Shown: in pieces, positions 1 through 64,000 of the stretch
Numbering within the stretch: position 1 is the stretch's first letter
Layout: every line of letters begins with the position of its first letter
Assembly (NCBI GenBank): GCA_016182555.1
Contig: JACPGJ010000007.1
Span: 53-64,052 of the forward strand
DNA length: 64,000 bases
Direction: 5' to 3'
From: Candidatus Kerfeldbacteria bacterium
GTDB lineage: Bacteria; Patescibacteriota; Patescibacteriia; UBA9570; XYC2-FULL-38-9
Translations under genes and position numbers: made by a program
The notes under the pieces: generated by a model
The model's input: the letters and a program-made list of their open reading frames with translations, nothing else
The model's database searches: none
Told to the model about the DNA's origin: nothing

Positions 1-2776
1 TGGTTGCTTTGATCAACAATCCATCAGTCATTGAAGCAACGGTTTCTTCAGCATTGTCAATCACGATACCAGCCTCGTATGAACCTGCCGCAGCATTCGT
101 TGTTGCTGCTCCAGTAATCGTCAAACCAAACATGTCTCCATCAGCATCATTACCAGTGAGTAAAATCTCTGCTGCTGTTGCGTCTACAGCTGCTGTTGCT
201 CCATCATTTTGTGTTAATGCCACATTGATACCATCAACTGCTGCATTTCCTGCATTCACATCCAAGTCAACGATACCAGCAGTTTCTGTCATTGCTGCGC
301 TTGCATTCACGACCAAACCTTGTGAAGCTCCTGCGGCTAATGTCATGGTCTGCGCATCTCCTGCTGCATCTGGCGCTTGAGTGACGTTGCCATCAGCATC
401 CACATCAAAGTCGGTTAAATCAATCACGCCGGTGGTACCCGTAATGGTATTTGCACCGATATTCAATGCATTGGTGATATTGGAATCTGACACATCAATT
501 GCATCCACAATATCTGCATCTGTTGAAGATGTACTGTCAATCAAGATACCATCGGTCACAACGCTTGCCGTATTCTCAGCATTCACTAATTTCAACAATG
601 ATTCAGTTACTGTTGTTGAAGAAGTTGCTGCATTGGTCAACACCATTACATTTTGCGCATTTGAAGTGGTCGATTCAGTGTTCGTTAATGAAAAACTTGC
701 TAAATCAAATGCCACATCACCTTGACCAGCATTGGTCATGGCAAAATTTTCTGTGGTCAAGAACGACATATCAACGTCGCTGTTGAAAGCGGATGTTGAA
801 TTACTGGTCACTGTACCATTAAATGTGTTGTTTCCATTTCCAGTCAAACCTCCAGAAACCGTTAAGTTCGAGTTTGTTGTTGTTGCTGCACCTAACACAA
901 TCGATGATGCATTTGTTGCACCAATATTTAATTGGGCTGAAGATGCTCGGTCAAGACCACCGTCTGCATACATCACACCATCTGCTTCCAAATTACCTTC
1001 AATCATGACATCTTCACCATTGAGCGTGCTAGTTTCTGTTGCGTTACCAATTTCTAAGTTACCAGTGGTAATTGTTGTTAAATCAGTTCCTGTATCATGA
1101 GAAACGGTCATTCCACTATTTGCGGTAATTGTTCCACCAGAAGCGGAAAGTGTTAATCCACCGGCTACATCAAGTGTTGTACCACTATTGATAGTGAGCG
1201 TTCCAGAAGTAAAGGCATCTGACGCATCTGAACGTAAGAACGAAGTACTATCTACAGCATCCAGTGTTCCAGCATCTGTAATTGCTCCACTAAATGTTCC
1301 ATTGACAGTTAAATTCCCATCAAACACAGCATTTCCATCAAATTCCGATGTTCCTTCAACATAAAAATCTTCACCATTTTGGGTTGTACCGGGAGTTCCA
1401 TTACCCACTTTTAAATTGCCAGTAGAAACAACGAAATCATCGGTGGCTGCAGCAAGAGTGAGGGTATAATCACCAGCACCATCAGTAATACCACCATCTG
1501 CGTATGTCGTACCGCTATTTCCAGCAACGAATGACCCATCAGAAAACACATTGCCTTCTACACCAACAGTTCCGGCAACAAAGAGATCGTCGCCACCCAT
1601 GGTGAAACTCGCATTTGACAATGTTTCTGTGGTTGATGTTGAACCACCAACAACTAAATCTTCATCAATACGACCATCACCAGCATCCAGAATCAATCCA
1701 CCTGTAGAAACAGTTAAACCATCACTGAGTAAAAATAAACCCAATCCATCGTCATACGTTAATGAATGCGCTGTTGTGCTACCATCATCAGCAAAATTGA
1801 GCGCAACATCTTGATCTGCTGCTGTGGAGCTTGAATCTGAATCGAGTGTAAGAGAAGTAGAAGTACTACCAGAAAGATTCATGTCAGCAACTGCACCAGC
1901 AACATTAAGAGCACCGTCTACTTCCAACCCACCTTCAATATAGACATCTTCACCATCGAGCGCAGTACTTGGCGTACCATCTCCAACTGAAATATTTCCA
2001 GCCACTTGTGCGGAACCGTCGGCATAAATTGTTCCTTCAACACCTGCATCACCCGCAACAAAAATCTCACCACCATTCACGTTAAAATCAGAATCAGAAA
2101 TTGTTTCAGCAGAATCTCCAACTAATACATCAGAATCAAAAACGCCATCTCCTGAAGCGGAAACGGTCGTGAATGAACCAGCAGCGGCAGTTGTACCACC
2201 GATAACCGTATTGTTAATTGTTCCAGACGACACGGTCAGCGCATTCACTACCTCAGCATCACCAATAGCATCATCATCCAAGGCAAGGCCACCAGCAACG
2301 GTGACATCACCATCAAATGTTGCATCATCGGCAACCGTTAATGTGGTTGCGCCAACTTCACTCTCTGAAATAGTTCCACCAGTAATAGTGAGTGCGTCGA
2401 CAACCGCTGCATCAGTAATGGAATTTTCTGGTAAAGAAATAGTGCCTGCTTCGACTGTTAACCCATTTTTCGCCACGACTTCACCGGTAAAAGTTGCTTT
2501 CTTTCCACCTTTTACAATAAGAGCATCAGCAATTTTGACTGAGCCTTTACTGTTATACAGTGAACCTTGCAAATTAATGCCGTCCACGAACACTGGGGCG
2601 GCGGCGTTAATTAAACGTTGCTGCGCACCGCGCACGCTTGCTCCTTGCAAGTTTGTTGCGACTCCCTGGATAGGGGCCGCATTAGCGAGAGAGGGGAGTG
2701 CAATAAAAAACCCACCAATAAGAATGGTGGCAATCATTGCCCAAACTACTCCTCGCAATCCTCCGGTTGCACTCAT
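1..2776 (-). CDS. Large repetitive secreted surface protein (adhesin / beta-helix-like Thr-Gly-Val-Asp-rich repeats), truncated by the window edge
   Basis: The minus-strand frame is open from ATG at 2776 to position 1. N-terminus MSATGGLRGVVWAMIATILIGGFFIALPSLANA looks like a signal peptide. A spot-check mid-gene gives GGTITANSGMTVSHDTGTDL repeats. Plus-strand ORFs 9..2792 in three frames are compositional shadows. The ORF track lacks it because there is no stop inside the window. Confidence 0.6.
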   Translation of the reverse strand, partial: MSATGGLRGVVWAMIATILIGGFFIALPSLANAAPIQGVATNLQGASVRGAQQRLINAAAPVFVDGINLQGSLYNSKGSVKIADALIVKGGKKATFTGEVVAKNGLTVEAGTISLPENSITDAAVVDALTITGGTISESEVGATTLTVADDATFDGDVTVAGGLALDDDAIGDAEVVNALTVSSGTINNTVIGGTTAAAGSFTTVSASGDGVFDSDVLVGDSAETISDSDFNVNGGEIFVAGDAGVEGTIYADGSAQVAGNISVGDGTPSTALDGEDVYIEGGLEVDGALNVAGAVADMNLSGSTSTSLTLDSDSSSTAADQDVALNFADDGSTTAHSLTYDDGLGLFLLSDGLTVSTGGLILDAGDGRIDEDLVVGGSTSTTETLSNASFTMGGDDLFVAGTVGVEGNVFSDGSFVAGNSGTTYADGGITDGAGDYTLTLAAATDDFVVSTGNLKVGNGTPGTTQNGEDFYVEGTSEFDGNAVFDGNLTVNGTFSGAITDAGTLDAVDSTSFLRSDASDAFTSGTLTINSGTTLDVAGGLTLSASGGTITANSGMTVSHDTGTDLTTITTGNLEIGNATETSTLNGEDVMIEGNLEADGVMYADGGLDRASSAQLNIGATNASSIVLGAATTTNSNLTVSGGLTGNGNNTFNGTVTSNSTSAFNSDVDMSFLTTENFAMTNAGQGDVAFDLASFSLTNTESTTSNAQNVMVLTNAATSSTTVTESLLKLVNAENTASVVTDGILIDSTSSTDADIVDAIDVSDSNITNALNIGANTITGTTGVIDLTDFDVDADGNVTQAPDAAGDAQTMTLAAGASQGLVVNASAAMTETAGIVDLDVNAGNAAVDGINVALTQNDGATAAVDATAAEILLTGNDADGDMFGLTITGAATTNAAAGSYEAGIVIDNAEETVASMTDGLLIKAT

Positions 2777-2975
2777 AGGTTTTGGATTTTAAGTTTTGTT
2801 AATCTTTTTATTAGATAATTTTTCCAAAATATATTTTGGAAAACTATTTCGATGATAACACAATTGTTGAGTGTTGTCATAGGGTTAGTTATCCACAGAA
2901 AAAATTTCAACACACGCAAACATAAAAAAAATTTCTGAATGGGGGAAGAAAATAATATCGAAGAGAGAAAAAATG

Positions 2976-3386
2976 TTATTGCGTTCGTGTCGCGCGATCA
3001 ATCGCTTGGTTGACGAGCGCATCAGCCGCTGCATTGCGTTCACGAGGGATGTGGAAAAATTTTACCGCACCCATTGTGGAAATGAGTTGATGGATTTGGA
3101 GAAAAATTTTCGCTAAGTGTTGATCTTTTACACGATACTCTCGATTCATTTGTTTCACCACTAATTCACTATCTAAATAACAATCCACAGTTTGTGCACC
3201 GATGTTTTTTGCTGTGGATAACGTTTTCCACAGGGCAGTATACTCCGCTTGATTGTTCGTTGCCGTACCAATATATTCTGAAACTTGTGCCAGCACAGAC
3301 CCGGCATCATCATAAACAATACCACCAATTCCCGCTGGGCCTGGGTTTCCGCGCGCACCCCCATCGGTAAAAATTTTTACATTCAT
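2976..3386 (-). CDS. rnhA: Ribonuclease HI
   Basis: TDGGARGNPGPAGIG ... NNQAEYTAL ... HIPRERN..AD.LVNQA motifs. ATGA overlap with upstream recJ. Confidence 0.9.
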   Translation of the reverse strand: MNVKIFTDGGARGNPGPAGIGGIVYDDAGSVLAQVSEYIGTATNNQAEYTALWKTLSTAKNIGAQTVDCYLDSELVVKQMNREYRVKDQHLAKIFLQIHQLISTMGAVKFFHIPRERNAAADALVNQAIDRATRTQ

Positions 3387-5083
3387 GATTTTCGTAAATC
3401 TTTTAGCACTAATTGAATTTCACGGTTACCGTTCCATTCGTTCACTCCCACTGTGTACACGATGTCCACGTGGTCACCAGATTTTAATTGCTCGGCATAT
3501 TCACCTAAGCCAAAACCGATACACGAACGTCGCGTACCGTTATGAGATATTTTCAAACGAAGATGGTCACCCTTTTTTCCAATCGCGGAAATATCATCTA
3601 TGACCAAATCCATACTGGCAAACACGGGCTCTGGATTCCCTTCTCCAAACGGGGCAAACTGCTCCAGTGTTTCTATCAACGTCCAATCCACTGCCGGCAA
3701 GGCTAATGTGCATTCAATGTGCACACTCTTTCGTAAATCTACATCCTTCAACTGTTCAGTCGCCCGCGCACGCATGCGCTGCCGAAACGCTTCCAATGCT
3801 TCAGGATTTTTGAGCGAAAATCCACAGGCCATGGGGTGGCCACCATACTTACGAAATAACTCATCCATCGACTGCAACGCATCCACTAAATTGAATTGTT
3901 CAATCGACCGCCCAGAACCAACAATCTCCCCTCCCATATTCGTGATTACAAATGTGGGCCGGTAAAATGCCGATGCAATTTTGCCCGCAACCAAGCCCAC
4001 CAAACCTACCGGGCATTCGTTCGCTTCTACTACAATCACCGATTCATTCTGCTGCTGCTCTGCTTGCACCATTGCTATTTTCGAAATACGTTCAGAAATT
4101 TGTTGACGTTCGCGGTTGGTTTTTCCTAAATTTTCTGCCATCTCCGCAGCACGTTGCGCATCTTCTTCCACGAGCATATCAAAAGCCATGTTCGCATGTT
4201 TCACCCGACCAGCCGCATTGATATGCGGGCCAATTTTAAACGCAATCGTTTCTGTAGTCGCGGTTTGCGGCTCTACACCCATGACGGTAAATAATTCACG
4301 CAAACCCAAACGTTGGTTTCGGCGCAACACCACTAACCCATATTTCACAAATACTCTATTCTCGCCAGTAAGTGAGACGAAATCGGTAATGGTACTAATC
4401 GCTACCATATCTAACATCCATTTTTCAAAGGCTTCTCCCAAATTGTGCTTGCGAATGAGCGCCTGCGACAACTTAAACGACACACCAACGCCAGCGAGAT
4501 ATTTAAACGGATATGTTTCTTCAACCAGTTTGGGGTTCAACACGGCGCACGCACGCTCAGGTAATACCGGTGGCTGGGAATGATGATCCGTGACGATTAC
4601 TTGCATTCCCAATTGCACCGCTTCGTCAATTTCGGGCGCATTCGAAATACCGCAATCAACCGTAATAATAAGGTTCGTGCCAATATCATGCAACGACTGC
4701 ACGGTATGCATATTCAATCCATACCCTTCAGTGTCGCGGTGCGGCAAATACACATCAACTTCGGCACCAAGGGCTTGCAACGTTTTATACAATACGGCAG
4801 ACCCACAAACACCGTCAGCATCGTAATCACCATGAATGACAATTTTTTCGTGGCGTCGGATGGCCTGTTCAATGCGCGCAACTGCTTTGTGCATATCACG
4901 AAACAAGTAAGGATCGTGCTGGTCTTGGCCATAATCTGGTAATAAAAAACGATCTACCTGTTCTTGCGTGGTCATATCACGATTCGCTAACAATTGTACA
5001 ACCGTTGGATGCAATTCGGGAAAACGCGCCAACAATTCTGGTGCGGCGGGTTCAGCCATTTTCCATTGATAGTGTTCGTTCAT
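3383..5083 (-). CDS. recJ: Single-stranded-DNA-specific exonuclease RecJ (DHH/DHHA1)
   Basis: IHGDYDADGVCG and VTDHH motifs. Length 566 aa. Confidence 0.9.
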   Translation of the reverse strand: MNEHYQWKMAEPAAPELLARFPELHPTVVQLLANRDMTTQEQVDRFLLPDYGQDQHDPYLFRDMHKAVARIEQAIRRHEKIVIHGDYDADGVCGSAVLYKTLQALGAEVDVYLPHRDTEGYGLNMHTVQSLHDIGTNLIITVDCGISNAPEIDEAVQLGMQVIVTDHHSQPPVLPERACAVLNPKLVEETYPFKYLAGVGVSFKLSQALIRKHNLGEAFEKWMLDMVAISTITDFVSLTGENRVFVKYGLVVLRRNQRLGLRELFTVMGVEPQTATTETIAFKIGPHINAAGRVKHANMAFDMLVEEDAQRAAEMAENLGKTNRERQQISERISKIAMVQAEQQQNESVIVVEANECPVGLVGLVAGKIASAFYRPTFVITNMGGEIVGSGRSIEQFNLVDALQSMDELFRKYGGHPMACGFSLKNPEALEAFRQRMRARATEQLKDVDLRKSVHIECTLALPAVDWTLIETLEQFAPFGEGNPEPVFASMDLVIDDISAIGKKGDHLRLKISHNGTRRSCIGFGLGEYAEQLKSGDHVDIVYTVGVNEWNGNREIQLVLKDLRKS

Positions 5084-5520
5084 TGTTGAGCTGCTGTTCG
5101 TTGTTGATGAGTCAAAAGTTGTTTCACTTCATCTAGTAAATCACGTTGGTTCTGATGTTTCAAGCGGCGTTTGGCTTTTTCAATGGGGAGCCATGCATAA
5201 CGCGTATGTTCATGAGAAATGCGCACACGGTCGCGTGTTTGAATCAAAAAATAAACTACTTTTCGGCGAATCAGTTCGCCTTGATAATGAAAATCATAAT
5301 GCATGGAACGACGAAATCCTTCCACTAAGTGAAACCGTTTAATTCCCGTTTCTTCATAAATTTCACGGGTAAGCGTATCAATCTCTCGTTCGCCCTGCTC
5401 CACTTTCCCTTTCGGAAATTCCCAATATTGATTAAGCTGTTGAAATACTAATAAAATATGTCCACGAGTATTCACAACAATGGCGCCAACGCTTTTAGAG
5501 TTTTGTGGTGTCTGTTTCAT
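5080..5520 (-). CDS. NUDIX hydrolase
   Basis: Nudix box GKVEQGEREIDTLTREIYEETG. The ORF track extends to 5658 but that would overlap prs by 58 nt. The internal ATG at 5520 (MKQTPQN) has AAGGAG upstream. Confidence 0.75.
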   Translation of the reverse strand: MKQTPQNSKSVGAIVVNTRGHILLVFQQLNQYWEFPKGKVEQGEREIDTLTREIYEETGIKRFHLVEGFRRSMHYDFHYQGELIRRKVVYFLIQTRDRVRISHEHTRYAWLPIEKAKRRLKHQNQRDLLDEVKQLLTHQQRTAAQQ

Positions 5521-5599
5521 AGATCGAAAAATGACTCCTTTGTATGAGCCTGGGACAACGCAAGAGTCTATACTATTTATTCTACCGCTCCGAAGAATA

Positions 5600-6535
5600 T
5601 CACAATCTGGACCAACGAGCAATAGTATTCGCAAATAGAGATGAAACCGAGAGAACACGAATTTTATGCAATCGTTTTTTCTGTGGCAGGAAAATCGTAT
5701 CTGTCACAATAACCTGACGAATGCGTGCATTGGCAAGTCGTTCAATCGCCGGTCCAGAGAGAACGGCGTGTGTGCAAGCAAAATAGATATTTCGCGCTTT
5801 TTTCTTTTTGAGAATATCCACAATGCCCATCAGCGTACCAGCGGTATTAATTTCATCATCGATAATGAGAATATCTTTTCCTGCGACACCGCCTTCAAAA
5901 CGGTCAATCGTCACTTGATCGCGCTTAGAGAATACTCGGTGTTTAAATACCTTCACCAATGGAACCTGCAGCGCTTTGGCATAGCGTTCAGATTCTGGAA
6001 CAGCGCCTTTATCTGGCGCAAGTACCACGAAATTCTGTAATTTCTTTCCACGAAAATATTCAATAATGACATCAAACGCCCGTAACTCTTTCGATATCAT
6101 CTTTTCTTCTAAGAAAAATTTGCTGCTGCGATGTTTATGCAAGTCCATAACCAGTACACGAGTCACACCAGCCGCTCGTAACAATTTTGCAATGAGTTGA
6201 AACGACAACGACTCACCAGGCTTTGTTTGTTTTTCTTGGCGACGATACCCAAAAAACGGCATCACCGCAGTGATCCGTTTCGGTTTACCAGATTTTATTG
6301 CATGCACCATTAACAACAATTCCATCAAGTGCTCATTCGCTGGCATGCTTGTTGGTTGAATGATATAGACATCACGCCCAACAACATCTTCGTGTACAAT
6401 AACGTGCGTTTCTTCGTCCGAAAATTTCACTACTTCAATATTCCCCAACTTCAGATTCAATTCTTTCGCGACACGTCGAGCAAATGAACGATTCGCGGTT
6501 CCGGAAAAGAGCAGCGGTTGTGGGTTTTGACGCAT
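5600..6535 (-). CDS. prs: Ribose-phosphate pyrophosphokinase (PRPP synthetase)
   Basis: LLFSGTANRSFARRVAKEL, PRPP-binding ILIIDDEINTAGTL and MDLHKHRSS motifs. Confidence 0.9.
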   Translation of the reverse strand: MRQNPQPLLFSGTANRSFARRVAKELNLKLGNIEVVKFSDEETHVIVHEDVVGRDVYIIQPTSMPANEHLMELLLMVHAIKSGKPKRITAVMPFFGYRRQEKQTKPGESLSFQLIAKLLRAAGVTRVLVMDLHKHRSSKFFLEEKMISKELRAFDVIIEYFRGKKLQNFVVLAPDKGAVPESERYAKALQVPLVKVFKHRVFSKRDQVTIDRFEGGVAGKDILIIDDEINTAGTLMGIVDILKKKKARNIYFACTHAVLSGPAIERLANARIRQVIVTDTIFLPQKKRLHKIRVLSVSSLFANTIARWSRL

Positions 6536-6580
6536 GGGATATAACTAGTAATCTTTCAAAAAAGATAGCACAAGAGCGGT

Positions 6581-6907
6581 TTATTGTGAAGAGTAGTACG
6601 CCAGCCAACGAACCAAACGCTGTGCCTCTTCTTCAACGAGCGGGCCCGTATATTCCCCGGAATGTGCTGTGTGGCCTTCATAACTGGCTTGTTTTTGGTC
6701 AATGTGAATATCCATTTCGCATACAGGCGTTTGTGCGTGCGGATCGAAGCGGTTAATGTATAGATGATAGCGCGGATAAAATTCACGGCCAATACGTTGA
6801 ACGTAACTCGTTTTGCCGGTATTCGGATCAAGAAATTCATGATACCCCGCTTCTTCTAAAATCAATCGTGGTTGCTGCGTGAGTATTTTTGGCCAAACAA
6901 TTTTCAT
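6581..6907 (-). CDS. Hypothetical small protein, translationally coupled to upstream pfkB-family kinase
   Basis: Internal ATG at 6907 overlaps the kinase stop (ATGA). The longer ORF-track start at 7066 would overlap the kinase gene by 160 nt. Confidence 0.45.
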   Translation of the reverse strand: MKIVWPKILTQQPRLILEEAGYHEFLDPNTGKTSYVQRIGREFYPRYHLYINRFDPHAQTPVCEMDIHIDQKQASYEGHTAHSGEYTGPLVEEEAQRLVRWLAYYSSQ

Positions 6908-7899
6908 TCTTGTAATCGTTTCGGAAGATCGTTCCATTTTAATAATCCATTTTGCGCACCGATCTGTTGCACTAAGTGAGAAGCATTCAGTGTAGCCAAG
7001 CGCATCGATTTTTGTATATCTCCTTTGTAGCGAATCATGCCTGCCACAAATGATGAACCATAACAATCACCCGCTCCTGTGGTGTCTTTCGGGTGATCTT
7101 GCGGCGTATTCAAATGGTAGTGCTGTTTGCCATCATACGCATATGACCCTCCTCGGCCATTGGTGAGCAGCACGATACGTGGTCCAAAACCATGAATATA
7201 TTCAACCATCTCTTCCATACTATGGGCACCATACGATTGTGGCGATGTAAGTAGCAGCTCAATCGCTTCATCACGGTTGAGAATAAGAATGTCGGTTTCA
7301 CGAATGTAGGGTTTCAGTGTTCGAAAGCCCGCACTAATCTGTGTGGCACCCGGGTTCCATGCAATCTGTGACTGCTCATGCTTGTCAGAAAAGATGGTTC
7401 GCAAAATCTGTTTCCATTTCGGCGTATTCAGTGAGCCAAGATACAACCATTTCGTTTGTAATTGTGCATACTGTGTTGAGGTGAGTTGTAAATCTTGCAC
7501 GGCACCATAATAGACGTATGCCACATGATCACCGGTTTTCTCATCGATGGTTAAAAATGAAAAACCGGTTTGGTGCTTACTCGTTTTTTGCAGATAGCGT
7601 ATATCTACTCCCGCGGTTTGCAATTGCCGCTCAATACTTTGCCCATCAAAATCATCTCCGATGGCGGTAACGACAGCGGTACGCAACCCTAAACCGGCAA
7701 AATTCACTGCGGTATTGGCTGCACCACCACCAAATTCAAAATGCACATTTTCACTGCGAATTTTTGCTCCATATTCTACACAAATCAATTGTGAACGTGC
7801 AGGGTCTTTCGCGGGGTTATTCATTACACACGCTTGGTCTGTATAAAACATCACATCTCGTAGCGCACTACCGATGGTGATGACGTCAAATTTTTTCAT
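6904..7899 (-). CDS. PfkB-family carbohydrate kinase (ribokinase-like)
   Basis: GGGAANTA and DTTGAGD motifs. Confidence 0.85.
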   Translation of the reverse strand: MKKFDVITIGSALRDVMFYTDQACVMNNPAKDPARSQLICVEYGAKIRSENVHFEFGGGAANTAVNFAGLGLRTAVVTAIGDDFDGQSIERQLQTAGVDIRYLQKTSKHQTGFSFLTIDEKTGDHVAYVYYGAVQDLQLTSTQYAQLQTKWLYLGSLNTPKWKQILRTIFSDKHEQSQIAWNPGATQISAGFRTLKPYIRETDILILNRDEAIELLLTSPQSYGAHSMEEMVEYIHGFGPRIVLLTNGRGGSYAYDGKQHYHLNTPQDHPKDTTGAGDCYGSSFVAGMIRYKGDIQKSMRLATLNASHLVQQIGAQNGLLKWNDLPKRLQE

Positions 7900-7925
7900 A
7901 TCTGTTCGAATTTTTGTGGCTTGTA

Positions 7926-9521
7926 TTAATGAATTAAGCTTCGTGAAGTCATATCTGGTGGAATGGACAAACCCATCAGTGTTAAAATCGTCGGAGCTGC
8001 ATCAGAGAGTACACCAACCGGTTGCATGCGAGAGAGATCACCATCCGGAACAGGTGGCCACATCATCCGTTGTTGCCGCAACGTGGCATTCGCCATAATA
8101 AACGGTACAGGATTAGTCGAATGCTCCTTAATCATTTCTCCTGTTTGCAAATTCAATTTTTCTTCGGCGTTGCCGTGGTCGGCCGTTACAATGAGCGTAC
8201 CGTTCATCTGCAACACCGCGGCAGCCACCTTTCCAATAGCCACATCTTCTTCTTCAATCGCTTTGATCGTTGCTTGTAAGTTGCCGGTGTGCCCGACCAT
8301 GTCGGCGTTGGCAAAATTGGCCACCACAAATTGATACTGTTTGGTAGTCAGTTCAGTAACCATGCGATCAGCAATGCCATGCACAGACATGGCTGGCGTT
8401 TGATCATAAGACGTCACACGCGGTGAGGGAATTAAGACGCGTTCTTCATTTGGGTATTGTTCCTCTGTTCCTCCATTAAAGAAAAACGTGACGTGCGCAT
8501 ATTTTTCGGTTTCCGCAATATGGAGTTGGTGCATGCCCGCATCCGCAACAACTTTCGCAATGGGTGATTTCACATGATCGGGTTGAAAAGCGATTTTGAG
8601 CGGTAAGTTACTTTCATATTCCGTCATGGAAACAAACATCAAATTTTCAATCTGCCGGCCACGATCAAATTTTTGAAAACCCGGAAGAATAAATGTTTTT
8701 GTGAGTTGCCGTGCACGGTCTGCACGAAAATTGAAAAAGATAATTGCGTCATTATCGTTCATCGAACCGATCGGCGTGCCATCTTGCCCAATAATAACGG
8801 TCGGCTGAAATTCTTCATCAAATACCTGCTGGCCATACGCCACTTCAATGGCTTTGAGTGGACTATCAGAAACATGTTCCGATTTTCCATGGCGCATCGC
8901 GTTGTATGCCAATTGTGTTCTGTCCCAATGATTGTCACGGTCCATAGCGTAAAAGCGGCCCGAAAGTGAAGCAATTTTCCCCACATTCAGTTCGTGCATT
9001 TTTGTTTCCAGTGCCGCAATAAACCCAAGACCAGCATTGCGTGCTGTATCGCGGCCATCCAAAATTGGGTGAATGCGCACATGCTCACCAAGACCATTTT
9101 TCTGGCACATTTCGAGCAGTGCGTACAAATGTTGAATGCTGGAGTGAATTCCTCCATCGCTGACCATGCCCACCAGGTGCAAACGTGATTTGCGTTCTTT
9201 GACGGCATTCATGATACTCAAAAAGGCTTCATTACGAAAAAAAGATCCATCCGCAATGGATTTATTAATGAGCGGTAAATTTTGATAAATAATTTTTCCA
9301 GAACCAAGGTTCAAGTGTCCCACTTCCGAATTACCCATCTCGGCCCACGGCAATCCCACCACTTCGCCGGATGCATGCAACGTTACCGATGGATACTCTT
9401 GCATCAATTTATTCATATTTGGTGTGCGGGCAAGAGAGATTGCATTACCACGTGATGGTGCCGCAACACCCCAACCATCTAAAACGAGCAATACTAATGG
9501 AAGTAAAGCGGTGTTTGTCAT
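7926..9521 (-). CDS. gpmI: 2,3-bisphosphoglycerate-independent phosphoglycerate mutase
   Basis: LLVLDGWG, NSEVGHLNLG and VSDGGIHS motifs. Length 531 aa. Confidence 0.9.
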   Translation of the reverse strand: MTNTALLPLVLLVLDGWGVAAPSRGNAISLARTPNMNKLMQEYPSVTLHASGEVVGLPWAEMGNSEVGHLNLGSGKIIYQNLPLINKSIADGSFFRNEAFLSIMNAVKERKSRLHLVGMVSDGGIHSSIQHLYALLEMCQKNGLGEHVRIHPILDGRDTARNAGLGFIAALETKMHELNVGKIASLSGRFYAMDRDNHWDRTQLAYNAMRHGKSEHVSDSPLKAIEVAYGQQVFDEEFQPTVIIGQDGTPIGSMNDNDAIIFFNFRADRARQLTKTFILPGFQKFDRGRQIENLMFVSMTEYESNLPLKIAFQPDHVKSPIAKVVADAGMHQLHIAETEKYAHVTFFFNGGTEEQYPNEERVLIPSPRVTSYDQTPAMSVHGIADRMVTELTTKQYQFVVANFANADMVGHTGNLQATIKAIEEEDVAIGKVAAAVLQMNGTLIVTADHGNAEEKLNLQTGEMIKEHSTNPVPFIMANATLRQQRMMWPPVPDGDLSRMQPVGVLSDAAPTILTLMGLSIPPDMTSRSLIH

Positions 9522-11590
9522 ATCATCATACGGACATCAAGAATATCTGCGCCACTGCCCTGCCCATGCACGACAACGGGATTCAAATCCATTTCAGAAA
9601 TTTCCGGGTATTCGATGGCAATGCGTGCGGCAGTCATCAAAATATGCACAAGGGCATCAATGTCATGGTGTTTCAATAATGGTGACATACGCAGTTGGGT
9701 AATCATTTCATGCGCTTGTTGCCGGCTGACCGGTGCAATAGCAAATGCCACATCTTGCATCAGTTCAACATACGAACCACCAAGGCCAATCATCATCATT
9801 GGACCAAACGACGAATCACGTTTCATGCCAATAATCACTTCCCGGCTCGCGTGAGTGCTGATGAGTTGTGGTTGCACCAATAGGCCTTCCACCTCTGCCC
9901 GGTGATGCGTTTTTGCTACATGGTGGGTAATTTTTCGGAATGCCGCTTTTGCTTCGATCACGTTCTGGATATTCAAAATAATGCCGCCAGCTGCTGCTTT
10001 GTGGACAATATCGCGTGAAGCAATTTTAGCAACAACGGGAAAGTGAGTGAGGCGCTCACAATCGCGTTCGGTTTTGACAAGGCGAGATTTGAGTACAGGT
10101 AAATGATAGCGTTGTAAAATATGTTCAGCATCAATGGTGCGTAATTGCAGTGCATGGCCATTTTTTCCAACGGTGTGCGTTTTTGCGGGCACTGAAAAAC
10201 GCATTGGTGCAGCAGGATGAGTGCTCCACTGAGTAAGAATATTCAACGCGTTTACCGCACGTTCCGGCGTATCATATTGCGGAATGCCGCCGGTTTCTAA
10301 TATCATACGGCCAGAGTGAATGGCTTGACCACCCATAAAGCTGGCAATCACTGGTTTGCCATATTTTTGCCGTAACCGAATGATACTCTGCGCAATCGTA
10401 TCATCATCTGTCATCACTTGCGGAGTAAGAATACAAATCACACTATCAACTTCACGCGAGGCCAGCGCGGTTTTCAGTGCATATTCAAAGCGTTGTGGTG
10501 TCGCGTCACCAATCACATCGATCGGGTTTTTGACACTAGCGGAATTCGGTAAATGAAAAGCTAATTTTTTTTGTAACGTTTTGCTTGGTTGAATGAGGTG
10601 AAGGGTGGTCGAGGCAGCAGCATCAACAGCCATAATCCCCGGACCACCAGCATTGGTAATAATCGCCACACGGTTCCCTTTCGGTTGTGGAGCTTGGCTA
10701 CAGATAAGTGCGTAATCAAAAAATTCCTGAATGGTGTGTGCTTGAATTACTCCGGCTTGGCGAAGGCCAGTGCGAATTGCTTCTTCGCTACCCGCGAGTG
10801 AACCGGTATGTGAACTCACCGCCATTTGGGCACGCAATGAGGTACCGGCCTTGAGAACAATAATGGGTTTTCGGCGTGCAATACGTGAAGCGGCTTCCAT
10901 AAATGCCCGACCACTGGTGAGGCTTTCCAGATAGAACATGATAACGTTTGTTGCCTTGTCTTGCCCAAGATAATCCAAACAGTCTATTTCATCGATATCC
11001 GCTTTGTTACCGATCGATAACACTTTTGCAAAACCCAACTTACTTTCGTATGCCCAGTCAAGCATAGCCACACCCATCGCACCAGATTGTGATACCAGTG
11101 AAATATTGCCTGGTGCTGGTATGCCTGCAGCAAAGGAAGCATTCAATCGATTATGCGCGTTAATAAACCCTAAACAATTCGGTCCAACAAGACGAATATG
11201 ATATTTCGCCGCAAGTTTCACCAGCGCTTCTTCCGCTGCGTGGCCTTCTTCGCCAATTTCTTTAAAGCCAGCAGTGATAATAATGGCAAATGGAATGCGT
11301 TTTTTTCCACAATCACGAAGAACACCCGCAACCGCTTCACGCGGAACAACGATGAGTGCTACATCAATTGGTTTTTTAATTTTAGTGACACTTGGCCACG
11401 CGTGGAGCCCTTCAATGTCTGTTGCGGCTGGATTGACTGGATAGATCGCGCCAGTATAGCCAAATTGTTTCACATTGAGTAGCACATCGTGACCCAGTTT
11501 TCCTGGCGTGCGCGAAGCACCAATAACCGCGATTGATTTTGGGTATAATAAAAAATGAAGTACATGCATATTACACACACTATACCACAA
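9518..11590 (-). CDS. Acetyl-CoA synthetase (ADP-forming), fused alpha/beta (CoA-binding + ATP-grasp)
   Basis: YPKSIAVIGAS CoA-binding N-terminus, succinyl-CoA-synthetase-like middle and ATP-grasp C-terminus. Length 690 aa. The true start may be the internal ATG at 11569 (MHVLHF). Confidence 0.8.
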   Translation of the reverse strand: MWYSVCNMHVLHFLLYPKSIAVIGASRTPGKLGHDVLLNVKQFGYTGAIYPVNPAATDIEGLHAWPSVTKIKKPIDVALIVVPREAVAGVLRDCGKKRIPFAIIITAGFKEIGEEGHAAEEALVKLAAKYHIRLVGPNCLGFINAHNRLNASFAAGIPAPGNISLVSQSGAMGVAMLDWAYESKLGFAKVLSIGNKADIDEIDCLDYLGQDKATNVIMFYLESLTSGRAFMEAASRIARRKPIIVLKAGTSLRAQMAVSSHTGSLAGSEEAIRTGLRQAGVIQAHTIQEFFDYALICSQAPQPKGNRVAIITNAGGPGIMAVDAAASTTLHLIQPSKTLQKKLAFHLPNSASVKNPIDVIGDATPQRFEYALKTALASREVDSVICILTPQVMTDDDTIAQSIIRLRQKYGKPVIASFMGGQAIHSGRMILETGGIPQYDTPERAVNALNILTQWSTHPAAPMRFSVPAKTHTVGKNGHALQLRTIDAEHILQRYHLPVLKSRLVKTERDCERLTHFPVVAKIASRDIVHKAAAGGIILNIQNVIEAKAAFRKITHHVAKTHHRAEVEGLLVQPQLISTHASREVIIGMKRDSSFGPMMMIGLGGSYVELMQDVAFAIAPVSRQQAHEMITQLRMSPLLKHHDIDALVHILMTAARIAIEYPEISEMDLNPVVVHGQGSGADILDVRMMI

Positions 11591-11638
11591 ATGATGATAT
11601 TATTCTAAAAAAATTTATGCTGGGGGCGAAGGCACCAT

Positions 11639-11899
11639 TCAATGAGAGAATACGCGCATTTCAGCGGCGACAATTTCATGAAAATCTTTAACCTTCTTTT
11701 GCAGCGCGTCGGCTTTCTTGAGTACGATTTCTAAAAAGTGATGGATGACTTCTGGCTGGTGTTCAAATAACTGAATGAGTTGAATACGTTGGGTTGGGGA
11801 GAGTTTATCAAAAACCGTTAACCACTTGTCGTAGTGTTTACGGGGTACTGAGCTCTGCCCTAATAATTGAATGAATTGGAGTTCAATAAATGGAAGCAT
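11639..11899 (-). CDS. Hypothetical protein (86 aa)
   Basis: ORF only, packed 3 nt after the next gene. Confidence 0.35.
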   Translation of the reverse strand: MLPFIELQFIQLLGQSSVPRKHYDKWLTVFDKLSPTQRIQLIQLFEHQPEVIHHFLEIVLKKADALQKKVKDFHEIVAAEMRVFSH

Positions 11900-11902
11900 A
11901 AT

Positions 11903-12715
11903 TTATGGTTTGAGTCGTCCTTCTTGTGCAGTTATCGTTACTGACCAATATTCTCCCTCGCGGTGAGGTGGCTGGTCTAGAGTGTAACTAGCAATTATTC
12001 CCCGAGTCGTCAAACTATTTGATACTTCTGTTCCATTCGATTCTTCTATTTTTTTGCTAAAATTAGTCATTTTTGTGTCAACTCTTGTCTCGGTATCGAT
12101 ATGGGATTCAAAGTATTCTGCTGCGCCACGCAACGCTTTAGCAATTGCTTCATCTGCAGTGAAACCAAGAGCCGTATAGGTCGTTGTTCTTCCTATTTTT
12201 TCAATAGAAAGAGCTGGTTGTATTTCAAAAATTTCCACATGCTCTGTACGTATCGCCCTGGCTGTTGTTCTCTTTGGTGTACGAACATCTGCAGTATAAT
12301 ATCCTGTGGAAGCAGAAACAATAATATTACGCTCCGGCCAGTGAGCAATTGATTTTGCAGAAATAGGAATAAGCTCCGCTGAGCCGATTATTTCAATCCG
12401 TTGATTAAACACTTGTCTCCCACCAATGCCCTCAACTGATGGTGGTTGCAGTTCGCGAACAGTTTTTTCCAAGCCGGTATTCTCCGTCCCATATTCAGCA
12501 CTCTGTTCTTGGCGACCAGATTCTTGTGCGTGTGCAGCAACGGGAGCAACCATTTCTCCGGCTAGCAAGGTGCTCAACGTCATCCATGCAGCCGCACGTC
12601 TGCGACGTTCAGGGGCAACGGTTTGTAACGCTTTTTCTTCCTGTGCAGCCAATACACGTAATGGGGAATGTTCTTGCTGTTCTACTTGACGCGAACGTGA
12701 TACTTCAAGCGACAT
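11903..12715 (-). CDS. Hypothetical secreted/membrane-anchored protein
   Basis: Internal signal/TM-like RRRRAAAWMTLSTLLAGEMVAPVAAHA. Start uncertain; the ORF track gives 12796, overlapping eno. Confidence 0.45.
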   Translation of the reverse strand: MSLEVSRSRQVEQQEHSPLRVLAAQEEKALQTVAPERRRRAAAWMTLSTLLAGEMVAPVAAHAQESGRQEQSAEYGTENTGLEKTVRELQPPSVEGIGGRQVFNQRIEIIGSAELIPISAKSIAHWPERNIIVSASTGYYTADVRTPKRTTARAIRTEHVEIFEIQPALSIEKIGRTTTYTALGFTADEAIAKALRGAAEYFESHIDTETRVDTKMTNFSKKIEESNGTEVSNSLTTRGIIASYTLDQPPHREGEYWSVTITAQEGRLKP

Positions 12716-13946
12716 AGTGTTCAATAGCCATGAGGCGATTATATTTAGCCACGCGTTCAGAGCGCGATAATGAACCGGTTTTGATATATTCCGCATTCAC
12801 CGCTACAGCAAGGTCGGCAATCGTTGTGTCTTCGGTTTCACCGGAGCGATGAGAAATAATGACAGTATATTTGTATTGTTGCGCAAGCTGAATTGCATCA
12901 ATGGTTTCGGTGAGTGTACCAATTTGATTGACTTTAATCAAAATAGCATTTGCCACGCCTCGATCTATCCCCTGTTGCAACCGTTTCACATTGGTGACAA
13001 ACAGATCATCGCCGACTAACCGAATTCGCCCGCCCAACTGCTTCGTCAGCATTTGCCATCCATCCCAATCATCTTCCGCTAATCCATCTTCAATAGAAAT
13101 GATCGCATATTTTTCAATCCATGCATCATAGACGGCAATCAACTCTTGCGCCGTAAGCATCTTGCCATCAAATGCATACTGGCCGTCACGGAAAAATTCT
13201 GAAGCAGCGGCATCAAAGGCAATACAAACATCTTGCCCGAGCGTATAACCAGCCTGGGTGACTGCTTCCACAATGGCTTCTAGTGCGGCTTCGTTACTCC
13301 GAAGGTGCGGTGCGAACCCACCTTCATCACCCACACTCACCACTTGCTTCTGTTTTTTCAAAATATCTTTTAACGCATGAAAAATTTCTGCTCCAGCACG
13401 AACACGTTCACTCAACTGTTGTTGTTGCGGCACAATCATAAATTCTTGAATATCGAGGCCGCTATCTGCATGGACTCCACCATTGATAATATTCATCATC
13501 GGGTAGGGCAACCGATATTCGCTAGCGGAAAACCGAAAACCACGCCGAATAGATTCATATAATTCCACGCCTTGCACCTGCGCAGCGAGGCGTGCAACAG
13601 CAAGCGATACTGCTAAAATTGCGTTTGCTCCAAGTTTTGATTTATTTTCCGTACCATCGAGTAAAATCATCGCTTCATCAATGGCCCGTTGATTCATGAT
13701 ATCCAAATCTTTTACTGCCGAAAAAATGAGTTCTTCGACATTTTTGCATGCAGTCAACACCCCTGTGCCACCATATCGATTTTTATCACCATCACGCAGT
13801 TCGTGCGCTTCGTGTACACCCGTGGAGGCACCAGAAGGCACCATTGCTTCAGCGTTGAACCCATTTTCAGCAACAGCGCGTACCGCGATGGTCGGGTTCC
13901 CACGTGAATCTAAAATTTCTCGAGCTTGTAATTTTTGAATTTTCAT
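12705..13946 (-). CDS. eno: Enolase
   Basis: EILDSRGNPTIAV, SGASTG.HEA.ELRDGDK and IKVNQIGTLTET motifs. Confidence 0.95.
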   Translation of the reverse strand: MKIQKLQAREILDSRGNPTIAVRAVAENGFNAEAMVPSGASTGVHEAHELRDGDKNRYGGTGVLTACKNVEELIFSAVKDLDIMNQRAIDEAMILLDGTENKSKLGANAILAVSLAVARLAAQVQGVELYESIRRGFRFSASEYRLPYPMMNIINGGVHADSGLDIQEFMIVPQQQQLSERVRAGAEIFHALKDILKKQKQVVSVGDEGGFAPHLRSNEAALEAIVEAVTQAGYTLGQDVCIAFDAAASEFFRDGQYAFDGKMLTAQELIAVYDAWIEKYAIISIEDGLAEDDWDGWQMLTKQLGGRIRLVGDDLFVTNVKRLQQGIDRGVANAILIKVNQIGTLTETIDAIQLAQQYKYTVIISHRSGETEDTTIADLAVAVNAEYIKTGSLSRSERVAKYNRLMAIEHYVA

Positions 13947-13958
13947 ATTCTTATTATA

Positions 13959-15173
13959 CTACTCCATCGCTGCGAGTCCAGGCAGAGTTTCTTGTGCAAG
14001 ATAGGCAAGGCTCGCCCCACCACCGGTCGACACATGCCGAAACCGCCCTTGCAAATGGAATTTTTCGACAACACTTTCCGTATCACCACCACCGAGCACC
14101 GCATACCCCGCCGATTCGGCAATAGCGACTGCCACCGCACGCGAGCCACCGGAGTAGGCCTCTTGTTCGAATAACCCCATGGGCCCGTTCCAAAAAATTG
14201 TTTTCGCTTGGGCCAATACATCACGATACAACGCTTGAGTTTTCGGACCAATATCTAACAACAGCCAACCCTCAGGCACGCGTTCTTTTTCAATATCAAT
14301 AATTTGCGTTGGCGCACCGGGTGTGGTATTCGGAGCCGCAATATAATCGAGCGGTAACTGTACTTTATGCAATTTTCCACTAGGAATATTCACATGAATT
14401 TTCGGCTGCTGCGAAGAAAAACGCTGCCAGAGGTCATGCGCGACTGTTGCCGCATCTTTTTCCATGAGCGAACCGCCGACATCGTATCCCAAACCGTGCA
14501 AAAAGGTATTTGCAATTCCGCCACCAACCAATACCACATCTGCCAATGGCGCCAAGTGTTGAATCACTGGCACTTTATCCGAAATTTTTGCGCCACCAAC
14601 CACAATCACCAGTGGCTGTTCGGGTTGGTGTGCAATCTTGTCCAAAGCTTCCAACTCTTCTTGAATAAGAAAACCGATGCCTTTATCAAAAATAAGTGAC
14701 GGCAAGGCAGAAGTAGATGCGTGTGCTCGATGCAGAGCGCCAAACGCATCAGTGATATACACATCAATACCAGCAGCGAGTTGTTCGGCAAAGTGTAAGT
14801 CGTTTTTTTCTTCTTGTGGGTAAAAACGAACATTTTCGAGCAAGAGCACTTCACCGGGTTTCAAAGCATTTTTTTGTTCTTCTACTTGGGGCCCGACACA
14901 ATCATCGACATAGCGCACTTGTTGACCAAGTAATTCACTTAACCGTTTCGCCACGGGCTGCAGGCGCAACTCCGGTACCACTTTTCCGCCCGGCCGACCG
15001 AGATGCGATGCTAGCACCACTGCTGCGCCTTTTTGTAAACAGTATTCAATCGTCGGCAACACTGCTTTGATGCGTGTATCATCAGTAATGCGCCCATTGT
15101 CGAGCGGTACATTAAAATCAGCACGCAAAAAAACTTTTTGATTGTGCAAAGGAATATCTCTAACAGTTCTCAT
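13959..15173 (-). CDS. pgk: Phosphoglycerate kinase
   Basis: VFLRADFNVPLD and LASHLGRP motifs. Length 404 aa. Confidence 0.95.
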   Translation of the reverse strand: MRTVRDIPLHNQKVFLRADFNVPLDNGRITDDTRIKAVLPTIEYCLQKGAAVVLASHLGRPGGKVVPELRLQPVAKRLSELLGQQVRYVDDCVGPQVEEQKNALKPGEVLLLENVRFYPQEEKNDLHFAEQLAAGIDVYITDAFGALHRAHASTSALPSLIFDKGIGFLIQEELEALDKIAHQPEQPLVIVVGGAKISDKVPVIQHLAPLADVVLVGGGIANTFLHGLGYDVGGSLMEKDAATVAHDLWQRFSSQQPKIHVNIPSGKLHKVQLPLDYIAAPNTTPGAPTQIIDIEKERVPEGWLLLDIGPKTQALYRDVLAQAKTIFWNGPMGLFEQEAYSGGSRAVAVAIAESAGYAVLGGGDTESVVEKFHLQGRFRHVSTGGGASLAYLAQETLPGLAAME

Positions 15174-15193
15174 AAGTGTACCAAACGCGTAAT

Positions 15194-16435
15194 TTATAAT
15201 GAGTCATTTTTTATCATCATACGCAAACCACGATACCAAAGTGAACACGCCTGCATAAAGGGTAACACAGATTTGAAATGACGAAAATCGACAAATTTGC
15301 GAACAAACCAGCCGATCATTCCTGTCAGCACCCATCCATTCGGAAGTTCCACAATACCATTTTTGCCACCCATGGTAATCACTATACCTTCATTTTTCAT
15401 GGTATAGTTTTCCAATGCTTCTTTTCGCAATAGATGCATGACATTCGCTGCAGCGATTGGTCCTTGATGCACCGCTTCATGGGCGGTTTGTGGCGCATAT
15501 TGTTTTTCGCCCACAGAACATTCTGCTGAATCTCCAATAGCAAATACATTATCTTGTTGTTCCAACTGTAACGTTGATCGCACCGTCAGTTGTCCCCGCT
15601 TCGTTAACACAAAATCAGTTTTCCGTAATATACTGTTTGCGCCAATGCCACCAGTCCAAATAATCATATCACCTTCTAATACCTCACCAGTCGTCGAAAT
15701 GACTTTGCCTTTTTCCGCCTGAGCAATTAAAAAATTGGTCTTCATCCGAATGCCTAATTTTTTCAAACGTTGTGCTGCAGCGGTTTGCGTTTTTTTACTA
15801 AACGGTGGCAATACGGTGTCGCGACCTTCCACAATGGTAATCGCAAAACAGTTCTTTTTCACCTGTGCAATACAGGCTTGTCGCATCTCGGCGGCGAGCT
15901 CCACCCCAGCCGCACCAGCACCACAAATAATAACATGCACCTGCGGTTGAGCTTCCATAAGGGCATACACGGTTTTACGAATATTCACGGCATGGTCGAT
16001 CCATTTAAATGGTATTGAATGTTCTTGCATACCTGGAATGCCAAAATAAAATGGTTCGCTACCCAGTGCAAAAATGAGGTAATCGTAATCAACTTCCCCC
16101 TTACTCGTCATCACCTGTTTGTGTTTGGAATCTACCGATTGTATGTCTGCTTGAATAAATCCAACTGATTGTTTACCCAAAACTGTGCGAATATTCAACG
16201 TGACGGTCTGTTTCAGTTGCTCTTCATTTTCAATCTCTTTTGCAGCTGAAGCAATTTCATAGAGGTCTGGAGTGAAGAGTTGAAAATCATTGCGATCAAT
16301 GAGAACAATATCGATATCTTCTTGAGTTCGGCGTTCGCTTTGGCGTTGCCGATGCTGGCGTTTCAACTTCCCCAATTCCAATGCCGCCGATAACCCAGCA
16401 AACCCTGCTCCTAAAATAACTACTCGTTTTGACAT
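15194..16435 (-). CDS. ndh: Type II NADH dehydrogenase (NDH-2) / FAD-dependent pyridine nucleotide-disulfide oxidoreductase
   Basis: VVILGAGFAGL and ICGAGAAGVELAAE dinucleotide folds, plus FAIGD. Confidence 0.8.
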   Translation of the reverse strand: MSKRVVILGAGFAGLSAALELGKLKRQHRQRQSERRTQEDIDIVLIDRNDFQLFTPDLYEIASAAKEIENEEQLKQTVTLNIRTVLGKQSVGFIQADIQSVDSKHKQVMTSKGEVDYDYLIFALGSEPFYFGIPGMQEHSIPFKWIDHAVNIRKTVYALMEAQPQVHVIICGAGAAGVELAAEMRQACIAQVKKNCFAITIVEGRDTVLPPFSKKTQTAAAQRLKKLGIRMKTNFLIAQAEKGKVISTTGEVLEGDMIIWTGGIGANSILRKTDFVLTKRGQLTVRSTLQLEQQDNVFAIGDSAECSVGEKQYAPQTAHEAVHQGPIAAANVMHLLRKEALENYTMKNEGIVITMGGKNGIVELPNGWVLTGMIGWFVRKFVDFRHFKSVLPFMQACSLWYRGLRMMIKNDSL

Positions 16436-16902
16436 ACGCTACGTATTATAGCGCAATCTGAACAGTATTTCAATAGCCACACATACTATCTGTAACACAA
16501 CGCCATTCTAACCGCATGCGTAGCGACGGCTCTTTTTTTTGTGACTTGCCTAATATTAGGCAAAATATTGTTGGCGAATTTGAGACGGCTAAAAAATCTG
16601 TGGATAACTTTGATAAAAATCATTTTTCTTACTTGCATAAAAAAATATTCGATCTATACTGCATGATAGATACTATTTTTTCAACACTAACTGAACAGAT
16701 TATTTTTTAAAGCACCTTCTCCAATCACCATGCATTGATTCCACCCAACCAGCGGTAAGGCGATGCCTCGTTAAGAGCATCCACCCAAATCTCCTTTCCT
16801 CTGGTGAATCATTCTGCATTGTGCAGATGAATAATCAGAATCTTTGGTTGTTGGATAGATCCACCAACAAGGATATTCATTGAATTGGAAAGGAGAAGGA
16901 TC

Positions 16903-17973
16903 ATGTATGGGAACAGGTGTACTTTCAAAAATCATCATCCAAGGTGGCGCATTACGACACTCGTAACCATTTCTGCCCTACTGTTACAGCTCATGGTAAT
17001 CATGGGTTGCGGCAATGAGGAAGACGCCAACGATACGCTCGATGAAACGATGTTCGGTGAAGGGGGCGTTGATCAACCGACACTGAACAAAACCACCGCC
17101 ACTTACACTTACCACCTCCCCTACTTCAGCGGTGAGAGCTACGTCGCAACCACCTACAGCGGCCACAACGCCTGGGACTTCAACCTTTCTGGTACTTCGG
17201 GCGATGGGGACTGTGGTGAGCCTGTTGTCGCTGTCACCAGCGGGAAAATTATTGGTGTGGTCAGCACCTCAGACGCGAACTGCGAAGGGTGTACGAATAG
17301 CCCTGGTAATTACGTGAAGCTGGACCACGACATCGATAGTAATACCTCGTACTACTATCATCTGCGGGATGTGTATGTGGTCAGCGGCCAGTGGGTGCAG
17401 CAGGGTCAGGCACTGGGAACGTTGGGTGATAGCGGAAATGCGAGTGCGTGCCATCTGCATTACGAAATTCGTAATTCGTCTGGAACGCAGATCACCCAGA
17501 GCACCAAGTTCTACTTCTACAAGAACGGTGCCTACACCTCGAACACGCTCTCCAGCGGTTCCACATATACCAGCTACAACCACTACATCATCAGCAATGC
17601 CGCAAGCCGAAATGGTGGCAGCAGTAAGGTCGGCACAGCCACCACCAAGGTTGCTTACCCCGCAGACGTCGAGGGGGAAGGCTTCGTGATGTATTACAGC
17701 GGCGGCAGCTACGGAACCTGCGGCATCTACTACGAAGCGAAAGGCTGCAAGGGTGGAGACTTCTGTCCCAGCTACAACAACACCAACAGCGCCTGGCTGG
17801 TGCGCACGGGGTTCTACGCGTGGTACGATGCCTGTGGTGAAGCAGACACCTGCTGGGTAGGCTTTCCCACTGGCGATGAATTCAGCGTCTCTGGTGGCGC
17901 GAAGCAGACCTTTGAGTACGGCTACCTGGTGTATAGTACCTCCACCGGCCAGGTCACGGCCTATTCCTACTGA
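16903..17973 (+). CDS. M23 (LytM-type) metallopeptidase lipoprotein, GC-rich gene
   Basis: HNAWD (HxxxD) and SACHLHYEI (HxH) zinc motifs. Lipobox VIMGC. The ORF track starts at TTG 16885; ATG 16903 follows GGAAAGGAGAAGGA. GC is visibly higher than the flanks and a 243-aa antisense ORF is open. Confidence 0.8.
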   Translation: MYGNRCTFKNHHPRWRITTLVTISALLLQLMVIMGCGNEEDANDTLDETMFGEGGVDQPTLNKTTATYTYHLPYFSGESYVATTYSGHNAWDFNLSGTSGDGDCGEPVVAVTSGKIIGVVSTSDANCEGCTNSPGNYVKLDHDIDSNTSYYYHLRDVYVVSGQWVQQGQALGTLGDSGNASACHLHYEIRNSSGTQITQSTKFYFYKNGAYTSNTLSSGSTYTSYNHYIISNAASRNGGSSKVGTATTKVAYPADVEGEGFVMYYSGGSYGTCGIYYEAKGCKGGDFCPSYNNTNSAWLVRTGFYAWYDACGEADTCWVGFPTGDEFSVSGGAKQTFEYGYLVYSTSTGQVTAYSY

Positions 17974-18036
17974 ATCAACCTGCCACAATATCATCGCCAT
18001 TCTCCTTGCGAATCAATTTTCCTTTCCTACCTGCAG

Positions 18037-18070
18037 GGGGATAGCTATGAAAACGAATATAGCTATCCCC
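18037..18070 (+). terminator. Perfect 12-bp hairpin (GGGGATAGCTAT...ATAGCTATCCCC) just after the M23 gene
   Basis: Inverted repeat seen directly. There is no clean U-tract after it. Confidence 0.3.
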
Positions 18071-18112
18071 TCTCATCTCCCCCCTGTATCAAAAAATTAT
18101 TAAAACGATACC

Positions 18113-19402
18113 ATGAAAAAAATCATCGCACTCTTATTCGTCGCCACCTTTGCCACAACTGGTTGCGCATGGAATACAACCGCGAACCAAAATGAACCAT
18201 CTGTTACGGCACAAACAAACACCGCAACAGTGGATCTTGTCGCACGTGTTCCCGATATTTACATCGAAGAACAAAATGGACAAAAGATATATCGCAACCT
18301 TGAAAAAGAACTTGCGATCGCTTTTCCCGCAGATTGGAGTTATTCCCTACCCTGGATGTATGGCACAAACACTGCGAAAGATGGATTATTAGATATCACC
18401 CATGCCGACCCTGAACGCGGTTTTCGGGAGAGTGAGATCGTCTATGAAAATGAAGGGGTAGTGTCATTCAAAATGATTTCCGATTCCGAACAGCCAGATC
18501 AATTTCAAACCTATCGCGAACTGTTTGAAGGAACAACCGAACTACCATTGGATACATCGGGTTTTGCCAATTTAACTCATACACTCACCAAAGAAGAATC
18601 GCTTATAGTTGCCGGTTATCCTGCAAAACAGTACGTAGTTGCTTCACGATCAATGAATACAGAAACACCCGTAGGAGATGATAATATGACGATCATTGTG
18701 AAAGTAGATTCGTTTCGTTTTGCCGTGTTTCAAGCAAAAATCGGTATAGGTTCTTCCCACGATACTCTCCAAGCAGATGTCATCGCTATTGCAAATTCGT
18801 TTATATTACAAACCGGCAACAATGAACCTCCGGCATTAACGATCAATAGAATAGACAAGGCTCCTGTTCGTGTTGAAGAAGGAGCAACAACGATCGGTAA
18901 AAAAAGATACGTGAACGAAACTGAGCATATCGCGCTTGAATTTCCATTTAATTGGTATCATTCTGTCCTGCGAACATATCCTCCAATCATAGAAACATTT
19001 CCACTACGATTAAGTTTAATGCGCTTTAATTCCGATTCAACACAACAGATCGGCAAAACCACACTTTCATTGTATATACAGGGTGAAACGGAGCCGGAAA
19101 CATTTGAAAAATTGCAAAAACAATTGAACACGGAAATAATTGAACAAGCGGAGAATGATCCATTACATTTGCAGATGGTATCAGTAGAAGATTTGAAAAT
19201 AGATGAAAAAAGCGGTAAACAATTTGTGTATACAAAATCAACAACGGCTGATAATACCGTAAAACAATATGGTCGTGAAATTATTGTTGCATTGAATGAA
19301 GATACGTTGCTGCAATTGCAAACATCTTATGCTGCTGGTGCAGAAATAGCCGCCATCCAAGAAGAGATCGAATTCATTGAACAAAGCATTTCGTTAGAAT
19401 AA
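18113..19402 (+). CDS. Hypothetical lipoprotein (429 aa)
   Basis: MKKIIALLFVATFATTGC signal peptide and lipobox. No recognised domain. Confidence 0.6.
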   Translation: MKKIIALLFVATFATTGCAWNTTANQNEPSVTAQTNTATVDLVARVPDIYIEEQNGQKIYRNLEKELAIAFPADWSYSLPWMYGTNTAKDGLLDITHADPERGFRESEIVYENEGVVSFKMISDSEQPDQFQTYRELFEGTTELPLDTSGFANLTHTLTKEESLIVAGYPAKQYVVASRSMNTETPVGDDNMTIIVKVDSFRFAVFQAKIGIGSSHDTLQADVIAIANSFILQTGNNEPPALTINRIDKAPVRVEEGATTIGKKRYVNETEHIALEFPFNWYHSVLRTYPPIIETFPLRLSLMRFNSDSTQQIGKTTLSLYIQGETEPETFEKLQKQLNTEIIEQAENDPLHLQMVSVEDLKIDEKSGKQFVYTKSTTADNTVKQYGREIIVALNEDTLLQLQTSYAAGAEIAAIQEEIEFIEQSISLE

Positions 19403-19523
19403 ATATTTCATTGTTACTTTTCCACCCTTCCAGAAGTAAGGAAACACCTGGCCGTTTCTTTACTTCTGATACGTTGAATTTTCACGTTTCAGATTTCACT
19501 ACCGAACAAATGAGGAGGGAAAA

Positions 19524-19820
19524 ATGTTCACAGAATTGTTTTGGCTTTGGTGGCTCGTATTTTCGCATTCAACTTCTCTAACGCAGGAAACAATACTGCA
19601 AGACTGTTTGTTGCCGCCCACTGTGCGAATCGAGCGGCTGATGGATGTGGCGTTGACCATCCATCCCGTTTCCGGACGGCTATATTGGTTCATTCTGGAA
19701 GAAGATTGCGAGTACGATACACGCTTGACGGTTCTCGATGCCAAGAGTTGCAAAACCGTGTTGATGTTGCATGGAGCAATGGATATTCCGTTGCAGCAAC
19801 TCGTGGTACACCGTTGGTGA
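19524..19820 (+). CDS. Hypothetical small protein (98 aa, Trp-rich N-terminus)
   Basis: AGGAGGG 6 nt upstream of ATG. Otherwise ORF only. Confidence 0.35.
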   Translation: MFTELFWLWWLVFSHSTSLTQETILQDCLLPPTVRIERLMDVALTIHPVSGRLYWFILEEDCEYDTRLTVLDAKSCKTVLMLHGAMDIPLQQLVVHRW

Positions 19821-19869
19821 ACATGTGCAGAGGCAGAGGTTGTGCATGGCGCTATGTGGCCAACCTCTG

Positions 19870-22161
19870 CTATTTCTTTTTCTTCTTCGTTGGTGTTTTT
19901 TTGGCTGGAGTAACCGTATCGGGGGCAATTGGCGTAGCCACCCCTTTCGCTCGATCCTGAAATTCCTTGGCTTTCTGCTTGGCAGCGGAATCGGCAACAA
20001 TGGGTATCTCAAAATGGAATGTCGTACCCTTACTTTCCCCCGGGGACTCGGCCCAAATCTTTCCACCATGACCTTCAACAATTTTCTTTGCAATAAACAG
20101 GCCCAAACCAGAGCCATTGGGATTCACGCGGGCAATTTCAGAGCCACGCACAAATTTGTTGAATAAATTTTTCGCCTCACCGTTGGCAATTCCCACACCC
20201 GTATCCGCAACACGCACATGAATTTTCTTGGAATTAGCCTCAGCGCTTATGGTCACCGACCCCTGTGGCGTGTATTTAATGGCATTGTCCACCAGGTTCA
20301 AAATAACATCTTTAATCTTATCTACATCAACTTCAGCTTCTGGGAGCGCCGTCTTCTTATAAATGAGTTTGACCTGTTTTTTATCCGCAGTGGGTTTCAG
20401 CTCCTTATACATCGCTTCAATGACTTGATCGAATGGCGCTGTAGTGAAATTCATCACAAAACGACCGGCCTCGATACGCGTGACGTTGAGGAAAGTGTTG
20501 ACGAGGCGAGAGAGTCGCTGAGATGCATCCAACACGTCTGAAATAACCGGCGTTTTTTCTTTATCCAAAACGCCGTAGTCCCCGTCTTTGATCATGGACA
20601 GATACCCAATAATGCCTGCCAGTGGTGTGCGCAGTTGATGCGACGCAATGGACATAAACTCAGACTTTGCTTGGTCGAGTTCTGTAAGTTTTTCGTTTGC
20701 GTGTTTTAATTCGGACGTTGCTCGCTCCACTTCACGTTCCAATTTGACGGTAAATTCTTTTGCTTCTTGGTAAAGGCGAGCTTTCTGGATACCCGAGGCC
20801 ATCTGAGGCGCGATGACTTCAAGTAGTTGAATATCATTGATTGAAAATGTATCTCCAGAACGTTTACGCGAAAGCACTAATATAGCGTCAAGTTTATCAC
20901 CAACGGCTATTGGAACAATCGCGTATGCTTTCATATTTTCGATATTGTCTCGGATTGTATCAAATTTTTTTCGCTCTTCTTTAGTTTTTGCATCTGCCAC
21001 TTTTCTATCCAATTCATCGAGAATAAGAATTTTCTTACTTTTTATTAAGTATTGAATGAGAATCGAATTATTATATATATCTATTTTATTTTTAGTATGT
21101 TGATCGGAATGATCAAGTTCTTCCGGTGAAATAAATGTATTGTTTCCTACAGGTAACAACAGTATTACATGCTCTAAGCGCAGTTGCTGCTCTAAAGCAA
21201 GAGAAAAATGTTCAATTAATTTGCCCAACTCTACTTCCTCATTAATAACATCCGTAAGATTTTTAGTAACTTGCGGATAATTAATTGCTGCTTTGAAAAA
21301 TATTTTGTTTGTGGCTTTTGCAATAAACCGTTTTATTGGATCAAGTAAGGTAACAATAATTAAAGAGGTGATAGCCAAGACTCCAATTTGACCAATACGC
21401 GAATTTTCAGAAAAATAGGTTGAACTAAGGAAAGTGATGAGTCCAAAAGTACTCATCACAATAGAAATTAATAAAGCATAAACCAGTGATCTAGTAAGCA
21501 CTGTTCGTATATCCATCAATCTATACCTAATAATGGCATACGAAGTAAAACCCAAAAATACAATTGTAGCCAAAGGGCCAATACCATTAAAACTTCTATC
21601 ATTAAAAAAGATTGGAAAAATTAAATTTGTTGTTGAAGCTATTATAACGGTTATTAAAAGACCTATAAAAAAATACTGTACTTGTCGTCTAATTAATCCT
21701 TGAAATTTAATATAACTTTTGATTAATTTAGCAAATCCCCAGAATATAAAAGTAAAAAAATATAGAGGAAATAATATTGTAATGAGCCATGATTCTATTC
21801 TTTCGCCCGATTCTGAAAAAGATACTGAAAATGGCCAAGTTGTTGTAAAAATTATTGCTACCGATGATAAAAAATAAAATAACCACTTTTTGTTTAATTG
21901 CCTTATTGGAAAATAATAAGAAAATAATACGAATAACGCAGGAAAAGCAAAGGGACCTGCAAAAACTAATTTATTAAAAAGTTTATAGTCTGGTGCAATT
22001 GTAAACATTGCAATACACATTGACCACAAGGACAAACTCGATCCAATAAGAAAAAAAGTAATATTAGTTGGATTTTTATAATTTTGTTTTAACACAAAAA
22101 ATCCCAATAAAAATAAACTTACGCTACTTAATAATTGTAAAATCTGATCAATTTTGAACAT
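19870..22161 (-). CDS. Sensor histidine kinase with N-terminal 7TM receptor domain and GAF-like middle domain
   Basis: Multi-TM N-terminus with YAIIRYRLMDIR motif. HisKA H-box SHQLRTPL. HATPase_c NLVDNAIKYT ... DTGVGI ... GSGLGL. Lys-rich C-terminal tail. No response regulator nearby. Confidence 0.85.
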   Translation of the reverse strand: MFKIDQILQLLSSVSLFLLGFFVLKQNYKNPTNITFFLIGSSLSLWSMCIAMFTIAPDYKLFNKLVFAGPFAFPALFVLFSYYFPIRQLNKKWLFYFLSSVAIIFTTTWPFSVSFSESGERIESWLITILFPLYFFTFIFWGFAKLIKSYIKFQGLIRRQVQYFFIGLLITVIIASTTNLIFPIFFNDRSFNGIGPLATIVFLGFTSYAIIRYRLMDIRTVLTRSLVYALLISIVMSTFGLITFLSSTYFSENSRIGQIGVLAITSLIIVTLLDPIKRFIAKATNKIFFKAAINYPQVTKNLTDVINEEVELGKLIEHFSLALEQQLRLEHVILLLPVGNNTFISPEELDHSDQHTKNKIDIYNNSILIQYLIKSKKILILDELDRKVADAKTKEERKKFDTIRDNIENMKAYAIVPIAVGDKLDAILVLSRKRSGDTFSINDIQLLEVIAPQMASGIQKARLYQEAKEFTVKLEREVERATSELKHANEKLTELDQAKSEFMSIASHQLRTPLAGIIGYLSMIKDGDYGVLDKEKTPVISDVLDASQRLSRLVNTFLNVTRIEAGRFVMNFTTAPFDQVIEAMYKELKPTADKKQVKLIYKKTALPEAEVDVDKIKDVILNLVDNAIKYTPQGSVTISAEANSKKIHVRVADTGVGIANGEAKNLFNKFVRGSEIARVNPNGSGLGLFIAKKIVEGHGGKIWAESPGESKGTTFHFEIPIVADSAAKQKAKEFQDRAKGVATPIAPDTVTPAKKTPTKKKKK

Positions 22162-22241
22162 AATATATTATTATTTTACATGAAACTCCTTTTGGCAGCA
22201 AAGGTGTTTATCCTTTGCTGCCAAAAATCTGCTGAATTCTA

Positions 22242-22952
22242 TCAAAATGGAAGAATGAAAAAAAACCTTCTCGGGTTACAAGGGTCCTCCCTAATTCTTC
22301 TAAACCCCATATATTTAAGATGCTTCACCAGCGTGTGTGCATCTATCAAAGTTCTACACATAACTCCGCTTTTCTGATTGCGATCTGCATTCTCTGCAGC
22401 CGCAATCAGAAAATTAACTGCTGGTAACCCCCTTACCGAAAAGAAAAAATCCAGATAACCCCTTTGATTAAGTTTATACTTAATCTTGTAACGCAATGCC
22501 AATGTTATAAGAATGCTCTCCCATCGGCTTCTGCGCAATCTAGGGTCCACTCCTATAAAATCAATATACCAATATTGATCCCCGTCAAAATTTTTATCAA
22601 ACCCCCATATCCAACCGACCAATGATCCCCCGACCGCAAAAGCAGCATACATCCAAAAGCCGGGAAACCCTTGTATGTGTAGAAGATACTCTCTAATTCT
22701 ATCACCTGACCAAAATTTAACCAATTCGGATTGACAGATAGGGCATCTACCTGGAATCCAGAACCGGGATTCCGATCTAATTCCTAGGCTCGGGTCAGTC
22801 GGAGGGGAACACTGATTACATACCCAATGATCCTCATTGAAAGGTGGTTTGCCATAAAAAGATTGAAAAAAACCTGCCAGTACGTTTGCGAAAATTTCTG
22901 GATTGAAAACCTGAGAATATACGATTGTTCTTCTCATTTTTTTCTCCTTCAA
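22242..22952 (-). CDS. Hypothetical protein with CxxC...CxxC zinc ribbon and possible GNAT-like core
   Basis: CNQC ... CPIC pairs. IDFIGVDPRLRRSRWESILITLAL is loosely GNAT-like. This is a weak call. Confidence 0.4.
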   Translation of the reverse strand: MKEKKMRRTIVYSQVFNPEIFANVLAGFFQSFYGKPPFNEDHWVCNQCSPPTDPSLGIRSESRFWIPGRCPICQSELVKFWSGDRIREYLLHIQGFPGFWMYAAFAVGGSLVGWIWGFDKNFDGDQYWYIDFIGVDPRLRRSRWESILITLALRYKIKYKLNQRGYLDFFFSVRGLPAVNFLIAAAENADRNQKSGVMCRTLIDAHTLVKHLKYMGFRRIREDPCNPRRFFFILPF

Positions 22953-23031
22953 AATTTCAAAGTCAGCATTGAAACCCCGAGGATATTATACACAAAAATA
23001 AGTACTAGTAATAGTGTGCGTAGGCAGAGAA

Positions 23032-24150
23032 TTATATTTTCATTTTGTCAAGCAGGCTGAGTAATTTTGATCTATTATACTCATCAAATGGTAACGATAA
23101 TTTTATACTATGATTATTCGCACTAGGGTATGTAATCTTATAACTTGATAAAGGCTCAGCTAAAATCCCATATTTCATAAAATACTGAAACAAATTTTTT
23201 TCTTTAAGATGATCATGTATCACAATTAATGGAACTGCATCATGTGTATTATACCAATATAAACCTATCGCACTTAATTTCGTATAAATTTTTTCTTTAT
23301 ACTTTTTTACATCCCTTCTAACGTCATTTAAACGAAAAAAAACATTATTTGCACATAACGCAACATTTGTAGAATATAAAGAGGGTTCAAATGGGGGGAA
23401 AATATTTTTTATATATGGGGCTATATTATTTGAAAAAATGCCATAGCCTACTCGAAATGAAGCCAAACCGAATCCTTTAGAAAAAGATCTAATCACCGCT
23501 ATATTATTATATTGTTTTATGAGATGTATGATTGATTCTGAATCATCTATAAAATCCCCAAATGCTTCATCAATGAATAATAAAATATTTCTTTTGTGAC
23601 AAAGAATAGCTAGTTTGTGAATATCTTTTATAGGCATCACCCAACCAGTAGGATTATTGGGTCTATCAATATATATTACAGTTGGATTTAAAAAATCAAC
23701 TTTTTTAATAACACTATCAACTATATTAGAAAAATTATTAAATCGGGAAATAAATACTAATTTTCCACCGGCAGATTGAAATTCTGAAGGTATTTCATTA
23801 AACTGCGGTCCTACTCCTAATAATAATCCTGGAGTAAGCAGCTTATGTATAATTCTTTCTGCAATATTGAAGGATCCATGTCCTAAAAAAATATTATCTT
23901 CTAACTCATCTACATTAAATCTTTGTATTATGGAATTTTTTAGATCATTATAAATTTTTATATCTGGATACTTATTTGGATGAAAATTATTTTTTAAAAT
24001 TACAAAAGCTTTATCAATACAATCAAAAAAAATTTCTGGCCCCGAACTCATTCGACAATCCAAATAATTTAAATTATACGAATAATTACTAGCATAAGAG
24101 TCTCTCTTATAATCACAAATAGATTCTTTAATGAAATTATTAGGTTTCAC
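23032..24150 (-). CDS. PLP-dependent aminotransferase, class I/II (HisC / CobD-like)
   Basis: YIDRPNNPTG and RSFSKGFGLASFRVGY motifs. Strongly AT-rich gene. Confidence 0.75.
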   Translation of the reverse strand: MKPNNFIKESICDYKRDSYASNYSYNLNYLDCRMSSGPEIFFDCIDKAFVILKNNFHPNKYPDIKIYNDLKNSIIQRFNVDELEDNIFLGHGSFNIAERIIHKLLTPGLLLGVGPQFNEIPSEFQSAGGKLVFISRFNNFSNIVDSVIKKVDFLNPTVIYIDRPNNPTGWVMPIKDIHKLAILCHKRNILLFIDEAFGDFIDDSESIIHLIKQYNNIAVIRSFSKGFGLASFRVGYGIFSNNIAPYIKNIFPPFEPSLYSTNVALCANNVFFRLNDVRRDVKKYKEKIYTKLSAIGLYWYNTHDAVPLIVIHDHLKEKNLFQYFMKYGILAEPLSSYKITYPSANNHSIKLSLPFDEYNRSKLLSLLDKMKI

Positions 24151-24217
24151 TGTTCTGTAAAAAAATAAACCCCAATTTCTTATACATTAAAAGAAACGTA
24201 TTTGCAATATCAATAGA

Positions 24218-25039
24218 TTATTTATTTTTTATCTCAACTATACGGTCAAAATGTAAAATAGCAATACACATTAAAAAATAAGCAGATAAATAAAGCATAT
24301 CCCCAAACCCATGCGCTATCCATGCTCCGCGATTAACCTGAAAAAGAAAATTAAAATCGGCAAAATATTGGACAACGAGAGCAACAAGAAACAACTGTAA
24401 TTGGGCAAAAACAGCCGAATCTTTAATATTTTTGGAAAAAATCCACAATATCAATGCTAAACCAACGTATGTCGCTTGGCCGAGTGGGTATCCGAGGTCA
24501 AAAAATAATTTGAATGGATGAGCTAAGTCGATATGATAACCGTGTAAAAAAAATCGATATGACAATACATACATCACCAATAACACCGTCCCCATTTGAA
24601 ACTTTTCCACAGGCGTTTTCATGACATCTACAATCCCTGAGCCACGCATCAACTGCATCACCCCATAAATATAAAACGGAATACTTCCGAAATAGCCAAT
24701 ATCGGGCAATGAAGGATATGGCACAGGAATATGCCAAACAATAATATACACACTAAAAAGAGTCTGGCCCAAATTTTGTAATAGCAACCCAACACTAAAT
24801 GCAAAAACAGCTCTTCGTAATAAATGATTCTCTCCTTTCCATGAATATACGATATTCAAACCGCATACACCGCCAAATAAGGCAACCAATTGATAGAATA
24901 CGCCCCAAACCATTTCACTTCGAGGTATGGTAAAAAATGGTGGGAATAACCACCAGATAAAAAAAATCATAAATAGCCCAAAGGCAACACGTGCAGAGCG
25001 ATCTTTTTTTATGAGTGCTATGATAGTATAGAGAATCAT
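24218..25039 (-). CDS. Polytopic membrane protein
   Basis: Multiple hydrophobic helices. Start re-set to ATG 25039 (MILYTIIAL), 2 nt from the upstream stop; the ORF-track start 25138 overlaps the upstream gene by 98 nt. Confidence 0.5.
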   Translation of the reverse strand: MILYTIIALIKKDRSARVAFGLFMIFFIWWLFPPFFTIPRSEMVWGVFYQLVALFGGVCGLNIVYSWKGENHLLRRAVFAFSVGLLLQNLGQTLFSVYIIVWHIPVPYPSLPDIGYFGSIPFYIYGVMQLMRGSGIVDVMKTPVEKFQMGTVLLVMYVLSYRFFLHGYHIDLAHPFKLFFDLGYPLGQATYVGLALILWIFSKNIKDSAVFAQLQLFLVALVVQYFADFNFLFQVNRGAWIAHGFGDMLYLSAYFLMCIAILHFDRIVEIKNK

Positions 25040-25040
25040 A

Positions 25041-26450
25041 TTATGAAGTATGATTTTTTTGTTGCAAAAATACTTTTGTGCCTTCAATCGTTTTTTGCCA
25101 ATAGAGCAAATGCGGTAAATTATGCTGAATGGAGTCATGAAACTCTTTCAAGCCGCGAATATCTCGGCGAGTGAATTGTTTATGGTTTTTATGTTGCCCA
25201 ATGAATACGAGCACCAACAAACGCGACTGCTTCATCACCACCATACAAATCTCTGCTTTCTTTTTCTTCATCAACCTCTGCACAGACGGTGCCATATTTC
25301 GTTCTTGTAACTCATCAAGGAACAGATACCCGCGACGGAGCGCGATGAGTTCTGCAATCACCGGTTCATCAAAAGCCACATACCATTTTGAGTGCGTGGG
25401 GAAAAAACTCTTCAACCGATGCATGTGCTCTTGCTGTACCAAGATCTCTTCCACCGGAGCCTGAATCACCTCTTGAATTGACCCCGCCAATTTAATAATA
25501 AACGATTCCAGCTCATGTGTAGAGTTCAACACGAGATTGGATTCGTGGATGAGCTTAAAAAAATCGATCTCTTCGCGGAAGAAAATGCCATCGAGAAAAT
25601 GTTTTATACGTACCTTCCCCCGTTCGAACAACCACAAAAATAACAACATAGCTACAATTAACCAAATAAATGGATGAATGTGCGCTTCCGATTCTACAAC
25701 GCGATAGACAGAAAAAATACTAACAATATAGAGCGAAGCGAATATAAACAACAAACCACCATAGACAATCGATTTTTTGAAAACAATCCGTACATCCAAA
25801 AATCTATAGCGAGTCATTGCGTATGCGGAACAGGATACAATCCCTAGTGTGGAGAGCATGGTTAATGGGAAAAATTTACGTGTGTGCAATATATCTACAG
25901 CATATAAATTGGTAAAAATCAGTGTACCAAAAGTAATCAGAAACCCATACAGAATAAATTGCGTTTGAGTACGTTTAACAACGTCATTGACTCGCAAATT
26001 TTTAAATAATAATACGCAAGAGCCGAAAATAGCTCCAAGACAATATACAGCAAAAATAATCATTCCCCACCCAGGCATAGGCATAATAATGCCATTAATC
26101 ATTTCTGAATGAGTAAATTGAAATGGTGAAAGTGCAAGTACTGCATTTACTATTGCAAAGGTGGTAAGAAAACGAAATACTCTTTTTGATAGTTTTTCAA
26201 AAACAAAAGAGTACACAAAGAGAAATGTGTACAATAAAAATAACACGATAATAAACATAGTAAGACGAACCAAAAATATATGGTAGTGCAGCAGACTGAT
26301 ATAAAAAACCAGCACCCACAATGCCAAAAAACCACTCATCAACGCAAAATAACGATTCGCCAGCTTCTCGCGGTTAAATTTCCAAGCGTATATCGCAAGC
26401 GTCGAACACCCAATGCAACTAATAATTGTGGCAATCAATAGAATATTCAT
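25041..26450 (-). CDS. 7TM receptor + GAF-like protein, paralog of the histidine-kinase sensor region but lacking HisKA/HATPase
   Basis: YAMTRYRFLDVRIVFKKSIVYGGLLFIFASLYIVSIF aligns to HK YAIIRYRLMDIRTVLTRSLVYALLISIVMSTFGLITF. C-terminus is GAF-like. No kinase motifs. Confidence 0.6.
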   Translation of the reverse strand: MNILLIATIISCIGCSTLAIYAWKFNREKLANRYFALMSGFLALWVLVFYISLLHYHIFLVRLTMFIIVLFLLYTFLFVYSFVFEKLSKRVFRFLTTFAIVNAVLALSPFQFTHSEMINGIIMPMPGWGMIIFAVYCLGAIFGSCVLLFKNLRVNDVVKRTQTQFILYGFLITFGTLIFTNLYAVDILHTRKFFPLTMLSTLGIVSCSAYAMTRYRFLDVRIVFKKSIVYGGLLFIFASLYIVSIFSVYRVVESEAHIHPFIWLIVAMLLFLWLFERGKVRIKHFLDGIFFREEIDFFKLIHESNLVLNSTHELESFIIKLAGSIQEVIQAPVEEILVQQEHMHRLKSFFPTHSKWYVAFDEPVIAELIALRRGYLFLDELQERNMAPSVQRLMKKKKAEICMVVMKQSRLLVLVFIGQHKNHKQFTRRDIRGLKEFHDSIQHNLPHLLYWQKTIEGTKVFLQQKNHTS

Positions 26451-26746
26451 AAATTCATTGTATCATACACCCTCTAAACGATCATTCGAGCCCTACTGCT
26501 TAGGGACGGGCCGAGGTGGAACCCCCACCCAACTCGGCCCGCGACGTCCCCTGTGCATATTCAGTTGTATATCCATACAACACCCCATCCGTGGGGCTGT
26601 CAAATAGCAAAAATTGGCGAAATACAGCCGTCAAACGGTCGCCAAAATACTTTAGCTCTATCCTTAGCCAAAAATACAAAAAAATACGTTATCCACAGAC
26701 GGCTCTTCATCAAACCAAATTCACAAAAAAGCCTAAGAAAACGCTA

Positions 26747-27556
26747 CTATTCACCAAACACAAACCCTTTCTGCCGAGATTCCACAGAGGCATAATCATC
26801 ATTAAAATGCGCAATGACTGTATACTGATATCGCTCTCCAGCGCGCAGCCCACCAACTTCTACCGCAGACCGGCGCACACGACGCAAGGTTTTCACCACG
26901 CGTTCACCGGACGCATCATAAATATTCACGGTATAATACCGAATTTTCCCAGCGGGTTTGCGCCAATCCAATTGCGCTACATACTTTCCGCCATCTGCGT
27001 CACCACGCCCAATCGGTTCATTGCTAAAAATATCATGCCGCACTTGATATTCATCACTCATAGCCACCAACAAACGCGGAACTGGAGGAATCGTTCGCCC
27101 CACAAGCTCCACCACATCTGAAAGAACACCATCACGTTCTGCAACCAGACGAATCGTATATCCCATGTTCTCATCTAACTCGTCAATCACTGCCGACTGC
27201 GCGAGCGTCGTCACACTCGTCACCAACACGCCACTTTTTTTCTCAAATACCTGCAACGTATAGCTCGTTTGCGAAACCCCACTGGTCATATACCGTACAT
27301 CAGAATACCATTCCACTTGCAGCGATGTTGGCGAAGGAGAAACCACATATTTTGGCTCTGGTGCAGCAACAGCTTCCACATTCTGGCCAGTGACATCTGG
27401 TATACCATACGTCACCGACGATGAACCAAGCTCCGGAATACCATAATTCGCTGCCTGCACCGGTGCCCCAGAAACACAAAATACGAAAATACTCACGATA
27501 GCTGCGCTACAGCCGAGTATAGCCACCAAGAATCGATTTGTATTGATAGATTTCAT
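26747..27556 (-). CDS. Hypothetical secreted protein (269 aa)
   Basis: N-terminal signal peptide MKSINTNRFLVAILGCSAAIVSIFVF. No recognised catalytic motif. Confidence 0.5.
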   Translation of the reverse strand: MKSINTNRFLVAILGCSAAIVSIFVFCVSGAPVQAANYGIPELGSSSVTYGIPDVTGQNVEAVAAPEPKYVVSPSPTSLQVEWYSDVRYMTSGVSQTSYTLQVFEKKSGVLVTSVTTLAQSAVIDELDENMGYTIRLVAERDGVLSDVVELVGRTIPPVPRLLVAMSDEYQVRHDIFSNEPIGRGDADGGKYVAQLDWRKPAGKIRYYTVNIYDASGERVVKTLRRVRRSAVEVGGLRAGERYQYTVIAHFNDDYASVESRQKGFVFGE

Positions 27557-27680
27557 ATATTCCTCCGTATATCATTATATTATCATAGAAACAATATAAT
27601 ATACAGCAAAAATGCCCTTTTGTCAATGCTTCCACTTGTGCACAATTGAATCAAATTTTTTGGCTAATATTAGCCTAAAT

Positions 27681-27905
27681 TTATTTCCAATGTTGCCAAT
27701 CAAACCGCGTAATAGATTTTTGAAAAACTGCTGGGTCAAACGACCCGCCCAATAGAACATACATTTTTGACGAAACAAACCCAACCACTGCAAAGAGAAT
27801 CAATACCAATATAGTAAGTCGTATGCGCGTTGCTCGCTCTTTGCGCTGTAATGCGGTGGTGGAATTCCGCTCAGCGCCCGCTGCCATTTTTTTTTGCTCG
27901 TTCAT
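27681..27905 (-). CDS. Small membrane protein (74 aa)
   Basis: Single TM helix ILVLILFAVVGFV. ORF only. Confidence 0.3.
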   Translation of the reverse strand: MNEQKKMAAGAERNSTTALQRKERATRIRLTILVLILFAVVGFVSSKMYVLLGGSFDPAVFQKSITRFDWQHWK

Positions 27906-28101
27906 GATATACTAAGCCAATATCTATAGATTGAGTGTAACACAATGTACCGACCCAAGCGAAAAAATATTTTCGTGGAGCGCCGGCAGCGGTGACGAAT
28001 CCAGTACCGGCACACTTTCTCTCACACGAATTCAGTAATTATCCACATGCACTAAAATTTGACAGAGAACAGGAAAAGATGTATTGTCTATTTATAATAC
28101 T

Positions 28102-28653
28102 TCAAAGAGGATTCACCCCGCGGTGCGTCCTCTTTATTTTATACTCAAGTTTTCGTTTCAAATGATTGATATCTGTAAAATGTGCTCCGACAAGCTGCTT
28201 AATATTTCTAGCCGTTTTCTGTGTGTTGGCAATAACCCGCACCGTTCTATTTTTTTCCAGGAGATACTCCAGCAGAATACAAAAATCTCCATCACCACTC
28301 ATCAGAATCATTCCGCTATATTGCCCTAACGTTCTCATAGCATAAAATGTCAAATCAACATCGCAATTTGCTTTTCTTCTCACCTGACCATTGCTCTGCT
28401 TGTGGTAAATAACTGGTTTCAATACGGTGATATACCCCATTTCATCGAGCTTTGTATAAAATTTTTGTTGCTTAATATTTTTTTCGTCTAAGCCACCGAA
28501 ATAAAAAATTTTCTCTACCTGGTATCTTTCTTGTAAATACTGATACAGTTTTTCAAAATCGAGCTTCCAGTCTTCACCATCTCGTGTGACTGTGCCATAA
28601 ATGATATTTGATGCGTCAATAAATGCGTAAATCGGTCTGTGATTATTATTCAT
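28102..28653 (-). CDS. NYN-domain (LabA-like) putative RNase
   Basis: AFIDASNI ... CDVD ... SGDGDF acidic catalytic residues typical of NYN/LabA. Confidence 0.7.
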   Translation of the reverse strand: MNNNHRPIYAFIDASNIIYGTVTRDGEDWKLDFEKLYQYLQERYQVEKIFYFGGLDEKNIKQQKFYTKLDEMGYITVLKPVIYHKQSNGQVRRKANCDVDLTFYAMRTLGQYSGMILMSGDGDFCILLEYLLEKNRTVRVIANTQKTARNIKQLVGAHFTDINHLKRKLEYKIKRTHRGVNPL

Positions 28654-28758
28654 ATATTTGAACTACCGCGGAGGGAGAATGTGGCCCACCCAAACGCAAA
28701 CCATTCTCTCGCCCCACGGCAGCAGACGATGCATTCATCTGCCACCACTACGCCCGAC

Positions 28759-29166
28759 TTACGCAACCGTCACTTCTTCTTCCAAGAACGGAATGGTTTC
28801 TAGCTCTTCCGCATCCATTTCATTCTTCGCTTTCTTCACCACCAACACACGGTCGATGGAACGCACCACCACCTCGGTGAGGTATTTTTTTGTTCCGTCT
28901 TCCCCAACCCAGCTCCGAGAATGCAGTTTGCCTTCCAGCACCACTTGGTCGCCTTTCTTGCAATGCTCTTCCACAAAGACCGCAGAGTTCGTCCATGCGA
29001 CGCATTTATGGTAGTCCACGCCTTTATTCCACTCTCCATCCTTGCCTTTCCAGGAAAAATTAGTGGCGATACTAAACGTTGCCTTTTTCTGCCCCGACGG
29101 CAAAATTTTTGCTTCCGGATCAGCCGTAAGTTGGCCAATCATCGTGACACGATTCAAATTGCGCAT
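28759..29166 (-). CDS. ssb: Single-stranded DNA-binding protein
   Basis: NRVTMIGQLTADPE ... FSIATNFSW.GKDGEW ... HKCVAW OB-fold pattern. Acidic tail with IPF. Confidence 0.85.
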   Translation of the reverse strand: MRNLNRVTMIGQLTADPEAKILPSGQKKATFSIATNFSWKGKDGEWNKGVDYHKCVAWTNSAVFVEEHCKKGDQVVLEGKLHSRSWVGEDGTKKYLTEVVVRSIDRVLVVKKAKNEMDAEELETIPFLEEEVTVA

Positions 29167-29440
29167 AATGATTATGCTTAAGAATTAAATCAGGGCGCGG
29201 CGCCTAGTTACGGAGGAGGGTACCAAGCGCACACGACACCCGTGAGCCACACACGCAGCTCACCACGAGAAGGTTCTTCAATTTAAGAATAAAGTAGAGT
29301 TGTTGGACACCCCTCTCCTTTCAAAACAAGCTCAATATAGAACCTTCCCGATGGTAAATTGTCAACAGCTTTTTTTAGACGGCGGTAAAATAACCAAATT
29401 TATTTCTCAATAAATAGAGGTATTTTATGCCTATTGAACG

Positions 29441-29489
29441 CTGTTAAAAAAATAGAGACGTCGCCAAAAAATTGGGGACGTCTCTATTT
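29441..29489 (-). terminator. Perfect 13-bp hairpin (AAATAGAGACGTC / GACGTCTCTATTT) with an A-run on the plus side, giving a U-run on the minus strand. Terminator-like with no annotated gene to terminate.
   Basis: Inverted repeat and flanking homopolymer seen directly. Confidence 0.4.
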
Positions 29490-29625
29490 CCGCCTATGAG
29501 TATATACCAACAGAAAACTCTGTCAAACACGATAAGTGGCATCGTCTGTGGATATCTCTATTATTCTGTTTATTGAGTTGAACTGGATTTGATTTTTCCA
29601 TTCATATAGTATATACTCAATTTAT

Positions 29626-29877
29626 ATGAATAATGAGAAGAAAAATTTAGAATATGCCAATCAAGAAGCGTTGCTTGCCCAACCGATGAGCAGCGTTCCA
29701 AAATTTGCAACAAACGTTAATTTCAATAAATTAACGAATGGCAGTATCATTATCTCCTTCTTTACTCAAGCATTTCCAGATGCTCCAGCTGTACTGATTG
29801 AAACCATCATTGTTGATGAACAGCACGCGAAAGACATTGTAAAAATTTTACAAGAAGTTATTGATAAAAAAATATGA
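29626..29877 (+). CDS. Small hypothetical protein (83 aa), first of three coupled small ORFs; possibly DUF3467-like
   Basis: EYANQ ... F.TQAF pattern is weak. ATGA overlap with the next ORF. Confidence 0.4.
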   Translation: MNNEKKNLEYANQEALLAQPMSSVPKFATNVNFNKLTNGSIIISFFTQAFPDAPAVLIETIIVDEQHAKDIVKILQEVIDKKI

Positions 29878-30062
29878 ACACAACACCTATCGTGATTGAA
29901 CAATCATATCGTGCTACCTCTTCTGTAAAATCAAGTTATTCCGCTGGTACGTTGAAAAACAACCATAAGAATAGTATAAAAGAGGCGCTTCAACATGGTA
30001 TTTCGCTGTTGAGAAATGCAAGGAAAAAATCCCATGCGACACACAAGGAGTTGTTTAGATAA
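29874..30062 (+). CDS. Small hypothetical protein (62 aa)
   Basis: Translationally coupled on both sides. Confidence 0.35.
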   Translation: MNTTPIVIEQSYRATSSVKSSYSAGTLKNNHKNSIKEALQHGISLLRNARKKSHATHKELFR

Positions 30063-30337
30063 TGTCATCTATGGATGAAAAAGAAAAGGAACTTATTGAA
30101 TTGATGAAAGAATGGAAGGATGAGGTCAAGGGAATTGCTACTGATTATAATACAGCCATCGCAACACTGGATGAAAATAATAAAAAATGGTGGGTAGTGT
30201 ATAAACCATTCATTATTACTATAATCTCATTTTTCTTCCTTATTTTTGGATTTATTATCGTGAGTAAAACTACCCAATGGTGTGAATTAACCATGAGCTT
30301 TCCGAATGGTGTAGTGGCTTCAAGCAGGTGCGAATAA
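30062..30337 (+). CDS. Small hypothetical membrane protein (91 aa)
   Basis: TM helix IITIISFFFLIFGFIIV. TAATG coupling with the previous ORF. Confidence 0.4.
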   Translation: MSSMDEKEKELIELMKEWKDEVKGIATDYNTAIATLDENNKKWWVVYKPFIITIISFFFLIFGFIIVSKTTQWCELTMSFPNGVVASSRCE

Positions 30338-30383
30338 TTTTTTGCCTCAAATTTTGCCCTGCAGAAACGAGTGTATATAAAAC

Positions 30384-30941
30384 CTATTCCATCAGTGGAT
30401 CGCGATACTTGCGATCTTCTTTTGCTTTACGTGCTAACAATTCACGAATAAAATCCGCTTTATTCATCTTCTGCTTCTCGCTGCGCCAGGTTAAATAGCG
30501 GTCCACCCGCGGGGACAAACGCAATGTGTATTTTATTGATACCGCTTCATCATGCTCTTGCCGCAACGGGTCATGCATACCAATAAAATGATTCACCGCT
30601 TCCGCCAAGCTCGTTTCCATATACGAAAATGTTTTAACCGGTTTGGGTGTCGCTTTTTTCCGAATATATTTCAATAACAAACGCGGAGATTGATTCTTTG
30701 CATACAAACACAATGTCGGCTTATCGGCTAAAATAGCTTGAGCCAAAATAAAATGCATCAACGGATTCGGTTTCGTAATTTCAATAATGAGTAAATCTAC
30801 CTGGTCCAGGAAAAATGCAACGCCTTCGGGCAAGCGTTTTCGTTTGCGAATTTTTTCGGGCGTCAATACCGAAACACCAGCCTCACGACAGGCGCGAAGG
30901 ATAGCACCACCAGTTTTTTCATCATGAATGTAGACTCTCAT
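30384..30941 (-). CDS. Nucleoside 2-deoxyribosyltransferase-like domain fused to C-terminal ribbon-helix-helix-like segment
   Basis: FFLDQVDLLIIEITKPNPLMHFILAQAILADKPTLCLY resembles the PF05014 core. C-terminal RLSPRVDRYLTWRSEKQKMNKADFIRELL is RHH-like. Confidence 0.45.
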   Translation of the reverse strand: MRVYIHDEKTGGAILRACREAGVSVLTPEKIRKRKRLPEGVAFFLDQVDLLIIEITKPNPLMHFILAQAILADKPTLCLYAKNQSPRLLLKYIRKKATPKPVKTFSYMETSLAEAVNHFIGMHDPLRQEHDEAVSIKYTLRLSPRVDRYLTWRSEKQKMNKADFIRELLARKAKEDRKYRDPLME

Positions 30942-31930
30942 CGCCGTTTTTTTATTGATTTTGCTCGTTTCACTGGTTTAACTCGCCTCAAATGTTCTCC
31001 AATAAAATCCTGATCCATGGCGTTTTTTAACTTTGCCAGCACAGATCGCTGACCAGAAAGCCAGGTGAATTTTGCGGCAGCACAATCAGGCGTTAACCCG
31101 GTGATCTTCGTTACTCGGCCATTGGTATACAACAAAACAGCAGCAGAGGTTAATACCAATGTTGGCACCTTTTTCGGCAGCAAGCGCGCCGCAGACACAG
31201 GCAGAGAAATGTGGCGACTATCCAAAATAAGGCCACGCGTTTTCTTTTCAACTTGCAGATCTTTGATATCCCCAGCCGTTAACACTTGATATAAGACGCG
31301 TTCACCGTATGCGACGTAAATCTCTGGCTTAACCCGTTCAAGCGCGTGCTGATTTTCTAATAGCTGAATGCCAAAATCAATATACCCGCCACCCACGCTG
31401 CCATGAGCACTACTGGCTGGATAAATACCCGGATGATCTTTGTCTTCACTCACCAATGCATGGGTGACCGGAATAATGGAAGAACCAAACGCGATAAAAC
31501 TGCCGGCCGCCTGAGCCGTGACCATTTGTGTGGCATTCACAATACTCGCTTTCAAACCAATATCTGGATATTTCGCTCCTGCAGCAATGGTAGCCAGATC
31601 ATCGTGTGAAATGGTGCTAATGACGATCGGTTTGCTGAGACGGCCCAACATAAACGCGAGCAAGTTCGCGTTATAGAGCACGTGCGCATAATCCATGGTG
31701 ACAATAAACCCATCGTAGCGGTTCCATTCGCGCTGAATACGCCGAGCTATGCGTTGTAAAATTTGCGGTTGGTCGGGTGCGGTGTGGCCAGCAATAAACA
31801 TCGGCTCTGCGGTGGCGACCATTTCTAATTCAATAAACTCCTTGTTCCACCGGTTCAAGGCATTTTGGTTTTTTAATGGATGTTGTCGACCGCCGGCATA
31901 CAGCAAGGCAATCTGGTGCTTTTCAAGCAT
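30938..31930 (-). CDS. Divergent asparaginase/glutaminase-family-like protein
   Basis: IALLYAGG and IVTMDYAH occupy the positions of the TGGTIAG and HGTDTM motifs but are degenerate. Confidence 0.45.
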   Translation of the reverse strand: MLEKHQIALLYAGGRQHPLKNQNALNRWNKEFIELEMVATAEPMFIAGHTAPDQPQILQRIARRIQREWNRYDGFIVTMDYAHVLYNANLLAFMLGRLSKPIVISTISHDDLATIAAGAKYPDIGLKASIVNATQMVTAQAAGSFIAFGSSIIPVTHALVSEDKDHPGIYPASSAHGSVGGGYIDFGIQLLENQHALERVKPEIYVAYGERVLYQVLTAGDIKDLQVEKKTRGLILDSRHISLPVSAARLLPKKVPTLVLTSAAVLLYTNGRVTKITGLTPDCAAAKFTWLSGQRSVLAKLKNAMDQDFIGEHLRRVKPVKRAKSIKKRR

Positions 31931-31994
31931 GCAGTGATGATACTGTGTTTTTTGATGTAATGCAACATTTTTCTGGTTTTATACAGTTGACAAA

Positions 31995-32040
31995 TAGTAT
32001 ACTTTAGATTATACTGATTACGAGTATACTATTTATAACC
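31995..32040. promoter_or_regulatory. Array of TATACT boxes (~12-bp phasing) in the divergent promoter region
   Basis: TAGTATACTTTAGATTATACTGATTACGAGTATACTATTTA seen directly. Near-identical copy at 33471-33512. Confidence 0.5.
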
Positions 32041-32049
32041 GCTAAAAAT

Positions 32050-33444
32050 ATGAAATTCATTAATAGGCACAATGAGCTCTCCGCATTAGAAGATCGTTTT
32101 CGAAAAAATCAATCCGAATTCTTTATTGTGTATGGAAAACGACGTGTCGGAAAAACAGAACTGATTAAACAATTCATAAAAGATAAGCCATCAGCATACT
32201 TTTTAGCTGATAAACGAAGCATGAAACTGCAATTACAAGAAGTGGGACGAATTATTGGTGAGCAATTCAACGATGAAGTGCTGATGCGTGCCGGTTTTGA
32301 AGAATGGTTGGAGGTATTTCAATATTTGGGAAAACATGTGCGCCCAAACAAACCGTTTATTTTCGCGATTGATGAATATCCGTATCTGGTGGAAATAGAC
32401 AAATCGATCAGCTCCATATTTCAAAAAGGGTGGGATGAGTATCTGAAAAACAGTGGAGTGTGCTTTATTCTCTCTGGTTCGAGTATCGCCATGATGGAAT
32501 CTGAAACGCTCATCTACACTGCCCCGCTCTATGGACGAAGAACCGGTCAGCTGCTGTTGACTCCCCTATCGTTTACCCAAGCCCATGAATTTTTTCCTGC
32601 CACATCATTCCAAGAATTTTTATCGATATTTACCATTATGGGTGGCATGCCCGCCTATCTACTTCAATACCATGCGCATAAAAGCAGGCAAGAAAATATG
32701 AGGGATGCTATTTTTGAAAAAACAGCATTTTTACACAATGAAGTGGAGTTTACCTTGAAAGAAGAACTGCGTGAACCAAAACAATATATGGCGATTATTG
32801 AAGCGATTGCCAAGGGTTGTGCGCAATTTGGTCATATTTCGAACGCAACTGGTTTAGAAAAAAATACACTCACAAAATATCTGCATGTATTACAGAAGTT
32901 ACAATTGATCGCGCGTGAGGTTCCGGTGAGCGAAAAACACCCACAGAAGTCACGTAAAAGTATCTATACTATTTCTGATCAATTCTTTCGTTTTTGGTTT
33001 CGGTTTGTGTATCCATATAAAAGTGACATTGAAATTGGACGCTTGAATGAAGTAGAAAAAAAATTACATGAAGAATTTTCGCTATTAGAAAGTGTCACGC
33101 ATGAACAAATCTGTCGTGATGATTTGGTGAATCAGTATAGCAAACAGTTATTTCCCTTTGAACGCGTGGGGCGTTGGTGGAATAATGACGAAGAAATTGA
33201 TATTGTGGCGCTCAATACACCAACAGATTCCGTGCTCTTTGCCGAATGTAAGTGGTCAAATAAGGCCGTGGGGACAAATGTATATGACGATTTGAAACGG
33301 AAAGCTGCGCTGGTGGATTTTGGAAGCATGAATCGAAAAGAATATTACGCGTTATTTAGCAAAAGTGGTTTTACGAAAGCGATGATTGAAAAAGCCAAAA
33401 AGGAGAAAGTGCTGCTCATTGAAGAAGATCGCTTACTGAAATAA
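32050..33444 (+). CDS. AAA+ ATPase (archaeal-ATPase PF01637-like + DUF234)
   Basis: FINRHNELSALEDRF ... YGKRRVGKTEL Walker A. Length 464 aa. Confidence 0.8.
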   Translation: MKFINRHNELSALEDRFRKNQSEFFIVYGKRRVGKTELIKQFIKDKPSAYFLADKRSMKLQLQEVGRIIGEQFNDEVLMRAGFEEWLEVFQYLGKHVRPNKPFIFAIDEYPYLVEIDKSISSIFQKGWDEYLKNSGVCFILSGSSIAMMESETLIYTAPLYGRRTGQLLLTPLSFTQAHEFFPATSFQEFLSIFTIMGGMPAYLLQYHAHKSRQENMRDAIFEKTAFLHNEVEFTLKEELREPKQYMAIIEAIAKGCAQFGHISNATGLEKNTLTKYLHVLQKLQLIAREVPVSEKHPQKSRKSIYTISDQFFRFWFRFVYPYKSDIEIGRLNEVEKKLHEEFSLLESVTHEQICRDDLVNQYSKQLFPFERVGRWWNNDEEIDIVALNTPTDSVLFAECKWSNKAVGTNVYDDLKRKAALVDFGSMNRKEYYALFSKSGFTKAMIEKAKKEKVLLIEEDRLLK

Positions 33445-33470
33445 ATGATATGTGGCTATTTATCATTTTT

Positions 33471-33512
33471 TATACTATTTAGTATACTTTCGATTATACT
33501 GTTTACATACTG
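33471..33512. repeat. Second phased TATACT box array (TATACTATTTAGTATACTTTCGATTATACTGTTTACATACTG)
   Basis: 22 of 24 core positions match the array at 31995-32040. Confidence 0.5.
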
Positions 33513-33537
33513 ATGCTTGTTGCTGGTGGGTATTTTC

Positions 33538-33589
33538 TTGATATTCTAAATAACAACATAAGCACACATCTTGTTATTTAGAATATCAA
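33538..33589. repeat. Perfect 19-bp inverted repeat TTGATATTCTAAATAACAA / TTGTTATTTAGAATATCAA with a 14-nt spacer
   Basis: Seen directly. No U-tract follows. Operator- or MITE-end-like. Confidence 0.5.
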
Positions 33590-33970
33590 TTGCGTTAGAT
33601 TAATGATGAATGGCATTTGGTGCCTGCCCCGGTGTCGGCGACAAAACAGATGATTGACTATCAAGAACGCATTGCGGCAAAGCGCAAAAAAACCAGTGTG
33701 CCCTATTACGACGAATATGGCTCGCGCCTGGTTGCTATGCAGAAAAGTTTAAATAATACCATTTTGAATATTTGATAAGGAATTTATAGAAAAACAGACT
33801 TCTACTGATTTTTATTTTGGCTAATATTAGATAAATAATAACAGACTGTGCATAAAATTCATTGAAAAGTATGATGAAGTATGATAAATTAGATGAGCAA
33901 AAATTCGTTTTTTGAAAATTTTTTGGTTTTACCACCTAAGCCACCCAGCAAAGGTGGAAGGAGCAGACAA

Positions 33971-35713
33971 ATGAATTCGAATGAAATCGCCCAGATTCTG
34001 GGCAGCGGTAAAAGTGAGACCCAGCCCTTCGGTTTCCGGGTGCTCGTTGACCCGACCGAGGGTTTTGAGCGTTATGAAACCGTATGGGCGGAGAACGGAG
34101 GCCTGCGGGCCTTCTTGAGGAAGCTGGAAGAGATCGTTGCTCATTATGGTTGGGGCGCAGTCAAGCACCACAACCATAACAACGATTTCGCCAGTTACTT
34201 CACACACCTGGGAGTGCAATCCCAGGGTTCGGCCCTTCATCAGATACAGGCGCTCGTGCGGAATCTGGAAACACAGACGCAGGGTCCATCTCGGTGGGCC
34301 CGAACTGCAAATGTGTATCAGATCTTTCCGAGAGCGTTCAACCTCTCGGGCTGGAGGGAATTCCACGACAGACCACCCGGCACCGCAAAACCGTTTTTCG
34401 AAGAATGGGCTGCGGAGGACTTCGAAACCCTCAACGACCTCGGCTTCGATACGGTCTGGCTGATGGGGACTTTCCCTATCGGCAAGCGCGGCGCCAAGGG
34501 TGGCGAGACCGGAAATGCCGGCTCGCCCTATGCAACTACCGACCACCAGGCGCTGGAACTCAGCCTGGGGACCGAAGCGGACTTCAAACGCTTCGTTGAC
34601 ATGGCCCACGAGTGTGGAGTTCGGGTGATCCTCGACATCATCCCGAACCACACCTCGCTGGACTCGCGGCTCCTGCGCGAGCATCCAGAGTGGTTCCTTC
34701 ACCACACAAACCCGGTCGCCGGAGAGACCGCGCCCTTCGGTTCGTTCGAGCATATCGACGGAGAAGGCAAACTCTGGTGGATCCGACTCGCAGGATGCGA
34801 GTACTACGGCAAACTCACGCCGTGGTGGGATGTTGCTCAGTTGAACCTGGCACATCCTGCCGTGCGGGAGTACGTCGTAACTACGGCCTGCCGCTGGATT
34901 CGAGACTTCGGCATCGATGGGTACAGAATCGACATGGCCTATCAGCTCCTCAACAGCTACTACTCTCGCAACTGGAAGGTCCAGATGCCAGAGCGGGAAC
35001 TGCTTGAGCAGATGATCACGGCCGTGCGCGAACTGCGCCCCGATGCCGGCTTCTTCGGAGAAGCCTACGGCCGCGAAGAAGACCTTTTTCTTTGCGGATG
35101 TGACACGACACTGCAGAAATGCACGTGGTTGGACGGGCTTCGGTGGCACCAGGGCCGTGGATGCAACGTGGAGCGGATCCGAAAGGAAATTCGCAACGCG
35201 GCAACAATCCACGCCCAAACCGACGGCCCGGGTGGCTACATCTTCGTGGGAAACCACGATGAAATGCCACACACGGAGGCGTACGGTCCGTGGACACGAG
35301 GCTGCGCAGTCCTCACGATATGCCAGCCAAACGGACTGCTGATCTTCAACGGTCAGGAGATCGAATTCAGCCAGCAGTCGAAGGACGACTGGCCGAAACC
35401 GATTCCGTTCACGCGGCCGGTCAAGATCGACTGGGCAGGTGCTGACCCGGAAACCGCAAGGTTCTACCGGTGGGTGTTTCGTACTTCGAAGAGCATTAGA
35501 GAAGAGCTCGGAGATGTACAGATGCACCCGCTGGAAGATCTCAACGGCAACTGGGTGGGCTACGCGCTCACCGGCAAAGACACCACGACGCGGTACCTCG
35601 TCATCGCCAACCCAACGGACCGGGCAACGATGGCGCATGTGTACCACACCGATCTCGGGATCAATCACTCGACACCACTCATGCCATACGGCTACAAAGT
35701 GGTTCGGGTCTGA
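33971..35713 (+). CDS. GH13 alpha-amylase-family glycoside hydrolase, GC-rich gene
   Basis: GH13 regions DIIPNHTS, GYRIDMAYQ, GEAYG and FVGNHDE. ATG 33971 follows GGAAGGAG. ORF-track start 33893 lies in AT-rich flank. A 579-aa open antisense frame reflects high GC. Confidence 0.85.
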   Translation: MNSNEIAQILGSGKSETQPFGFRVLVDPTEGFERYETVWAENGGLRAFLRKLEEIVAHYGWGAVKHHNHNNDFASYFTHLGVQSQGSALHQIQALVRNLETQTQGPSRWARTANVYQIFPRAFNLSGWREFHDRPPGTAKPFFEEWAAEDFETLNDLGFDTVWLMGTFPIGKRGAKGGETGNAGSPYATTDHQALELSLGTEADFKRFVDMAHECGVRVILDIIPNHTSLDSRLLREHPEWFLHHTNPVAGETAPFGSFEHIDGEGKLWWIRLAGCEYYGKLTPWWDVAQLNLAHPAVREYVVTTACRWIRDFGIDGYRIDMAYQLLNSYYSRNWKVQMPERELLEQMITAVRELRPDAGFFGEAYGREEDLFLCGCDTTLQKCTWLDGLRWHQGRGCNVERIRKEIRNAATIHAQTDGPGGYIFVGNHDEMPHTEAYGPWTRGCAVLTICQPNGLLIFNGQEIEFSQQSKDDWPKPIPFTRPVKIDWAGADPETARFYRWVFRTSKSIREELGDVQMHPLEDLNGNWVGYALTGKDTTTRYLVIANPTDRATMAHVYHTDLGINHSTPLMPYGYKVVRV

Positions 35714-35786
35714 AACCGAGACAACGACTCCGGGTCACGCAAGGAAACCCGGAGGTCCCCGTTCGCCACACAAAGGCAACGGGAGA

Positions 35787-35826
35787 GGGCGGCACATGCA
35801 TCTGCAATGGCTGCCCTGTTTTTTTA
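35787..35826 (+). terminator. Imperfect GC hairpin (GGGCGGCA...TGGCTGCCC) followed by T7
   Basis: Seen directly after the GH13 stop. Confidence 0.45.
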
Positions 35827-35887
35827 CTTTTTTATTTACCTTTGCTAGAGTTGTTAAGTTCAAGAAAAAATTATTCACAAATTTTTT

Positions 35888-37120
35888 ATGGAAGACAAAC
35901 AATTACTCATTGAAGAAGGATACAAGCACAGCACCGCGCTGTTGCGAGAAAATGCTACGGAATACGGTATGCTGGCCGCTTCACCAAAAAGCGAAGAAGG
36001 AAAACGCAAAGAATACACTTCCCTCTTCAGCCGCGACATTGGTGTGTCTTGTTTAGGCATGTTTGCCTCTGGCGACGAAGAACTGATCAGCATTGGTGAG
36101 CGGTCTTTAGAAAACCTCGCCAAAGCGCAATCTAAACTTGGCCAATTTCCTTTCTTCTCTGAACCAGGAAAACAGCAAATTCAATGGTGGATGCCAGGTT
36201 CACTTGATAGCACAATTTGGTGGTGCATTGCGGTATTGAAAAATTTAGAACTCACTGGCAAGCGCGATTTCTACGAAAAATATAAAGAAAATCTAGAAAA
36301 AGCATTTACCTGGTTGCAATATCAAGATACGAATAATGATGGATTAGTGGAACAAGGTGAATGTTCGGATTGGGCAGATGAAATGCCTCGCATGGGCGCA
36401 GTGCTCTATTCGAATGCGCTGTGGTATTGGTTGGTGCGTTTGCGAGTGGAAGTAGAAGGGCGAACCGATTTAGAACCGATGCGGCAGCGTGTGTATGAAG
36501 CGGCCAACACCATGTTGTGGGTGCATAAACGAAATGATAGTGCGTTGAATTATGTGCCGGATAACAATTATGTACGTGATAACTTTTTTGCGGCGAATAT
36601 TATTGAATGGACAAATACGCGTGCAGTTTTTTTACCATACTACCTTGGTTTTGTTTCTCATAAATCGTTTGAAATGCGTTGCGATGTGTATGGAAATATT
36701 CTTGCATGCATTAGCGGGCTTGCAGACGCAGAAAAAGCAAAAGAGATTACGGATTTTGTTGTCCGCTCCGGAATTAACTTGCCCTATCCGGTGAAGGTAT
36801 TGTATCCACCTATTTACCCCGGTGAACAAGACTGGCGCGATTATATGTCTAAAGGTCGTCAGAATTATCCATGGCAATATCATAACGCCGGTATCTGGCC
36901 ATATGTTGGTGGGTTCTGGGTGTATTGGTTAGCAGAGCATAACCCCACACTCGCAAAAGAAGAACTGTATCGCCTGGCACTGGCAAATAAAGTGGGTGAT
37001 TGGGAATTTAATGAATACCTCCATGGTCAACACGGCACTGCCATGGGAATCTCATTTCAGTCTTGGAACATGGGTATGTATATTGCCGCGTATACTGCGG
37101 TGCAGAAAACAGCGGCATAA
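35888..37120 (+). CDS. Six-hairpin glycosidase (GDE_C / GH100 / GH63-like amylo-alpha-1,6-glucosidase family)
   Basis: YHNAGIWPYVGGFW resembles the YHNG.VWP signature. DWADEMPR also present. Confidence 0.65.
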   Translation: MEDKQLLIEEGYKHSTALLRENATEYGMLAASPKSEEGKRKEYTSLFSRDIGVSCLGMFASGDEELISIGERSLENLAKAQSKLGQFPFFSEPGKQQIQWWMPGSLDSTIWWCIAVLKNLELTGKRDFYEKYKENLEKAFTWLQYQDTNNDGLVEQGECSDWADEMPRMGAVLYSNALWYWLVRLRVEVEGRTDLEPMRQRVYEAANTMLWVHKRNDSALNYVPDNNYVRDNFFAANIIEWTNTRAVFLPYYLGFVSHKSFEMRCDVYGNILACISGLADAEKAKEITDFVVRSGINLPYPVKVLYPPIYPGEQDWRDYMSKGRQNYPWQYHNAGIWPYVGGFWVYWLAEHNPTLAKEELYRLALANKVGDWEFNEYLHGQHGTAMGISFQSWNMGMYIAAYTAVQKTAA

Positions 37121-37212
37121 AAAAGCCCATTCGGGTCATCTGCTTGACAGGTCAGGAAGTTAATCATATACTTACATAAGTAAGAATATCTTACAATTTA
37201 CCCCACCCATTT

Positions 37213-37485
37213 ATGATCAAAACCATGCAAGTGACTAGCCTTTCTTCTAAGGGTCAAGTCGTTATTCCCGCTACTGTTCGCCAAGCGTTAAATATTTCCA
37301 GTGGTTCAAAGCTACTTATTTTTAGTGATGGCGGAAATATTTTACTCAAACCGATCATGGCACCAAAAGCCAAAGAATTTGATACACTTATTCAAGAAAG
37401 CCGAAAAATAGCAAAAAAAACGAAACTGAACAAGAAGGATATAACAAAAACGATAAAAAACATTCGTCATGCGCGTAGTTCTTGA
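37213..37485 (+). CDS. vapB: AbrB/SpoVT-family antitoxin (VapB-like)
   Basis: SKGQVVIPATVRQALNISSGSKLLI swapped-hairpin motif. Confidence 0.7.
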   Translation: MIKTMQVTSLSSKGQVVIPATVRQALNISSGSKLLIFSDGGNILLKPIMAPKAKEFDTLIQESRKIAKKTKLNKKDITKTIKNIRHARSS

Positions 37486-37879
37486 CACGAATGTACTCAT
37501 TTCAGGAATCTTTTGGGCAGGAACACCTTTCCGTATTCTTGAATTATGGAATAACAAAAAAATCAATCTTATAGTCACTGAGGAAATACTACAAAAATAT
37601 GTTGCTGTTCTTCGGAGGCATGAGGACCATTCAGGAATAGCAGATGAATGGTTGATGTTATTTTCCCAAAGATTTCAGATAATAGAGAACCAACATCATT
37701 TGCGACTTTCACGCGACCCCTATGATGACATGTTTATTAATGGCGCGATAACTGGCCGGGCAAAATATATTATTAGTGGCGATAAAGATTTGTTGACGCT
37801 TCATTCTGTAAAAAATATTCGTATCGTTTCCCCTGCGCAATTTTTAAAAATATTCACGGAAGAGACAAGCAAAAAATAA
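37469..37879 (+). CDS. vapC: PIN-domain toxin (VapC-like)
   Basis: MRVVLDTNVLISGIF ... acidic residues. Overlaps vapB by 17 nt. Confidence 0.8.
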   Translation: MRVVLDTNVLISGIFWAGTPFRILELWNNKKINLIVTEEILQKYVAVLRRHEDHSGIADEWLMLFSQRFQIIENQHHLRLSRDPYDDMFINGAITGRAKYIISGDKDLLTLHSVKNIRIVSPAQFLKIFTEETSKK

Positions 37880-37899
37880 AACAGCTTACCCATCAAAAC

Positions 37900-38748
37900 T
37901 TATGCAGATAGTGAATCCAAACAACTAATCTTTTTTACTTTTGCAAAACTTTCCCAGGATAAAAAATGTGTTCCCTTCAAAATTTTCTTCTGTTCTTCGT
38001 GTGGCAAAAAATAATTTGAACCAATGTCATATCGCGGCACGGTGAGTGAAGGAAAACGGCGAACAAAACGTAATTCATTTTTTTCTGTGTACACAAAAAG
38101 ATATGAAGGCACGGGCTGTCGTTGATTGATAATGGAAAAACCAAAAATACACAGGCTATTGGATTCACGCTGAGACGAACCACCGCTTCCTCCACGACGA
38201 ACATATTTTTTATCCTTCTCTGTCCAGATAAACAGATTGTCGTACGGGTTCCTCCAATCCAGATGGTTGATTGGCGCTGGCAAACGATAATAGCGTTCTC
38301 GATCGATTCGATAACGCGGCTTCATGAGGTTCGTTTTCTTTCTATATTTTTGAAGAATCTGTTTTTTGTATCGCGGTTCTAGCTCGCATTGAATAATATA
38401 CTCATCAATTTCTTTTTTCTCTCCTTCTTTTTTGCGTAGAATCTGATACTTTTTCAACCACTGCAGGTACAAATTACTTCTGTTCCACTGGTCATACTCT
38501 TGAGTGAAAAACTGATAGAGTGCTTCATGATAGAGCGAAAGACGAGGAGTGCGTGTGTGCTGTACATATTCTTTTTTACTCCTTAATTCACTGCGCAAAT
38601 TATCAATAATAATAGTAACCGTGTATGGCTGCTGACTGCGAACACGTTTTGCTATATCCGTGTGCGAACGATCGTGACGCGACTCCCATTGTATTCCCTT
38701 CAATAAAACAGGATCATACAAAACATATTTGAGCGGAATATTTTTCAT
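37900..38748 (-). CDS. Hypothetical protein (282 aa), basic, between two TA modules
   Basis: ORF only, no recognisable motif. Confidence 0.4.
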   Translation of the reverse strand: MKNIPLKYVLYDPVLLKGIQWESRHDRSHTDIAKRVRSQQPYTVTIIIDNLRSELRSKKEYVQHTRTPRLSLYHEALYQFFTQEYDQWNRSNLYLQWLKKYQILRKKEGEKKEIDEYIIQCELEPRYKKQILQKYRKKTNLMKPRYRIDRERYYRLPAPINHLDWRNPYDNLFIWTEKDKKYVRRGGSGGSSQRESNSLCIFGFSIINQRQPVPSYLFVYTEKNELRFVRRFPSLTVPRYDIGSNYFLPHEEQKKILKGTHFLSWESFAKVKKISCLDSLSA

Positions 38749-38767
38749 AGCAGAGAATGAAAAACTG

Positions 38768-39205
38768 TTATTTTTTGGCGAATCGTTTATACGTATTCGC
38801 TAACTGTTTGTCGAGAGTAACTAAATCAAGTTTGGCATGTTCTGTAAGAAATAAGAGTGACCAATCAGTGAAAGATAATTTTGGTCGAAATTGATGTTTC
38901 TTCATATATACAGTAATTTTTTCAAGCAAACTTTCATCTACGGACAAAATAGATATCGTTGGTTGACGTTGAATATACTCCATGAAATCCTGTGCCAAGG
39001 TATGTTTATTTTTGTACAACAACACGGTCATCACTTCTTGAATAACCAATGAAGAGATAATAATTGGATAATATTGTTCAATCATAAATTCAAGAAATTC
39101 CTTTGCCAGTTCAGATTGTGTTTCACCCTTGTCAAAATACGCTATCCAAATATTCGCATCGGTCAAGTATGGTTTATCGTCCGATGCCATAGACAATTTT
39201 GTCAA
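38768..39205 (-). CDS. PIN-domain toxin
   Basis: LTDANIWIAYF ... FTDWSLLFLTEHAKLDLVTLDKQL. Confidence 0.7.
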   Translation of the reverse strand: MTKLSMASDDKPYLTDANIWIAYFDKGETQSELAKEFLEFMIEQYYPIIISSLVIQEVMTVLLYKNKHTLAQDFMEYIQRQPTISILSVDESLLEKITVYMKKHQFRPKLSFTDWSLLFLTEHAKLDLVTLDKQLANTYKRFAKK

Positions 39206-39437
39206 TTTGCTCGCTCAAATTTGTCGTTCGGCTTCGGAAACGTCGTTTTTCTAAATCTGCAAGGGTGATAGATTTTTTTAAACGCTTAGTGGGAGCATTC
39301 AACGGCATAAATATACCGATCGGCTTGCCATGCTTCACGACCGTATATGTCTTTTGCAATGGCTTTTGCGTGATATCGGCAAAATGACGAATAAATTCAC
39401 GAGTGGATATAATAGTTTCTTGTTGTTGTGTGTGCAT
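39174..39437 (-). CDS. Phd/YefM-like antitoxin
   Basis: TISTREFIRHFADI ... TYTVVKHGKPIGIF. Overlaps the PIN gene by 32 nt. Confidence 0.55.
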   Translation of the reverse strand: MHTQQQETIISTREFIRHFADITQKPLQKTYTVVKHGKPIGIFMPLNAPTKRLKKSITLADLEKRRFRSRTTNLSEQIDKIVYGIGR

Positions 39438-39538
39438 AGATAGAAAATAAATTATTGAGTCTACTAACGATAAAACTCTGTCATATTATTGTCAAATTTT
39501 TGTATGACAAAATAGTAACGAAACGATTGTCAACAAAA

Positions 39539-40666
39539 TTAATATTCAAGACCACTCAAATAGCTGGTCGCATTTCGAATATCAATGCCTCCAACAGATC
39601 GTTCCTGTGCTAACTCTTTTACCAGTTGAATACTCGGAACGCCATATTTTTTGTGAAAATAGTGTAGAGAACGTGAGAGATTTTTTTCTTTCCATTTTGT
39701 TTCAAGAAATAATTGCGGTTCGCCATTGCGTACAATACAAAAATCAACCTCTTGCCCCTGTTTTGTTCTCAGATAATGGAGCGCATGCAGCTTACCCGTG
39801 TAATCTGTTTTTCCACACACATATTTTAATAAACTAAGTGCAACCATGTTTTCAAAACGCGCACCATTATCACCCTCAACAAGCCCTGTGTCATAAAAAT
39901 AAATCTTCGGCTCTTTTAAAATAGAGCGCGCAATATTTTTTGAATACGGCGTGACGCGAAAAATAATATACAACGCTTCTAATATATCTATATATCTTTT
40001 CACTGTTGCTGGGGATGCTTGAACATCGCGGGCAATGGAAGAATACGATACACTTGAACCAACGGAGCGACGTAACAAATCAAAAATAATTTGCATTGTT
40101 TGAATGTCATTAACGCGTTCAAAGTCTAAAACATCTTCACGAATCAATCCGTCTGTATATTGCTTACGCCAACGTTGCGCCTCTTCATCGGTTTGAGCAA
40201 GCAGTGGTTCCGGGAAACCACCACGTTGTATTAACGCATCAATGTCATTGGCATAGGGTGTACCTCGTAATTCAGCAAGAGAAAATGGCAACAGACGATG
40301 CACAAAAAAACGCCCGGCCATAGAATCGCCTGTTTGTCGAAATGTGTTCAAGCGTGCACTTCCCGTAACCAAAATATGCAATTGTTCTGGTTTGGTATCG
40401 TATACACCTTTCAAAAAATTTTTCCACCCCTTCAACTTATGCAGCTCATCAAGAATCAACAAATCGGTTTGTTGCGGCCACTCTATACGTTGAATAACGC
40501 GACGATGATCAATATTATCGACATTTAAATAGGTCACCATCGAAAATGAACCTTGTGTACCAATATGTTTTGCCAGCCATGTTTTTCCTGCTTGACGTGG
40601 ACCAACAAGAAACACCATCTTTTTTTGCAAATCTTGGAGGATAAGCTGCTCTTGTACTCTTTTCAT
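39539..40666 (-). CDS. AAA ATPase (AAA_14 + DUF4143)
   Basis: VFLVGPRQAGKTWL Walker A. DUF4143-like C-terminus. Confidence 0.8.
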   Translation of the reverse strand: MKRVQEQLILQDLQKKMVFLVGPRQAGKTWLAKHIGTQGSFSMVTYLNVDNIDHRRVIQRIEWPQQTDLLILDELHKLKGWKNFLKGVYDTKPEQLHILVTGSARLNTFRQTGDSMAGRFFVHRLLPFSLAELRGTPYANDIDALIQRGGFPEPLLAQTDEEAQRWRKQYTDGLIREDVLDFERVNDIQTMQIIFDLLRRSVGSSVSYSSIARDVQASPATVKRYIDILEALYIIFRVTPYSKNIARSILKEPKIYFYDTGLVEGDNGARFENMVALSLLKYVCGKTDYTGKLHALHYLRTKQGQEVDFCIVRNGEPQLFLETKWKEKNLSRSLHYFHKKYGVPSIQLVKELAQERSVGGIDIRNATSYLSGLEY

Positions 40667-40743
40667 ATATGACTATTATACACTATATTGCAAAATAGTC
40701 AATACTTTTTATCAAAACACTTCAAAATAGTCACTTTTGTGTA

Positions 40744-42084
40744 TTAGAGTGACCGAACCATCGCCAACTTTGCCACACCAACCATACCAGAGGCTTTGTA
40801 GGGCTCGATGACTCCCCCGTTCAACAAGAGGCGCGCTGTTTCGTCTGCCGCATCTTTCACGCCATAGCCTTTTAATAACAACGATCCTTCAAACGGAACG
40901 CGGGCATGACCGCCATCTGGAAAACCCGCAGCATGGGCAACAGCAGCCATCATCACACCCATCAACTGCCCGGCTTGTGTTAACACCAACCGCGCACATT
41001 CTTGCAACAATTTATATTCCGAAGGGCCAACGGGCAATTCATTTTTCCGGCGAGATTTTCCTTGTGCAATATCGCTCATAATACCTTGGTTTCGGGAATT
41101 CATAATGGTGTCTGCCAATTGCTTCGCATTGGAAAAATATTCTTGCAAATACAACACCGCCGCGGCTAAACGGCTGGGCAAAAACCCACCGCCCACAAAA
41201 CATTCTAAGTCTACTCCGTGCCCTGGCAACCATCCATGGGTATCGATAATCTGCAACAAGGAATCTTTTGGAATAACGTGCGCATGCCCCGCTTCTAAGT
41301 TCACCATTCCTCGCTCCGGGCCACCATACATAGCGCCATTCGTACCCGTGCCAAACACAAACCCCATTGGCAATGCGGCCACACCGTCTGCAGCAGTTTG
41401 CATATCAAGCGCCACCGCAACCGTATCATTCACAAATACAATCGCACCAACAGATGGAACGCCACGTTTTTTGAGTTCTACGCGAAGCAATTCTGATAAC
41501 GACGGCTGATCTTGTGGAAGCAAAGATTCATCTAGGTCAACAATTTTCCAAAACTTCGGTAAATTTTGTTTATTCAATCGCGCGTCCACATCACCATTCG
41601 GCATAATAATATTTGTTTGCGGGAAACCAAACGATATACCAATCGGGATATCTGCTAGTGCCTCTAAACCATATTCTTTCATCGCGCGAATAATTTCTTG
41701 TGCAATGAGTTCCATTAAACTCACAAACGTATGCTGACGTTCATTTTCTGGAATCGGGCGAATGAACGGTTCTTCTAATACTACACTGCCATCGGCTTTT
41801 TTCCGCGCCACCGTAAATATCCAATTTGTTCCACCGCAAGCGCAGGTAATCGCGGCGCTCTCTGCCGGCACCTGGTCCATCGCTTCCTGGGTGACCGCAT
41901 TGATGTTAGTCGGAAAAGCGAGTAAGCCGCCATCGGTGCTGGTTGGTGACGTGATGCGCGTCAATCCAATCTGGATTGCTTTGGATAAATCGGCATAAAA
42001 AATGCCGAGTTCTGATGCGGTAAAACGGTGGAGCCCAGCATCATTGATTTTGCCGTGAGCTTGCGGTAATTGCGATTCTTTCAT
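40744..42084 (-). CDS. Hexokinase-family sugar kinase
   Basis: CGGTNWIF, VNDTVAVALD and GTGTNGAMY align with hexokinase signatures (LDLGGTNFRV, VNDTVGTL, GTGTNAAY). Confidence 0.65.
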   Translation of the reverse strand: MKESQLPQAHGKINDAGLHRFTASELGIFYADLSKAIQIGLTRITSPTSTDGGLLAFPTNINAVTQEAMDQVPAESAAITCACGGTNWIFTVARKKADGSVVLEEPFIRPIPENERQHTFVSLMELIAQEIIRAMKEYGLEALADIPIGISFGFPQTNIIMPNGDVDARLNKQNLPKFWKIVDLDESLLPQDQPSLSELLRVELKKRGVPSVGAIVFVNDTVAVALDMQTAADGVAALPMGFVFGTGTNGAMYGGPERGMVNLEAGHAHVIPKDSLLQIIDTHGWLPGHGVDLECFVGGGFLPSRLAAAVLYLQEYFSNAKQLADTIMNSRNQGIMSDIAQGKSRRKNELPVGPSEYKLLQECARLVLTQAGQLMGVMMAAVAHAAGFPDGGHARVPFEGSLLLKGYGVKDAADETARLLLNGGVIEPYKASGMVGVAKLAMVRSL

Positions 42085-42136
42085 AAATAAAAATAAGCCA
42101 GTTAACTCTCATACTTTATCATATTTCCCTTGCTCA

Positions 42137-42889
42137 TCACAATGGCTGAAGTAGGGTAAATAATACGGCCTCGGATTTGAGCGGCGTATCCAGGTGATAA
42201 CGCAACAGCGCATGAATCAGCTGGGTGAATTCTTGCCACTGCGCGATGGGAATTTGCAATTTTGTTGATTCCTCTAAAGAACGCTCGTGAATGAAACGCA
42301 GAGCTTTGATGGTATTCTCGTGAACGGACATCGTATCGTCGGTGCTTTGGCAATTTGCGCATTCGACGCTCCATAATTTGAAATTGAATTTGGTGCCTTC
42401 GGAAGTAATGGGATTGTTACACGCATGGCAGGTGTAAAGCTCGAGGCGAAAACCTAAAATAGAGAGCAGTTGAATAACCGCGGCATACAAGGCAAGGAGG
42501 TGCGCGTTATTTTGGTTCAACCACGTATAAAAACCGTGGACATGTTCAAACAACGCTGTGTCTTGCTCTTCCTCTTGCGTAAACCGATCCACGATTTCAG
42601 AAAAAAAACTGGCCAGTGCGGAATGCGGAAGGGACTGCCGGAGTTGCGTATGCGGCGCGAGTGTATTGGAACCGGCGACAATATCGATCGTGCGAGAACG
42701 GGCAATAAAAAAATCAGCGTAGATAAATGGTTCGAGGTGACCGGCAAGTTTTGAGGTAATTTTTCGTGCACTAATTGCCCGCGTGGTCAATTTGCCGTAA
42801 TCACGCGTAAGCAAGCGCACCATCTTATCTTGGTCTTTATAATTCCAGCGCTTCAGAATAATGCCATCAGACTTATAGGTATAGGCCAT
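42137..42889 (-). CDS. recO: DNA repair protein RecO
   Basis: GIILKRWNYKDQDKMVRLLTRDYGKL OB-fold N-terminus and CHACNN...CANCQ zinc finger. Confidence 0.85.
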   Translation of the reverse strand: MAYTYKSDGIILKRWNYKDQDKMVRLLTRDYGKLTTRAISARKITSKLAGHLEPFIYADFFIARSRTIDIVAGSNTLAPHTQLRQSLPHSALASFFSEIVDRFTQEEEQDTALFEHVHGFYTWLNQNNAHLLALYAAVIQLLSILGFRLELYTCHACNNPITSEGTKFNFKLWSVECANCQSTDDTMSVHENTIKALRFIHERSLEESTKLQIPIAQWQEFTQLIHALLRYHLDTPLKSEAVLFTLLQPL

Positions 42890-42915
42890 GGAAAATCTGC
42901 CTGAACATAGGCGGT

Positions 42916-45861
42916 TTATTGTCCTAAAGAAATGGTCATCAGTTCACCGTCAATCTTGAATTCGTGCTGTTGTGGTTCATTCACCGTGGTGATACTTTTT
43001 GCCAATACCGAACGTTGATATTCTTCAGCATATATACTGAACACTTTTTGTATACGCTCGCTTTCTGTGGAAATGGTGATGTCGATGAGGTCGTTGATGC
43101 TCAACTTTGCTTGTTTGCGGAGTGCGTTTGTTTGGCGAATCAGTTCACGCAACATGCCTTCCAAGCGCAGCTCTTCGGTGAGGGTGGTATCAAGCGCAAA
43201 TGCTTCTCCAAATTTCACCTCTTTGACATTCAATTCCTCTTTCATCATTTGAATATACCCGCTCTCCAAATCTTTTTCTGTAATAGTAACCGATTGCAGC
43301 GGTTGACGAACTTTTATGCCTGCTTGCGCGCGAAGAGCAAGCGCTTGCTCAATCATTTTACGCACGCGGTCCATATTCTGGAGTACTCGTTCATCCATAA
43401 ATGCTTCGTTTTCATCAAGCCAGTCGGTGTGGTGTACAGAAAGAAGCATATCATTCGTGCGCAATTGTTGATAGATATATTCGGTCATAAACGGTGTTAC
43501 GGGTGCGGCAACTTTTATAAAACTCACGAGCACCGTGTAGAGTGTGCGCAACGCCATCGTACTATCTGCGCTCGTTTCTCCTTTAAAACGGTTTCGCGCC
43601 CGGCGTACATACCAGGTGGATAATTCTTGAACAAAATCTACTAATGGCAACGCCGTTTCACGCAACATATAGGTGTTATATCCTGTAGTCACCTGCGCAA
43701 TGAGTGTATGGAGTTTTGCAAAAATCCATTTGTCTAATACGTTCGACAGTTCGGCCGGATCAGTAATTTCTTTGATTTCTCCGTGGTATTTTTCCGCAAA
43801 CATGTGATAAAAGGTAAACACATTCCACAACGTATTGGTGTACTTACGGTAAATTTCTGCCACATCTTTTTGAGAAAAATTCAAATTTTCTGCGGCCATC
43901 ACTGGAGAAGCGGCGAGGTATAGGCGCATCGCATCAGCCCCGTATTGGTCAACCATTTCCAATGGGTCGGGGTAATTTTTCAATTTTTTACTCATCTTTT
44001 TCCCATCTTCTGCCAACACAATACCATTCACAATGACATTACGAAATGCCGGAACACTTTCTTGCGTAGGAATAGAGCGGTCTTGATCGCGCGTGAGTGC
44101 TGTGGCTAACACATGCAATGTATAAAACCATCCACGTGTTTGATCTTGTCCTTCGGCAATAAATTCTGCAGGGAAACCATTTTCAAATTTTTCAACATTT
44201 TCAAATGGATAATGCATTTGCGCATACGGCATAGCGCCAGATTCAAACCAACAATCTAATACTTCTGGGATACGACGATACGTTTTACCGTTCTGCGTGA
44301 TTTTAATATTATCGATAATATGTTTGTGCAGGTCTTCTACTTTTTGACCGGAAAGCTCTTCCAACTGTTGCGCACTTTCAACGCAGAGCACATCACCGTC
44401 TTCGTTCATCCATATTGGTAATGGTGCACCCCAATAACGGTTACGCGAAATCGCCCAGTCGTGCGCGTTCTCCAGCCACTTGCCAAAACGCCCATCTTTC
44501 ATGTGCTCCGGCACCCAGTGAATTTTTTGGTTATTGGCTAGGAGCTGTTCTTTTATTTCTGTGACGCGAACAAACCAACTCGAAGTCGCGTAATTCAACA
44601 GCGGCGTATCGCACCGCCAACAATGTGGATAGCTATGTTCAATTTTTTTCTTTGAAAAAAGTTTTCCATTGTGCGCTAACCATTTTACAATTTCGATATC
44701 TGTTTCTTGTGGAGTCTCTTTTGGTTTTGCTTGGCGGCCCGCAAAATCTGTTACGGCTTCTACAAATTCACCGTTCATCTGTACATGCTGGATGAGTGGC
44801 ACTCCTTCGCGAGCGCCGACGTGATAATCGTCATCACCAAAGGCTGGAGCGATATGTACAATACCTGTTCCCTCTTCCGTGCTCACAAAATCGGCAGCGA
44901 TCACACGAAATGCATTTGGGGTATCTGCAAAATAGGTAAACAGCGGTTCATAAGTAAGACCCTCTACATCTTGCAGGGTGAGTTCACGCACCACGGTATA
45001 GGGTTTGTCTGCAAACACTTCAGCAACGCGGTCTTTAGCAAGCACAAAATAAGTGGTCACACCCTCTTCTTCTTGCTTCACTAATACGTAGGCAATTTCT
45101 GGCCCCACTGCTAGCAACACATTACCGGGCAATGTCCATGGAGTCGTGGTCCAAGCAAGAATGTTCACTGGGTCAGTGCCTGTATGTAAACGTTCTTCTG
45201 CGTTGGTCACACGAAATTTTGCCACCACGGAAATATCTTTCACCTCTTTATACTCCAGTGTGACTTCAAAATTCGACAGTGTTGTTTCGCAACGAGGACA
45301 AATATGCATTGCTTTATGGCCTTGGTAGATCAGCCCCTTTTTCCAAAGCTGTGAAAACACCCACCAGACACTTTCCATGTAGTTACGATCCATCGTTTTG
45401 TAATCGTTCTCCATCTCTACCCAACGACCCATACGGTGAATGACCTGTTTCCAATCATTGGCATATTGCAATACCGTCGCGCGGCAGGCTTCGTTAAATT
45501 TGTCCACGCCAAATGCTTCAATATCTTTTTTCGTTTTTAGATTCTGTTCTTTTTCAATAATATTTTCAATCGGCAGACCATGGCAATCCCATCCCCATTT
45601 TCTCTCCACGCGAAAACCACGCATGGTCCAGTACCGCGGCACCATGTCTTTCATGAGTGAAGCTACAATATGACCATAGTGCGGCATGCCGGTGGCAAAT
45701 GGCGGGCCATCATAAAACACATATTGCTTGTTCTCCGGCCGTTGGCGCACCGATTCTTCAAAACACTTATTCTCTTCCCAAAATGCGACAATCTCTTCTT
45801 CGAATTGGGCAAACTGATTTTTTTTGTTCTCTTTGTTGTGATCTGGTTCTGCCATAGACAT
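42916..45861 (-). CDS. ileS: Isoleucyl-tRNA synthetase, type 2
   Basis: FYDGPPFATGMPHYGHI (HIGH region) and GKKMSKKLKNYPDP (KMSKS). About 980 aa. Start set at ATG 45861 (MSMAEPD); the ORF track gives 45915. Confidence 0.9.
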   Translation of the reverse strand: MSMAEPDHNKENKKNQFAQFEEEIVAFWEENKCFEESVRQRPENKQYVFYDGPPFATGMPHYGHIVASLMKDMVPRYWTMRGFRVERKWGWDCHGLPIENIIEKEQNLKTKKDIEAFGVDKFNEACRATVLQYANDWKQVIHRMGRWVEMENDYKTMDRNYMESVWWVFSQLWKKGLIYQGHKAMHICPRCETTLSNFEVTLEYKEVKDISVVAKFRVTNAEERLHTGTDPVNILAWTTTPWTLPGNVLLAVGPEIAYVLVKQEEEGVTTYFVLAKDRVAEVFADKPYTVVRELTLQDVEGLTYEPLFTYFADTPNAFRVIAADFVSTEEGTGIVHIAPAFGDDDYHVGAREGVPLIQHVQMNGEFVEAVTDFAGRQAKPKETPQETDIEIVKWLAHNGKLFSKKKIEHSYPHCWRCDTPLLNYATSSWFVRVTEIKEQLLANNQKIHWVPEHMKDGRFGKWLENAHDWAISRNRYWGAPLPIWMNEDGDVLCVESAQQLEELSGQKVEDLHKHIIDNIKITQNGKTYRRIPEVLDCWFESGAMPYAQMHYPFENVEKFENGFPAEFIAEGQDQTRGWFYTLHVLATALTRDQDRSIPTQESVPAFRNVIVNGIVLAEDGKKMSKKLKNYPDPLEMVDQYGADAMRLYLAASPVMAAENLNFSQKDVAEIYRKYTNTLWNVFTFYHMFAEKYHGEIKEITDPAELSNVLDKWIFAKLHTLIAQVTTGYNTYMLRETALPLVDFVQELSTWYVRRARNRFKGETSADSTMALRTLYTVLVSFIKVAAPVTPFMTEYIYQQLRTNDMLLSVHHTDWLDENEAFMDERVLQNMDRVRKMIEQALALRAQAGIKVRQPLQSVTITEKDLESGYIQMMKEELNVKEVKFGEAFALDTTLTEELRLEGMLRELIRQTNALRKQAKLSINDLIDITISTESERIQKVFSIYAEEYQRSVLAKSITTVNEPQQHEFKIDGELMTISLGQ

Positions 45862-46018
45862 GCTTTTATAGCGTAAAATATTGAAAAGTATAACGTTTTT
45901 TTGAAAAAAAAGCAAAAATAAAAGGTGTTTTGATTATCAAGCGCGAAGACACCTGAACGCGCGTTGCTGCAAGCGGCCGCTTCTTGCGCGGCCTCTGTGG
46001 CAGCAGCCGTGGAGCCGG

Positions 46019-46330
46019 TTAGAATACCTGGATAATTTTTCCGGATACTAACCGACATTTGTCGGCTGCCTGGACGATACGAAGCGCCTCTTCGGCGCTC
46101 CAAGCCAACGCATAGAGAGCGCTCAAGGGAGAGCCCTCTACTGGCGGAACCTCATAAAAGAGTCTCCACATGAGGTCGATGTCTATGCCGTCCAGCATCA
46201 GCACAACCGGCCTCTTGTCTAGCAGACGAGGTTTAGGACTTCGAAGAACCCCCTTCTCTTCTAGAAGCCTCACAAACCGCCGTATGGATATCCATGCGGC
46301 AATTTCATCGTCTAAAAATACAGCTATCAT
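46019..46330 (-). CDS. Hypothetical small protein (104 aa), GC-rich gene
   Basis: ATG 46330 is immediately preceded by AAAGGAGAAGG. The ORF-track N-extension to 46408 is probably not translated. Confidence 0.4.
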   Translation of the reverse strand: MIAVFLDDEIAAWISIRRFVRLLEEKGVLRSPKPRLLDKRPVVLMLDGIDIDLMWRLFYEVPPVEGSPLSALYALAWSAEEALRIVQAADKCRLVSGKIIQVF

Positions 46331-46442
46331 CCTTCTCCTTTCCCCGCTGCATGCGGGAAAAAAACATAAAGTGACCCGGCTACAACATCGATATTTATTC
46401 ATGAACAAGAAAAAAAGTCAAGCTACACCTGGAACCTCCAAT

Positions 46443-46757
46443 CTAAACCTTCCGCTGTGTTGCAGGAAGAGCGCGCAACAACGCTGCTGTAGTAATACCC
46501 GCGATATGCACCGTTTTGTAACGCGCAGCTTTTCCATGAGTCATCTGAATAGCAGCTGGTGAACAGTTCAATACTTCAGCTAAAAATTTGACCAGTGCTG
46601 CGTTTGCCCTACCTTCAAGCGCTGGAGCTGTCAGCTTTATTTTTAAACGGTTGGCCTGCACACCAACGACCTGGTTCCGTGATGAGTTGGGAACCACTCG
46701 GATATATAACAGCACTCCATTGGAAGCCGGAGCATAAAAAGTGTTTATGGCATGCAT
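46443..46757 (-). CDS. DUF167 / YggU-family protein
   Basis: LYIRVVPNSSRNQVVG ... LKIKLTAPALEGRANAAL.KFLAEVL. Confidence 0.75.
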   Translation of the reverse strand: MHAINTFYAPASNGVLLYIRVVPNSSRNQVVGVQANRLKIKLTAPALEGRANAALVKFLAEVLNCSPAAIQMTHGKAARYKTVHIAGITTAALLRALPATQRKV

Positions 46758-46761
46758 ATTT

Positions 46762-47385
46762 TTATCGAACCTGTTGAATGAATGCGATGTTACGCTGCTC
46801 GCGGTCGCCGCGGCGAAACGAATAGAGGCGCGGTGATTCTACCGTACAAACCCGCATGACTTCTATATTATTTTCGGGAATGCCCAGCTCCAAGCATTGG
46901 TTCACATTTGCTTGCCACAAGTCCAGATGAAAAATTCCCTCGCGGGTTTCAGATTCACGCACTACTGCGGGGTCAAACTGCCTTGCGACCTCTTCACCAA
47001 CCACAAAACAATTTGGGCAGATCGCCGGACCAATACCGACCTTCAACCCAAACGGTTTCATTTTTAAAAATTCAATTGATTTACGCGTGATGTCGAGCGC
47101 GGTTCCGCGCCACCCAGCGTGTACGGCACCTACCACACCAACGCGCGGTTCCGCAAACAAGACTGGCACGCAATCTGCCACGCGCACCGCCACACCAACT
47201 TTTTTTTGCCGCGTGACCAATGCATCCACACCACGAAGCTGCTGTTGCGCCGTATCTTCCACCCAAACGGTTTTATCTTTATGAACCTGTTCGCCAAATA
47301 CTAACCCCGTCGGCACCGCATCCCCTATTTCCGTAATACCATGCGTGATGTATGAACATTTTGCTAAGTTTGAAAATTGAAGCAT
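46762..47385 (-). CDS. pgeF: Peptidoglycan editing factor PgeF / YfiH (DUF152, laccase-domain)
   Basis: VADCVPVLF ... VHAGWRGT motifs. Confidence 0.85.
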   Translation of the reverse strand: MLQFSNLAKCSYITHGITEIGDAVPTGLVFGEQVHKDKTVWVEDTAQQQLRGVDALVTRQKKVGVAVRVADCVPVLFAEPRVGVVGAVHAGWRGTALDITRKSIEFLKMKPFGLKVGIGPAICPNCFVVGEEVARQFDPAVVRESETREGIFHLDLWQANVNQCLELGIPENNIEVMRVCTVESPRLYSFRRGDREQRNIAFIQQVR

Positions 47386-47393
47386 ACAATCTA

Positions 47394-48563
47394 CTATACA
47401 GCAGAATCTTCAATAACATCAAGGTAACAATCATAGGTTTCGCGGGCACAGTGCTTCCAAGAAAATTTGCGGGCGTGTGTGCGGCCAGCGGCACCAAGTT
47501 GTGCGCGCTTCACCGGGCTGCGCATAAGAGTGGCAATTCCTTGTTGAATAGAGAGAATATTCCGTGGGTTCACATACAACGCACCAGGCCCACCCACTTC
47601 CGGAAGCGAAGAAATTTTAGATGTCAACACCGGTATACCCATACTCGCCGCTTCCAACACCGGCAACCCAAACCCTTCCCATAATGACGGAAAAACAAAC
47701 GCGGTACACGATTGCATCAGCGCCATTTTTTCTTCATGGGTCACATAGCCAATGACGCGAACATTGCCAGACCAGCGAGCTCGCGAAATCGTTTGAAACA
47801 CTTGCTCGTACTTCCAGCCACGCGCACCAGCAATGACTAATTGGACATCACGAAAACGACGATGATGTTCATTCATAAACTGGTCAAATGCTTTCACCAA
47901 ACGTTCCAAATTTTTGCGTGGTTCAAGCGTGCCAATGAAAAATAAAAACTGTTCATTCACGCCAAACTGTGCACGAATTTCTGCACAACGAGCAGCTGGC
48001 AAACGTGGCTCACGAGTGACCCCTTCATAAATTAAGGCCATGCGCGAATCCGGTACACGAAATAACTGCGTAATCATTTTTTCTGTGGCGCGGGAAACCG
48101 CAATCACCTTCGCGGCTTTTCGTACCGACTGCGGCACCAGCACTTTTTGTGAAAAACCAGACTCTTCACGAAACCATTCCGGATGACGATAAATAGCCAA
48201 GTCATGAATCGTCACTACCGATGGCCGCGAATAACCGAGCGGTATACCATACGCCGGAGAATGAAAAATATCCAAACGTTGCCGCTCCAACACCTTCGCC
48301 ACAAAATAATGAGAATAGGCAAACGGAAGATAACGTTTATATTTGCTCAGCGGCAAACGTACCACTTGTACATTCGGCCGCGCTGTATATTCTTGTGTCA
48401 CCTCTTCTGGCATCTGGTGGTCTACAAACAACACAAATTCATCTTTTGCGGCAGGGTTGTATGCCAGCAGCGCCTTCACTAATTGCGTCGTGTAATGGCC
48501 CACTCCTGCGCGTTCTCCGGAAGCGGGATTCAGCATCGTTCGGCAATCTATTCCTATACGCAT
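47394..48563 (-). CDS. Glycosyltransferase family 4 (GT-B, GT1 clan)
   Basis: FPSLWEGFGLPVLEAASMGIPVLTS E-x7-E region. Confidence 0.85.
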   Translation of the reverse strand: MRIGIDCRTMLNPASGERAGVGHYTTQLVKALLAYNPAAKDEFVLFVDHQMPEEVTQEYTARPNVQVVRLPLSKYKRYLPFAYSHYFVAKVLERQRLDIFHSPAYGIPLGYSRPSVVTIHDLAIYRHPEWFREESGFSQKVLVPQSVRKAAKVIAVSRATEKMITQLFRVPDSRMALIYEGVTREPRLPAARCAEIRAQFGVNEQFLFFIGTLEPRKNLERLVKAFDQFMNEHHRRFRDVQLVIAGARGWKYEQVFQTISRARWSGNVRVIGYVTHEEKMALMQSCTAFVFPSLWEGFGLPVLEAASMGIPVLTSKISSLPEVGGPGALYVNPRNILSIQQGIATLMRSPVKRAQLGAAGRTHARKFSWKHCARETYDCYLDVIEDSAV

Positions 48564-48567
48564 ATCA

Positions 48568-50217
48568 TTACATTTTTTCTGGTGCGCTCACGCCCAACAG
48601 CTTCAACACGCTGTGCAACACGGTTTGAGTGGCCACCACCAGCGCATACCGCGTCACCTGCACTTCTCCATTATCAATCACCCGGCACTGGCCGTAAAAA
48701 TGGTGAAACGATCGCGCAAGATCTAAGGCATACGTGGGCAAGCGGTGCACTTCATACGTGCGGGCAATGTCTTTTAATAACTCTGGTAATACCATCAGCT
48801 CTTTCAACAACGCTTTTTCGGCAGCGTGTTCCACGAGCAACCCTTTCAGCGGCGGAGCGCCCAATTGCCCCACCTCTCGCAAAATACTGCACATTCGCGC
48901 ATGGGCGTACTGTACATAATAGACCGGGTTTTTGTCCGACTGTTCTTTTGCCAAGCCCAAATCAAAATTCATGTGGCTGTTGGCCGAATACAGTAAAAAG
49001 AAAAACCGCGCGGCGTCGTTACCGACTTCATCAATGAGTTCTTCAATCGTCACAAAATTTCCTTGCCGCTTACTCATACGCATCTCTTTGCCGTCGCGGA
49101 TCAACGTGACCATTTGCGTAAACAGAATATCGAATTCCGTATCAGCATTCAACAATTTCGGCACGGCTTTGAGGCGGTGCTCATAGCCGTGGTGATCTGC
49201 ACCCAAAATAAGCACCACTTTACGTACATGTCGGCGAAATGCCCGGTCATAAAACAGTGCTATATCGCCTTGCATATATGCACCATCTCCCGTGCTCTTC
49301 ACAATCACTCGGTCTTTGTCATCACCATACGCACTTGTCCGTACCCACAACGCGCCGTTCTGTTCGTACACATTTCCCGCTTCACGCAATTTCGCCAGCA
49401 TCTTCTCTGGTACGCCATCATCATACAACGATTTTTCAGAAAACCAGTTGTCATAATGAATTTGCATTTTTTCTTCAACCACACGTTTGATATCCGCAAT
49501 CATCAACCGCAATGCTAATACTGTTATGCGCTGCCGAATCCACTCGGCTTTTTTGCCGTGGTTCAACTTGTAATCTTTCAATGCGAGCTTTGTGGCGAGC
49601 TCACTAATATATTCACCTTGGTACAATTCGTCGGCATAATCCACCTTAATCCCTTGATTCTGCAAATAGCGCCGCATCACGGATTCGCCCAATACCTCCA
49701 CCTGCTTGCCGCGGTCATTCATATAATATTCACGCAGCACCGTAAAACCCGTGGCCGCCAGAATATTCGACAACACATCTCCCAAATATCCCCCGCGCCC
49801 ATTTGGCAGCGTGAGTGGCCCGGTGGGGTTAGCAGACAAAAATTCCACCAACACTTTTTTTCGTTTACCTATGCTGCTGCGACCATACGCTTCTTTCTTT
49901 CGCAGAATCTGTTTCAAGCTTTCGGCATACTGCTGCGTCGAAAGAAAAAAATTCAAAAAACCGGGTGGTGCCACTTGAATATCCGCATACGCACTATCAC
50001 CAGCGAGTAAATGCTGTTTCAATTCTTCCGCAATCATGAGTGGGGGTTTTTTCAGCACACGTGCCAGCTGCATCGCAATATTACTGGCAAAATCTCCGTG
50101 TTCAGGCAGTTCAGGCAAATCAATTGGCAATGGCGGAATATCAAAAACCGGCCAATCACCACTCTGTTGACGCGCAATAATAGCTTCTTGAATATCTTTC
50201 TGAATGCTATCCTTCAT
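48568..50217 (-). CDS. argS: Arginyl-tRNA synthetase
   Basis: FLSANPTGPLTLPNGRGG and MSKRQGNFVTIEELI. Confidence 0.9.
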   Translation of the reverse strand: MKDSIQKDIQEAIIARQQSGDWPVFDIPPLPIDLPELPEHGDFASNIAMQLARVLKKPPLMIAEELKQHLLAGDSAYADIQVAPPGFLNFFLSTQQYAESLKQILRKKEAYGRSSIGKRKKVLVEFLSANPTGPLTLPNGRGGYLGDVLSNILAATGFTVLREYYMNDRGKQVEVLGESVMRRYLQNQGIKVDYADELYQGEYISELATKLALKDYKLNHGKKAEWIRQRITVLALRLMIADIKRVVEEKMQIHYDNWFSEKSLYDDGVPEKMLAKLREAGNVYEQNGALWVRTSAYGDDKDRVIVKSTGDGAYMQGDIALFYDRAFRRHVRKVVLILGADHHGYEHRLKAVPKLLNADTEFDILFTQMVTLIRDGKEMRMSKRQGNFVTIEELIDEVGNDAARFFFLLYSANSHMNFDLGLAKEQSDKNPVYYVQYAHARMCSILREVGQLGAPPLKGLLVEHAAEKALLKELMVLPELLKDIARTYEVHRLPTYALDLARSFHHFYGQCRVIDNGEVQVTRYALVVATQTVLHSVLKLLGVSAPEKM

Positions 50218-50374
50218 TACAATAAATTAGCACAAAATATGAAAAAGACCAATCCACACCAATAAAAAAGGAGTTACCTCGGGGCGTCGAAAAAGAGGCA
50301 ACTCCTTCAATAGAAACGATAGATGAAAACAAAGAGTTTGTCAATAGAGTAAATCTCTCGTAGACTATCTCTAT

Positions 50375-50824
50375 ATGGAATCCATCGTGAACAAATATGC
50401 CCGGTCGAAATATGAAATGCTCGAGTCGTTCGAAGCGGGTTTAGTATTGACCGGCGCTGAAGTGAAGTCTGTGAAAAAAGGGGCAGTGAACCTGAAAAGC
50501 GCCTATATTGGCATTGAACAGGGTGAGTTATGGCTGAAAAACATGCATATTTCTCCGTATCAGCAAGCCAACCAGCCGGGCTATGAACCCGAACGCCCAC
50601 GAAAAATTCTGCTTCGCCGCAGCGAAATTGCGACACTCATGGGAAAATTGCAACAAGAAGGCTTGACATTGATACCAGAAAAAGTGTATAGTAAGCACGG
50701 TATTGTGAAAGTAAATGTCACGCTTGCTCGCGGTTTGAAATTGCATGATAAGCGTCAAAAAATAAAAAAACGGGATACCGAGCGCCAAATGCAACGCATG
50801 ATGAAGCAAAAAATGCATTCATAA
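50375..50824 (+). CDS. smpB: SsrA-binding protein
   Basis: YEMLESFEAGLVLTGAEVKS ... NMHISPY ... RKILLRRSEI. Confidence 0.9.
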   Translation: MESIVNKYARSKYEMLESFEAGLVLTGAEVKSVKKGAVNLKSAYIGIEQGELWLKNMHISPYQQANQPGYEPERPRKILLRRSEIATLMGKLQQEGLTLIPEKVYSKHGIVKVNVTLARGLKLHDKRQKIKKRDTERQMQRMMKQKMHS

Positions 50825-50890
50825 CCTTCACAAACACCGTTTTAACACCCGCTGGTAGCAGCTGCCTGAACCATTTCAGGGCTTCTATAT

Positions 50891-51284
50891 GGGGATGTTA
50901 AACGTTGATGGTCCATTTCAAAAACGAATTGCGTACTGAGTTTATAGTCTCATCAAAACTATCAAATTCTAAGTGCAAACTTAGTGAGCCGCGCAAAGAA
51001 CGCATTTGCCAACGCATTTGCTCCTTCTTTGAATGCGGTACCTGTTGTCGCTTAAATCCGACATCCGTCGCCTGAGTTGATGTCTCATAGGCTCTCTGCG
51101 GCGCAACTTCATGAGACTCACGTTGCCGAGGTGTTTGGCTCGGAAGCGAACATTTGAACAAACTGGGAGTTGCCGTGTTTGGCTCGCTTCAAGCGGCTGT
51201 TCCGAGAATATCAAGCGAGATACGTACGTAGAAATTCGTTCTTTGGGTGACCAGACGCGGGTGTGAGGCCCGCCATCTCCACCA
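50891..51284 (+). ncRNA. ssrA: tmRNA (ssrA), ~394 nt
   Basis: Immediately downstream of smpB. 5' GGGGAUG pairs with 3' CAUCUCC-ACCA; the G3:U wobble is the AlaRS identity pair. T-arm-like GCGGG-UGUGAGG-CCCGC. One candidate tag frame reads ...ANAFAPSLNAVPVVA then TAA at 51053-51055. Confidence 0.7.
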
Positions 51285-51354
51285 ATAATTGTGCCGGCTG
51301 CCGCGCTGCTGGCACTCCCCTCACAGCGTATTTAATCAGTAATTCTCTACACCC

Positions 51355-51873
51355 ATTTCAAACAAAGAATTTCGCAAGAACGAAGAGATTCGCTCGCCAC
51401 AGGTATTCGTGATTAGTGAACAAGGCGAGAAATTAGGCGTCATGTCTATTCAAAGCGCCCTCGATCTTGCACGCGAATCGTTCCTGGATCTTGTCGAAGT
51501 CGGGCCCCAAGCCACACCGCCGGTTGTCAAAATTGTCGATTTTGGCAAGTTACAATACGAGAAAGAGAAACAAGACCGAAAAAATCGCGCTCGATCCAAA
51601 AAAGGTGGCGAGATTAAAGGCATTCGTCTCACGGTGGCAATTAGCGAGCATGACATGAACGTACGTGTGGCATCTGCACAAAAATTTTTGGATAAAGGCG
51701 ATAAGATTAAAGTGGAAATGCGTATGCGTGGGCGTGAAAAAGCTCATCCAGAAGTCGCGCAGAAAACGATTCAGCGCTTTATTGATACACTGGGTCGCGA
51801 CACGGTGCTGGAACAACCGATTAAACGCATGGGCGGCCAGTTCACGGCAATGCTCACACTCAAGAAAAAATAA
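51355..51873 (+). CDS. infC: Translation initiation factor IF-3, probable AUU start
   Basis: Conserved KNEEIRSPQVFVISEQGEKLGVMS lies upstream of the ORF-track GTG (51409) in the same frame. The only start-like codon after in-frame TAA (51340-51342) is ATT at 51355. Confidence 0.8.
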   Translation: MSNKEFRKNEEIRSPQVFVISEQGEKLGVMSIQSALDLARESFLDLVEVGPQATPPVVKIVDFGKLQYEKEKQDRKNRARSKKGGEIKGIRLTVAISEHDMNVRVASAQKFLDKGDKIKVEMRMRGREKAHPEVAQKTIQRFIDTLGRDTVLEQPIKRMGGQFTAMLTLKKK

Positions 51874-51899
51874 TTGAATTTGTAGATATTAACGTATTT

Positions 51900-52106
51900 A
51901 TGCCAAAACGAAAGCACAAAACACATCAAGTCATCGCCAAACGTGTTCGGCGAACAAAGAACGGAAAACGGTCAGGAAAATTGATCATCCGCAAAGCCGG
52001 TCAAGACCATTTCAACGCTCGCGAAAGTGGGAAAACCACTCGCAACAAACGAAAAGATGGTACGGCATCGAAAACGATTACGAAAAATATTCAACGAGTA
52101 ATTTAA
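51900..52106 (+). CDS. rpmI: 50S ribosomal protein L35
   Basis: MPKRKHKTHQVIAKRVRRTKNGK. Confidence 0.9.
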   Translation: MPKRKHKTHQVIAKRVRRTKNGKRSGKLIIRKAGQDHFNARESGKTTRNKRKDGTASKTITKNIQRVI

Positions 52107-52125
52107 CGGCTACCAGAGCAAATAT

Positions 52126-52476
52126 ATGGCAAGAGTAAAACGAGGATCATCTCACACAAAACATCGCAGTGGTATTTTAAAACAAGCGAAAGGATACTAT
52201 GCTGGCCGCAAAAATTTAATTCGCCAGGCGAAAAACGCGGTACGCAAATCTGGCCAACGCGCATACGACCACCGCAAACAGAAGAAACGCACACGCCGCG
52301 CATTATGGCAAGTGAAGATTAACGCTGCTGCCCGCGCTGCAGGCATAAACTACAGCACATTCATGAACGCATTGACCAAGAAAAACATTTTGGTGGACCG
52401 CAAAATTCTGGCAACGCTGGCAGAACACCACCCCGCATTGTTTGATAAAATTGTTGCTGAAGTAAAAAAGAAATAG
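52126..52476 (+). CDS. rplT: 50S ribosomal protein L20
   Basis: MARVKRGSSHTKHR ... typical L20. Confidence 0.9.
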   Translation: MARVKRGSSHTKHRSGILKQAKGYYAGRKNLIRQAKNAVRKSGQRAYDHRKQKKRTRRALWQVKINAAARAAGINYSTFMNALTKKNILVDRKILATLAEHHPALFDKIVAEVKKK

Positions 52477-52493
52477 AGAATAGACAACCCATC

Positions 52494-52539
52494 GGCAATA
52501 CGATATACTCTGTGGTGCGTCATCGTATATCGTATTGCC
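52494..52539 (+). terminator. Perfect 14-15-bp hairpin (GGCAATACGATATA...TATATCGTATTGCC) between rplT and tRNA-Asp
   Basis: Seen directly. Only a short TTT follows. Terminator or processing structure. Confidence 0.4.
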
Positions 52540-52545
52540 CCATTT

Positions 52546-52619
52546 GGGGGTGTAGCTCAGTTGGTTAGAGCGCTTCCCTGTCACGGAAGAGGCCGCGGGT
52601 TCGAGTCCCGTCACTCCCG
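52546..52619 (+). tRNA. tRNA-Asp (anticodon GTC)
   Basis: Cloverleaf: acceptor GGGGGUG/CACUCCC with G73, U8-A9, D-arm GCUCAGUUGGUUAGAGC, anticodon stem CUUCC/GGAAG, loop CUGUCAC, T-arm GCGGG-UUCGAGU-CCCGU. CCA not encoded. Confidence 0.9.
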
Positions 52620-52650
52620 CAAACGGAACCTTGTTCGAACGAAAAAAGAA
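52611..52650 (+). repeat. attL-like direct repeat: tRNA-Asp 3' end plus downstream flank (core CTCCCGCAAACGGAA)
   Basis: Copied imperfectly at 57411-57450: 15-nt identical core and about 36 of 42 positions overall. Confidence 0.6.
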
Positions 52651-52737
52651 AGCCGCTAGTCATAACGATTTTTCTTGTTGGAAAGACAAAGCAACATTAC
52701 TCTATTCAAAACAGAGTGATTTAGGTATTATAGGATT

Positions 52738-53002
52738 ATGACTTTTACTGAAAAAGAAAATATTATTAAACAAGCAGCTAAGCAGTATACTCGAGAGCAT
52801 AAGAAAGAATTTTATGAAAAAGTTGTTATCAAAAATATTTTCCCAGAAAGAAACAAAAACAGATCCGTTTTCAGATTTTTTTAGAAACACAGATTCTCGT
52901 CACAAAACCAAAGTATTAAAAAAAGTGGCAAGAAAGGCAAATGAAGATCAGCGAAAATTAATAGAAAAAAATCATCGCTTATCTGGCGATTCTGCAATAT
53001 AA
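52738..53002 (+). pseudogene. Two overlapping small ORFs (48 and 62 aa) just 3' of tRNA-Asp; possibly one frameshifted gene
   Basis: ORF 52738..52884 and ORF 52814..53002 are in different frames and overlap by about 70 nt. Confidence 0.25.
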
Positions 53003-53163
53003 TATTGGTGTTGCAATACATCCACTCAGAGAACGAAATATATTATTGATTATCATGTTCAAATAAAGACATATTCCTAGAATAATATGCATATTTAAAG
53101 TAAAAAAAGATCCGCCTATTGCCTCCACAATAGACGGATTTTATTACGTGAAAATGTGCGCTC

Positions 53164-53652
53164 TCACTTGCGGTCAAGCTCAATAATTGCTCGAGCGACC
53201 GCTTTGACAGCCGCATTGAGTGCGGCGCCTGTTTGCCCCACAGCGAGGAATGACCGGAGAAAGGACATCCCTCTCCCTATATCCTCCGCCGCACACGATC
53301 GCGTGTACGCCTGCTCTTTCCAGAGGAGAAAGTAGGCAAGATTTCCTCCTTCTCCTTTGTACTCTCCTGCTTTCGCCTTTCGCGCGGCAGCGGTCATGAG
53401 TGCTTCGAGGGACATCCGTGCTTCGCCCTCGAGCCTGAGCGTGTCTTCCAACACGAGCAGTCCGTTCCACATGACACTCCGCTTCTCTTGAGGCAGCCCA
53501 GCGAGGATCTGCTCTTTAGTGATCACAGCAAGCAACTTTTCTCGCCCATCACTTTCTTTCCTCACCTGTTCCGCAATTTCTGCAGGCGTCCCTTGATATG
53601 CCTGCCACACGTTCAAATCACCAGTCTCAACCGTACACTGAATCTGAAACAT
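53164..53652 (-). CDS. Hypothetical protein (162 aa), GC-rich, in the tRNA-Asp island
   Basis: ORF with clearly elevated GC. No recognisable motif. Confidence 0.45.
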   Translation of the reverse strand: MFQIQCTVETGDLNVWQAYQGTPAEIAEQVRKESDGREKLLAVITKEQILAGLPQEKRSVMWNGLLVLEDTLRLEGEARMSLEALMTAAARKAKAGEYKGEGGNLAYFLLWKEQAYTRSCAAEDIGRGMSFLRSFLAVGQTGAALNAAVKAVARAIIELDRK

Positions 53653-53836
53653 ATTTTCTCCTCCTTCTTCGAATTCCTCTTCGTAAGGTTTCCGCCAGCG
53701 AGACCACCCCGCCTACGCTACCTGCCAAAAATTAATTGCCTATTTTAGAATTCTGTAATGCACCCACCAGAGGATGGTGAACGACTTCCCGGTTACCATG
53801 TGAACACCGGGCATTTGGTAGGGACGAAAGGCTAAA

Positions 53837-54388
53837 CTAGAGATATCGTCTTGGAATCCAGTCGTCCTTTACGAATTCTCGACTTCCTTTCGGAAGCAGA
53901 ATTTCATAATCGAACTCGGAATCCATGTAAGAGAACACTGTCGGTTTTTCACCAACAATTATCTCTTCGTGGCCGATACGCTGCTTCCCTTTTGGAAAAG
54001 CAAAGTACCGTTCGATGGTACCGCCATGGTTGTGGTTGGTTATATCGAATACCACCAAACCATGGGTTGATGGAATACGACGAGCTGCAGCTTGCACTTC
54101 AGAAGGAATCTCCTCATCGAGAGTAACAGCTTCCTTTTTCCCCTCAGTCACGAACAGCTGTACGAGCTTGTCCACGTCTTTGGGAAGATTGCAAGTTCTT
54201 CGGCATTTCCCGTCACATTTCCCTTCCACCCTGTACCTGTGCTGGCGGTGCCCAGCATAGAGGTCGTGTGCGATGTGGACATTTCCCACACAGATGTATT
54301 CCACCACGAGAGCGGACTCACCACGCTCCGTCTCATATTCCCTCTCATAGACGAAACCACGGATTGCAGTAATCTTCGAGGTCTTCAT
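53837..54388 (-). CDS. Hypothetical protein (183 aa), GC-rich, His/Cys-rich segment VHIAHDLYAGHRQHRY...GKCDGKC..C
   Basis: ORF with elevated GC. Possible metal-binding cluster. No family assigned. Confidence 0.45.
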   Translation of the reverse strand: MKTSKITAIRGFVYEREYETERGESALVVEYICVGNVHIAHDLYAGHRQHRYRVEGKCDGKCRRTCNLPKDVDKLVQLFVTEGKKEAVTLDEEIPSEVQAAARRIPSTHGLVVFDITNHNHGGTIERYFAFPKGKQRIGHEEIIVGEKPTVFSYMDSEFDYEILLPKGSREFVKDDWIPRRYL

Positions 54389-54589
54389 AGCGTCCTCCTT
54401 CAGTTGTCAAATTTCTTTCTTCAATGTCGAGCTCATCCCGTCACTGAAGAACTGGATATAGTATCCCAAATGCGTAAAAAAGTGAATACAAGTTATTTCA
54501 AAATTTATACATTTTTATTTTATATTTGATTTATTTATAAAAAAATGATATAATTTAAATTGACAAAATAATCAAAAACATTCAAATTT

Positions 54590-55339
54590 ATGAATATCCA
54601 CAAACGTTTACAAAGCATTGGCCTGACTCAATCAGAAACCGACATCTACCTCTTTCTCCTCCAAAATAGCCTTTCCTCTCCCCCTGTCATTGCAAAAGGC
54701 ACCGGAATTGCCCGCACCAATTGCTATCACATTCTCCAAAGTCTCAAAGAAAAACAATTGATATCCGAACAATCCATCTCAAAAGGAAAACGCAAAGCCT
54801 ATGTTGCTTGCGATCCACAGGCGCTCATCGAATCAATGAACCGAAAAACTGCAGCAGCGCAAGAATTGCTTCCTGATCTAAGAGCCCTATATACCGTACA
54901 AAAAAATAAACCGCTTATCCGATTCTTTGATGGATTTGAAGAGGTAAAGCAGATCTATGATCAATCGCTCACAGCAAAAAAAATTATGGGAATTGGTTCA
55001 ACAAAGCGCTTACAAGAACTCGATCCGCAATTCTATACGCATTATCTAAAACAAGTGCAAAAAAAAGGAATTGTATTTTATGATATTCTTTCACATCCAT
55101 CTGGCGAACATGCCGGCCCACACATGAAACAAATTGTGAAAGGATTATATGATATGAAACTAATCCCAAAGCAGTATGGCGATTTTGCAACAGATATATT
55201 AATTTGGGAAGATACAATCGCTCTCCTTACACTCGAAGAACCCATTTTTGGCACTACACTCACCAATCCTCTTCTTGCCAACACATTTTTGCTTCTCTTT
55301 AAAGTGTTCTGGGAACAATTGTCGAATTTTGATAATTGA
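54590..55339 (+). CDS. TrmB-family transcriptional regulator
   Basis: N-terminal wHTH LTQSETDIYLFLLQNS...IAKGTGIARTNCYHILQSLKEKQLI. TTGACA about 30 nt upstream. Confidence 0.65.
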   Translation: MNIHKRLQSIGLTQSETDIYLFLLQNSLSSPPVIAKGTGIARTNCYHILQSLKEKQLISEQSISKGKRKAYVACDPQALIESMNRKTAAAQELLPDLRALYTVQKNKPLIRFFDGFEEVKQIYDQSLTAKKIMGIGSTKRLQELDPQFYTHYLKQVQKKGIVFYDILSHPSGEHAGPHMKQIVKGLYDMKLIPKQYGDFATDILIWEDTIALLTLEEPIFGTTLTNPLLANTFLLLFKVFWEQLSNFDN

Positions 55340-55479
55340 TTTTTATGGTAATGAGAAGGAAGGCAGCGGTTGCTTCCCCCGCGCCAACAATGCCTTCCTT
55401 TCCTTCACTCATTTCGCAATTTTTCTATATAACACATTCGAGCAGCAGATAATAAGTTCCGAAAATTTCGGAAAGAAAA

Positions 55480-55549
55480 ATATAGTGTAAACAGGGTGGG
55501 GTTAATCTATGTTCATTTGAGGCACCACCCCTTACACACTATATTTTTT
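55480..55549. terminator. Bidirectional terminator-like long hairpin (ATATAGTGT..GGGTGG / CCACCC..ACACTATAT), A-run before and T6 after, between convergent TrmB genes
   Basis: Inverted repeat and flanking runs seen directly. Confidence 0.5.
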
Positions 55550-55637
55550 GTAACACCCATCTCATCTGTCCTATTGCTAATAAAGTGCTAGATTCAGGTG
55601 TTTAGCTTGAGTTTCATAGCTTTATAAAATTATCTTC

Positions 55638-56432
55638 TTATTTTTGCAATCGCTTACGAATATCTTGATCAAATTTTTCTGAATATTCAAAGGCGAATTC
55701 AAACATTTTTTGTAAGCAATCGGCTATGGGTTTACTTTTAATGACAAGTGCGAAATTTTCTTCGTAAGAAAAAAATATCACCGTGTGCTTATATACATTC
55801 ACTTCAATAGGATAATTACATTCGGCAGGAATAAGTCTAGAATGACGAATATGTTTCTGTTCTGTTTCAAGAGTATGTTGAATATTAAATAGTGTCGCAG
55901 GAATAATAGCTTTCACAGAAATTTTCTTTGCAACACGTTTTTTATAATAATCGGGATATAGGGATGGTAAATATTTCAATTCATCTTCATTACTTCCATA
56001 CCCAATAATGTGATCTGCTTCTTCCAATACTTGTAAAAACGCTTTCTTCATTCCTTCTTTTCCTTCATAGTAATACATTTTCGGTTTTACGGTTTCATAT
56101 TGCTGCATGGCGCGCAATTCTGGCAGCGCTGACTGAATTTTTTGTTCTTGATCTTTCAGTTGTTGCTGACGCTGTTGCACAAAACGGAGAATTTCAGTTG
56201 GATCATCAACAGAAAAGAGATACGTATTTTTTCTTTTCATGCGCTTCACAATATGAAACTCATTACTCAATTTCTGTAGCGCAAGTAATACAGTTGTTTT
56301 AGGAATTTCTAATCTTCGCGCTATTTCTGACGCCTTCTGTGGACTTTTTTTAAGCAATTGTATATAGCAGTGTATTTCCAACTCATCGAGTCCGATATTT
56401 TGTAGAAGGTTGGAAATTGATTGTTCTTTCAT
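55638..56432 (-). CDS. TrmB-family transcriptional regulator (second copy)
   Basis: wHTH LDELEIHCYIQLLKKSPQKASEIARRLEIPKTTVLLALQKL. Confidence 0.65.
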   Translation of the reverse strand: MKEQSISNLLQNIGLDELEIHCYIQLLKKSPQKASEIARRLEIPKTTVLLALQKLSNEFHIVKRMKRKNTYLFSVDDPTEILRFVQQRQQQLKDQEQKIQSALPELRAMQQYETVKPKMYYYEGKEGMKKAFLQVLEEADHIIGYGSNEDELKYLPSLYPDYYKKRVAKKISVKAIIPATLFNIQHTLETEQKHIRHSRLIPAECNYPIEVNVYKHTVIFFSYEENFALVIKSKPIADCLQKMFEFAFEYSEKFDQDIRKRLQK

Positions 56433-56573
56433 ATATCGTCAAAAATTGTTGATGTTTTTTTATCTTTCTTTAGCAAAAATAATGAATATAAATATAAAAT
56501 AAATATACATTATTGTTACCCTATACAGTTATAGTATGTTTGTAAAGCACCTATACAATTCGTGGGGTAACAT

Positions 56574-56795
56574 ATGACATTCCACACTCTTCTTCTTGCA
56601 TTGCTCTATGGTTTTGGTATCACATTCATCAGCTATCCATTGAACGCATGGGAGTACAAATGTCCACGAAGAAAAGCTCTATTCTTTTGTGTAGGAGTAA
56701 TTCTACTGGGTATATATCTGTATTACGATACAATTTCTATACCCGCGCAAACTGATAAACCGCATAAGAAAGGAAATGTACAATGTCAGGAATAA
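56574..56795 (+). CDS. Small membrane protein (73 aa)
   Basis: Two hydrophobic helices. ORF only. Confidence 0.35.
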   Translation: MTFHTLLLALLYGFGITFISYPLNAWEYKCPRRKALFFCVGVILLGIYLYYDTISIPAQTDKPHKKGNVQCQE

Positions 56796-57229
56796 CATTC
56801 CTCATCATTATGTGTGTATATGCCATACACATTGGGATCGCACTCAAGGTTGCAGAGTACATGCGCAAACACCAAACTCCGGAAGGCGCAAAAGAATGGT
56901 CAGTATTTAGCATCATGGGAGCGTTTGGGATAATTGTTCTGTTAGCTCCCAGCGATTCACCTTATTCAGCTCTCTGGCAAATGGATATAGGCGATATCGC
57001 GCTTATCGCATTCTCCGTAACCTATGCGATGATGTATCTTGGTTGGGGCATGATGCAGTGGCATCTCTACAAGATGAACAAATTGTGGAGAGCTCGTTTC
57101 AAACGGAGCATCTTTCTGAGTATCAGTGTCGGACTATTCCTTATATCTGGACTATACACCACCGCACTGCTCAAAAATGCTCCTCACTACTCTCCACCCA
57201 AAAAAGTATGTACTTGTGATTGTTCATAA
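56783..57229 (+). CDS. Small membrane protein (148 aa, 4 TM)
   Basis: Hydrophobic helices. Overlaps the previous ORF by 13 nt. Confidence 0.4.
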   Translation: MSGITFLIIMCVYAIHIGIALKVAEYMRKHQTPEGAKEWSVFSIMGAFGIIVLLAPSDSPYSALWQMDIGDIALIAFSVTYAMMYLGWGMMQWHLYKMNKLWRARFKRSIFLSISVGLFLISGLYTTALLKNAPHYSPPKKVCTCDCS

Positions 57230-57320
57230 GTAGTGATGAAATGGTTCGGCAGTACCAGTTGCGTTGAGAGCTTAGGAGGAGCTTTCCGCACAAAACTGCC
57301 TTTTTTATTTTAAACAGGAT

Positions 57321-57352
57321 GAAAGATATAGTGTGAAGGGGGTGGGGTTAAT
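57321..57352. repeat. Second copy of GAAAGA-ATAGTGT-GGG-GTGGGGTTAAT motif (first copy at 55471-55506)
   Basis: About 27 of 32 positions shared. Sits about 60 bp before the attR-like repeat. Confidence 0.45.
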
Positions 57353-57410
57353 ACAAAAAACTAGACTCCCATTTATTAATATTCTCCACCCAAAATGTTC
57401 AAACAGCGTT

Positions 57411-57450
57411 CACTTGCTCCCGCAAACGGAATATTATTCGAACAAAACAT
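57411..57450 (+). repeat. attR-like direct repeat of the tRNA-Asp 3' end/flank
   Basis: CACTTGCTCCCGCAAACGGAATATTATTCGAACAAAACAT versus tRNA-flank TCACTCCCGCAAACGGAACCTTGTTCGAACGAAAAAAG. Confidence 0.6.
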
Positions 57451-57509
57451 GAAACATACGCTATCTTTTTGACAATGAAGCTATTTTTAGGTATCTTCTA
57501 TATATTCAT

Positions 57510-57689
57510 ATGTCAAAAAAAGATATCGTAAAAGCTTTACAGAAGTATCAAAAATCTCGTCCGAATAGCACCCTGCGACGCAATTATTTGCGTTCATTCA
57601 CACCGAAGATGATTTATCGTACAACAAAAACAGAAAATCCAACCACAACAAAGGCATTAGTGAAAAAAATCTTAGATCAACTCTCATAA
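57510..57689 (+). CDS. Small ORF (59 aa) upstream of fic; candidate FicA-like antitoxin
   Basis: TTKTEN matches the inhibitory [ST]xxxE[GN] motif. Ends 3 nt before the fic ATG. Below the ORF-track size cutoff. Confidence 0.45.
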   Translation: MSKKDIVKALQKYQKSRPNSTLRRNYLRSFTPKMIYRTTKTENPTTTKALVKKILDQLS

Positions 57690-57692
57690 GGT

Positions 57693-58310
57693 ATGCCAAA
57701 AGGCAGGGGTGAAACGAGTTATAAAGATACTGCTTTTGGCATCATTCCTCGTTCAAAACTCATTCCATTAGAAATAGAGGGTATTAAACGTGTCTGGGAT
57801 TTTGTTTTACAGAAACGCCAACAATCTAAAATTCCACTTACTCCAGAATTTCTCAAAAAAATTCATCACGTGGGTTTTGCATGGATATTTCCAGAGATAG
57901 GAGGAAAATTTAGAACTATTGATGTTGAAGTCTCTTTACATACTCCTCCGAAATTTTATCTTGTACCCCAACTCATGAAAGATTTTTGTAATGACTTAAA
58001 AGAACGACTGAAGCATCTTCCATCTATTCAAGAAGAAAACTATCTTGATGAATTAAGTGAATTACTGGCATGGACGCATCACCGATTCCTGTGGATTCAT
58101 CCATTTGCAGATTATAATGGTCGTATTGGTCGTTTGTTAATAAACATTGTGTTATTGAACTTAGATTTGCCAACGATTGAACTACAAGTAGAAACTCCAG
58201 CTGCAAGAAAACGCTATGTGAAAGCGCTACAGGCTGCTGACGAGTATAATCTTGCGCCATTGAAAAAAATAATTGAAAAAGCAATTGAAGAAGCTGTTAA
58301 AGAAATTTAG
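57693..58310 (+). CDS. fic: Fic/Doc-family protein (AMPylator-type)
   Basis: Fic motif HPFADYNGRIGR (HPFx[DE]GNGRxxR). Confidence 0.85.
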   Translation: MPKGRGETSYKDTAFGIIPRSKLIPLEIEGIKRVWDFVLQKRQQSKIPLTPEFLKKIHHVGFAWIFPEIGGKFRTIDVEVSLHTPPKFYLVPQLMKDFCNDLKERLKHLPSIQEENYLDELSELLAWTHHRFLWIHPFADYNGRIGRLLINIVLLNLDLPTIELQVETPAARKRYVKALQAADEYNLAPLKKIIEKAIEEAVKEI

Positions 58311-58430
58311 CCCAGGGTTTAATCATTAAAACCAAAAAACTAAATTCCCACGGATTACCATGCTGCATCCAAAAAGTTCGAAAAACGGAGTACTTGCCAC
58401 GCCACTGCTTCAATTCTAACTTCTTGCGCG

Positions 58431-59492
58431 CTAATCAATGACAGTAATATCTTTAATAGGGCTTTGGGTTTTATTGTCGTTTGCTTTTTTCAACACTGCT
58501 CGAAATGAAGCGTCATCACTTCCCATCTTCACCAATGTATCAAAACGTCCATTCTTTTTTGTTTTTAAGATTTTAAATTTTTGAAATTTTCCTTCAGCAT
58601 TCTTTTTCATTAATACAATACGTTTCCCCTTTTTACCGTTGTGTAACCAGCCATATAAACGCACTTTTGTGCCGGCTTCCACCCGCTCCTTGTTTGCACC
58701 CAAACTTAACGGTTGAGCTTCTCCTGCAGCAAAAGTTTTTGTAATCGTGGTGGTATCATCTTCGGCTGTGGTTTGGATTGCGTCTGTATCTGCCACTGTT
58801 TCTTCTGTAAATTGTGTTTGAATTCGGAATAACGCACCGTCACCTGTATCAGTCAATGAAATGCTTCTTTGATCATCATCTTCAAATAACACTAAATCTT
58901 CTTTTGTTGTCCCAAGAAAATCTATAAGAGCATTTGGTACAAAAAAATCAAAAAATCCAGTCGTGCCTTCCGAACCACTTAAACGAAACCCGAATTGCAT
59001 GTTCCCTTCTGAAGGTGGGATCATTTCCCATTGCATCAAATTTGTCGCCATATACATCCCTGCGGCTTCATTCGGTGGACCATCTTGCCCTTCTTCTGCG
59101 GCTTCTGCCATAGCAAGCATAATAATATTTATGCCTTCCGGTACTTGCCCCTCTGGCAACACCGCGCTTAAATCAGCGCTACTAACGTGTGCAGTCAATA
59201 GACTTGTTTCTGCATCATATTCCCATCCGGTCATGGAACCAATGGTCACCATAACAACAGGCACAAATCCGTGCGTGTCATACACCAAATCATATGTCGT
59301 GCCAACCGAATCACTCGTATAATAAGAAAAGATATACGTCGTTGATCCTTGTTCTTGTTCCTGGGGGTCCTCAGTGAGCGTGAGTGTATCTCCTCCGCTA
59401 ACGAGATCTACATTGACCTCGGCAAATGCCGAAGCGGGGAACAGCCAACCTGCAATACACAGGGTGGCAATGAGAGAATAAAATAATTTCAT
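58431..59492 (-). CDS. Hypothetical secreted protein with Lys-rich C-terminal domain
   Basis: Signal peptide MKLFYSLIATLCIAGWLFPASAFA from ATG 59492. The ORF track extends to 59585. Confidence 0.5.
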   Translation of the reverse strand: MKLFYSLIATLCIAGWLFPASAFAEVNVDLVSGGDTLTLTEDPQEQEQGSTTYIFSYYTSDSVGTTYDLVYDTHGFVPVVMVTIGSMTGWEYDAETSLLTAHVSSADLSAVLPEGQVPEGINIIMLAMAEAAEEGQDGPPNEAAGMYMATNLMQWEMIPPSEGNMQFGFRLSGSEGTTGFFDFFVPNALIDFLGTTKEDLVLFEDDDQRSISLTDTGDGALFRIQTQFTEETVADTDAIQTTAEDDTTTITKTFAAGEAQPLSLGANKERVEAGTKVRLYGWLHNGKKGKRIVLMKKNAEGKFQKFKILKTKKNGRFDTLVKMGSDDASFRAVLKKANDNKTQSPIKDITVID

Positions 59493-59527
59493 AGTTAACA
59501 TCTCAAACGAGAGATAAGTTCGCAGAA

Positions 59528-61006
59528 TCAGAGCTCTTGCAACAACTTCAACGCTCGAGCACGTGCGAAGTTTGCTGATTGCCAATGAGCACTCTGTTTT
59601 TCCAACCTCGCTTTCTGGTTCTGAAACAATTCTCGTAAAAATTCTGTATCTTCATCTGCTATTGTCTTATATAACTCAATTTTTTCAGATTCTGCATCGC
59701 TAGAAAGTGCCCCAACATACATCACATCAATTTTGCCTGTGCGGTGATATGCTTTCATATTATATCTCGCTATAAAAACGTCAGGATTCACTATGTTGAC
59801 TAGAATCAAAAAAGCAGCGAGTGAAAGCAGTGTACCAAAAGCGAAAAACTGTTCCGGTTTCGACTGTATGAATTTCACCGCCAGCACAACAAACAACACG
59901 AAGAGCAGCAGAATGAACCCAGCCACATAAAAACGCAATGTGGTCATGCCATACGCATCGATATACAAAGATAACCGTTTGAACGCTGAAACGATAATCA
60001 CAACGACTTCGATAATCAATACAAGTGCAGGTATCAAAAATTGTGTGTGGCGTTTTTGTTCACTACCTATTGATTCAGCCCCAGCATACTTTTCAGAAAC
60101 CAGCAACACAACCAAAGAAAGCAATGCGACCACCAGCAATTCCCAAAAACCCCGTCGCGCATATTCAGCATACGTGAACCCGGCATTCACAATGTTGGCT
60201 TCACCACCGAAGAGGTAGGTGATTTGGAAACCAATGAACACGAGAAACAGCACGGAGATAAGACCTAAAAACACGAGCACCTCTATCCCCTTGCCCGACT
60301 GCACAGCTGCTGCAGTATGAGATTGCTCACGGGACAACCCTGATTGATACTGTTTGGGAAAAAATATATAAGACAAAAAACACAACGCAGCGATAAACGC
60401 CATGAATAATAATACAAGATATTGCACCGACCTCTCCGAAATAGTGATATCGACAAAACGATTGATAAATTGTGAAAACGCCAAGTCTGCTTGTGAAAAC
60501 AGCGCGCCAAAAATAATCAATATCGGTACTGCCATGATCACTCCTTTCACGACACGGAGCCACATATCGCGGTGCTTGCTATTGCTATGAATCTGATTCA
60601 TTTGAGAGACAGTGAACAACACCCTGCCAAGCATTCGGAACGGCACAAAAATCATCAGCACAAGATAATCGCGCAGCTTCATGACGAACGCTGGTGTACC
60701 GGCGAGTCCATGAGCCAACAAGATCAATAAAGCGAATGTTGCACACACATTGAGGAATGTTAAAAATTCATTTGCACGTATGCCCGGCATGAGAGCAAAG
60801 AAGAGAATGAGCGCAAACAACCACCAGCTTTTTTTCAATAGTGCTCGCTGCTGCATACCAAGAAGCACTACCGCAACAAAAAGAGTGAACACAAAAATAG
60901 CAAACGAAATGCCAAGCGTCTTTTGAAAAAACAGGTAGTTAAAAATAAAAGCGAGAGCGAGGCTGGTGAGCATAATGTGTAACGCTTTACGCATGGTGGA
61001 GTTCAT
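59528..61006 (-). CDS. DUF4153/DUF4173-like polytopic membrane protein
   Basis: More than 10 TM helices. Start set to MNSTMRK (61006) to avoid a 50-nt overlap with the HTH gene; the ORF track gives 61084. Confidence 0.55.
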   Translation of the reverse strand: MNSTMRKALHIMLTSLALAFIFNYLFFQKTLGISFAIFVFTLFVAVVLLGMQQRALLKKSWWLFALILFFALMPGIRANEFLTFLNVCATFALLILLAHGLAGTPAFVMKLRDYLVLMIFVPFRMLGRVLFTVSQMNQIHSNSKHRDMWLRVVKGVIMAVPILIIFGALFSQADLAFSQFINRFVDITISERSVQYLVLLFMAFIAALCFLSYIFFPKQYQSGLSREQSHTAAAVQSGKGIEVLVFLGLISVLFLVFIGFQITYLFGGEANIVNAGFTYAEYARRGFWELLVVALLSLVVLLVSEKYAGAESIGSEQKRHTQFLIPALVLIIEVVVIIVSAFKRLSLYIDAYGMTTLRFYVAGFILLLFVLFVVLAVKFIQSKPEQFFAFGTLLSLAAFLILVNIVNPDVFIARYNMKAYHRTGKIDVMYVGALSSDAESEKIELYKTIADEDTEFLRELFQNQKARLEKQSAHWQSANFARARALKLLQEL

Positions 61007-61034
61007 AGTGGTGTCTATGTTAATTGATCGATAT

Positions 61035-61238
61035 CTATTTTTTATATTCCAAAATGTCTCCAGGCTGACAACCAAGTGCCTCACAAATGGCTTCCAATGT
61101 TGAAAATCGAATCGCGCGTGCTTTTCCGTTTTTGAGAATAGAAATATTTGCCATGGTAATTCCCACCTTCTCGGCCAGCTCTGTCACGCTCATTTTCCGC
61201 TTGGCCAGCATCACATCAATGTTGATAACAATTGCCAT
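61035..61238 (-). CDS. XRE/Cro-family HTH transcriptional regulator (67 aa)
   Basis: MSVTELAEKVGITMANISILKNGKARAIRFSTLEAICEAL. Confidence 0.75.
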   Translation of the reverse strand: MAIVINIDVMLAKRKMSVTELAEKVGITMANISILKNGKARAIRFSTLEAICEALGCQPGDILEYKK

Positions 61239-61247
61239 ATCCTTCTT

Positions 61248-61712
61248 TTACACCGTTAAATCATTCTCTGCCTTGATATCTACCGCATACTGTATGAGCC
61301 GTTGTAACACCGCCGCTGCAGTGGCGATAACAAATGAAGCAATAATAATAACCAGCGCGATGACTATTACACCTGGTGCGTCGTCTTTGTCAGCAACATA
61401 AAATATGTACGGCAGACCAACTGAATACAACCCACTGATGATAAGCGCGCAATATTTTATTACCCGCAACCCCTTCACCGATAATTCTGAAAAGACTGTA
61501 TTGTTGTCGATATAACTCAACAACTGTAACGTTTGATAGAGCGCAATAAAAAATGGAATTGCTGGTAGATACATCCCAATAAAAATAGGGCGATAACTTT
61601 CAAAATTTCCCCCAATAATTGCAGGGGGTAAGGCAAAAATGCACAACGCAAGGACGACAAGCCCAAGCAAGACCACGGCTCCACGTAAGATAATTGTTGA
61701 CCCGTGTTTCAT
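61248..61712 (-). CDS. DUF2975-like membrane protein
   Basis: 4 TM helices. The gene order DUF2975-HTH-DUF4153 is a known conserved triad. Confidence 0.55.
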   Translation of the reverse strand: MKHGSTIILRGAVVLLGLVVLALCIFALPPAIIGGNFESYRPIFIGMYLPAIPFFIALYQTLQLLSYIDNNTVFSELSVKGLRVIKYCALIISGLYSVGLPYIFYVADKDDAPGVIVIALVIIIASFVIATAAAVLQRLIQYAVDIKAENDLTV

Positions 61713-61985
61713 AGTAAAAAAGTCTTATCTATTTTTAATAAGCCTACAGTATACTATTATTTATTGTTTGTCAATAAATTATTATTGTTTCTTAATCTAT
61801 CTCCTCCATCTCATAAAATTTCAGATGAATCCTGTGCTAGACAGATATAGTATACATAAAAATTAGACAAATTATTAACTCTACACCTATGGCTGCAACA
61901 TATTACACACATTCCTACCCAGCAGATGCTGCGATAGCGTCAAGCTTTTGTGTGTAAGCGAATGAAGATAATTTCAACTCAACGT

Positions 61986-63221
61986 TTATTGCGCGCGTTG
62001 AGCTATGTTCAGGAACAGAATGGTTCGTTCATGAACCGGTTTTGGAAAGGTGAGTTGAATACTCTCCTGCTTACCGCCATGTACAGAGTTCACCCGCTGG
62101 CCAGAATTGGCAAGAATCAACGCATCGACCGGCAGTGTATATTCATCATCAGGAGTCATCACATACACCTCTTCACCTGCATATAACTCATTGTGTATCG
62201 TAAAGGTGGCGGTGTGTTCATCTATTTTTTTCTCCAGAATACCAACAAAGCGATACGCCGTTTTTTGTTTTCGGTTTTCCAAATTTTGCATCGGTGCGCC
62301 AAGAAAAAACCCCGTATCAAATGGACGAGAAGATGCCGCGAGCAGTCGTTCTCTCAATGCCGCAAGACGCTCTTGAATGTTTGGAGCATTCTGTTCAATC
62401 AAGTTCAGTGCGGCGCGATACGCTTTTACCACAAACGCCACATAAAATGGACTGCGACCACGACCTTCAATTTTGAGCGACACCACACCAGATTCAATAA
62501 TTTTTTGCACATGCTCGATCATGCACATATCGTGTGCATTAAAAATATAGGTTCCAAATTCATCTTCTTCTACACGCATTTTTTCACCCGGCCGTTGTGT
62601 TTCTTCTACTTCAATATATTTCCACCTGCAGGTATTCGAACAAGAACCAATATTTGCTCGACGAGGATAATTCATATACGAAGACAACATGCACCGTCCA
62701 GAATAGGCCATACATTGTGCTCCGTGAATGAAAGTTTCAATTTCAATATCCGGAACCGCTTCATGAATTTCTCGTATTTCTTTTATGCTTAATTCGCGAG
62801 CAAGAATAACCCGTTCGGCTCCGAGTTTTTTCCAAAACTGTACACCCGATGCATTCGTCACATTCGCTTGGGTAGAAATGTGAACAGGAAGTTCTGGTGC
62901 ATGCTCACGTACCAACATGAAAATACCGGGGTCTGAAACAATAAGCGCATCCGGTTGTAATTCGCGCAACTTGATCAATGCTTTTTTGACCGTGTCTAAA
63001 TGATAATTATGCGCAAAAATATTCATGGTCACGTAGACTTTTTTATGACGTGCATGAGCGTAGCGCACCACTTCTTCCAAATCTTCATAGGTGAAATTGC
63101 CTTTATGCTGACGCATGGCAAAAAAATTGGTACCACAATACACAGCATCTGCACCAAAATCAAGGGCATACTGGGCTTTTTGCAAATCCCCTCCTGGCGC
63201 TAATAATTCAATCTTTTTCAT
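61986..63221 (-). CDS. Peptidase U32 family (RlhA/YhbU-like)
   Basis: MKKIELLAPGGDLQKAQYALDFGADAVY ... Cys cluster CSNTC. Confidence 0.85.
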   Translation of the reverse strand: MKKIELLAPGGDLQKAQYALDFGADAVYCGTNFFAMRQHKGNFTYEDLEEVVRYAHARHKKVYVTMNIFAHNYHLDTVKKALIKLRELQPDALIVSDPGIFMLVREHAPELPVHISTQANVTNASGVQFWKKLGAERVILARELSIKEIREIHEAVPDIEIETFIHGAQCMAYSGRCMLSSYMNYPRRANIGSCSNTCRWKYIEVEETQRPGEKMRVEEDEFGTYIFNAHDMCMIEHVQKIIESGVVSLKIEGRGRSPFYVAFVVKAYRAALNLIEQNAPNIQERLAALRERLLAASSRPFDTGFFLGAPMQNLENRKQKTAYRFVGILEKKIDEHTATFTIHNELYAGEEVYVMTPDDEYTLPVDALILANSGQRVNSVHGGKQESIQLTFPKPVHERTILFLNIAQRAQ

Positions 63222-63322
63222 GTTCTGTAGTATGGCACAGCATGAACATAAGGTCTAGGTACCTGAACTCGCTCCACCATGTGCTTGCTTTTTTAGTCAT
63301 AGCTATGTACAGTCTATACACT

Positions 63323-63667
63323 ATGAAAAATTTCAATCGAGCGAGTAGCGGAAGCGGTAACACAAAAAAAAATTTCAACCGATTTGCAAAGAAAGATAGC
63401 AGAAAACAGCCGTTTGACCACCAGCTGTATGAAGCCACCTGCGAATCCTGTGGAAAAACCTGCGGCGTACCATTTAAACCAAACGGGAAAAAACCAGTGT
63501 ATTGTAGCCTCTGTTTTAAGAAAGGAAAGCGGGAAGAGCTCCAGAGTGCCTATGGGAAAAATACTTTTCAAAAACCATCGTTATCAACATCGGATTCTTA
63601 TAAAACCGCATTTGATGAATTGAACAGAAAGTTGGATAAAATACTGAAGATGTTAGCAGAAAAATAG
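63323..63667 (+). CDS. Small basic zinc-ribbon protein (CxxC-x17-CxxC)
   Basis: ATCESCGKTCGVPFKPNGKKPVYCSLCFKK. Start re-set to ATG 63323. Confidence 0.5.
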   Translation: MKNFNRASSGSGNTKKNFNRFAKKDSRKQPFDHQLYEATCESCGKTCGVPFKPNGKKPVYCSLCFKKGKREELQSAYGKNTFQKPSLSTSDSYKTAFDELNRKLDKILKMLAEK

Positions 63668-64000
63668 ACGAATAACACATTCGCGTCATGAAATATTGTT
63701 TCTATAGCTAACGCAAGTCGCCCAACACACAACAACAACGGCTGATGTGGTAGGTAATATTTTTTATACAAATATTCTCCGTGGATATTTGGGTTGAAAC
63801 GCTGAATATCAATTCCGCACGAAACGGTTTGAACAGGTTTCGTGAAACCAATGCGATGTGACCAGACATAGTATTTATAGTAGCATATTTTACTACATCG
63901 TGTTACAAGGCTTCAGTCACTTTGCCAATGATGAAGAGGAAGATATACTACAAGTATAATTCGTTAAACATATTGTATGAAATATCACCAACTGACGAAA

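What the first reader, a model, noticed from the sequence alone, without database searches (positions are those of the whole stretch)
52546..57450. About 4.8 kb remnant integrative island in the 3' end of tRNA-Asp, bounded by a direct repeat of the tRNA end
The last nucleotides of tRNA-Asp plus about 30 nt of its 3' flank (52611-52650) recur at 57411-57450. The two copies share a 15-nt identical core (CTCCCGCAAACGGAA at 52614-52628 and 57417-57431) and about 36 of 42 positions overall. That is the classic attL/attR signature of a site-specific integration into a tRNA gene. The enclosed segment is compositionally heterogeneous: an AT-rich stretch directly after the tRNA, two strongly GC-rich genes, then two TrmB regulators and small membrane proteins. 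No integrase or excisionase is present, so it looks like a decayed island, or one mobilised in trans. A Fic toxin module sits immediately outside attR.
Basis: partly seen in the sequence, partly recalled or inferred. Interest (0 to 1): 0.85.

Follow-up and report, generated by a model that had tools for sequence, protein, structure and literature searches.

The report
Repeat-bounded gene islet beside tRNA-Asp
A 4.8-kb block of accessory genes next to a tRNA-Asp gene in an uncultivated (CPR/Patescibacteria) bacterium is flanked by a real, non-chance 38-base direct repeat. It is probably the dead remnant of an inserted element, but it has no recombinase gene and no related genome exists to prove it, so it is a fairly ordinary and only partly provable finding.

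Summary
The repeat is real. 52614-52651 and 57417-57454 match at 32 of 38 positions, with a 15-nt exact core. It scores 26, against a maximum of 18-20 in shuffled windows. Only the last 6-7 nt of tRNA-Asp lie inside it; the rest is trailer.

The enclosed 4.8 kb holds two regulator-plus-divergent-operon units: TrmB1 with two orphan proteins, and TrmB2 with two small membrane proteins. No integrase, excisionase, transposase or remnant of one occurs in the island or anywhere in the 64-kb window.

Composition is uneven but no more so than elsewhere in the window, and there is no sharp break.

The organism is a Kerfeldbacteria MAG with no close relative in public data (best L20 match 68%), so the empty-site test cannot be done. 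No integrase-bearing version of the island was found.

Displaced tRNA-Asp fragments in other bacteria carry at least 22 nt of the tRNA; this one carries 6-7.

The stretch 57321-57454 is a mosaic of the window's three best non-coding repeats. One of them also flanks the Fic toxin module. This hints at serial insertions.

Verdict: a plausible decayed, CIME-like islet at a tRNA 3' end (about 0.45).

The parts
52546..52620 (+). tRNA-Asp (GTC), intact. No encoded CCA. Discriminator G at 52619.
   Evidence: ARAGORN; Rfam RF00005 at 72.4 bits; sequence read.
52614..52651 (+). Direct repeat copy 1 (candidate attL). It covers the last 6-7 nt of the tRNA plus 31 nt of trailer. The 15-nt exact core is 52614-52628.
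   Evidence: the repeat finder family D2; diagonal scan score 26 against a shuffle maximum of 18-20; 32/38 identity.
52652..53109 (.). AT-rich spacer (GC about 0.32) holding only short overlapping ORFs (48 and 62 aa). No integrase remnant.
   Evidence: Composition; all stop-to-stop segments of 30 aa or more scanned against Pfam at E<=1 gave nothing relevant; no family hits.
53110..53139 (-). Intrinsic terminator of the g183-g162 operon (13-bp stem plus T run).
   Evidence: scan_promoters_terminators.
53164..53652 (-). g162: a 162-aa soluble orphan protein, GC 0.55 (GC1 0.63, GC2 0.44, GC3 0.57, a coding-like pattern).
   Evidence: The only hit among 5.8 billion proteins is itself, NCBI HYV32_02720, Candidatus Kerfeldbacteria; no Pfam, PHROG, NCBIfam or PADLOC match; codon-position GC.
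53837..54388 (-). g183: a 183-aa protein whose C-terminal 85 aa belong to a small uncharacterised family. Conserved motifs are SH..G..Y..R.FAV and D.N.DY.F.LP.GS.EFV.G.WVP.
54590..55339 (+). TrmB-family regulator 1 (249 aa), divergent from g183-g162.
   Evidence: Pfam PF01978 at 5.6e-11.
55476..55548 (.). Hairpin H1: a bidirectional terminator between the convergent TrmB genes. Its 5' arm (55475-55506) recurs at 57321-57352.
   Evidence: Inverted repeat I4 and direct repeat D3; RNA fold -26.6 kcal/mol, z = -3.96; D3 score 24.
55638..56432 (-). TrmB-family regulator 2 (264 aa), divergent from m73-m148. It is only 25% identical to TrmB1, so they are old paralogs.
   Evidence: Pfam PF01978 at 7.3e-12; BLASTP 25% identity.
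56574..56795 (+). m73: a 73-aa protein with two hydrophobic segments.
   Evidence: ORF list; Kyte-Doolittle scan; no family match.
56783..57229 (+). m148: a 148-aa protein with at least three hydrophobic segments.
   Evidence: ORF list; Kyte-Doolittle scan; only a sub-threshold MASE4 hit.
57249..57311 (+). Terminator of m148 (stem GGCAGT...ACTGCC plus T run). The Logan contigs L004 and L003 meet here (57277-57304).
   Evidence: RNA fold z = -2.5; contig mapping.
57321..57408 (+). Left part of junction B. It holds D3 copy 2 (57321-57352, similar to 55475-55506) and D1 copy 1 (57354-57408, similar to 58333-58387).
   Evidence: (scores 24 and 27). It is not a structured RNA (z about 0) and gives no tRNA-like hit.
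57417..57454 (+). Direct repeat copy 2 (candidate attR). It lies just upstream of the a59-Fic promoter (TTGACA-17-TATCTT, 57469-57497).
57510..58310 (+). Fic module, outside the repeat-bounded segment. The 59-aa ORF (57510-57689) carries TTKTEN, which fits (S/T)xxxE(G/N). Three nt later the 205-aa Fic protein begins (57693-58310), with motif HPFADYNGRIGR.
   Evidence: Pfam Fic at 2.7e-16; PADLOC PDC-S04 at 6e-26; closest solved structure FICD; motif definitions from PMC3667792; motifs read directly from the translation.
58333..58387 (+). D1 copy 2 (junction C), between Fic and the convergent 384-aa secreted protein. It keeps only 4/15 of the core at the aligned position.
   Evidence: the repeat finder D1; score 27; alignments.

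Best explanation
The 4.8 kb between the repeat copies is accessory DNA. It was once inserted by site-specific recombination at the extreme 3' end of tRNA-Asp. It is now an immobile, recombinase-less remnant, comparable to a cis-mobilizable element (CIME).

Proposed mechanism (inferred):
- A circular element carried an attP that copied the last few bases of the tRNA plus its trailer.
- It recombined with the chromosomal site inside the 15-bp identity CTCCCGCAAACGGAA.
- The element-borne copy now completes the tRNA and supplies its trailer (52614-52651).
- The original chromosomal trailer was displaced 4.8 kb downstream (57417-57454), directly upstream of the promoter of the Fic module.
- The recombinase gene was later lost, or was never carried (mobilisation in trans).

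The cargo is two self-contained regulatory units: TrmB1 with the divergent g183-g162 operon, and TrmB2 with the divergent m73-m148 membrane-protein operon.

Shown: the repeat, its significance, its position at the tRNA end, the gene content, and the absence of a recombinase. Inferred: the recombination event, its direction and the foreign origin.
For: - The repeat is far above chance: score 26 against a shuffle maximum of 18-20.
- Its left edge falls 6-7 nt inside the only tRNA gene of the window, in the same orientation and on the 3' side. The Islander criteria require exactly this configuration (PMC4383910).
- It has an identical 15-nt block followed by a diverged 23 nt (17/23). All mismatches lie on one side, P about 0.04. 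A crossover core plus non-identical arms would look like this.
- The repeat is not part of a larger gene duplication. The ORFs that follow the two copies are unrelated, and the local alignment does not extend.
- It is not a terminator or a structured RNA.
- The enclosed genes are orphan or accessory: g162 has no homolog at all and g183 only weak ones.
- Nothing right of rplT is syntenic in any relative, whereas 10 kb to the left is conserved.
- The same tRNA-Asp sequence is a frequent integration target in other bacteria. 7 of 83 occurrences in JGI contigs are displaced fragments, including a decayed 5.8-kb island, L149.
- Recombinase-less att-flanked remnants (CIMEs) are a described outcome of island decay (PMC5704250).
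Against: - No integrase, excisionase or fragment of one is present in the island, in the AT-rich tRNA-proximal stretch, or anywhere in the 64-kb window plus 4 kb.
- Only 6-7 nt of the tRNA are repeated. A tRNA-only BLAST finds no fragment, and gapped extension into the tRNA is not significant (P about 0.2-0.3).
- Known crossover subsites are the anticodon loop, the T loop, or the T/acceptor junction (PMC4383910). Every displaced fragment of this tRNA-Asp seen in JGI contigs starts there, although that scan could only detect fragments of 22 nt or more.
- There is no sharp compositional break.
- No related element, attP or integrase-bearing version was found anywhere.
- No empty site is available.
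- The independent Logan assembly breaks at 57277-57304, not at the repeat. It therefore gives no hint of an island-free variant.
Confidence: 0.45

Rival explanations
1. Local sequence turnover without site-specific integration. The region right of rplT/tRNA-Asp is a hotspot of gene gain and loss. The three local repeats (DR_A, D1, D3) are leftovers of segmental duplications of intergenic DNA (trailers and terminators), made by illegitimate or short-homology recombination while genes were shuffled in. That one edge lies at the tRNA end only reflects that the tRNA is the last conserved feature before the variable zone.
For: - All three top non-coding repeats of the window are confined to 52.6-58.4 kb, and all touch 57321-57454.
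- D3 is plainly a copied half of a terminator hairpin.
- In relative L050, one gene is flanked by direct copies of the tRNA-Asp trailer hairpin with no tRNA bases and no integrase.
- There is no recombinase and no compositional break.
- The tRNA overlap is only 6-7 nt.
- Synteny in relatives ends at rplT, far to the left of any att-defined boundary.
Against: - The mismatch pattern (15 identical, then 17/23) is not what uniform decay of a duplication predicts (P about 0.04).
- The coincidence of a repeat edge with the tRNA 3' end is improbable for an arbitrary duplication: roughly 20 nt out of 64,000 per repeat end.
- The interiors of the putative duplicated units share nothing.
Confidence: 0.3
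2. Tandem accretion of two related elements. A (tRNA end, 52614-52651) is attL of the newer 4.8-kb element. B (57354-57454) is an attP-like hybrid, made of the P arm of the newer element, the core, and the P' arm of the older one. C (58333-58404) is the decayed attR of an older element, of which only the a59-Fic toxin module survives.
For: - B matches C on its left part (55 nt at 75%, score 27, continuing to ACTTGC at 57411-57416 and 58390-58395).
- B matches A on its right part (score 26).
- The change of partner falls exactly at the left edge of the 15-nt core.
- Tandem arrays built from decayed elements are a described pattern (PMC5704250; PMC4383910).
- Fic modules are typical addiction or defence cargo (PADLOC PDC-S04).
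Against: - Copy C retains only 4/15 of the core and about 40% identity over the next 35 nt. An extra deletion or decay step is therefore needed.
- No integrase accompanies either unit. Islander accepts tandems only when each member has its own integrase and fragment.
- D1 could be an ordinary duplicated intergenic segment.
Confidence: 0.12
3. Chance similarity, or an assembly artefact at a widely shared tRNA sequence.
For: - The 3' 22 nt of this tRNA-Asp occur in at least 120 JGI contigs from many organisms.
- Both Logan assemblies break inside the tRNA, and no single Logan contig spans 52574-52582.
- In a 540 x 540-nt comparison, a gapped local alignment score of 52 was reached or exceeded by at least one of 200 simple shuffles (maximum 56).
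Against: - The window-wide diagonal scan puts the repeat 6 or more points above every shuffle maximum.
- The tRNA 3' half, copy 1 and the whole island lie on one independent contig, L004 (52582-57304). That contig overlaps L003, which carries copy 2, and both are 100% identical to the window.
- The tetranucleotide signature is the same on both flanks.
Confidence: 0.05

Closest known systems
tDNA-integrated genomic islands as defined by Islander (tyrosine-integrase islands in tRNA/tmRNA genes; PMC4383910)
   Same: - An intact tRNA at one end.
- A direct repeat reaching into the tRNA 3' end, on the downstream side and in the same orientation.
- A size (4.8 kb) within the 2-200 kb range.
- Accessory or orphan cargo.
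   Different: - No integrase gene or remnant.
- The repeated tRNA part is 6-7 nt. It starts at acceptor position 68 rather than at the anticodon loop, T loop or T/acceptor junction.
- A tRNA-only BLAST does not find it.
- The repeat is mostly trailer.
Cis-mobilizable elements (CIMEs) and tandem accretion of decayed ICE/IME remnants (Pavlovic 2004 and Bellanger 2011, as reviewed in PMC5704250)
   Same: - A repeat-flanked segment that lacks integration and transfer genes.
- A possible attP-like hybrid junction, with a second repeat-flanked module (Fic) next to it.
   Different: - CIMEs are recognised through a related functional ICE/IME with the same att sites. No such partner, nor any conjugation system, is known for this lineage.
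- att function is not shown here.
Decayed tRNA-Asp island in JGI contig Ga0157376_10010222 (locus L149)
   Same: - The same tRNA-Asp 3' sequence.
- A similar size (5.8 kb).
- Decayed, with miscellaneous cargo.
   Different: - L149 has a 52-nt exact repeat that starts in the anticodon stem.
- It has a truncated tyrosine-integrase ORF next to the tRNA, plus a resolvase fragment. The window's locus has neither.
Class I Fic toxin-antitoxin modules (VbhA/VbhT, FicTA; PMC3667792). This applies to the neighbouring module only.
   Same: - A small upstream ORF with (S/T)xxxE(G/N), here TTKTEN.
- The Fic-domain protein starts 3 nt after that ORF ends.
   Different: - The Fic signature reads HPFADYNGRIGR, with Tyr in place of the first Gly of GNG.
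- The closest solved relatives are class II FICD proteins.
- Toxicity and neutralisation are untested.

Membership tests
tDNA-integrated genomic island (Islander criteria, PMC4383910) | Full-length tRNA/tmRNA gene at one end. | tested here: met
   tRNA-Asp at 52546-52620 (ARAGORN; Rfam 72 bits).
tDNA-integrated genomic island (Islander criteria, PMC4383910) | Displaced 3' fragment of the same tDNA, downstream, in the same orientation, detectable with the tDNA as query. | tested here: inconclusive
   A same-orientation downstream repeat exists, but only 6-7 nt of it are tDNA. BLAST with the tRNA alone does not find it. Extension into the tRNA is not significant. No tRNA-like hit at E<=10.
tDNA-integrated genomic island (Islander criteria, PMC4383910) | Tyrosine integrase gene inside or overlapping the island. 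| tested here: not met
   No Phage_integrase or any recombinase hit in the island ORFs, in six-frame pieces of the AT-rich stretch, or in the major ORFs scanned across the rest of the window; the 42.4-52.6 kb stretch is covered only by precomputed gene tables.
tDNA-integrated genomic island (Islander criteria, PMC4383910) | Crossover at the anticodon loop, T loop or T/acceptor-stem junction. | tested here: not met
   The identity block begins at acceptor position 68 (52614) and runs into the trailer. Fragments of the same tRNA-Asp in JGI contigs begin at the anticodon loop or T arm.
tDNA-integrated genomic island (Islander criteria, PMC4383910) | Length of 2-200 kb. | tested here: met
   4803 nt between the repeat starts.
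Genomic island in general | Absent from closely related genomes (empty site). | not testable with these tools
   The best L20 relative is 68% identical. GTDB relatives reach at most 60%. The syntenic relatives L127 and L129 lack tRNA-Asp here and have no homolog of island or right-flank genes. The core pattern is absent from JGI metagenomes.
Genomic island in general | Composition distinct from the host genome. | tested here: inconclusive
   Gene GC ranges from 0.34 to 0.55 inside the island, against a window mean of 0.436 (sd 0.056, range 0.27-0.58). Tetranucleotide z is at most 1.4, against 3.1 and 3.8 at two other places.
Cis-mobilizable element (CIME; PMC5704250) | [quoted passage not shown] | tested here: met
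   None are present.
Cis-mobilizable element (CIME; PMC5704250) | Retains functional attL and attR related to those of a known ICE/IME. | not testable with these tools
   A repeat is present, but no partner element with this core exists in IMG/VR (chance hits only), phages or plasmids, or JGI. Recombination competence would need an experiment.
Class I Fic toxin-antitoxin (neighbouring module) | Fic signature HxFx(D/E)GNGRxxR. | tested here: not met
   The sequence reads HPFADYNGRIGR, with G replaced by Y at the first Gly (translation; definition from PMC3667792). The Fic domain itself is clear (Pfam 2.7e-16).
Class I Fic toxin-antitoxin (neighbouring module) | Separate small upstream protein carrying (S/T)xxxE(G/N). 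| tested here: met
   The 59-aa ORF has T38-T-K-T-E42-N43 and stops 3 nt before the Fic start. It has no sequence match to any solved antitoxin.

The most novel reading that the evidence does not exclude
The locus is a small accretion array at the 3' extremity of tRNA-Asp in a CPR bacterium. At least two successive insertions by a related, now absent, recombinase would target the acceptor-end/trailer boundary. That sublocation lies outside the three known tDNA crossover sites. They would have left attL (52614-52651), an attP-like hybrid (57354-57454) and a decayed attR (58333-58404). The Fic toxin-antitoxin pair would be the surviving cargo of the older element. This would document integrase-independent, trans-mobilised or fossil cassettes in a phylum where integrative elements are barely described.
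Probability: 0.12. Interest if true: 0.5.

Novelty: new member of a known kind. Interest (0 to 1): 0.25.

Why it matters
If the reading is right, this is a fossil integration at a tRNA gene in Kerfeldbacteria (CPR), a lineage with almost no characterised mobile elements. It would also show an unusually 3'-terminal crossover site.

In practice it marks a variable accessory locus: two TrmB-controlled units of unknown function plus a Fic module. It also illustrates the limits of att-based island calling when only a few tRNA bases are repeated and no relatives exist. It does not open a new question by itself.

Tried and rejected
**Searches for an empty site**
- GTDB species genomes via L20: 80 loci, best 60% identity. 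None shares any island or right-flank gene.
- The 5.8-billion-protein search: best L20 match 68%.
- The syntenic relatives L124, L127 and L129 have no tRNA-Asp after rplT and no homologs.
- Exact-protein look-ups of RplT, TrmB1, m148, a59 and Fic returned only the same three Logan contigs.

**Searches for an attP or a full-length element**
- The 15-mer in IMG/VR gave 39 hits, all chance.
- The core plus TTCGAAC pattern in JGI metagenomes gave 0 hits.
- Island DNA against phage and plasmid collections gave no match.
- Fic, TrmB1 and TrmB2 in viral contigs gave none.

**Longer tRNA fragment at copy 2**
- Rfam at E<=10 found no tRNA-like hit.
- Anchored gapped extension gave P about 0.2-0.3, so this was rejected.
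- A 10-nt tRNA match at 54436-54445 does not extend and is chance.

**Repeat as terminator, structured RNA or part of a duplicated gene**
- Folding z-scores are about 0.
- The downstream ORFs are unrelated.

**Other ideas**
- A GTTCRAAM motif as a recombinase site: not enriched (14 observed, 16 expected).
- Transposon or casposon-like target duplication: no terminal inverted repeats inside the direct repeats, and the repeat extends beyond 15 nt.
- Function of the cargo: g162 has no homolog. g183 gives a confident C-terminal beta domain with no structural neighbour. PADLOC and PHROGs found nothing for the island genes.
- The Logan contig break at 57277-57304 was considered as evidence of strain variation. 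It was rejected because it lies in the m148 terminator, not at the repeat.

Full report
**Observation**

The window carries one tRNA gene, tRNA-Asp(GTC). ARAGORN places it at 52546-52620 and Rfam at 52546-52619. It lies downstream of smpB, tmRNA (50891-51284, found by Rfam only), infC, rpmI and rplT.

The reported repeat is real. The core CTCCCGCAAACGGAA occurs exactly at 52614-52628 and 57417-57431 and nowhere else in the window. The ungapped match is 52614-52651 versus 57417-57454, at 32/38 positions.

Three corrections are needed:
- Identity over 42 positions is 33, not 36.
- Only CTCCCG(C), the last 6-7 nt of the tRNA, is part of the repeat. The rest is 3' trailer.

**Significance**

I scanned every diagonal of the 64-kb window with +1/-1 ungapped scoring.
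- Eight block-shuffled windows that preserve local composition gave maxima of 18-20.
- The real window gave, apart from coding repeats at 976-2107, three outliers:
  - D1, score 27: 57354-57408 and 58333-58387.
  - The reported repeat, score 26.
  - D3, score 24: 55475-55506 and 57321-57352.

All three touch the 134-nt stretch 57321-57454. The repeat is therefore not chance. It is also not alone.

The six mismatches of the reported repeat all lie in its 3' 23 nt (P about 0.04). It is an identical core plus a diverged arm.

**What lies between the copies**

- An AT-rich 0.5 kb with only short overlapping ORFs and no Pfam signal, even at E<=1.
- An operon g183-g162 on the minus strand with its own strong terminator. 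TrmB1 is transcribed divergently from it.
- A strong bidirectional hairpin terminator, H1 (z = -4).
- TrmB2 on the minus strand, with m73-m148 divergent from it. Both are small membrane proteins.

The two TrmB proteins are only 25% identical. g162 has no homolog among 5.8 billion proteins other than itself. That self-hit names the source: Candidatus Kerfeldbacteria, HYV32_02720, on a 293-kb contig.

g183 belongs to a small uncharacterised family through its C-terminal 85 residues.
- The predicted domain is confident but has no structural neighbour.
- The neighbourhood of one homolog is not mobile.
- No PHROG, NCBIfam or PADLOC assignment exists for any island gene.

No integrase, excisionase, transposase or fragment of one is present in the island. 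None appears among the major ORFs I scanned across the window, nor in the precomputed gene tables that cover 42.4-52.6 kb and the next 4 kb.

**Composition**

Gene GC in this window ranges from 0.27 to 0.58 (mean 0.436, sd 0.056). The island genes range from 0.34 to 0.55.

Tetranucleotide distance in 2-kb windows peaks at z = 1.4 in the island. It reaches 3.1 at 21-25 kb and 3.8 at 34-36 kb, where ordinary genes lie. The heterogeneity is real but not distinctive, and there is no step at either repeat copy.

**Relatives**

The closest L20 in GTDB species genomes is 60% identical, from Magasanikbacteria-type MAGs. In the 5.8-billion-protein collection it is 68%.

Several relatives share the left flank in detail: IleRS, Cu-oxidase_4, GT4, ArgRS, SmpB, IF3, L35 and L20. 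After rplT they have a large unrelated gene and no tRNA-Asp. They have no homolog of any island or right-flank gene.

Many Magasanikbacteria loci do have tRNA-Asp within 0.1-3 kb of rplT but share nothing further. Synteny simply ends at rplT.

Independent Logan assemblies reproduce the window at 100% identity as three contigs: 42434-52574, 52582-57304 and 57277 onward.
- The first break is inside the tRNA. Its 3' 22-mer is shared by at least 120 JGI contigs from many organisms, so a graph branch there is expected.
- The second break is in the m148 terminator, not at the repeat. It gives no evidence for an island-free variant.
- Further exact-protein look-ups returned no alternative arrangement.

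**Search for a mobile version**

- The 15-mer gives only chance hits in IMG/VR.
- The core plus TTCGAAC pattern is absent from JGI metagenomes.
- The island has no DNA match in phage or plasmid collections.
- Fic, TrmB1 and TrmB2 have no close relatives in viral contigs.

**Comparison with real tRNA-Asp att sites**

The JGI scan of the tRNA 3' 22-mer gave 83 occurrences in the 80 loci fetched. Seven of them are displaced fragments whose similarity to the tRNA starts at the anticodon loop or the T arm. This agrees with the three crossover subsites listed by Islander (PMC4383910). The scan could only detect fragments of at least 22 nt.

One case, L149, is a decayed 5.8-kb island. It has a 52-nt exact repeat, a truncated tyrosine integrase next to the tRNA, and a resolvase fragment.

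The window's locus differs on both counts. A BLAST with the tRNA alone finds no fragment. Gapped extension of copy 2 into the tRNA is not significant, and Rfam sees no tRNA-like remnant. By Islander's filters the locus would be rejected at the integrase step, and probably never nominated.

**What the repeat is not**

- It is not part of a duplicated gene: the ORFs after the two copies are unrelated.
- It is not a terminator or a stable RNA structure (z about 0).
- It is not a member of a motif family enriched in the window.
- It has no terminal inverted repeats inside it, as a transposon or casposon would.
- Copy 2 sits just upstream of a good promoter for the a59-Fic pair.

**The mosaic junction**

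I call the three junctions A, B and C.
- A is the tRNA end plus trailer (52614-52651).
- B is 57354-57454.
- C is 58333-58404.

B matches C on its left part (75% over 55 nt, continuing to ACTTGC). B matches A on its right part. The change of partner falls exactly at the left edge of the 15-nt core.

This is the pattern expected if two related elements had inserted one after the other. A would be attL, B an attP-like hybrid and C attR. The a59-Fic module would be the cargo of the older one, as in described accretions of decayed elements (PMC5704250).

The weakness is that C keeps only 4/15 of the core. An extra decay or deletion step is therefore needed, and neither unit has an integrase. I rate this refinement at about 0.12.

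**Best explanation and rivals**

- Most likely (0.45): the 4.8 kb is a fossil of a site-specific insertion at the extreme 3' end of tRNA-Asp. It is now recombinase-less and immobile (CIME-like), and carries two TrmB-controlled units of unknown function.
- Main rival (0.30): local duplication of intergenic sequence during gene turnover in a variable zone that starts at rplT/tRNA-Asp. Three points support it: the co-location of three local repeats, a copied terminator half (D3), and relative L050, in which one gene is flanked by copies of the tRNA trailer hairpin alone.
- Chance or misassembly: unlikely (0.05).

**Neighbouring Fic module**

- The 59-aa ORF carries TTKTEN, which fits the (S/T)xxxE(G/N) inhibitory motif. 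It ends 3 nt before the Fic gene, a class I arrangement (PMC3667792).
- The Fic signature reads HPFADYNGRIGR and so deviates from GNG.
- The closest solved relatives are class II FICD proteins.
- The protein matches the PADLOC candidate defence family PDC-S04 at 6e-26.

**Verdict**

- It is a new member of a known kind at best.
- Interest is low to moderate.

Noticed in passing
window 57321-57454, with partners 55475-55506 and 58333-58387: The three best non-coding direct repeats of the whole window all meet in one 134-nt stretch. The a59-Fic module is itself flanked by a 55-nt, 75% direct repeat (score 27, against a shuffle maximum of 18-20).
   Followed up: partly
window 57510-58310: A class I-like Fic pair. 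The 59-aa ORF carries TTKTEN, which fits (S/T)xxxE(G/N), and the Fic gene starts 3 nt later. The Fic signature HPFADYNGRIGR departs from the canonical GNG. The best PADLOC match is the candidate defence family PDC-S04 (6e-26), and the closest solved structures are FICD.
   Followed up: partly
loci L044 (11748-11811 and 12205-12275), L059 (about 10765-10880 and 11020-11190), L082, L075: In Magasanikbacteria-type relatives, tRNA-Asp is flanked on both sides by pieces of a tRNA-Asp-like gene. In these pieces the anticodon arm is replaced by a 7-bp stem with a 3-nt loop (TCCCGAC-TSA-GTCGGGA). The upstream piece runs from the 5' end to the T loop, and the downstream piece from the D loop to the 3' end. 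The L059 copies carry a T-loop insert with compensatory changes. The element is not in Rfam and is not called by ARAGORN. It could be a split pseudo-tRNA or a new tRNA-like RNA.
   Followed up: partly
loci L049 (record strand -, about 180 nt after tRNA-Asp) and L057 (13444-13640): A GC-rich stretch of about 150 nt follows tRNA-Asp. It ends in a 15-23-nt copy of the tRNA-Asp 3' end followed by a terminator. In L049 it begins with the reverse complement of another tRNA's 3' end. These look like att scars.
   Followed up: no
locus L050, 12828-14060: The terminator hairpin right after tRNA-Asp is repeated 1.2 kb downstream, after a single asparaginase-like gene. This is a one-gene cassette flanked by direct copies of the tRNA trailer, with no tRNA bases in the repeat.
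   Followed up: no
window 52546-52620 compared with relatives: This genome's tRNA-Asp (acceptor GGGGGTG/CACTCCC) is almost identical to a tRNA-Asp found in at least 120 JGI contigs from many bacteria. The Magasanikbacteria-type relatives use a different acceptor stem (GGACCGG/CCGGTCC).
   Followed up: no
locus L149 (JGI Ga0157376_10010222); also L211 and L141: L149 is a decayed 5.8-kb tRNA-Asp island with a 52-nt exact repeat, a truncated integrase and a resolvase fragment. L211 has a T-arm fragment 179 nt after the tRNA, which looks like a scar. L141 has two tandem tRNA-Asp genes.
   Followed up: partly
window 50891-51284: The tmRNA gene after smpB is found by Rfam (86.8 bits) but missed by ARAGORN, both here and in the closest relatives.
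   Followed up: no
window 52626-52636 and 57429-57439: Two of the differences between the repeat copies are compensatory in a 4-bp hairpin (GAAC-CTT-GTTC versus GAAT-ATT-ATTC). The hairpin is too weak to count as a structure, and it rests on a single pair of copies.
   Followed up: no
window 976-2107: Three to four tandem, diverged coding repeats of about 90 nt (65-69% identity) in ORFs with no Pfam match. They are the strongest direct repeats in the window.
   Followed up: no
window 20500-25000 and 33893-35713: These are the strongest compositional outliers of the window. The first is an AT-rich block (GC 0.31-0.34) with an aminotransferase gene of GC 0.27 and two 7TM histidine-kinase genes. 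The second is an alpha-amylase-family gene of GC 0.58. Both deviate more than the island does.
   Followed up: no
window 52574-52592 and 57277-57304: Logan assemblies of SRR12113422 and SRR12113419 break at these points, so the island is a stand-alone 4723-nt contig there. The first break is explained by the widely shared tRNA sequence. The second lies in the m148 terminator and is unexplained.
   Followed up: partly

Follow-up and report, generated by a model that had tools for sequence, protein, structure and literature searches.

A probably acquired two-gene cassette in an integrase-less islet at the tRNA-Asp gene of a Candidatus Kerfeldbacteria bacterium

We have analyzed a locus within a stretch of 64,000 nucleotides (64 kb) from Candidatus Kerfeldbacteria, a member of the CPR/Patescibacteria; the whole stretch is called the window below. 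The locus holds the two open reading frames that an earlier note had pointed out, both of them on the minus strand, in the order ORF-A (54388..53837), a spacer of 184 nt and ORF-B (53652..53164). Together they make up a compact, protein-coding, two-gene cassette of 1.3 kb that reads from ORF-A to ORF-B, with the following features:

53110..54440, minus strand: GC-rich cassette block of 46-61% GC, sharply delimited from flanks of 11-36% GC (100-nt composition profile)
54394..54399, minus strand: AGGAGG Shine-Dalgarno (SD) sequence of ORF-A, 5 nt from the ORF-A ATG
53837..54388, minus strand: ORF-A, the first gene of the cassette, 183 aa (NCBI MBI2410778.1, HYV32_02725), supported by periodicity and homologs
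54191..54292, minus strand: His/Cys cluster of ORF-A, residues 33-66 (C33, H38, H41, H47, H50, C58, C62 and C66), in the non-conserved N-terminal half
53840..54106, minus strand: all-beta C-terminal domain (ORF-A residues ~95-183), common to a rare family (HMMER, alignment A2, AF2)
53653..53836, minus strand: ORF-A/ORF-B spacer, 184 nt, without codon periodicity (chi-square p=0.71)
53660..53665, minus strand: AGGAGG Shine-Dalgarno sequence of ORF-B, 7 nt from the ORF-B ATG
53164..53652, minus strand: ORF-B, 162 aa (NCBI MBI2410777.1, HYV32_02720), Ala/Leu/Glu-rich, with a periodicity of p=1e-3 and its frame the best of six
53110..53139, minus strand: strong intrinsic terminator 24 nt past the ORF-B stop codon, made of a 13-bp stem with a T-run after it (promoter/terminator scan)

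Two same-strand, non-overlapping ORFs of at least 160 aa were found in none of 2000 dinucleotide shuffles of the block, in which the longest ORF per shuffle had a mean of 112 aa and a 99th percentile of 212 aa. Codon-position periodicity gave p=4e-5 for ORF-A and p=1e-3 for ORF-B, with values of 0.47-0.89 for non-coding controls, and six-frame scoring ranked the annotated frame first for both genes. The open frames noticed earlier on the opposite strand do exist (59-145 aa), but they are no more than chance gives at this GC content (2000 shuffles). Regarding the spacer, its RNA structure is no greater than background (fold z=+0.57) and it has no match in Rfam; the lack of excess structure makes a riboswitch or leader unlikely, and we rejected that candidate.

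The block stands out sharply from its flanks, which have 11-39% GC. On the ORF-B side, GC content goes from 25-29% at 53000-53149 to 57-60% at 53150-53299, and on the ORF-A side from 53% at 54300-54399 to 11-18% at 54450-54599. ORF-B has 54.6% GC and ORF-A 48.6%, with a window mean of ~43%. The earlier description of both genes as much richer in GC than the genome around them is correct with respect to the AT-rich flanks, but not with respect to the core genes: these have 43-50% GC (argS, 47.6%), so that ORF-A falls inside the host range. ORF-B ranks ~2nd-3rd among the 50 window ORFs of at least 120 aa, and genes as GC-rich or more lie at 16903-17973 (54.5%) and 33893-35713 (57.6%). We looked on either side of the 1.3-kb block for short target-site duplications and for inverted repeats, and found at best a weak 28-nt, 71% AT-rich inverted match.

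An exhaustive HMMER search of 1.84 billion representatives identified ~20 family representatives sharing the C-terminal ~85 aa of ORF-A, with E values from 1e-9 to 1e-3 (phmmer range for ORF-A in this library of 1.84 billion proteins, 1.3e-9 to 9e-4). We also scanned loci for relatives of ORF-A (alignment A4); the family has 6 further loci beyond the 20 representatives, and ORF-A matches the members at other loci with E=1e-16 to 1e-5. The unnamed family (P0003-P0022; for example, a 150-aa protein from L010, a Patescibacteria MAG) has the same C-terminal ~85-aa domain with 30-42% identity, and the motifs hGLhhF/E..SH..G, R.FA..G, D.N and LP.GS.EF/Y...W.P are common to ORF-A and to these proteins. 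In alignment A2, H119, R127, L165, P166, S169, W177 and Y182 (ORF-A numbering) are invariant, and the ORF-A domain carries the elements that mark this domain in the family: the invariant His (SH), the Arg (R.FA), LP.GS.E, the Trp and the terminal Tyr. ORF-A ends in WIPRRYL where the family has A-x-Y-x-Y, hence RRYL stands against the Y-x-Y C-terminus, with one Tyr in the invariant column and a tail ~5 residues shorter. The AF2 model of ORF-A has a pLDDT above 90 at residues 100-183 (single-sequence AF2 gave a pLDDT of 37). Two family members are taxonomically labelled, both as Patescibacteria, and one of them is the L010 protein. These results place ORF-A, as a divergent member, in a rare, uncharacterized family of small cytoplasmic proteins. 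What defines the family is its all-beta C-terminal domain of ~85 residues, in which His, Arg, Ser, Trp and Tyr are invariant and Asp and Glu nearly so.

The remark that neither protein could be placed in a known family is right as far as curated families go, but ORF-A does have a family, a rare and unnamed one. Neither ORF-A nor ORF-B matched Pfam, NCBIfam, PHROGs, PADLOC or PDB sequences, the 20 family members had no matches in Pfam, PHROGs, PADLOC or PDB sequences, and searches of the family against Pfam, PDB sequences and PDB/BFVD folds gave no match; for PDB sequences this applied to single sequences and profiles alike. The top Pfam match of ORF-A, DUF3011, was rejected at 14.5 bits (E=0.034; gathering threshold, 25 bits), with one of the 20 family members matching it, and a 1600-aa repeat protein (P0005) was discarded as a spurious additive match. 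ORF-A, ORF-B and the family returned nothing from IMG/VR, GenBank phages or PLSDB plasmids; word-indexed searches of 5.8 billion proteins gave self-matches alone for ORF-A and ORF-B; and a profile search with alignment A2 added no relatives. In the literature we found no reports on either protein.

Most family members have an N-terminal domain of ~60 aa with the pattern Y-[IV]-A...G-x-G-x-T-x-E-E-A...C. This domain is missing in ORF-A, which has the His/Cys segment in its place. When an HMM of 13 such N-terminal domains was run against the window, ORF-A was absent among the matches listed (E of ~36 or less), and hhalign gave a probability of 0.1% for ORF-A against the domain. A likeness seen by eye between the domain and the N-terminus of ORF-B (QGTPAEIAEQV) was rejected by the HMM and by hhalign. 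The helix motif G-x-G-x-T-x-E-E-A in the usual domain of the family, not in that of ORF-A, recalls a HicB-type antitoxin or dsRBD-like fold, and HicB (6g1c, 6g1n) and dsRBDs (1o0w, 1qu6) are sub-threshold profile matches to it, with E values of at least 0.17. In contrast to these systems, ORF-A and ORF-B do not match the family N-terminal profile and a HicA-like partner is absent.

The His/Cys cluster that had been reported in ORF-A is present, and one could argue that ORF-A is a metal-binding protein working with ORF-B in a conserved two-gene module: residues 38-66 read H-x2-H-x5-H-x2-H and then C-x3-C-x3-C, and the two genes are co-oriented with one common terminator. We consider this unlikely. 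None of these His and Cys residues is in a conserved column, because the N-terminal domain of the homologs differs, and residues 33-66 have no conserved counterparts in alignment A2; conservation thus gives metal binding no backing. AF2 confidence is below 50 (pLDDT) across the cluster, and no zinc-finger or other metal-site model of Pfam matches. As for the module, ORF-B had no homolog among 15 billion proteins, and at the 11 other loci with ORF-A relatives the A-B pairing is absent. No ORF adjoining a homolog of ORF-A resembles ORF-B, and the downstream neighbors of the homologs are mutually unrelated, except among close relatives. To judge from these searches, ORF-B is a true, lineage-specific ORFan. 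Conservation lends no support to the coding status of ORF-B.

Upstream of ORF-A, the cassette faces a regulatory gene across an AT-rich region:

54389..54589, no strand: control region, 201 nt, very AT-rich, divergent, between ORF-A and TrmB1
54500-54538, no strand: AT-rich element in the control region, also found upstream of TrmB2
54526-54554, for the plus-strand gene TrmB1: best sigma-70-like promoter (promoter scan)
54590..55339, plus strand: TrmB1, TrmB-family regulator, 249 aa (Pfam PF01978, 5.6e-11), divergent from ORF-A
55638..56432, minus strand: TrmB2, second TrmB-family regulator, 264 aa (Pfam PF01978, 7.3e-12), convergent with TrmB1 and inside the islet described below

Two points of the earlier note had to be corrected here. 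The cassette is not convergent with the TrmB gene; ORF-A and TrmB1 are divergent, head to head over the 201 nt. Besides, TTGACA, proposed as an element of a shared promoter, occurs twice in this region, at 54405-54410 (minus strand, 5 nt from the ORF-A SD) and at 54560-54565 (plus strand, 24 nt before the TrmB1 ATG), positions unsuited to a -35 box. At locus L009, 0.8 kb separates the ORF-A homolog P0004 from an ortholog of TrmB1 (43% identity, E=2e-76), and 4 of the 8 informative loci have a TrmB gene no more than 4 kb away from the family gene. The sequence AATTGACAAAAT is common to this locus and to the TrmB upstream region of locus L004; a palindromic operator common to the window and L009 TrmB1 orthologs was not found. 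Characterized TrmB regulators control sugar metabolism genes. As in TrmB systems with divergent targets, a TrmB-family gene faces ORF-A head to head, and in L009 one faces P0004 in the same way; unlike the characterized ones, this locus has no sugar metabolism gene, and the association holds in only those 4 of 8 loci.

The cassette and both regulators lie in a 4.8-kb islet at a tRNA gene, delimited as follows:

52546..52620, plus strand: tRNA-Asp (GTC), the islet anchor (ARAGORN; Rfam tRNA, 72 bits)
52614..52651, plus strand: attL-like copy of a 38-nt direct repeat, made of the final 7 nt of tRNA-Asp and the next 31 nt (repeat search)
57417..57454, plus strand: attR-like copy of the repeat, 84% identical, with the 15-nt exact core CTCCCGCAAACGGAA, closing the islet

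A 27-nt degenerate pattern derived from both copies has only 2 sites in the 64 kb, where shuffles expect 0. The islet thus lies directly at the 3' end of a tRNA gene between direct repeats that take in tRNA sequence, and the proposal that the two genes are uncharacterized, compositionally atypical cargo of a tRNA-Asp island is borne out by the recurrence of the repeat 4.8 kb downstream. In the Logan assemblies, contigs end within tRNA-Asp (52574, 52582) and at 57277-57304, which leaves the islet as a separate 4.7-kb contig (L001 corresponds exactly to 52582-57304); no islet-free allele was seen. Pfam matches among the larger ORFs of 52.6-63.7 kb (a set without the 73-aa ORF at 56574-56795) comprise two TrmB, Fic, DUF4153, DUF2975, peptidase U32 and a zinc finger, with no integrase among them and no other mobility gene in the islet. 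Inside it, GC content shifts by at least 10 points in both directions. It thus resembles known tRNA-linked genomic islands and islets in its insertion right after a tRNA gene, its imperfect direct repeat taking in the tRNA 3' end, its mosaic, atypical composition and its accessory, hypothetical cargo. It differs from them in its size of only 4.8 kb, in having no integrase, excisionase or transfer genes, in a repeat that takes just 7 nt of the tRNA and in that the GC-rich cassette is a sub-block of an otherwise AT-rich islet.

The comparison of codon usage with the core genes that the earlier note had called for found both genes to be outliers, with a Karlin codon bias of 0.56-0.58, compared with 0.355 +/- 0.052 (maximum, 0.53) in core-gene subsamples. 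Their translation signals are equally unlike those of the host: both genes carry an SD of the kind wanting in host genes, since an SD of at least 5 nt at any in-frame start was found in 3 of the 35 other genes of the window and in 1 of 19 independent gene calls. AGGAGG itself occurs 10 times in the 64 kb, the same as by chance, and 2 of the 10 precede the ORF-A and ORF-B ATGs. From this host-unlike composition and these SD sites in an SD-poor host we infer that the cassette was acquired horizontally. No convincing donor emerged, the codon bias against four other CPR loci being no better than 0.46-0.50.

One could instead argue that these are native Kerfeldbacteria genes, and that their GC excess comes from amino-acid composition or from a bias intrinsic to the family, not from horizontal transfer. 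ORF-A, with 48.6% GC and GC1/2/3 of 0.58/0.36/0.52, is indeed close to argS (0.57/0.34/0.52), and the family genes exceed the GC content of their own locus in all 12 loci compared, so part of the excess may well be intrinsic to the family. Yet synonymous codon usage is outlying in both genes, both have a perfect SD that is nearly absent elsewhere in the genome, the sharp GC boundaries coincide with promoter and terminator edges, and the whole lies inside a repeat-bounded islet at a tRNA. We therefore regard a native origin as quite unlikely.

A toxin-antitoxin or anti-phage defense module seems improbable to us, although the small operon of two genes, its variable islet and the Fic module beside it might suggest one. 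The matches of the usual N-terminal domain of the family to HicB antitoxins are weak and non-significant (E=0.17 and 0.33), and ORF-A itself has no HicB-like domain. PADLOC gave 0 matches for ORF-A, ORF-B and the 20 family members, a 184-nt spacer is atypical of a toxin-antitoxin pair, both proteins have a pI near neutral, and the pairing is not conserved at the 11 other loci.

Very improbable, in our view, is that the block, or at least its ORF-B part, is a structured non-coding RNA whose ORFs are by-products of high GC. Sense-strand folding gave z-scores of -3.5 to -3.7 in the ORF-B region and of -4.7 to -5.3 in the ORF-A region (background mean, -0.67; sd, 1.55), ORF-B is without a homolog, and a single ORF of at least 162 aa appears in 6% of shuffles. 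But good folding is also seen on the antisense strands (z=-2.7 and -3.2) and in a bona fide alpha-amylase gene (z=-5.0), so strong folding is not specific to RNA genes. Rfam gives no matches to the block even at E values up to 10; with its covariance models, tRNA-Asp alone passes in 52500-54700, and the rest stay far under their gathering scores. Codon periodicity is on a par with that of real genes, and the tmRNA and the spacer, taken as controls, show none. Both ORFs have a perfect SD and an ATG, and at the protein level ORF-A has homologs that are 30-42% identical to it. The unusually strong folding of both transcripts (z=-3.5 to -5.3) is a trait they have in common with the GC-rich amylase gene of the window. 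Finally, an assembly chimera or a contaminant fragment in the MAG, which the abrupt GC switch inside a contig might evoke, is barely conceivable, as both junctions are 100% identical in independent Logan assemblies of two sequencing runs and the GC transitions fall at functional gene edges.

According to these results, the locus is probably best described as an acquired, accessory two-gene cassette in an integrase-less mosaic islet at tRNA-Asp, with ORF-A in a rare family and ORF-B an orphan. The cassette would have entered by horizontal transfer and now be nested in the 4.8-kb islet at the 3' end of the tRNA. Transcription of both genes would set out from the AT-rich region between ORF-A and the divergent TrmB1, plausibly under the control of TrmB1 as their position suggests. 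Their translation into accessory, non-housekeeping proteins would depend on SD pairing, which most host genes do without. The C-terminal domain of ORF-A would most likely be a small binding or catalytic module to which a variable N-terminus supplies specificity; in ORF-A, a lineage-specific segment containing His and Cys takes the place of the usual N-terminal domain.

It is common, above all in CPR genomes, for small tRNA-linked islets to carry hypothetical genes. The finding is therefore in itself ordinary, and overall this is a routine accessory cassette. The ORF-A family is rare, bears Patescibacteria labels only so far, and could merit a new domain entry, since Pfam has no model for it and no structural relative was detected in PDB/BFVD. 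Genes led by an SD in a nearly SD-less host offer a simple marker, easily checked, by which foreign DNA can be recognized in genomes of this kind, and the contrast raises the question of how cassette genes are translated there. TrmB-family regulators recur beside small-ORF islets and may regulate accessory or mobile DNA in CPR bacteria. More speculatively, and with considerable doubt, the ORF-A family may mark remnants of a so far unrecognized class of CPR mobile elements or phages, together with the small, SD-led ORFs found clustered near it in the window, L004 and L009, where the Patescibacteria genomes are otherwise poor in SD sites. The ~85-aa C-terminal domain of ORF-A would then be a new fold, onto which a lineage-specific His/Cys metal site was grafted in this genome, and the genes of such elements would keep strong Shine-Dalgarno signals for translation in hosts that largely lack them.

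The metagenome-assembled genome from which the window comes, labelled Candidatus Kerfeldbacteria (CPR/Patescibacteria), carries a pair of genes on the minus strand, ORF-A followed by ORF-B, separated by a 184-nt spacer. The elements of this cassette are:

54388..53837, minus strand: ORF-A, 183 aa, annotated hypothetical protein, HYV32_02725 (MBI2410778.1)
53652..53164, minus strand: ORF-B, 162 aa, annotated hypothetical protein, HYV32_02720 (MBI2410777.1)
53139-53110: intrinsic terminator with a 13-bp stem, 24 nt past the ORF-B stop

A perfect AGGAGG lies 5' of both ATGs, at a distance of 5 nt in ORF-A and 7 nt in ORF-B. The cassette forms a coding unit, bicistronic or tandem, that has Shine-Dalgarno (SD) sites and a terminator of its own. 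Upstream of it are smpB, tmRNA, infC, rpmI, rplT and tRNA-Asp (52546-52620), while two TrmB-family regulators, two small membrane ORFs and a Fic protein are found downstream. The earlier note had described ORF-A as convergent with the TrmB regulator, which is wrong: ORF-A and the first TrmB gene, TrmB1 (54590..55339, plus strand), are divergent. Nor did the proposed TTGACA promoter element hold, with two such hexamers in the 201-nt spacer, both ill-placed for -35 boxes. The tmRNA is full-length and sits at 50891-51284 (plus strand), directly after smpB (50375-50824); Rfam gave it 86.8 bits, and it is missing from the ARAGORN calls.

Several lines of evidence indicate that both ORFs are genes. 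Two same-strand, non-overlapping ORFs of at least 160 aa appeared in 0 of 2000 dinucleotide shuffles, and one ORF of at least 162 aa in 6% of 2000. Base composition depended on codon position with p=4e-5 for ORF-A and 1e-3 for ORF-B; the same test gave 5e-6, 7e-3 and 1e-2 for the bona fide genes argS, TrmB1 and smpB, and 0.47, 0.71 and 0.89 for the non-coding controls (tmRNA, the A-B spacer and 52621-53109, respectively). Using the host codon model on six frames, the annotated frame scored highest for both ORFs, and Rfam found only the tRNA in 52500-54700. ORF-A is further backed by homologs at the protein level. The open antisense frames pointed out earlier are present, with lengths within chance at such GC (the longest ORF averaged 112 aa over 2000 shuffles). 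Small overlapping ORFs are also called at 52739-52885 and 52814-53002, in the AT-rich sequence from tRNA-Asp to the cassette. They are doubtful genes or a decayed gene, because that control region has no codon periodicity.

One could argue that the cassette is an RNA gene, since its sense transcripts fold with z=-3.5 to -3.7 (ORF-B) and -4.7 to -5.3 (ORF-A) relative to shuffles, against a background mean of -0.67 (sd 1.55, 43 windows). We do not read the folding this way, because the antisense strands likewise fold well, as does the GC-rich alpha-amylase gene (z=-5.0), and we regard it as an unexplained trait of the GC-rich foreign genes. Three of the 43 background windows were outliers on the minus strand: 1501-2030 (z=-3.5), 28501-29030 (z=-4.2) and 34501-35030 (z=-5.0), the last one inside the alpha-amylase gene.

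Regarding base composition, ORF-B has a GC content of 54.6% and ORF-A of 48.6%, with a window mean of ~43%. GC rises from 25–29% (53000-53149) to 57–60% (53150-53299) at the left edge, and drops from 53% (54300-54399) to 11–18% (54450-54599) at the right one. The description of both genes as far more GC-rich than their surroundings therefore stands for ORF-B, a true outlier; ORF-A is GC-rich only against its AT-rich flanks, since core genes in the window run at 43–50%. The M23 peptidase gene (16903-17973) and the alpha-amylase gene (33893-35713) are further GC outliers, and the genome is a GC mosaic. Both lie on the plus strand; the peptidase carries an LGFP repeat (GC 54.5%, GC3 0.68) and the second gene is of the alpha-amylase family (GC 57.6%, GC3 0.69). 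An aminotransferase gene (23032-24051, minus strand) is a compositional outlier with 27.4% GC.

A misassembly can be excluded, because the sequence across both GC junctions is the same in the window and in two independent Logan assemblies (of sequencing runs SRR12113422 and SRR12113419). Karlin codon bias against 28 core genes was 0.58 for ORF-B and 0.56 for ORF-A, compared with 0.355 ± 0.052 (maximum 0.53) for size-matched core-gene subsamples, and the in-frame coding log-likelihoods of the two ORFs were -0.03 and -0.06, versus 0.30 ± 0.08 for core genes. The most telling sign is the contrast in translation initiation. AGGAGG occurs 10 times in the 64 kb (10.9 expected by chance), and three of these copies fall in the 1.3-kb cassette, two of them preceding the two ATGs. 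Among the other window genes, an SD of at least 5 nt at any in-frame start within ±120 nt was found in 3 of 35, or 1 of 19 with independent gene calls. An SD of 5 nt precedes the annotated ATG of the M23 peptidase gene; for the amylase gene, an SD exists only ahead of a later in-frame ATG, 78 nt downstream. The cassette is SD-led in an SD-poor host, and its expression signals are therefore foreign to that host. Both its codon usage and its SD use are atypical, and we infer that it was gained by horizontal transfer; codon bias against four CPR loci named no donor. Many host genes have TATAAT-like boxes no more than ~10–20 nt from the start codon (e.g. upstream of 9518-11569, 15194-16435 and 39539-40666), which suggests leaderless or very short-leader host mRNAs.

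The cassette had been described as cargo of a tRNA-Asp island, and this label holds for a small islet. Its boundaries are two copies of a direct repeat, 84% identical and sharing an exact core of 15 nt: one (52614-52651) consists of the final 7 nt of tRNA-Asp and the next 31 nt, the other lies at 57417-57454, and they enclose 4.8 kb. There is no third copy in the window, where none is expected by chance. Inside the islet are the GC-rich cassette, both TrmB genes, which are AT-rich, two small membrane ORFs and AT-rich sequence without periodicity; Pfam scans of its larger ORFs found no recombinase gene. In the SRR12113422 assembly the islet is a separate contig (window 52582-57304), with one neighbouring contig ending at 52574 and the next starting at 57277. 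This fits branching at the islet edges, although the break inside tRNA-Asp could equally reflect tRNA sequence common to other organisms in the sample. The evidence supports a small, decayed or mobilisable islet, with the cassette as a compositionally distinct sub-block.

Other repeats were observed in and beside the islet. Between the convergent TrmB1 and TrmB2 (55638..56432, minus strand) there is an inverted repeat of 24 nt (…TATAGTGTAAACAGGGTGG / CCACCCCTTACACACTATA…; 55476-55499 / 55525-55548), with a third copy (88%) at 57321-57352, just before the attR-like repeat. Next to the latter, a 59-aa ORF (57510-57689, plus strand) ends 3 nt upstream of the Fic gene (57693-58310, plus strand; Pfam 2.7e-16, motif HPFADYNGRIGR). 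Its TTKTEN agrees with [ST]xxxE[GN], the inhibitory motif found in class I Fic antitoxins. A 55-nt direct repeat, 75% identical (57354-57408, 58333-58387), flanks both genes, which look like a putative FicTA module inserted beside the islet.

The earlier note could place neither protein in a known family. ORF-B is indeed an apparent orphan by sequence comparison, without homologs in a 5.8-billion word-indexed protein set, in an exhaustive HMMER scan of 1.84 billion sequences that represent 15 billion proteins, in IMG/VR, phages and plasmids, or among the neighbours of ORF-A homologs. ORF-A, an apparent orphan in the word-indexed search, matched 20 representatives over residues ~95–183 in the exhaustive HMMER scan (E=1e-9 to 1e-3), one of which, a 1600-aa repeat protein (P0005), was spurious. 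Genome and metagenome scans added six loci. No family member had a match in Pfam, PHROGs, PADLOC or PDB sequences, and the family was not found in viral or plasmid records. The family alignment shows the motifs hGLhhFE..SH..G...R.FA..G, IG..P, D.N.dY and LP.GS.EF/Y..G.W.P, ending in Y.Y; H119, R127, L165, P166, S169, W177 and Y182 are invariant, and P106, L111, G122, F129, A130, G134, D156, G168 and E171 nearly so. Using this alignment, AlphaFold2 predicted an all-beta domain at residues 100–183 (pLDDT >90), with pLDDT <50 at residues 1–9 and 36–91; Foldseek gave nothing significant against PDB (best E 0.9) or BFVD (best E 0.26).

Most members have an N-terminal domain of ~60 aa with the motif Y-[IV]-A...G-x-G-x-T-x-E-E-A, whose profile hit HicB antitoxins and dsRBDs only below threshold (E ≥0.17). 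ORF-A lacks it and carries a His/Cys-containing segment in its place, so its C-terminal domain is that of the family and its N-terminus is unique. The reported His/Cys cluster is real (residues 33–66). Metal binding gains no backing from family conservation: the segment replaces the usual domain, so the cluster is lineage-specific and conservation is silent on this point. Family architectures are modular. We also noted tandem paralogs at L015 1198-2507, one with about three N-terminal G-x-G-x-T-x-E-E-A units, a duplicated C-terminal domain in P0009 and a 329-aa distant paralog at L014 3194-4183. Taxonomic labels are Patescibacteria only (the source genome and L010), and core genes of the usual bacterial kind (dnaA, dnaN, rnpA, dnaE and an aminoacyl-tRNA synthetase gene) are found in other loci. 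In 12 of the 12 loci compared, family genes were GC-richer than their own locus.

The earlier note had asked whether the two genes form a conserved module. In the neighbourhoods of ORF-A homologs the A-B pairing is absent, which contradicts this idea: downstream neighbours are unrelated to ORF-B and to one another, save one near-identical pair from close relatives. An association with TrmB genes does exist, looser than a fixed pairing. Both TrmB genes of the window, the only two in 64 kb, adjoin ORF-A. Counting distances of up to 4 kb, the window and three other loci (L004, L009 and L010) have a TrmB gene close to the family gene, and L003, L011, L013 and L014 have none. The L009 homolog, P0004, is transcribed divergently from one TrmB gene and has a TrmB1 ortholog (43% identical, E=2e-76) 0.8 kb away. 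The few SD-led genes of L004 and L009 are grouped around the family genes, a Bro-N protein is near that of L011 and a tyrosine recombinase 2.5 kb from that of L004, all of which hints at a mobile context. Besides, TrmB1 and TrmB2 are each preceded by a copy of an AT-rich element of 39 nt (54500-54538, 56479-56517), oriented alike with respect to its gene, and the 12-mer AATTGACAAAAT before TrmB1 (54557-54568) recurs in L004 just upstream of 6007, ahead of a TrmB gene; they may be operators or promoter elements. A second uncharacterised family of ~190–230 aa (28% identity, E=3e-12), absent from the window, occurs near ORF-A homologs at L004 8241-8930 and L015 2578-3144.

Transcription of the cassette would start in the AT-rich divergent region common to TrmB1, which probably controls it, and translation would be SD-dependent, unlike that of most host genes. 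On reading, neither sequence showed a signal peptide or a membrane-spanning segment; the proteins have pI values of 6.7 and 6.4, and would be cytoplasmic, with accessory and not housekeeping roles. The His, Arg, Asp, Ser, Glu, Trp and Tyr conserved in the C-terminal domain of ORF-A suggest a putative ligand-binding, protein-binding or small catalytic site. Taken as a whole, the earlier observation was confirmed in part and its interpretation supported in part. The feature is of an ordinary kind: hypothetical accessory genes carried by an islet at a tRNA gene in a CPR genome. Its interest is modest and lies in an undescribed family, so far with Patescibacteria labels only and without a fold match in PDB or BFVD, in an SD-led cassette within an SD-poor host, and in TrmB regulators recurrently close by.

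Follow-up and report, generated by a model that had tools for sequence, protein, structure and literature searches.

The window analysed here, 64,000 nucleotides of a Candidatus Kerfeldbacteria contig, holds a gene for a Fic-domain protein and, directly upstream of it, an ORF of 59 codons with a single [ST]xxxE[GN] motif. The locus raises the question of whether this ORF is a genuine gene and, if so, whether its product could supply in trans the inhibitory helix (alpha-inh) that other Fic enzymes carry in the same chain. The features of the pair are as follows.

57510..57689, + strand: small gene, 59 aa, predicted alpha-inh-type protein (sequence MSKKDIVKALQKYQKSRPNSTLRRNYLRSFTPKMIYRTTKTENPTTTKALVKKILDQLS)
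57621..57638, + strand: codons of TTKTEN (T38-T-K-T-E42-N43, small-protein residues 38–43), the [ST]xxxE[GN] motif; E42 is the putative inhibitory glutamate
57687..57695, + strand: gene junction TAA-GGT-ATG, with a spacer of 3 nt
57693..58310, + strand: fic gene, 205 aa, FICD-like Fic-domain enzyme without an inhibitory helix of its own
57708..57782, + strand: conserved N-terminal segment GETSYKDTAFGIIPRSKLIPLEIEG, Fic residues 6–30, columns nearly invariant
57894..57947, + strand: predicted flap (target-dock) region IGGKFRTIDVEVSLHTPP, Fic residues 68–85, aligned to FICD AGRFRTTQVLVGHHIPP
58098..58133, + strand: Fic signature motif HPFADYNGRIGR, Fic residues 136–147 (H136-P-F-A-D140-Y141-N142-G143-R144-I-G-R147)

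A conserved small gene upstream of fic

A sequence-only reading of the window had proposed a 205-aa Fic protein preceded by a small TTKTEN-containing ORF that ends 3 nt ahead of the fic ATG, and both were found just as described. The Fic domain is recognised by Pfam PF02661 over residues 48–154 (E 2.7e-16 and 60.6 bits, the gathering cutoff being 24), a match that spans the whole 93-position profile. More than 624 homologues of the Fic protein, 62–84% identical to it and about 200–225 aa long, occur in Patescibacteria, and all 120 listed ones measure 199–225 aa.

Our data show that the small ORF is a real gene, co-conserved and co-diverging with fic. A homologue of 56–65 aa on the same strand abuts fic in 44 of the 46 related CPR (Patescibacteria) loci for which upstream DNA is available, and in independent assemblies the gene has been called as a 57–59 aa ORF beside fic. 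A profile search retrieved 424 homologues, none of them annotated and none with a Pfam domain. Distances among the small proteins co-vary with those among the Fic proteins (Mantel r 0.67, 0/5000 permutations), and comparison with the relative L024 (Kerfeldbacteria UBA9570), with pN at 0.21 and pS at 0.91, indicates that the small ORF is under purifying selection. The sequence-only reading had held that an ORF with no homologs, or one not co-conserved with fic, would speak against the module; homologues and co-conservation are both present.

Seen at this locus alone, the arrangement could be mistaken for something else. The small ORF and fic share a reading frame with one stop between them (TAA GGT), as would be seen had a nonsense mutation broken a class II fic gene here, and a first search with the single sequence returned only 3 proteins, a number set by the word-index limit of that search and surpassed by the profile search and the 46 upstream regions. 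The motif alone has a low information content: shuffling the small ORF produces it in 1.1% of cases and shuffling the Fic protein in 8.5%, so one occurrence is weak evidence and its significance comes from conservation. TTK[TSG]EN is kept in 122 of 123 small-protein homologues, with T38 and E42 invariant; M34, Y36, R37 and K40 are likewise invariant, N43 is found in at least 90%, and four small-protein homologues have ER or EH in place of E[GN]. The two-gene arrangement also recurs at the 44 loci in many spacings and frames, from –22 to +19 nt at the other loci and frequently as an ATGA overlap, a sign of two distinct genes coupled in translation, not of a broken fusion. An exhaustive profile search of 1.84 billion representatives gave 36 clusters, and in none of them is this segment fused to a Fic domain; P0272 and P0259 proved to be unrelated proteins of repetitive sequence. 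Together with the uniform length of the Fic homologues and the selection on the small ORF, these results refute a chance ORF or a nonsense-split pseudogene, a reading that we regard as extremely improbable.

Relationship of the pair to class I and class II Fic systems

By its gene layout the pair is of class I (FicTA-like), because the Fic protein has no conserved inhibitory motif inside it. Such a motif, indicative of class II or III, had been named by the sequence-only reading as a reason to abandon the module, and 116 of the 120 Fic homologues lack [ST]xxxE[GN] altogether. Two internal candidates were rejected. SIQEEN, at Fic residue 111, lies in the middle of the domain, is unique to the window protein and is thus without conservation; LEIEG is N-terminal and invariant but aligns to NEVIG of FICD, past the alpha-inh.

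The likeness to class I modules (VbhT/VbhA, EcFicT/EcFicA, which is Fic/YhfG, and Fic-1/AntF) extends to the small same-strand gene just upstream of fic, and VbhT, like the window Fic protein, has about 200 aa with its catalytic His at residue 136. AlphaFold2 (AF2) predicts three helices in the small protein (residues 3–15, 21–42 and 48–58) and places TTKTEN at the C-terminus of the second. In class I modules too [S/T]xxxE[G/N] stands at the C-terminal end of a helix and R2 is kept (PMC3667792, PMC5033356); SRRLEG of EcFicA is an instance (PMC5033356).

In other respects the pair differs from class I. In neither sequence nor fold could we detect a resemblance between the small protein and VbhA, FicA or YhfG. 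Its profile gave only chance matches, to amyloid precursor E2, in the PDB (HMMER, E<=10); Pfam scans of the window ORF and of 37 members (the latter at E<=10) gave no match to VbhA, YhfG or Fic_N; NCBIfam and PADLOC scans gave no match, and Foldseek with the predicted model gave no significant one. The motif lies in the second of three predicted helices here as opposed to the first in class I antitoxins, the class I signature has Gly where the window family has Tyr, and FicT proteins are much more distant from the Fic core than FICD and class II are.

Class II enzymes (human FICD/HYPE, C. elegans FIC-1, SoFic and ~390-aa bacterial proteins with SNLIEG or SARIEG) are the nearest to the pair by sequence. 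Searched against the PDB, the Fic profile matches FICD best (E 1e-20), then FIC-1 and class II bacterial Fic proteins; the EcFic-like chain 8wt0 follows at E 6.6e-4, and VbhT is not among the matches. Among genomic relatives, the nearest are ~390-aa class II Fic proteins that carry SNLIEG internally. When the two CPR genes are concatenated, hhalign aligns them with 26 class II Fic proteins in one colinear alignment (E 2e-32, 238 columns, 24% identity), in which TTKTEN falls on SNLIEG and a 17-residue insertion falls at the gene junction. Against FICD, the concatenated profile places small-protein residues 20–57 directly N-terminal to the Fic match, with TTKTEN on TVAIEG, and Fic residues 19–30 align to the FICD segment right after the alpha-inh (GKSLEEQNEVIG). 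FICD (YHTVAIEG) and the small protein have a YxTxxxE[GN] core in common, and the class II order of elements (alpha-inh, following helix, alpha1, flap, active site) is common to the two CPR genes. The small protein by itself resembles no known protein significantly: it aligns to class II Fic proteins in the correct register but at E 0.89, and its share of the FICD alignment is 1 bit; a phmmer match with the joined window sequence stops short of the alpha-inh, which only the concatenated profile reaches.

FICD is also the best match to the predicted fold of the pair joined artificially into one chain. This AF2 model has a pLDDT of 85 and a pTM of 0.86, with 86–96 in the small-protein part; its alignment held 46 rows for the small protein and only 5 for the Fic protein. 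Confidence is low for Fic residues 3–15 and for the flap (pLDDT <50 at joined residues 128–136), the latter because of the 5 Fic rows. The top Foldseek matches of the joined model are all FICD or class II proteins, at a TMq of 0.70 that the Fic part could reach alone. It should be noted that AF2 may merely be recalling class II folds in this model.

Judged from the colinear alignment and the position of TTKTEN on SNLIEG and TVAIEG, the pair looks like a class II enzyme (N-terminal alpha-inh) whose inhibitory segment resides on a separate polypeptide, encoded by a gene of its own in a class I layout. The earlier designation as a FicTA-like module stands with respect to layout and to a conserved motif on a helix; with respect to descent it gives way, the kinship of the pair being with FICD-like class II enzymes and not with FicT/FicA or VbhT/VbhA. 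From class II proper the pair differs in its two chains, in the ~17 extra residues at the junction and in DYNGR in place of DGNGR. The window Fic protein has no TPR or C-terminal extra domains (205 aa versus ~390–460 aa), and, unlike class II, the family is nearly confined to Patescibacteria MAGs.

Two families of short Fic proteins (~200 aa) give full-length profile matches to the window protein. One is TIGR02613 (mobile mystery protein B), whose profile scores 55.6 bits over residues 20–192, far under its cutoff of 124.4, so that the window protein falls outside that family. TIGR02613 usually has mobile mystery protein A, which is of the helix-turn-helix type, as its partner, and no helix-turn-helix match was found for the small protein in NCBIfam or Pfam. 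The other is the PADLOC entry PDC-S04 (E 6e-26, residues 14–199), an unvalidated single-gene candidate as against the gene pair here; PADLOC also returned SoFic (E 4e-18).

Active site and proposed mode of control

The active site had been called canonical in the sequence-only reading, and this has to be withdrawn. The canonical AMPylation signature is HxFx(D/E)GNGRxxR (PMC3667792), and the window protein departs from its strict form by Tyr141 in place of Gly at motif position 6. Since all 120 homologues have HPFxDYNGRxxR, with Tyr at the position of the first Gly and every remaining signature position conforming, the deviation is a property of the family. H136, D140, N142, the second G, R144 (R1) and R147 (R2) are invariant. 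The predicted flap region (GGKFRTIDVEVSLHTPP), which aligns to the flap region of FICD, is well conserved as well, with G71, R74, S81, P85 and P86 invariant. A literature search on DYNGR-type signatures and on Patescibacteria Fic proteins returned nothing relevant.

Taken together, we consider it likely that the locus is a two-gene operon of a FICD-like Fic enzyme and an upstream 59-aa three-helix protein that supplies the alpha-inh in trans. In FICD and in Fic-1–AntF, deAMPylation too depends on the glutamate of the inhibitory helix, so the complex here may likewise be able to take the modification off. If the pair works as all three Fic classes do, the small protein would bind the Fic core, and Glu42, capped by Asn43, would occupy, at Arg147, the place of the gamma-phosphate of ATP. 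ATP would then sit in a non-productive orientation, keeping AMP transfer off as long as the complex is intact, and the transferase would turn on once the small protein is lost or displaced. In characterised systems the inhibitory Glu acts against R2 of the Fic motif (PMC3667792), and a deAMPylase role of the antitoxin Glu has been described (PMC13327609). Binding, the Glu42–Arg147 contact and inhibition are inferred, as are the nucleotide, the target and any toxicity.

Tyr141 allows a different view of the same pair, in which the chemistry has changed (another nucleotide or phosphodiester donor, kinase-like transfer or a mainly hydrolytic de-modification) and the small protein is an obligate catalytic or structural subunit with no function as an off-switch. 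Because AMPylation is predicted by a signature to which Tyr141 does not conform, the substrate may be something other than ATP. Fic proteins that deviate from HxFx(D/E)GNGRxxR are deemed to have other activities, AnkX with DANGR..V being a phosphocholinase (PMC3667792); EcFicT, with a degenerate motif, shows no detectable adenylylation (PMC5033356), and antitoxin-dependent deAMPylation has a precedent (PMC13327609). In the small protein, moreover, R37 and K40 are invariant despite being outside the known motif. Against these points stand the invariance of the rest of the AMPylation signature, the FICD-like sequence of the flap and the fact that Ala is tolerated at the position of Tyr141 in active enzymes. 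We find changed chemistry of this kind rather doubtful, and control by an inhibitory helix in trans is the reading that we prefer.

Genomic setting and biological role

The pair lies beside a tRNA-linked insertion and behind a promoter-like site.

52546..52651, + strand: tRNA-Asp (52546–52620) with the attL-like repeat copy (52614–52651)
57417..57454, + strand: attR-like repeat copy, 84% identical over 38 nt to 52614–52651
57469..57497, + strand: promoter-like site TTGACA-17 nt-TATCTT, 10/12 consensus matches, 13 nt upstream of the small ORF

The attL-like copy begins in the last 7 nt of tRNA-Asp and continues downstream, and between the two copies lies an insertion of 4.8 kb. The small ORF starts 56 nt past the attR-like copy. 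The repeat seen earlier directly before the module is thus borne out as a match to the 3' region of tRNA-Asp. The placement of the module at an island border holds in that it adjoins the insertion; it is not part of it. In L024, the distance from tRNA-Asp to the small ORF downstream of it is ~110 nt, and nothing lies between them; for this reason, and because the module is outside the repeats, we rejected a role for it as tRNA-Asp island cargo.

If the pair were a type II toxin-antitoxin or abortive-infection system of the classical kind, the Fic protein would arrest growth as a toxin (for example by AMPylating GyrB/ParE, as FicT toxins do), and the small protein would be a labile antitoxin whose loss under stress or phage attack sets the toxin free. 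The class I layout and the overlapping or abutting stop and start codons agree with this. Neighbourhoods of the pair vary among genomes, and at depth its sequences do not group by taxonomy: copies from Kerfeldbacteria are 60–67% identical and no closer to one another than to those of other phyla. The matches to PDC-S04, a phage-defence candidate, and to SoFic, and the adjoining insertion, may be read in the same way. However, the relatives of the Fic protein are not of FicT type, as the PDB search shows, and the small protein resembles none of the known class I antitoxins. PDC-S04 lacks validation, the insertion does not include the module, which adjoins tRNA-Asp in L024 too, the genes beside it have housekeeping functions (def, relA/spoT, parAB and dxs, for instance), and a search of IMG/VR viral contigs gave no close member of the family. 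We therefore view a toxin-antitoxin function as unlikely. At the other extreme, the pair might be a CPR-wide, long-maintained two-subunit FICD-like enzyme that is no addiction or defence system at all, with Glu42 as the switch by which a nucleotide-derived modification is either put on a core cellular protein or taken off it, and Tyr141 conferring a nucleotide or target specificity unseen in characterised Fic enzymes. This proposal is speculative and improbable in our estimation; if true, these bacteria, which have very small genomes and are likely symbiotic, would possess a reversible switch based on protein modification.

It is well established that Fic enzymes are controlled by an inhibitory-glutamate helix, whether present in cis or provided in trans, so the design here is not new; the pair represents a genuine new family, but a fairly ordinary one, of an already known kind of regulation. 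What it adds is, in part, an unannotated family of small proteins (424 or more members, no Pfam model) to which a function becomes assignable, that of partner to a family of Fic proteins that is widespread in Patescibacteria. The pair also bridges class II and class I, as single-chain FICD-like enzymes can be aligned with both genes from one end to the other, which suggests that a class I layout can have common ancestry with a class II enzyme and need not derive solely from FicT/FicA lineages. The DYNGR signature, altered in every member, may reflect a different substrate. For annotation, the small gene can now be named and the Fic motif should no longer be termed canonical. Very few regulatory systems are known in CPR bacteria, and the biological interest of this one hangs on its target and chemistry.

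Two minor observations concern the small gene. Its product is annotated elsewhere merely as a hypothetical protein (HYV32_02745). The promoter-like site ahead of it is a consensus match only, such sites being no commoner in the region than in shuffles, and its TTGACA recurs at the equivalent position in L024.

The small ORF and its association with fic

The two ORFs abut as the sequence-only reading had claimed, with TTKTEN inside the 59-aa product and 3 nt between its stop and the fic start:

57469-57497, + strand, promoter-like TTGACA-17-TATCTT upstream of the small ORF
57510..57689, + strand, small ORF, 59 aa, with T38-T-K-T-E42-N43 within
57687-57695, + strand, gene junction TAA-GGT, 3 nt (GGT) after the TAA and then fic, both ORFs in the same frame
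57693..58310, + strand, fic, 205 aa, with HPFADYNGRIGR as residues 136-147

No terminator-like site was found at the module, and the gene after fic lies on the opposite strand, converging on it. The 205-aa product has a Fic domain (Pfam PF02661, E 2.7e-16); the TIGR02613 profile (186 positions) matches it end to end at 55.6 bits, far under the 124.4 cutoff. An identical protein, from a Candidatus Kerfeldbacteria MAG, is recorded in the database as 'Fic family protein', and the small ORF as hypothetical protein HYV32_02745.

Our data show that the small ORF is a real gene, under purifying selection and co-inherited with fic. Eighty genomic loci with a gene for a Fic-protein relative were fetched, and upstream DNA was read for the 46 that are close CPR members. 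On the fic strand, 44 of these 46 have an ORF of about 56-65 aa whose end lies -22 to +19 nt from the fic start, frequently with an ATGA overlap, and whose product follows the consensus ..KYQK....R..YL..FE.KMIYRTTKTENPETT..MV..VL.K. Single-sequence search with the small ORF gives only 3 proteins, which is a limitation of the tool and not biology; the small-protein profile retrieved 424 from a large database, all 'hypothetical' and none with a Pfam domain. The motif is spelled TTKTEN in 115 of 123 sequences (TTKSEN 6, TTKGEN 1, TTKMEH 1), and M34, Y36, R37, T38, K40 and E42 are invariant. Against the orthologue of another Kerfeldbacteria genome (UBA9570) pN is 0.21 and pS 0.91, with 16, 12 and 36 differences at codon positions 1, 2 and 3. 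Pairwise distances of small proteins and Fic partners correlate (Mantel r 0.67 for 40 pairs, reached in 0 of 5000 permutations). The homologues, the 44 of 46 loci and this correlation bear out co-conservation with fic; a chance ORF or a pseudogene split, at a negligible probability, was rejected.

Spacing and frame vary between loci, which rules out a recently broken fusion and makes the shared frame in the window look like coincidence. Moreover, when 1.84 billion representatives were searched exhaustively with the profile, only 36 small-protein clusters came up, and in no protein was the small-protein segment fused to a Fic domain. Readthrough of the stop at 57687-57695 (TAA GGT) would produce a class II-like single chain. 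Among the proteins from the exhaustive search is a divergent 82-aa relative (P0274) with FRTTKLEGEP, E-G replacing E-N; as E-G is the motif variant of class II enzymes, this protein may be an intermediate form.

Location of the inhibitory motif and relation to class II enzymes

The inhibitory helix of Fic enzymes (alpha-inh, motif [ST]xxxE[GN]) is a separate small protein in class I and N-terminal in the same chain in class II. The suggestion of a class I-like motif in trans, with none internal to Fic, held up: SIQEEN at residue 111 of the window Fic protein is mid-domain and not conserved, no match occurs anywhere in 116 of 120 Fic homologues, and a chance match is expected in 8.5% of Fic-protein shuffles. 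The strikingly invariant N-terminal block FGIIPRSKLIPLEIEG looks like the class II 'SxxIEG' motif and was rejected as such, since in a profile alignment with human FICD PRSKLIPLEIEGI falls on GKSLEEQNEVIGM, which follows alpha-inh and is not alpha-inh itself; in the AF2 model this region is where helix 1 of the Fic core, a long one, begins. The Fic polypeptide is thus without an alpha-inh of its own.

A profile of 27 Fic homologues searched against all PDB sequences ranked human FICD first (E about 1e-20), followed by C. elegans FIC-1 and bacterial class II proteins (SoFic, BT_2513, CdFic); an EcFic-like chain reached only E 6.6e-4, and VbhT was absent from the matches. The next-nearest genomic relatives (loci L053-L080; 30-40% identity; Proteobacteria, Actinobacteria, Cyanobacteria) encode proteins that range over about 324-447 aa, most of them near 390, each with the canonical HPFxDGNGRxxR or HPFxNGNGRxxR and, in all but L060, an internal SNLIEG/SARIEG ∼140 residues before the catalytic His. 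When each small protein was joined to its own Fic partner, HMMER with the concatenated profile placed small-protein residues 20-57 on FICD directly N-terminal to the Fic match, so that YRTTKTEN matches YHTVAIEG and E42 pairs with the TVAIEG glutamate, which we take to be the inhibitory Glu234. Similarly, hhalign aligned the concatenated profile with 26 class II proteins colinearly in a single alignment (238 columns, E 2e-32), in which TTKTEN falls on SNLIEG and the gene junction is the exact site of 17 extra residues. The small protein alone is too short for a significant match (same hhalign register at E 0.89; 1 bit for its part of the FICD match), so it is colinearity and register, rather than a score of its own, that support its likely homology to class II alpha-inh.

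The tRNA-Asp insertion and genomic neighborhoods

The region upstream of the module contains:

51409-51873, infC, preceding the tRNA
52126-476, rplT, preceding the tRNA
52546-52620, tRNA-Asp
52614-52651, 38-nt repeat copy, starting in the last 7 nt of tRNA-Asp
52621-57416, insertion of about 4.8 kb, bounded by the imperfect 38-nt direct repeat
53164-53652, - strand, ORF without Pfam match
53837-54388, - strand, ORF without Pfam match
54590-55339, + strand, TrmB-like regulator
55638-56432, - strand, TrmB-like regulator
56574-56795 and 56783-57229, small membrane ORFs
55475-55506 and 57321-57352, intergenic 32-nt repeat GAAA.ATATAGTGT.AA..GGGTGGGGTTAAT within the insertion, copies 88% identical
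57417-57454, repeat copy before the module, 84% identical to 52614-52651, 56 nt before the small ORF

The attR-like repeat assigned to this place is therefore there, and the module does sit at the island border, outside the cargo. In Kerfeldbacteria UBA9570, which lacks the insertion, the small ORF follows tRNA-Asp at a distance of about 110 nt, with nothing between the two; thus the module is the ancestral neighbor of tRNA-Asp, and it was the insertion that separated them. The search of 52621-57416 gave neither an integrase nor a recombinase. A third, weak copy of the 32-nt repeat occurs at 49944-49975. An independent assembly of the same sequence (Logan, SRR12113422) stops 233 nt before the small ORF, at the repeated sequence derived from tRNA-Asp, as would fit a short-read assembly broken by that repeat.

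With infC and rplT before the tRNA, the module stands beside a core translation-gene cluster. Neighborhoods in other genomes vary and are housekeeping-like (def, relA/spoT, parAB, dxs, NUDIX), with a restriction-modification system in one locus. Of 41 loci scanned, 8 have a tRNA gene, of varying identity, in their flanks of roughly 3 kb. No close family member was found in IMG/VR viral contigs. Fic identity is about 60-69% for most pairs whatever the labelled phylum (Kerfeldbacteria pairs 60-67%) and 81-92% for some labelled sister MAGs, a pattern compatible with either old vertical descent under strong constraint or lateral spread. Six loci (L005, L011, L018, L026, L033, L047) carry the CPR-type pair (61-67%) on MAGs labelled Omnitrophota, Gammaproteobacteria, Desantisbacteria and Pseudomonadales; either mis-binning of CPR contigs or lateral transfer may account for them.

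Active site, predicted structure and possible mechanism

AMPylation-competent Fic enzymes are defined by HxFx(D/E)GNGRxxR, deviations being treated as likely activity changes (PMC3667792). The window family has HPFxDYNGRxxR, so the active site, first described as canonical, is not so at one invariant position: Tyr141 replaces the first Gly in 120 of 120 homologues, whereas the class II relatives keep Gly. H, D, N, the second G, R1 and R2 (Arg147) are invariant. A literature search for a DYNGR Fic motif found nothing.

The two window proteins were modelled by AF2 as a single chain with 46 small-protein and 5 Fic rows, larger unpaired sets being misaligned by MAFFT. MAFFT repeatedly paired small-protein RRNYLRSFTPKM...KKILDQLS with Fic C-terminal RKRYVKALQAAD...KKIIEKAIEE (57510-57689 versus 58200-58300), probably a compositional effect of Lys-rich helices. 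The joined model has mean pLDDT 85 and pTM 0.86, with low confidence at the junction and flap; the small part (pLDDT 86-96) forms helices 3-15, 21-42 and 48-58, and the same helices appear when it is modelled alone (pLDDT 86). TTKTEN is predicted at the C-terminal end of helix 21-42, the geometry of SRRLEG in EcFicA (PMC5033356). Foldseek of the joined model against PDB put FICD at the top (TMq 0.70, which could come from the Fic part alone; about 260 alignment columns), then other class II proteins; the model itself may be a recall of class II folds.

By analogy, the small protein is probably the subunit that provides a FICD-like enzyme with alpha-inh in trans. Glu42 would compete with the ATP gamma-phosphate for Arg147, so that nucleotide transfer would be off while the complex holds; such a glutamate mechanism is established for Fic classes I-III (PMC3667792). 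Glutamate-helix regulation is textbook for Fic proteins. What is new is a sizeable unannotated small-protein family, now readable as a Fic partner, the invariant Tyr in the signature, and a pair that shares its class I-type layout with FicT/FicA but is closest to, and colinear with, class II FICD-like enzymes, the inhibitory segment being here on a separate chain. The FICD literature describes Glu-dependent deAMPylation, which would be a plausible second activity of the complex. It has been shown for Fic-1-AntF (PMC13327609).

A classical toxin-antitoxin or abortive infection system, with the free Fic enzyme as toxin, would suit the gene layout and the PADLOC matches of the Fic protein to PDC-S04 and SoFic; we consider it unlikely, since the ancestry is FICD-like, the gene contexts look like housekeeping ones and no close member was found in IMG/VR viral contigs. 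Tyr141 might also signal another donor or chemistry, a rather doubtful possibility that can hold together with either the trans-inhibitor or the toxin.

A nearly invariant element of the family is the N-terminal GETSYK(D/E)TAFGIIPRS (57708-57755, Fic residues 6-21), which has low AF2 confidence and belongs to the residues inserted at the junction in comparison with class II enzymes. It might serve as a lock at the N terminus, or as a pseudo-substrate, with Tyr10 as the modifiable residue, much like the DPY lock that has been proposed in FicT proteins (PMC5033356).
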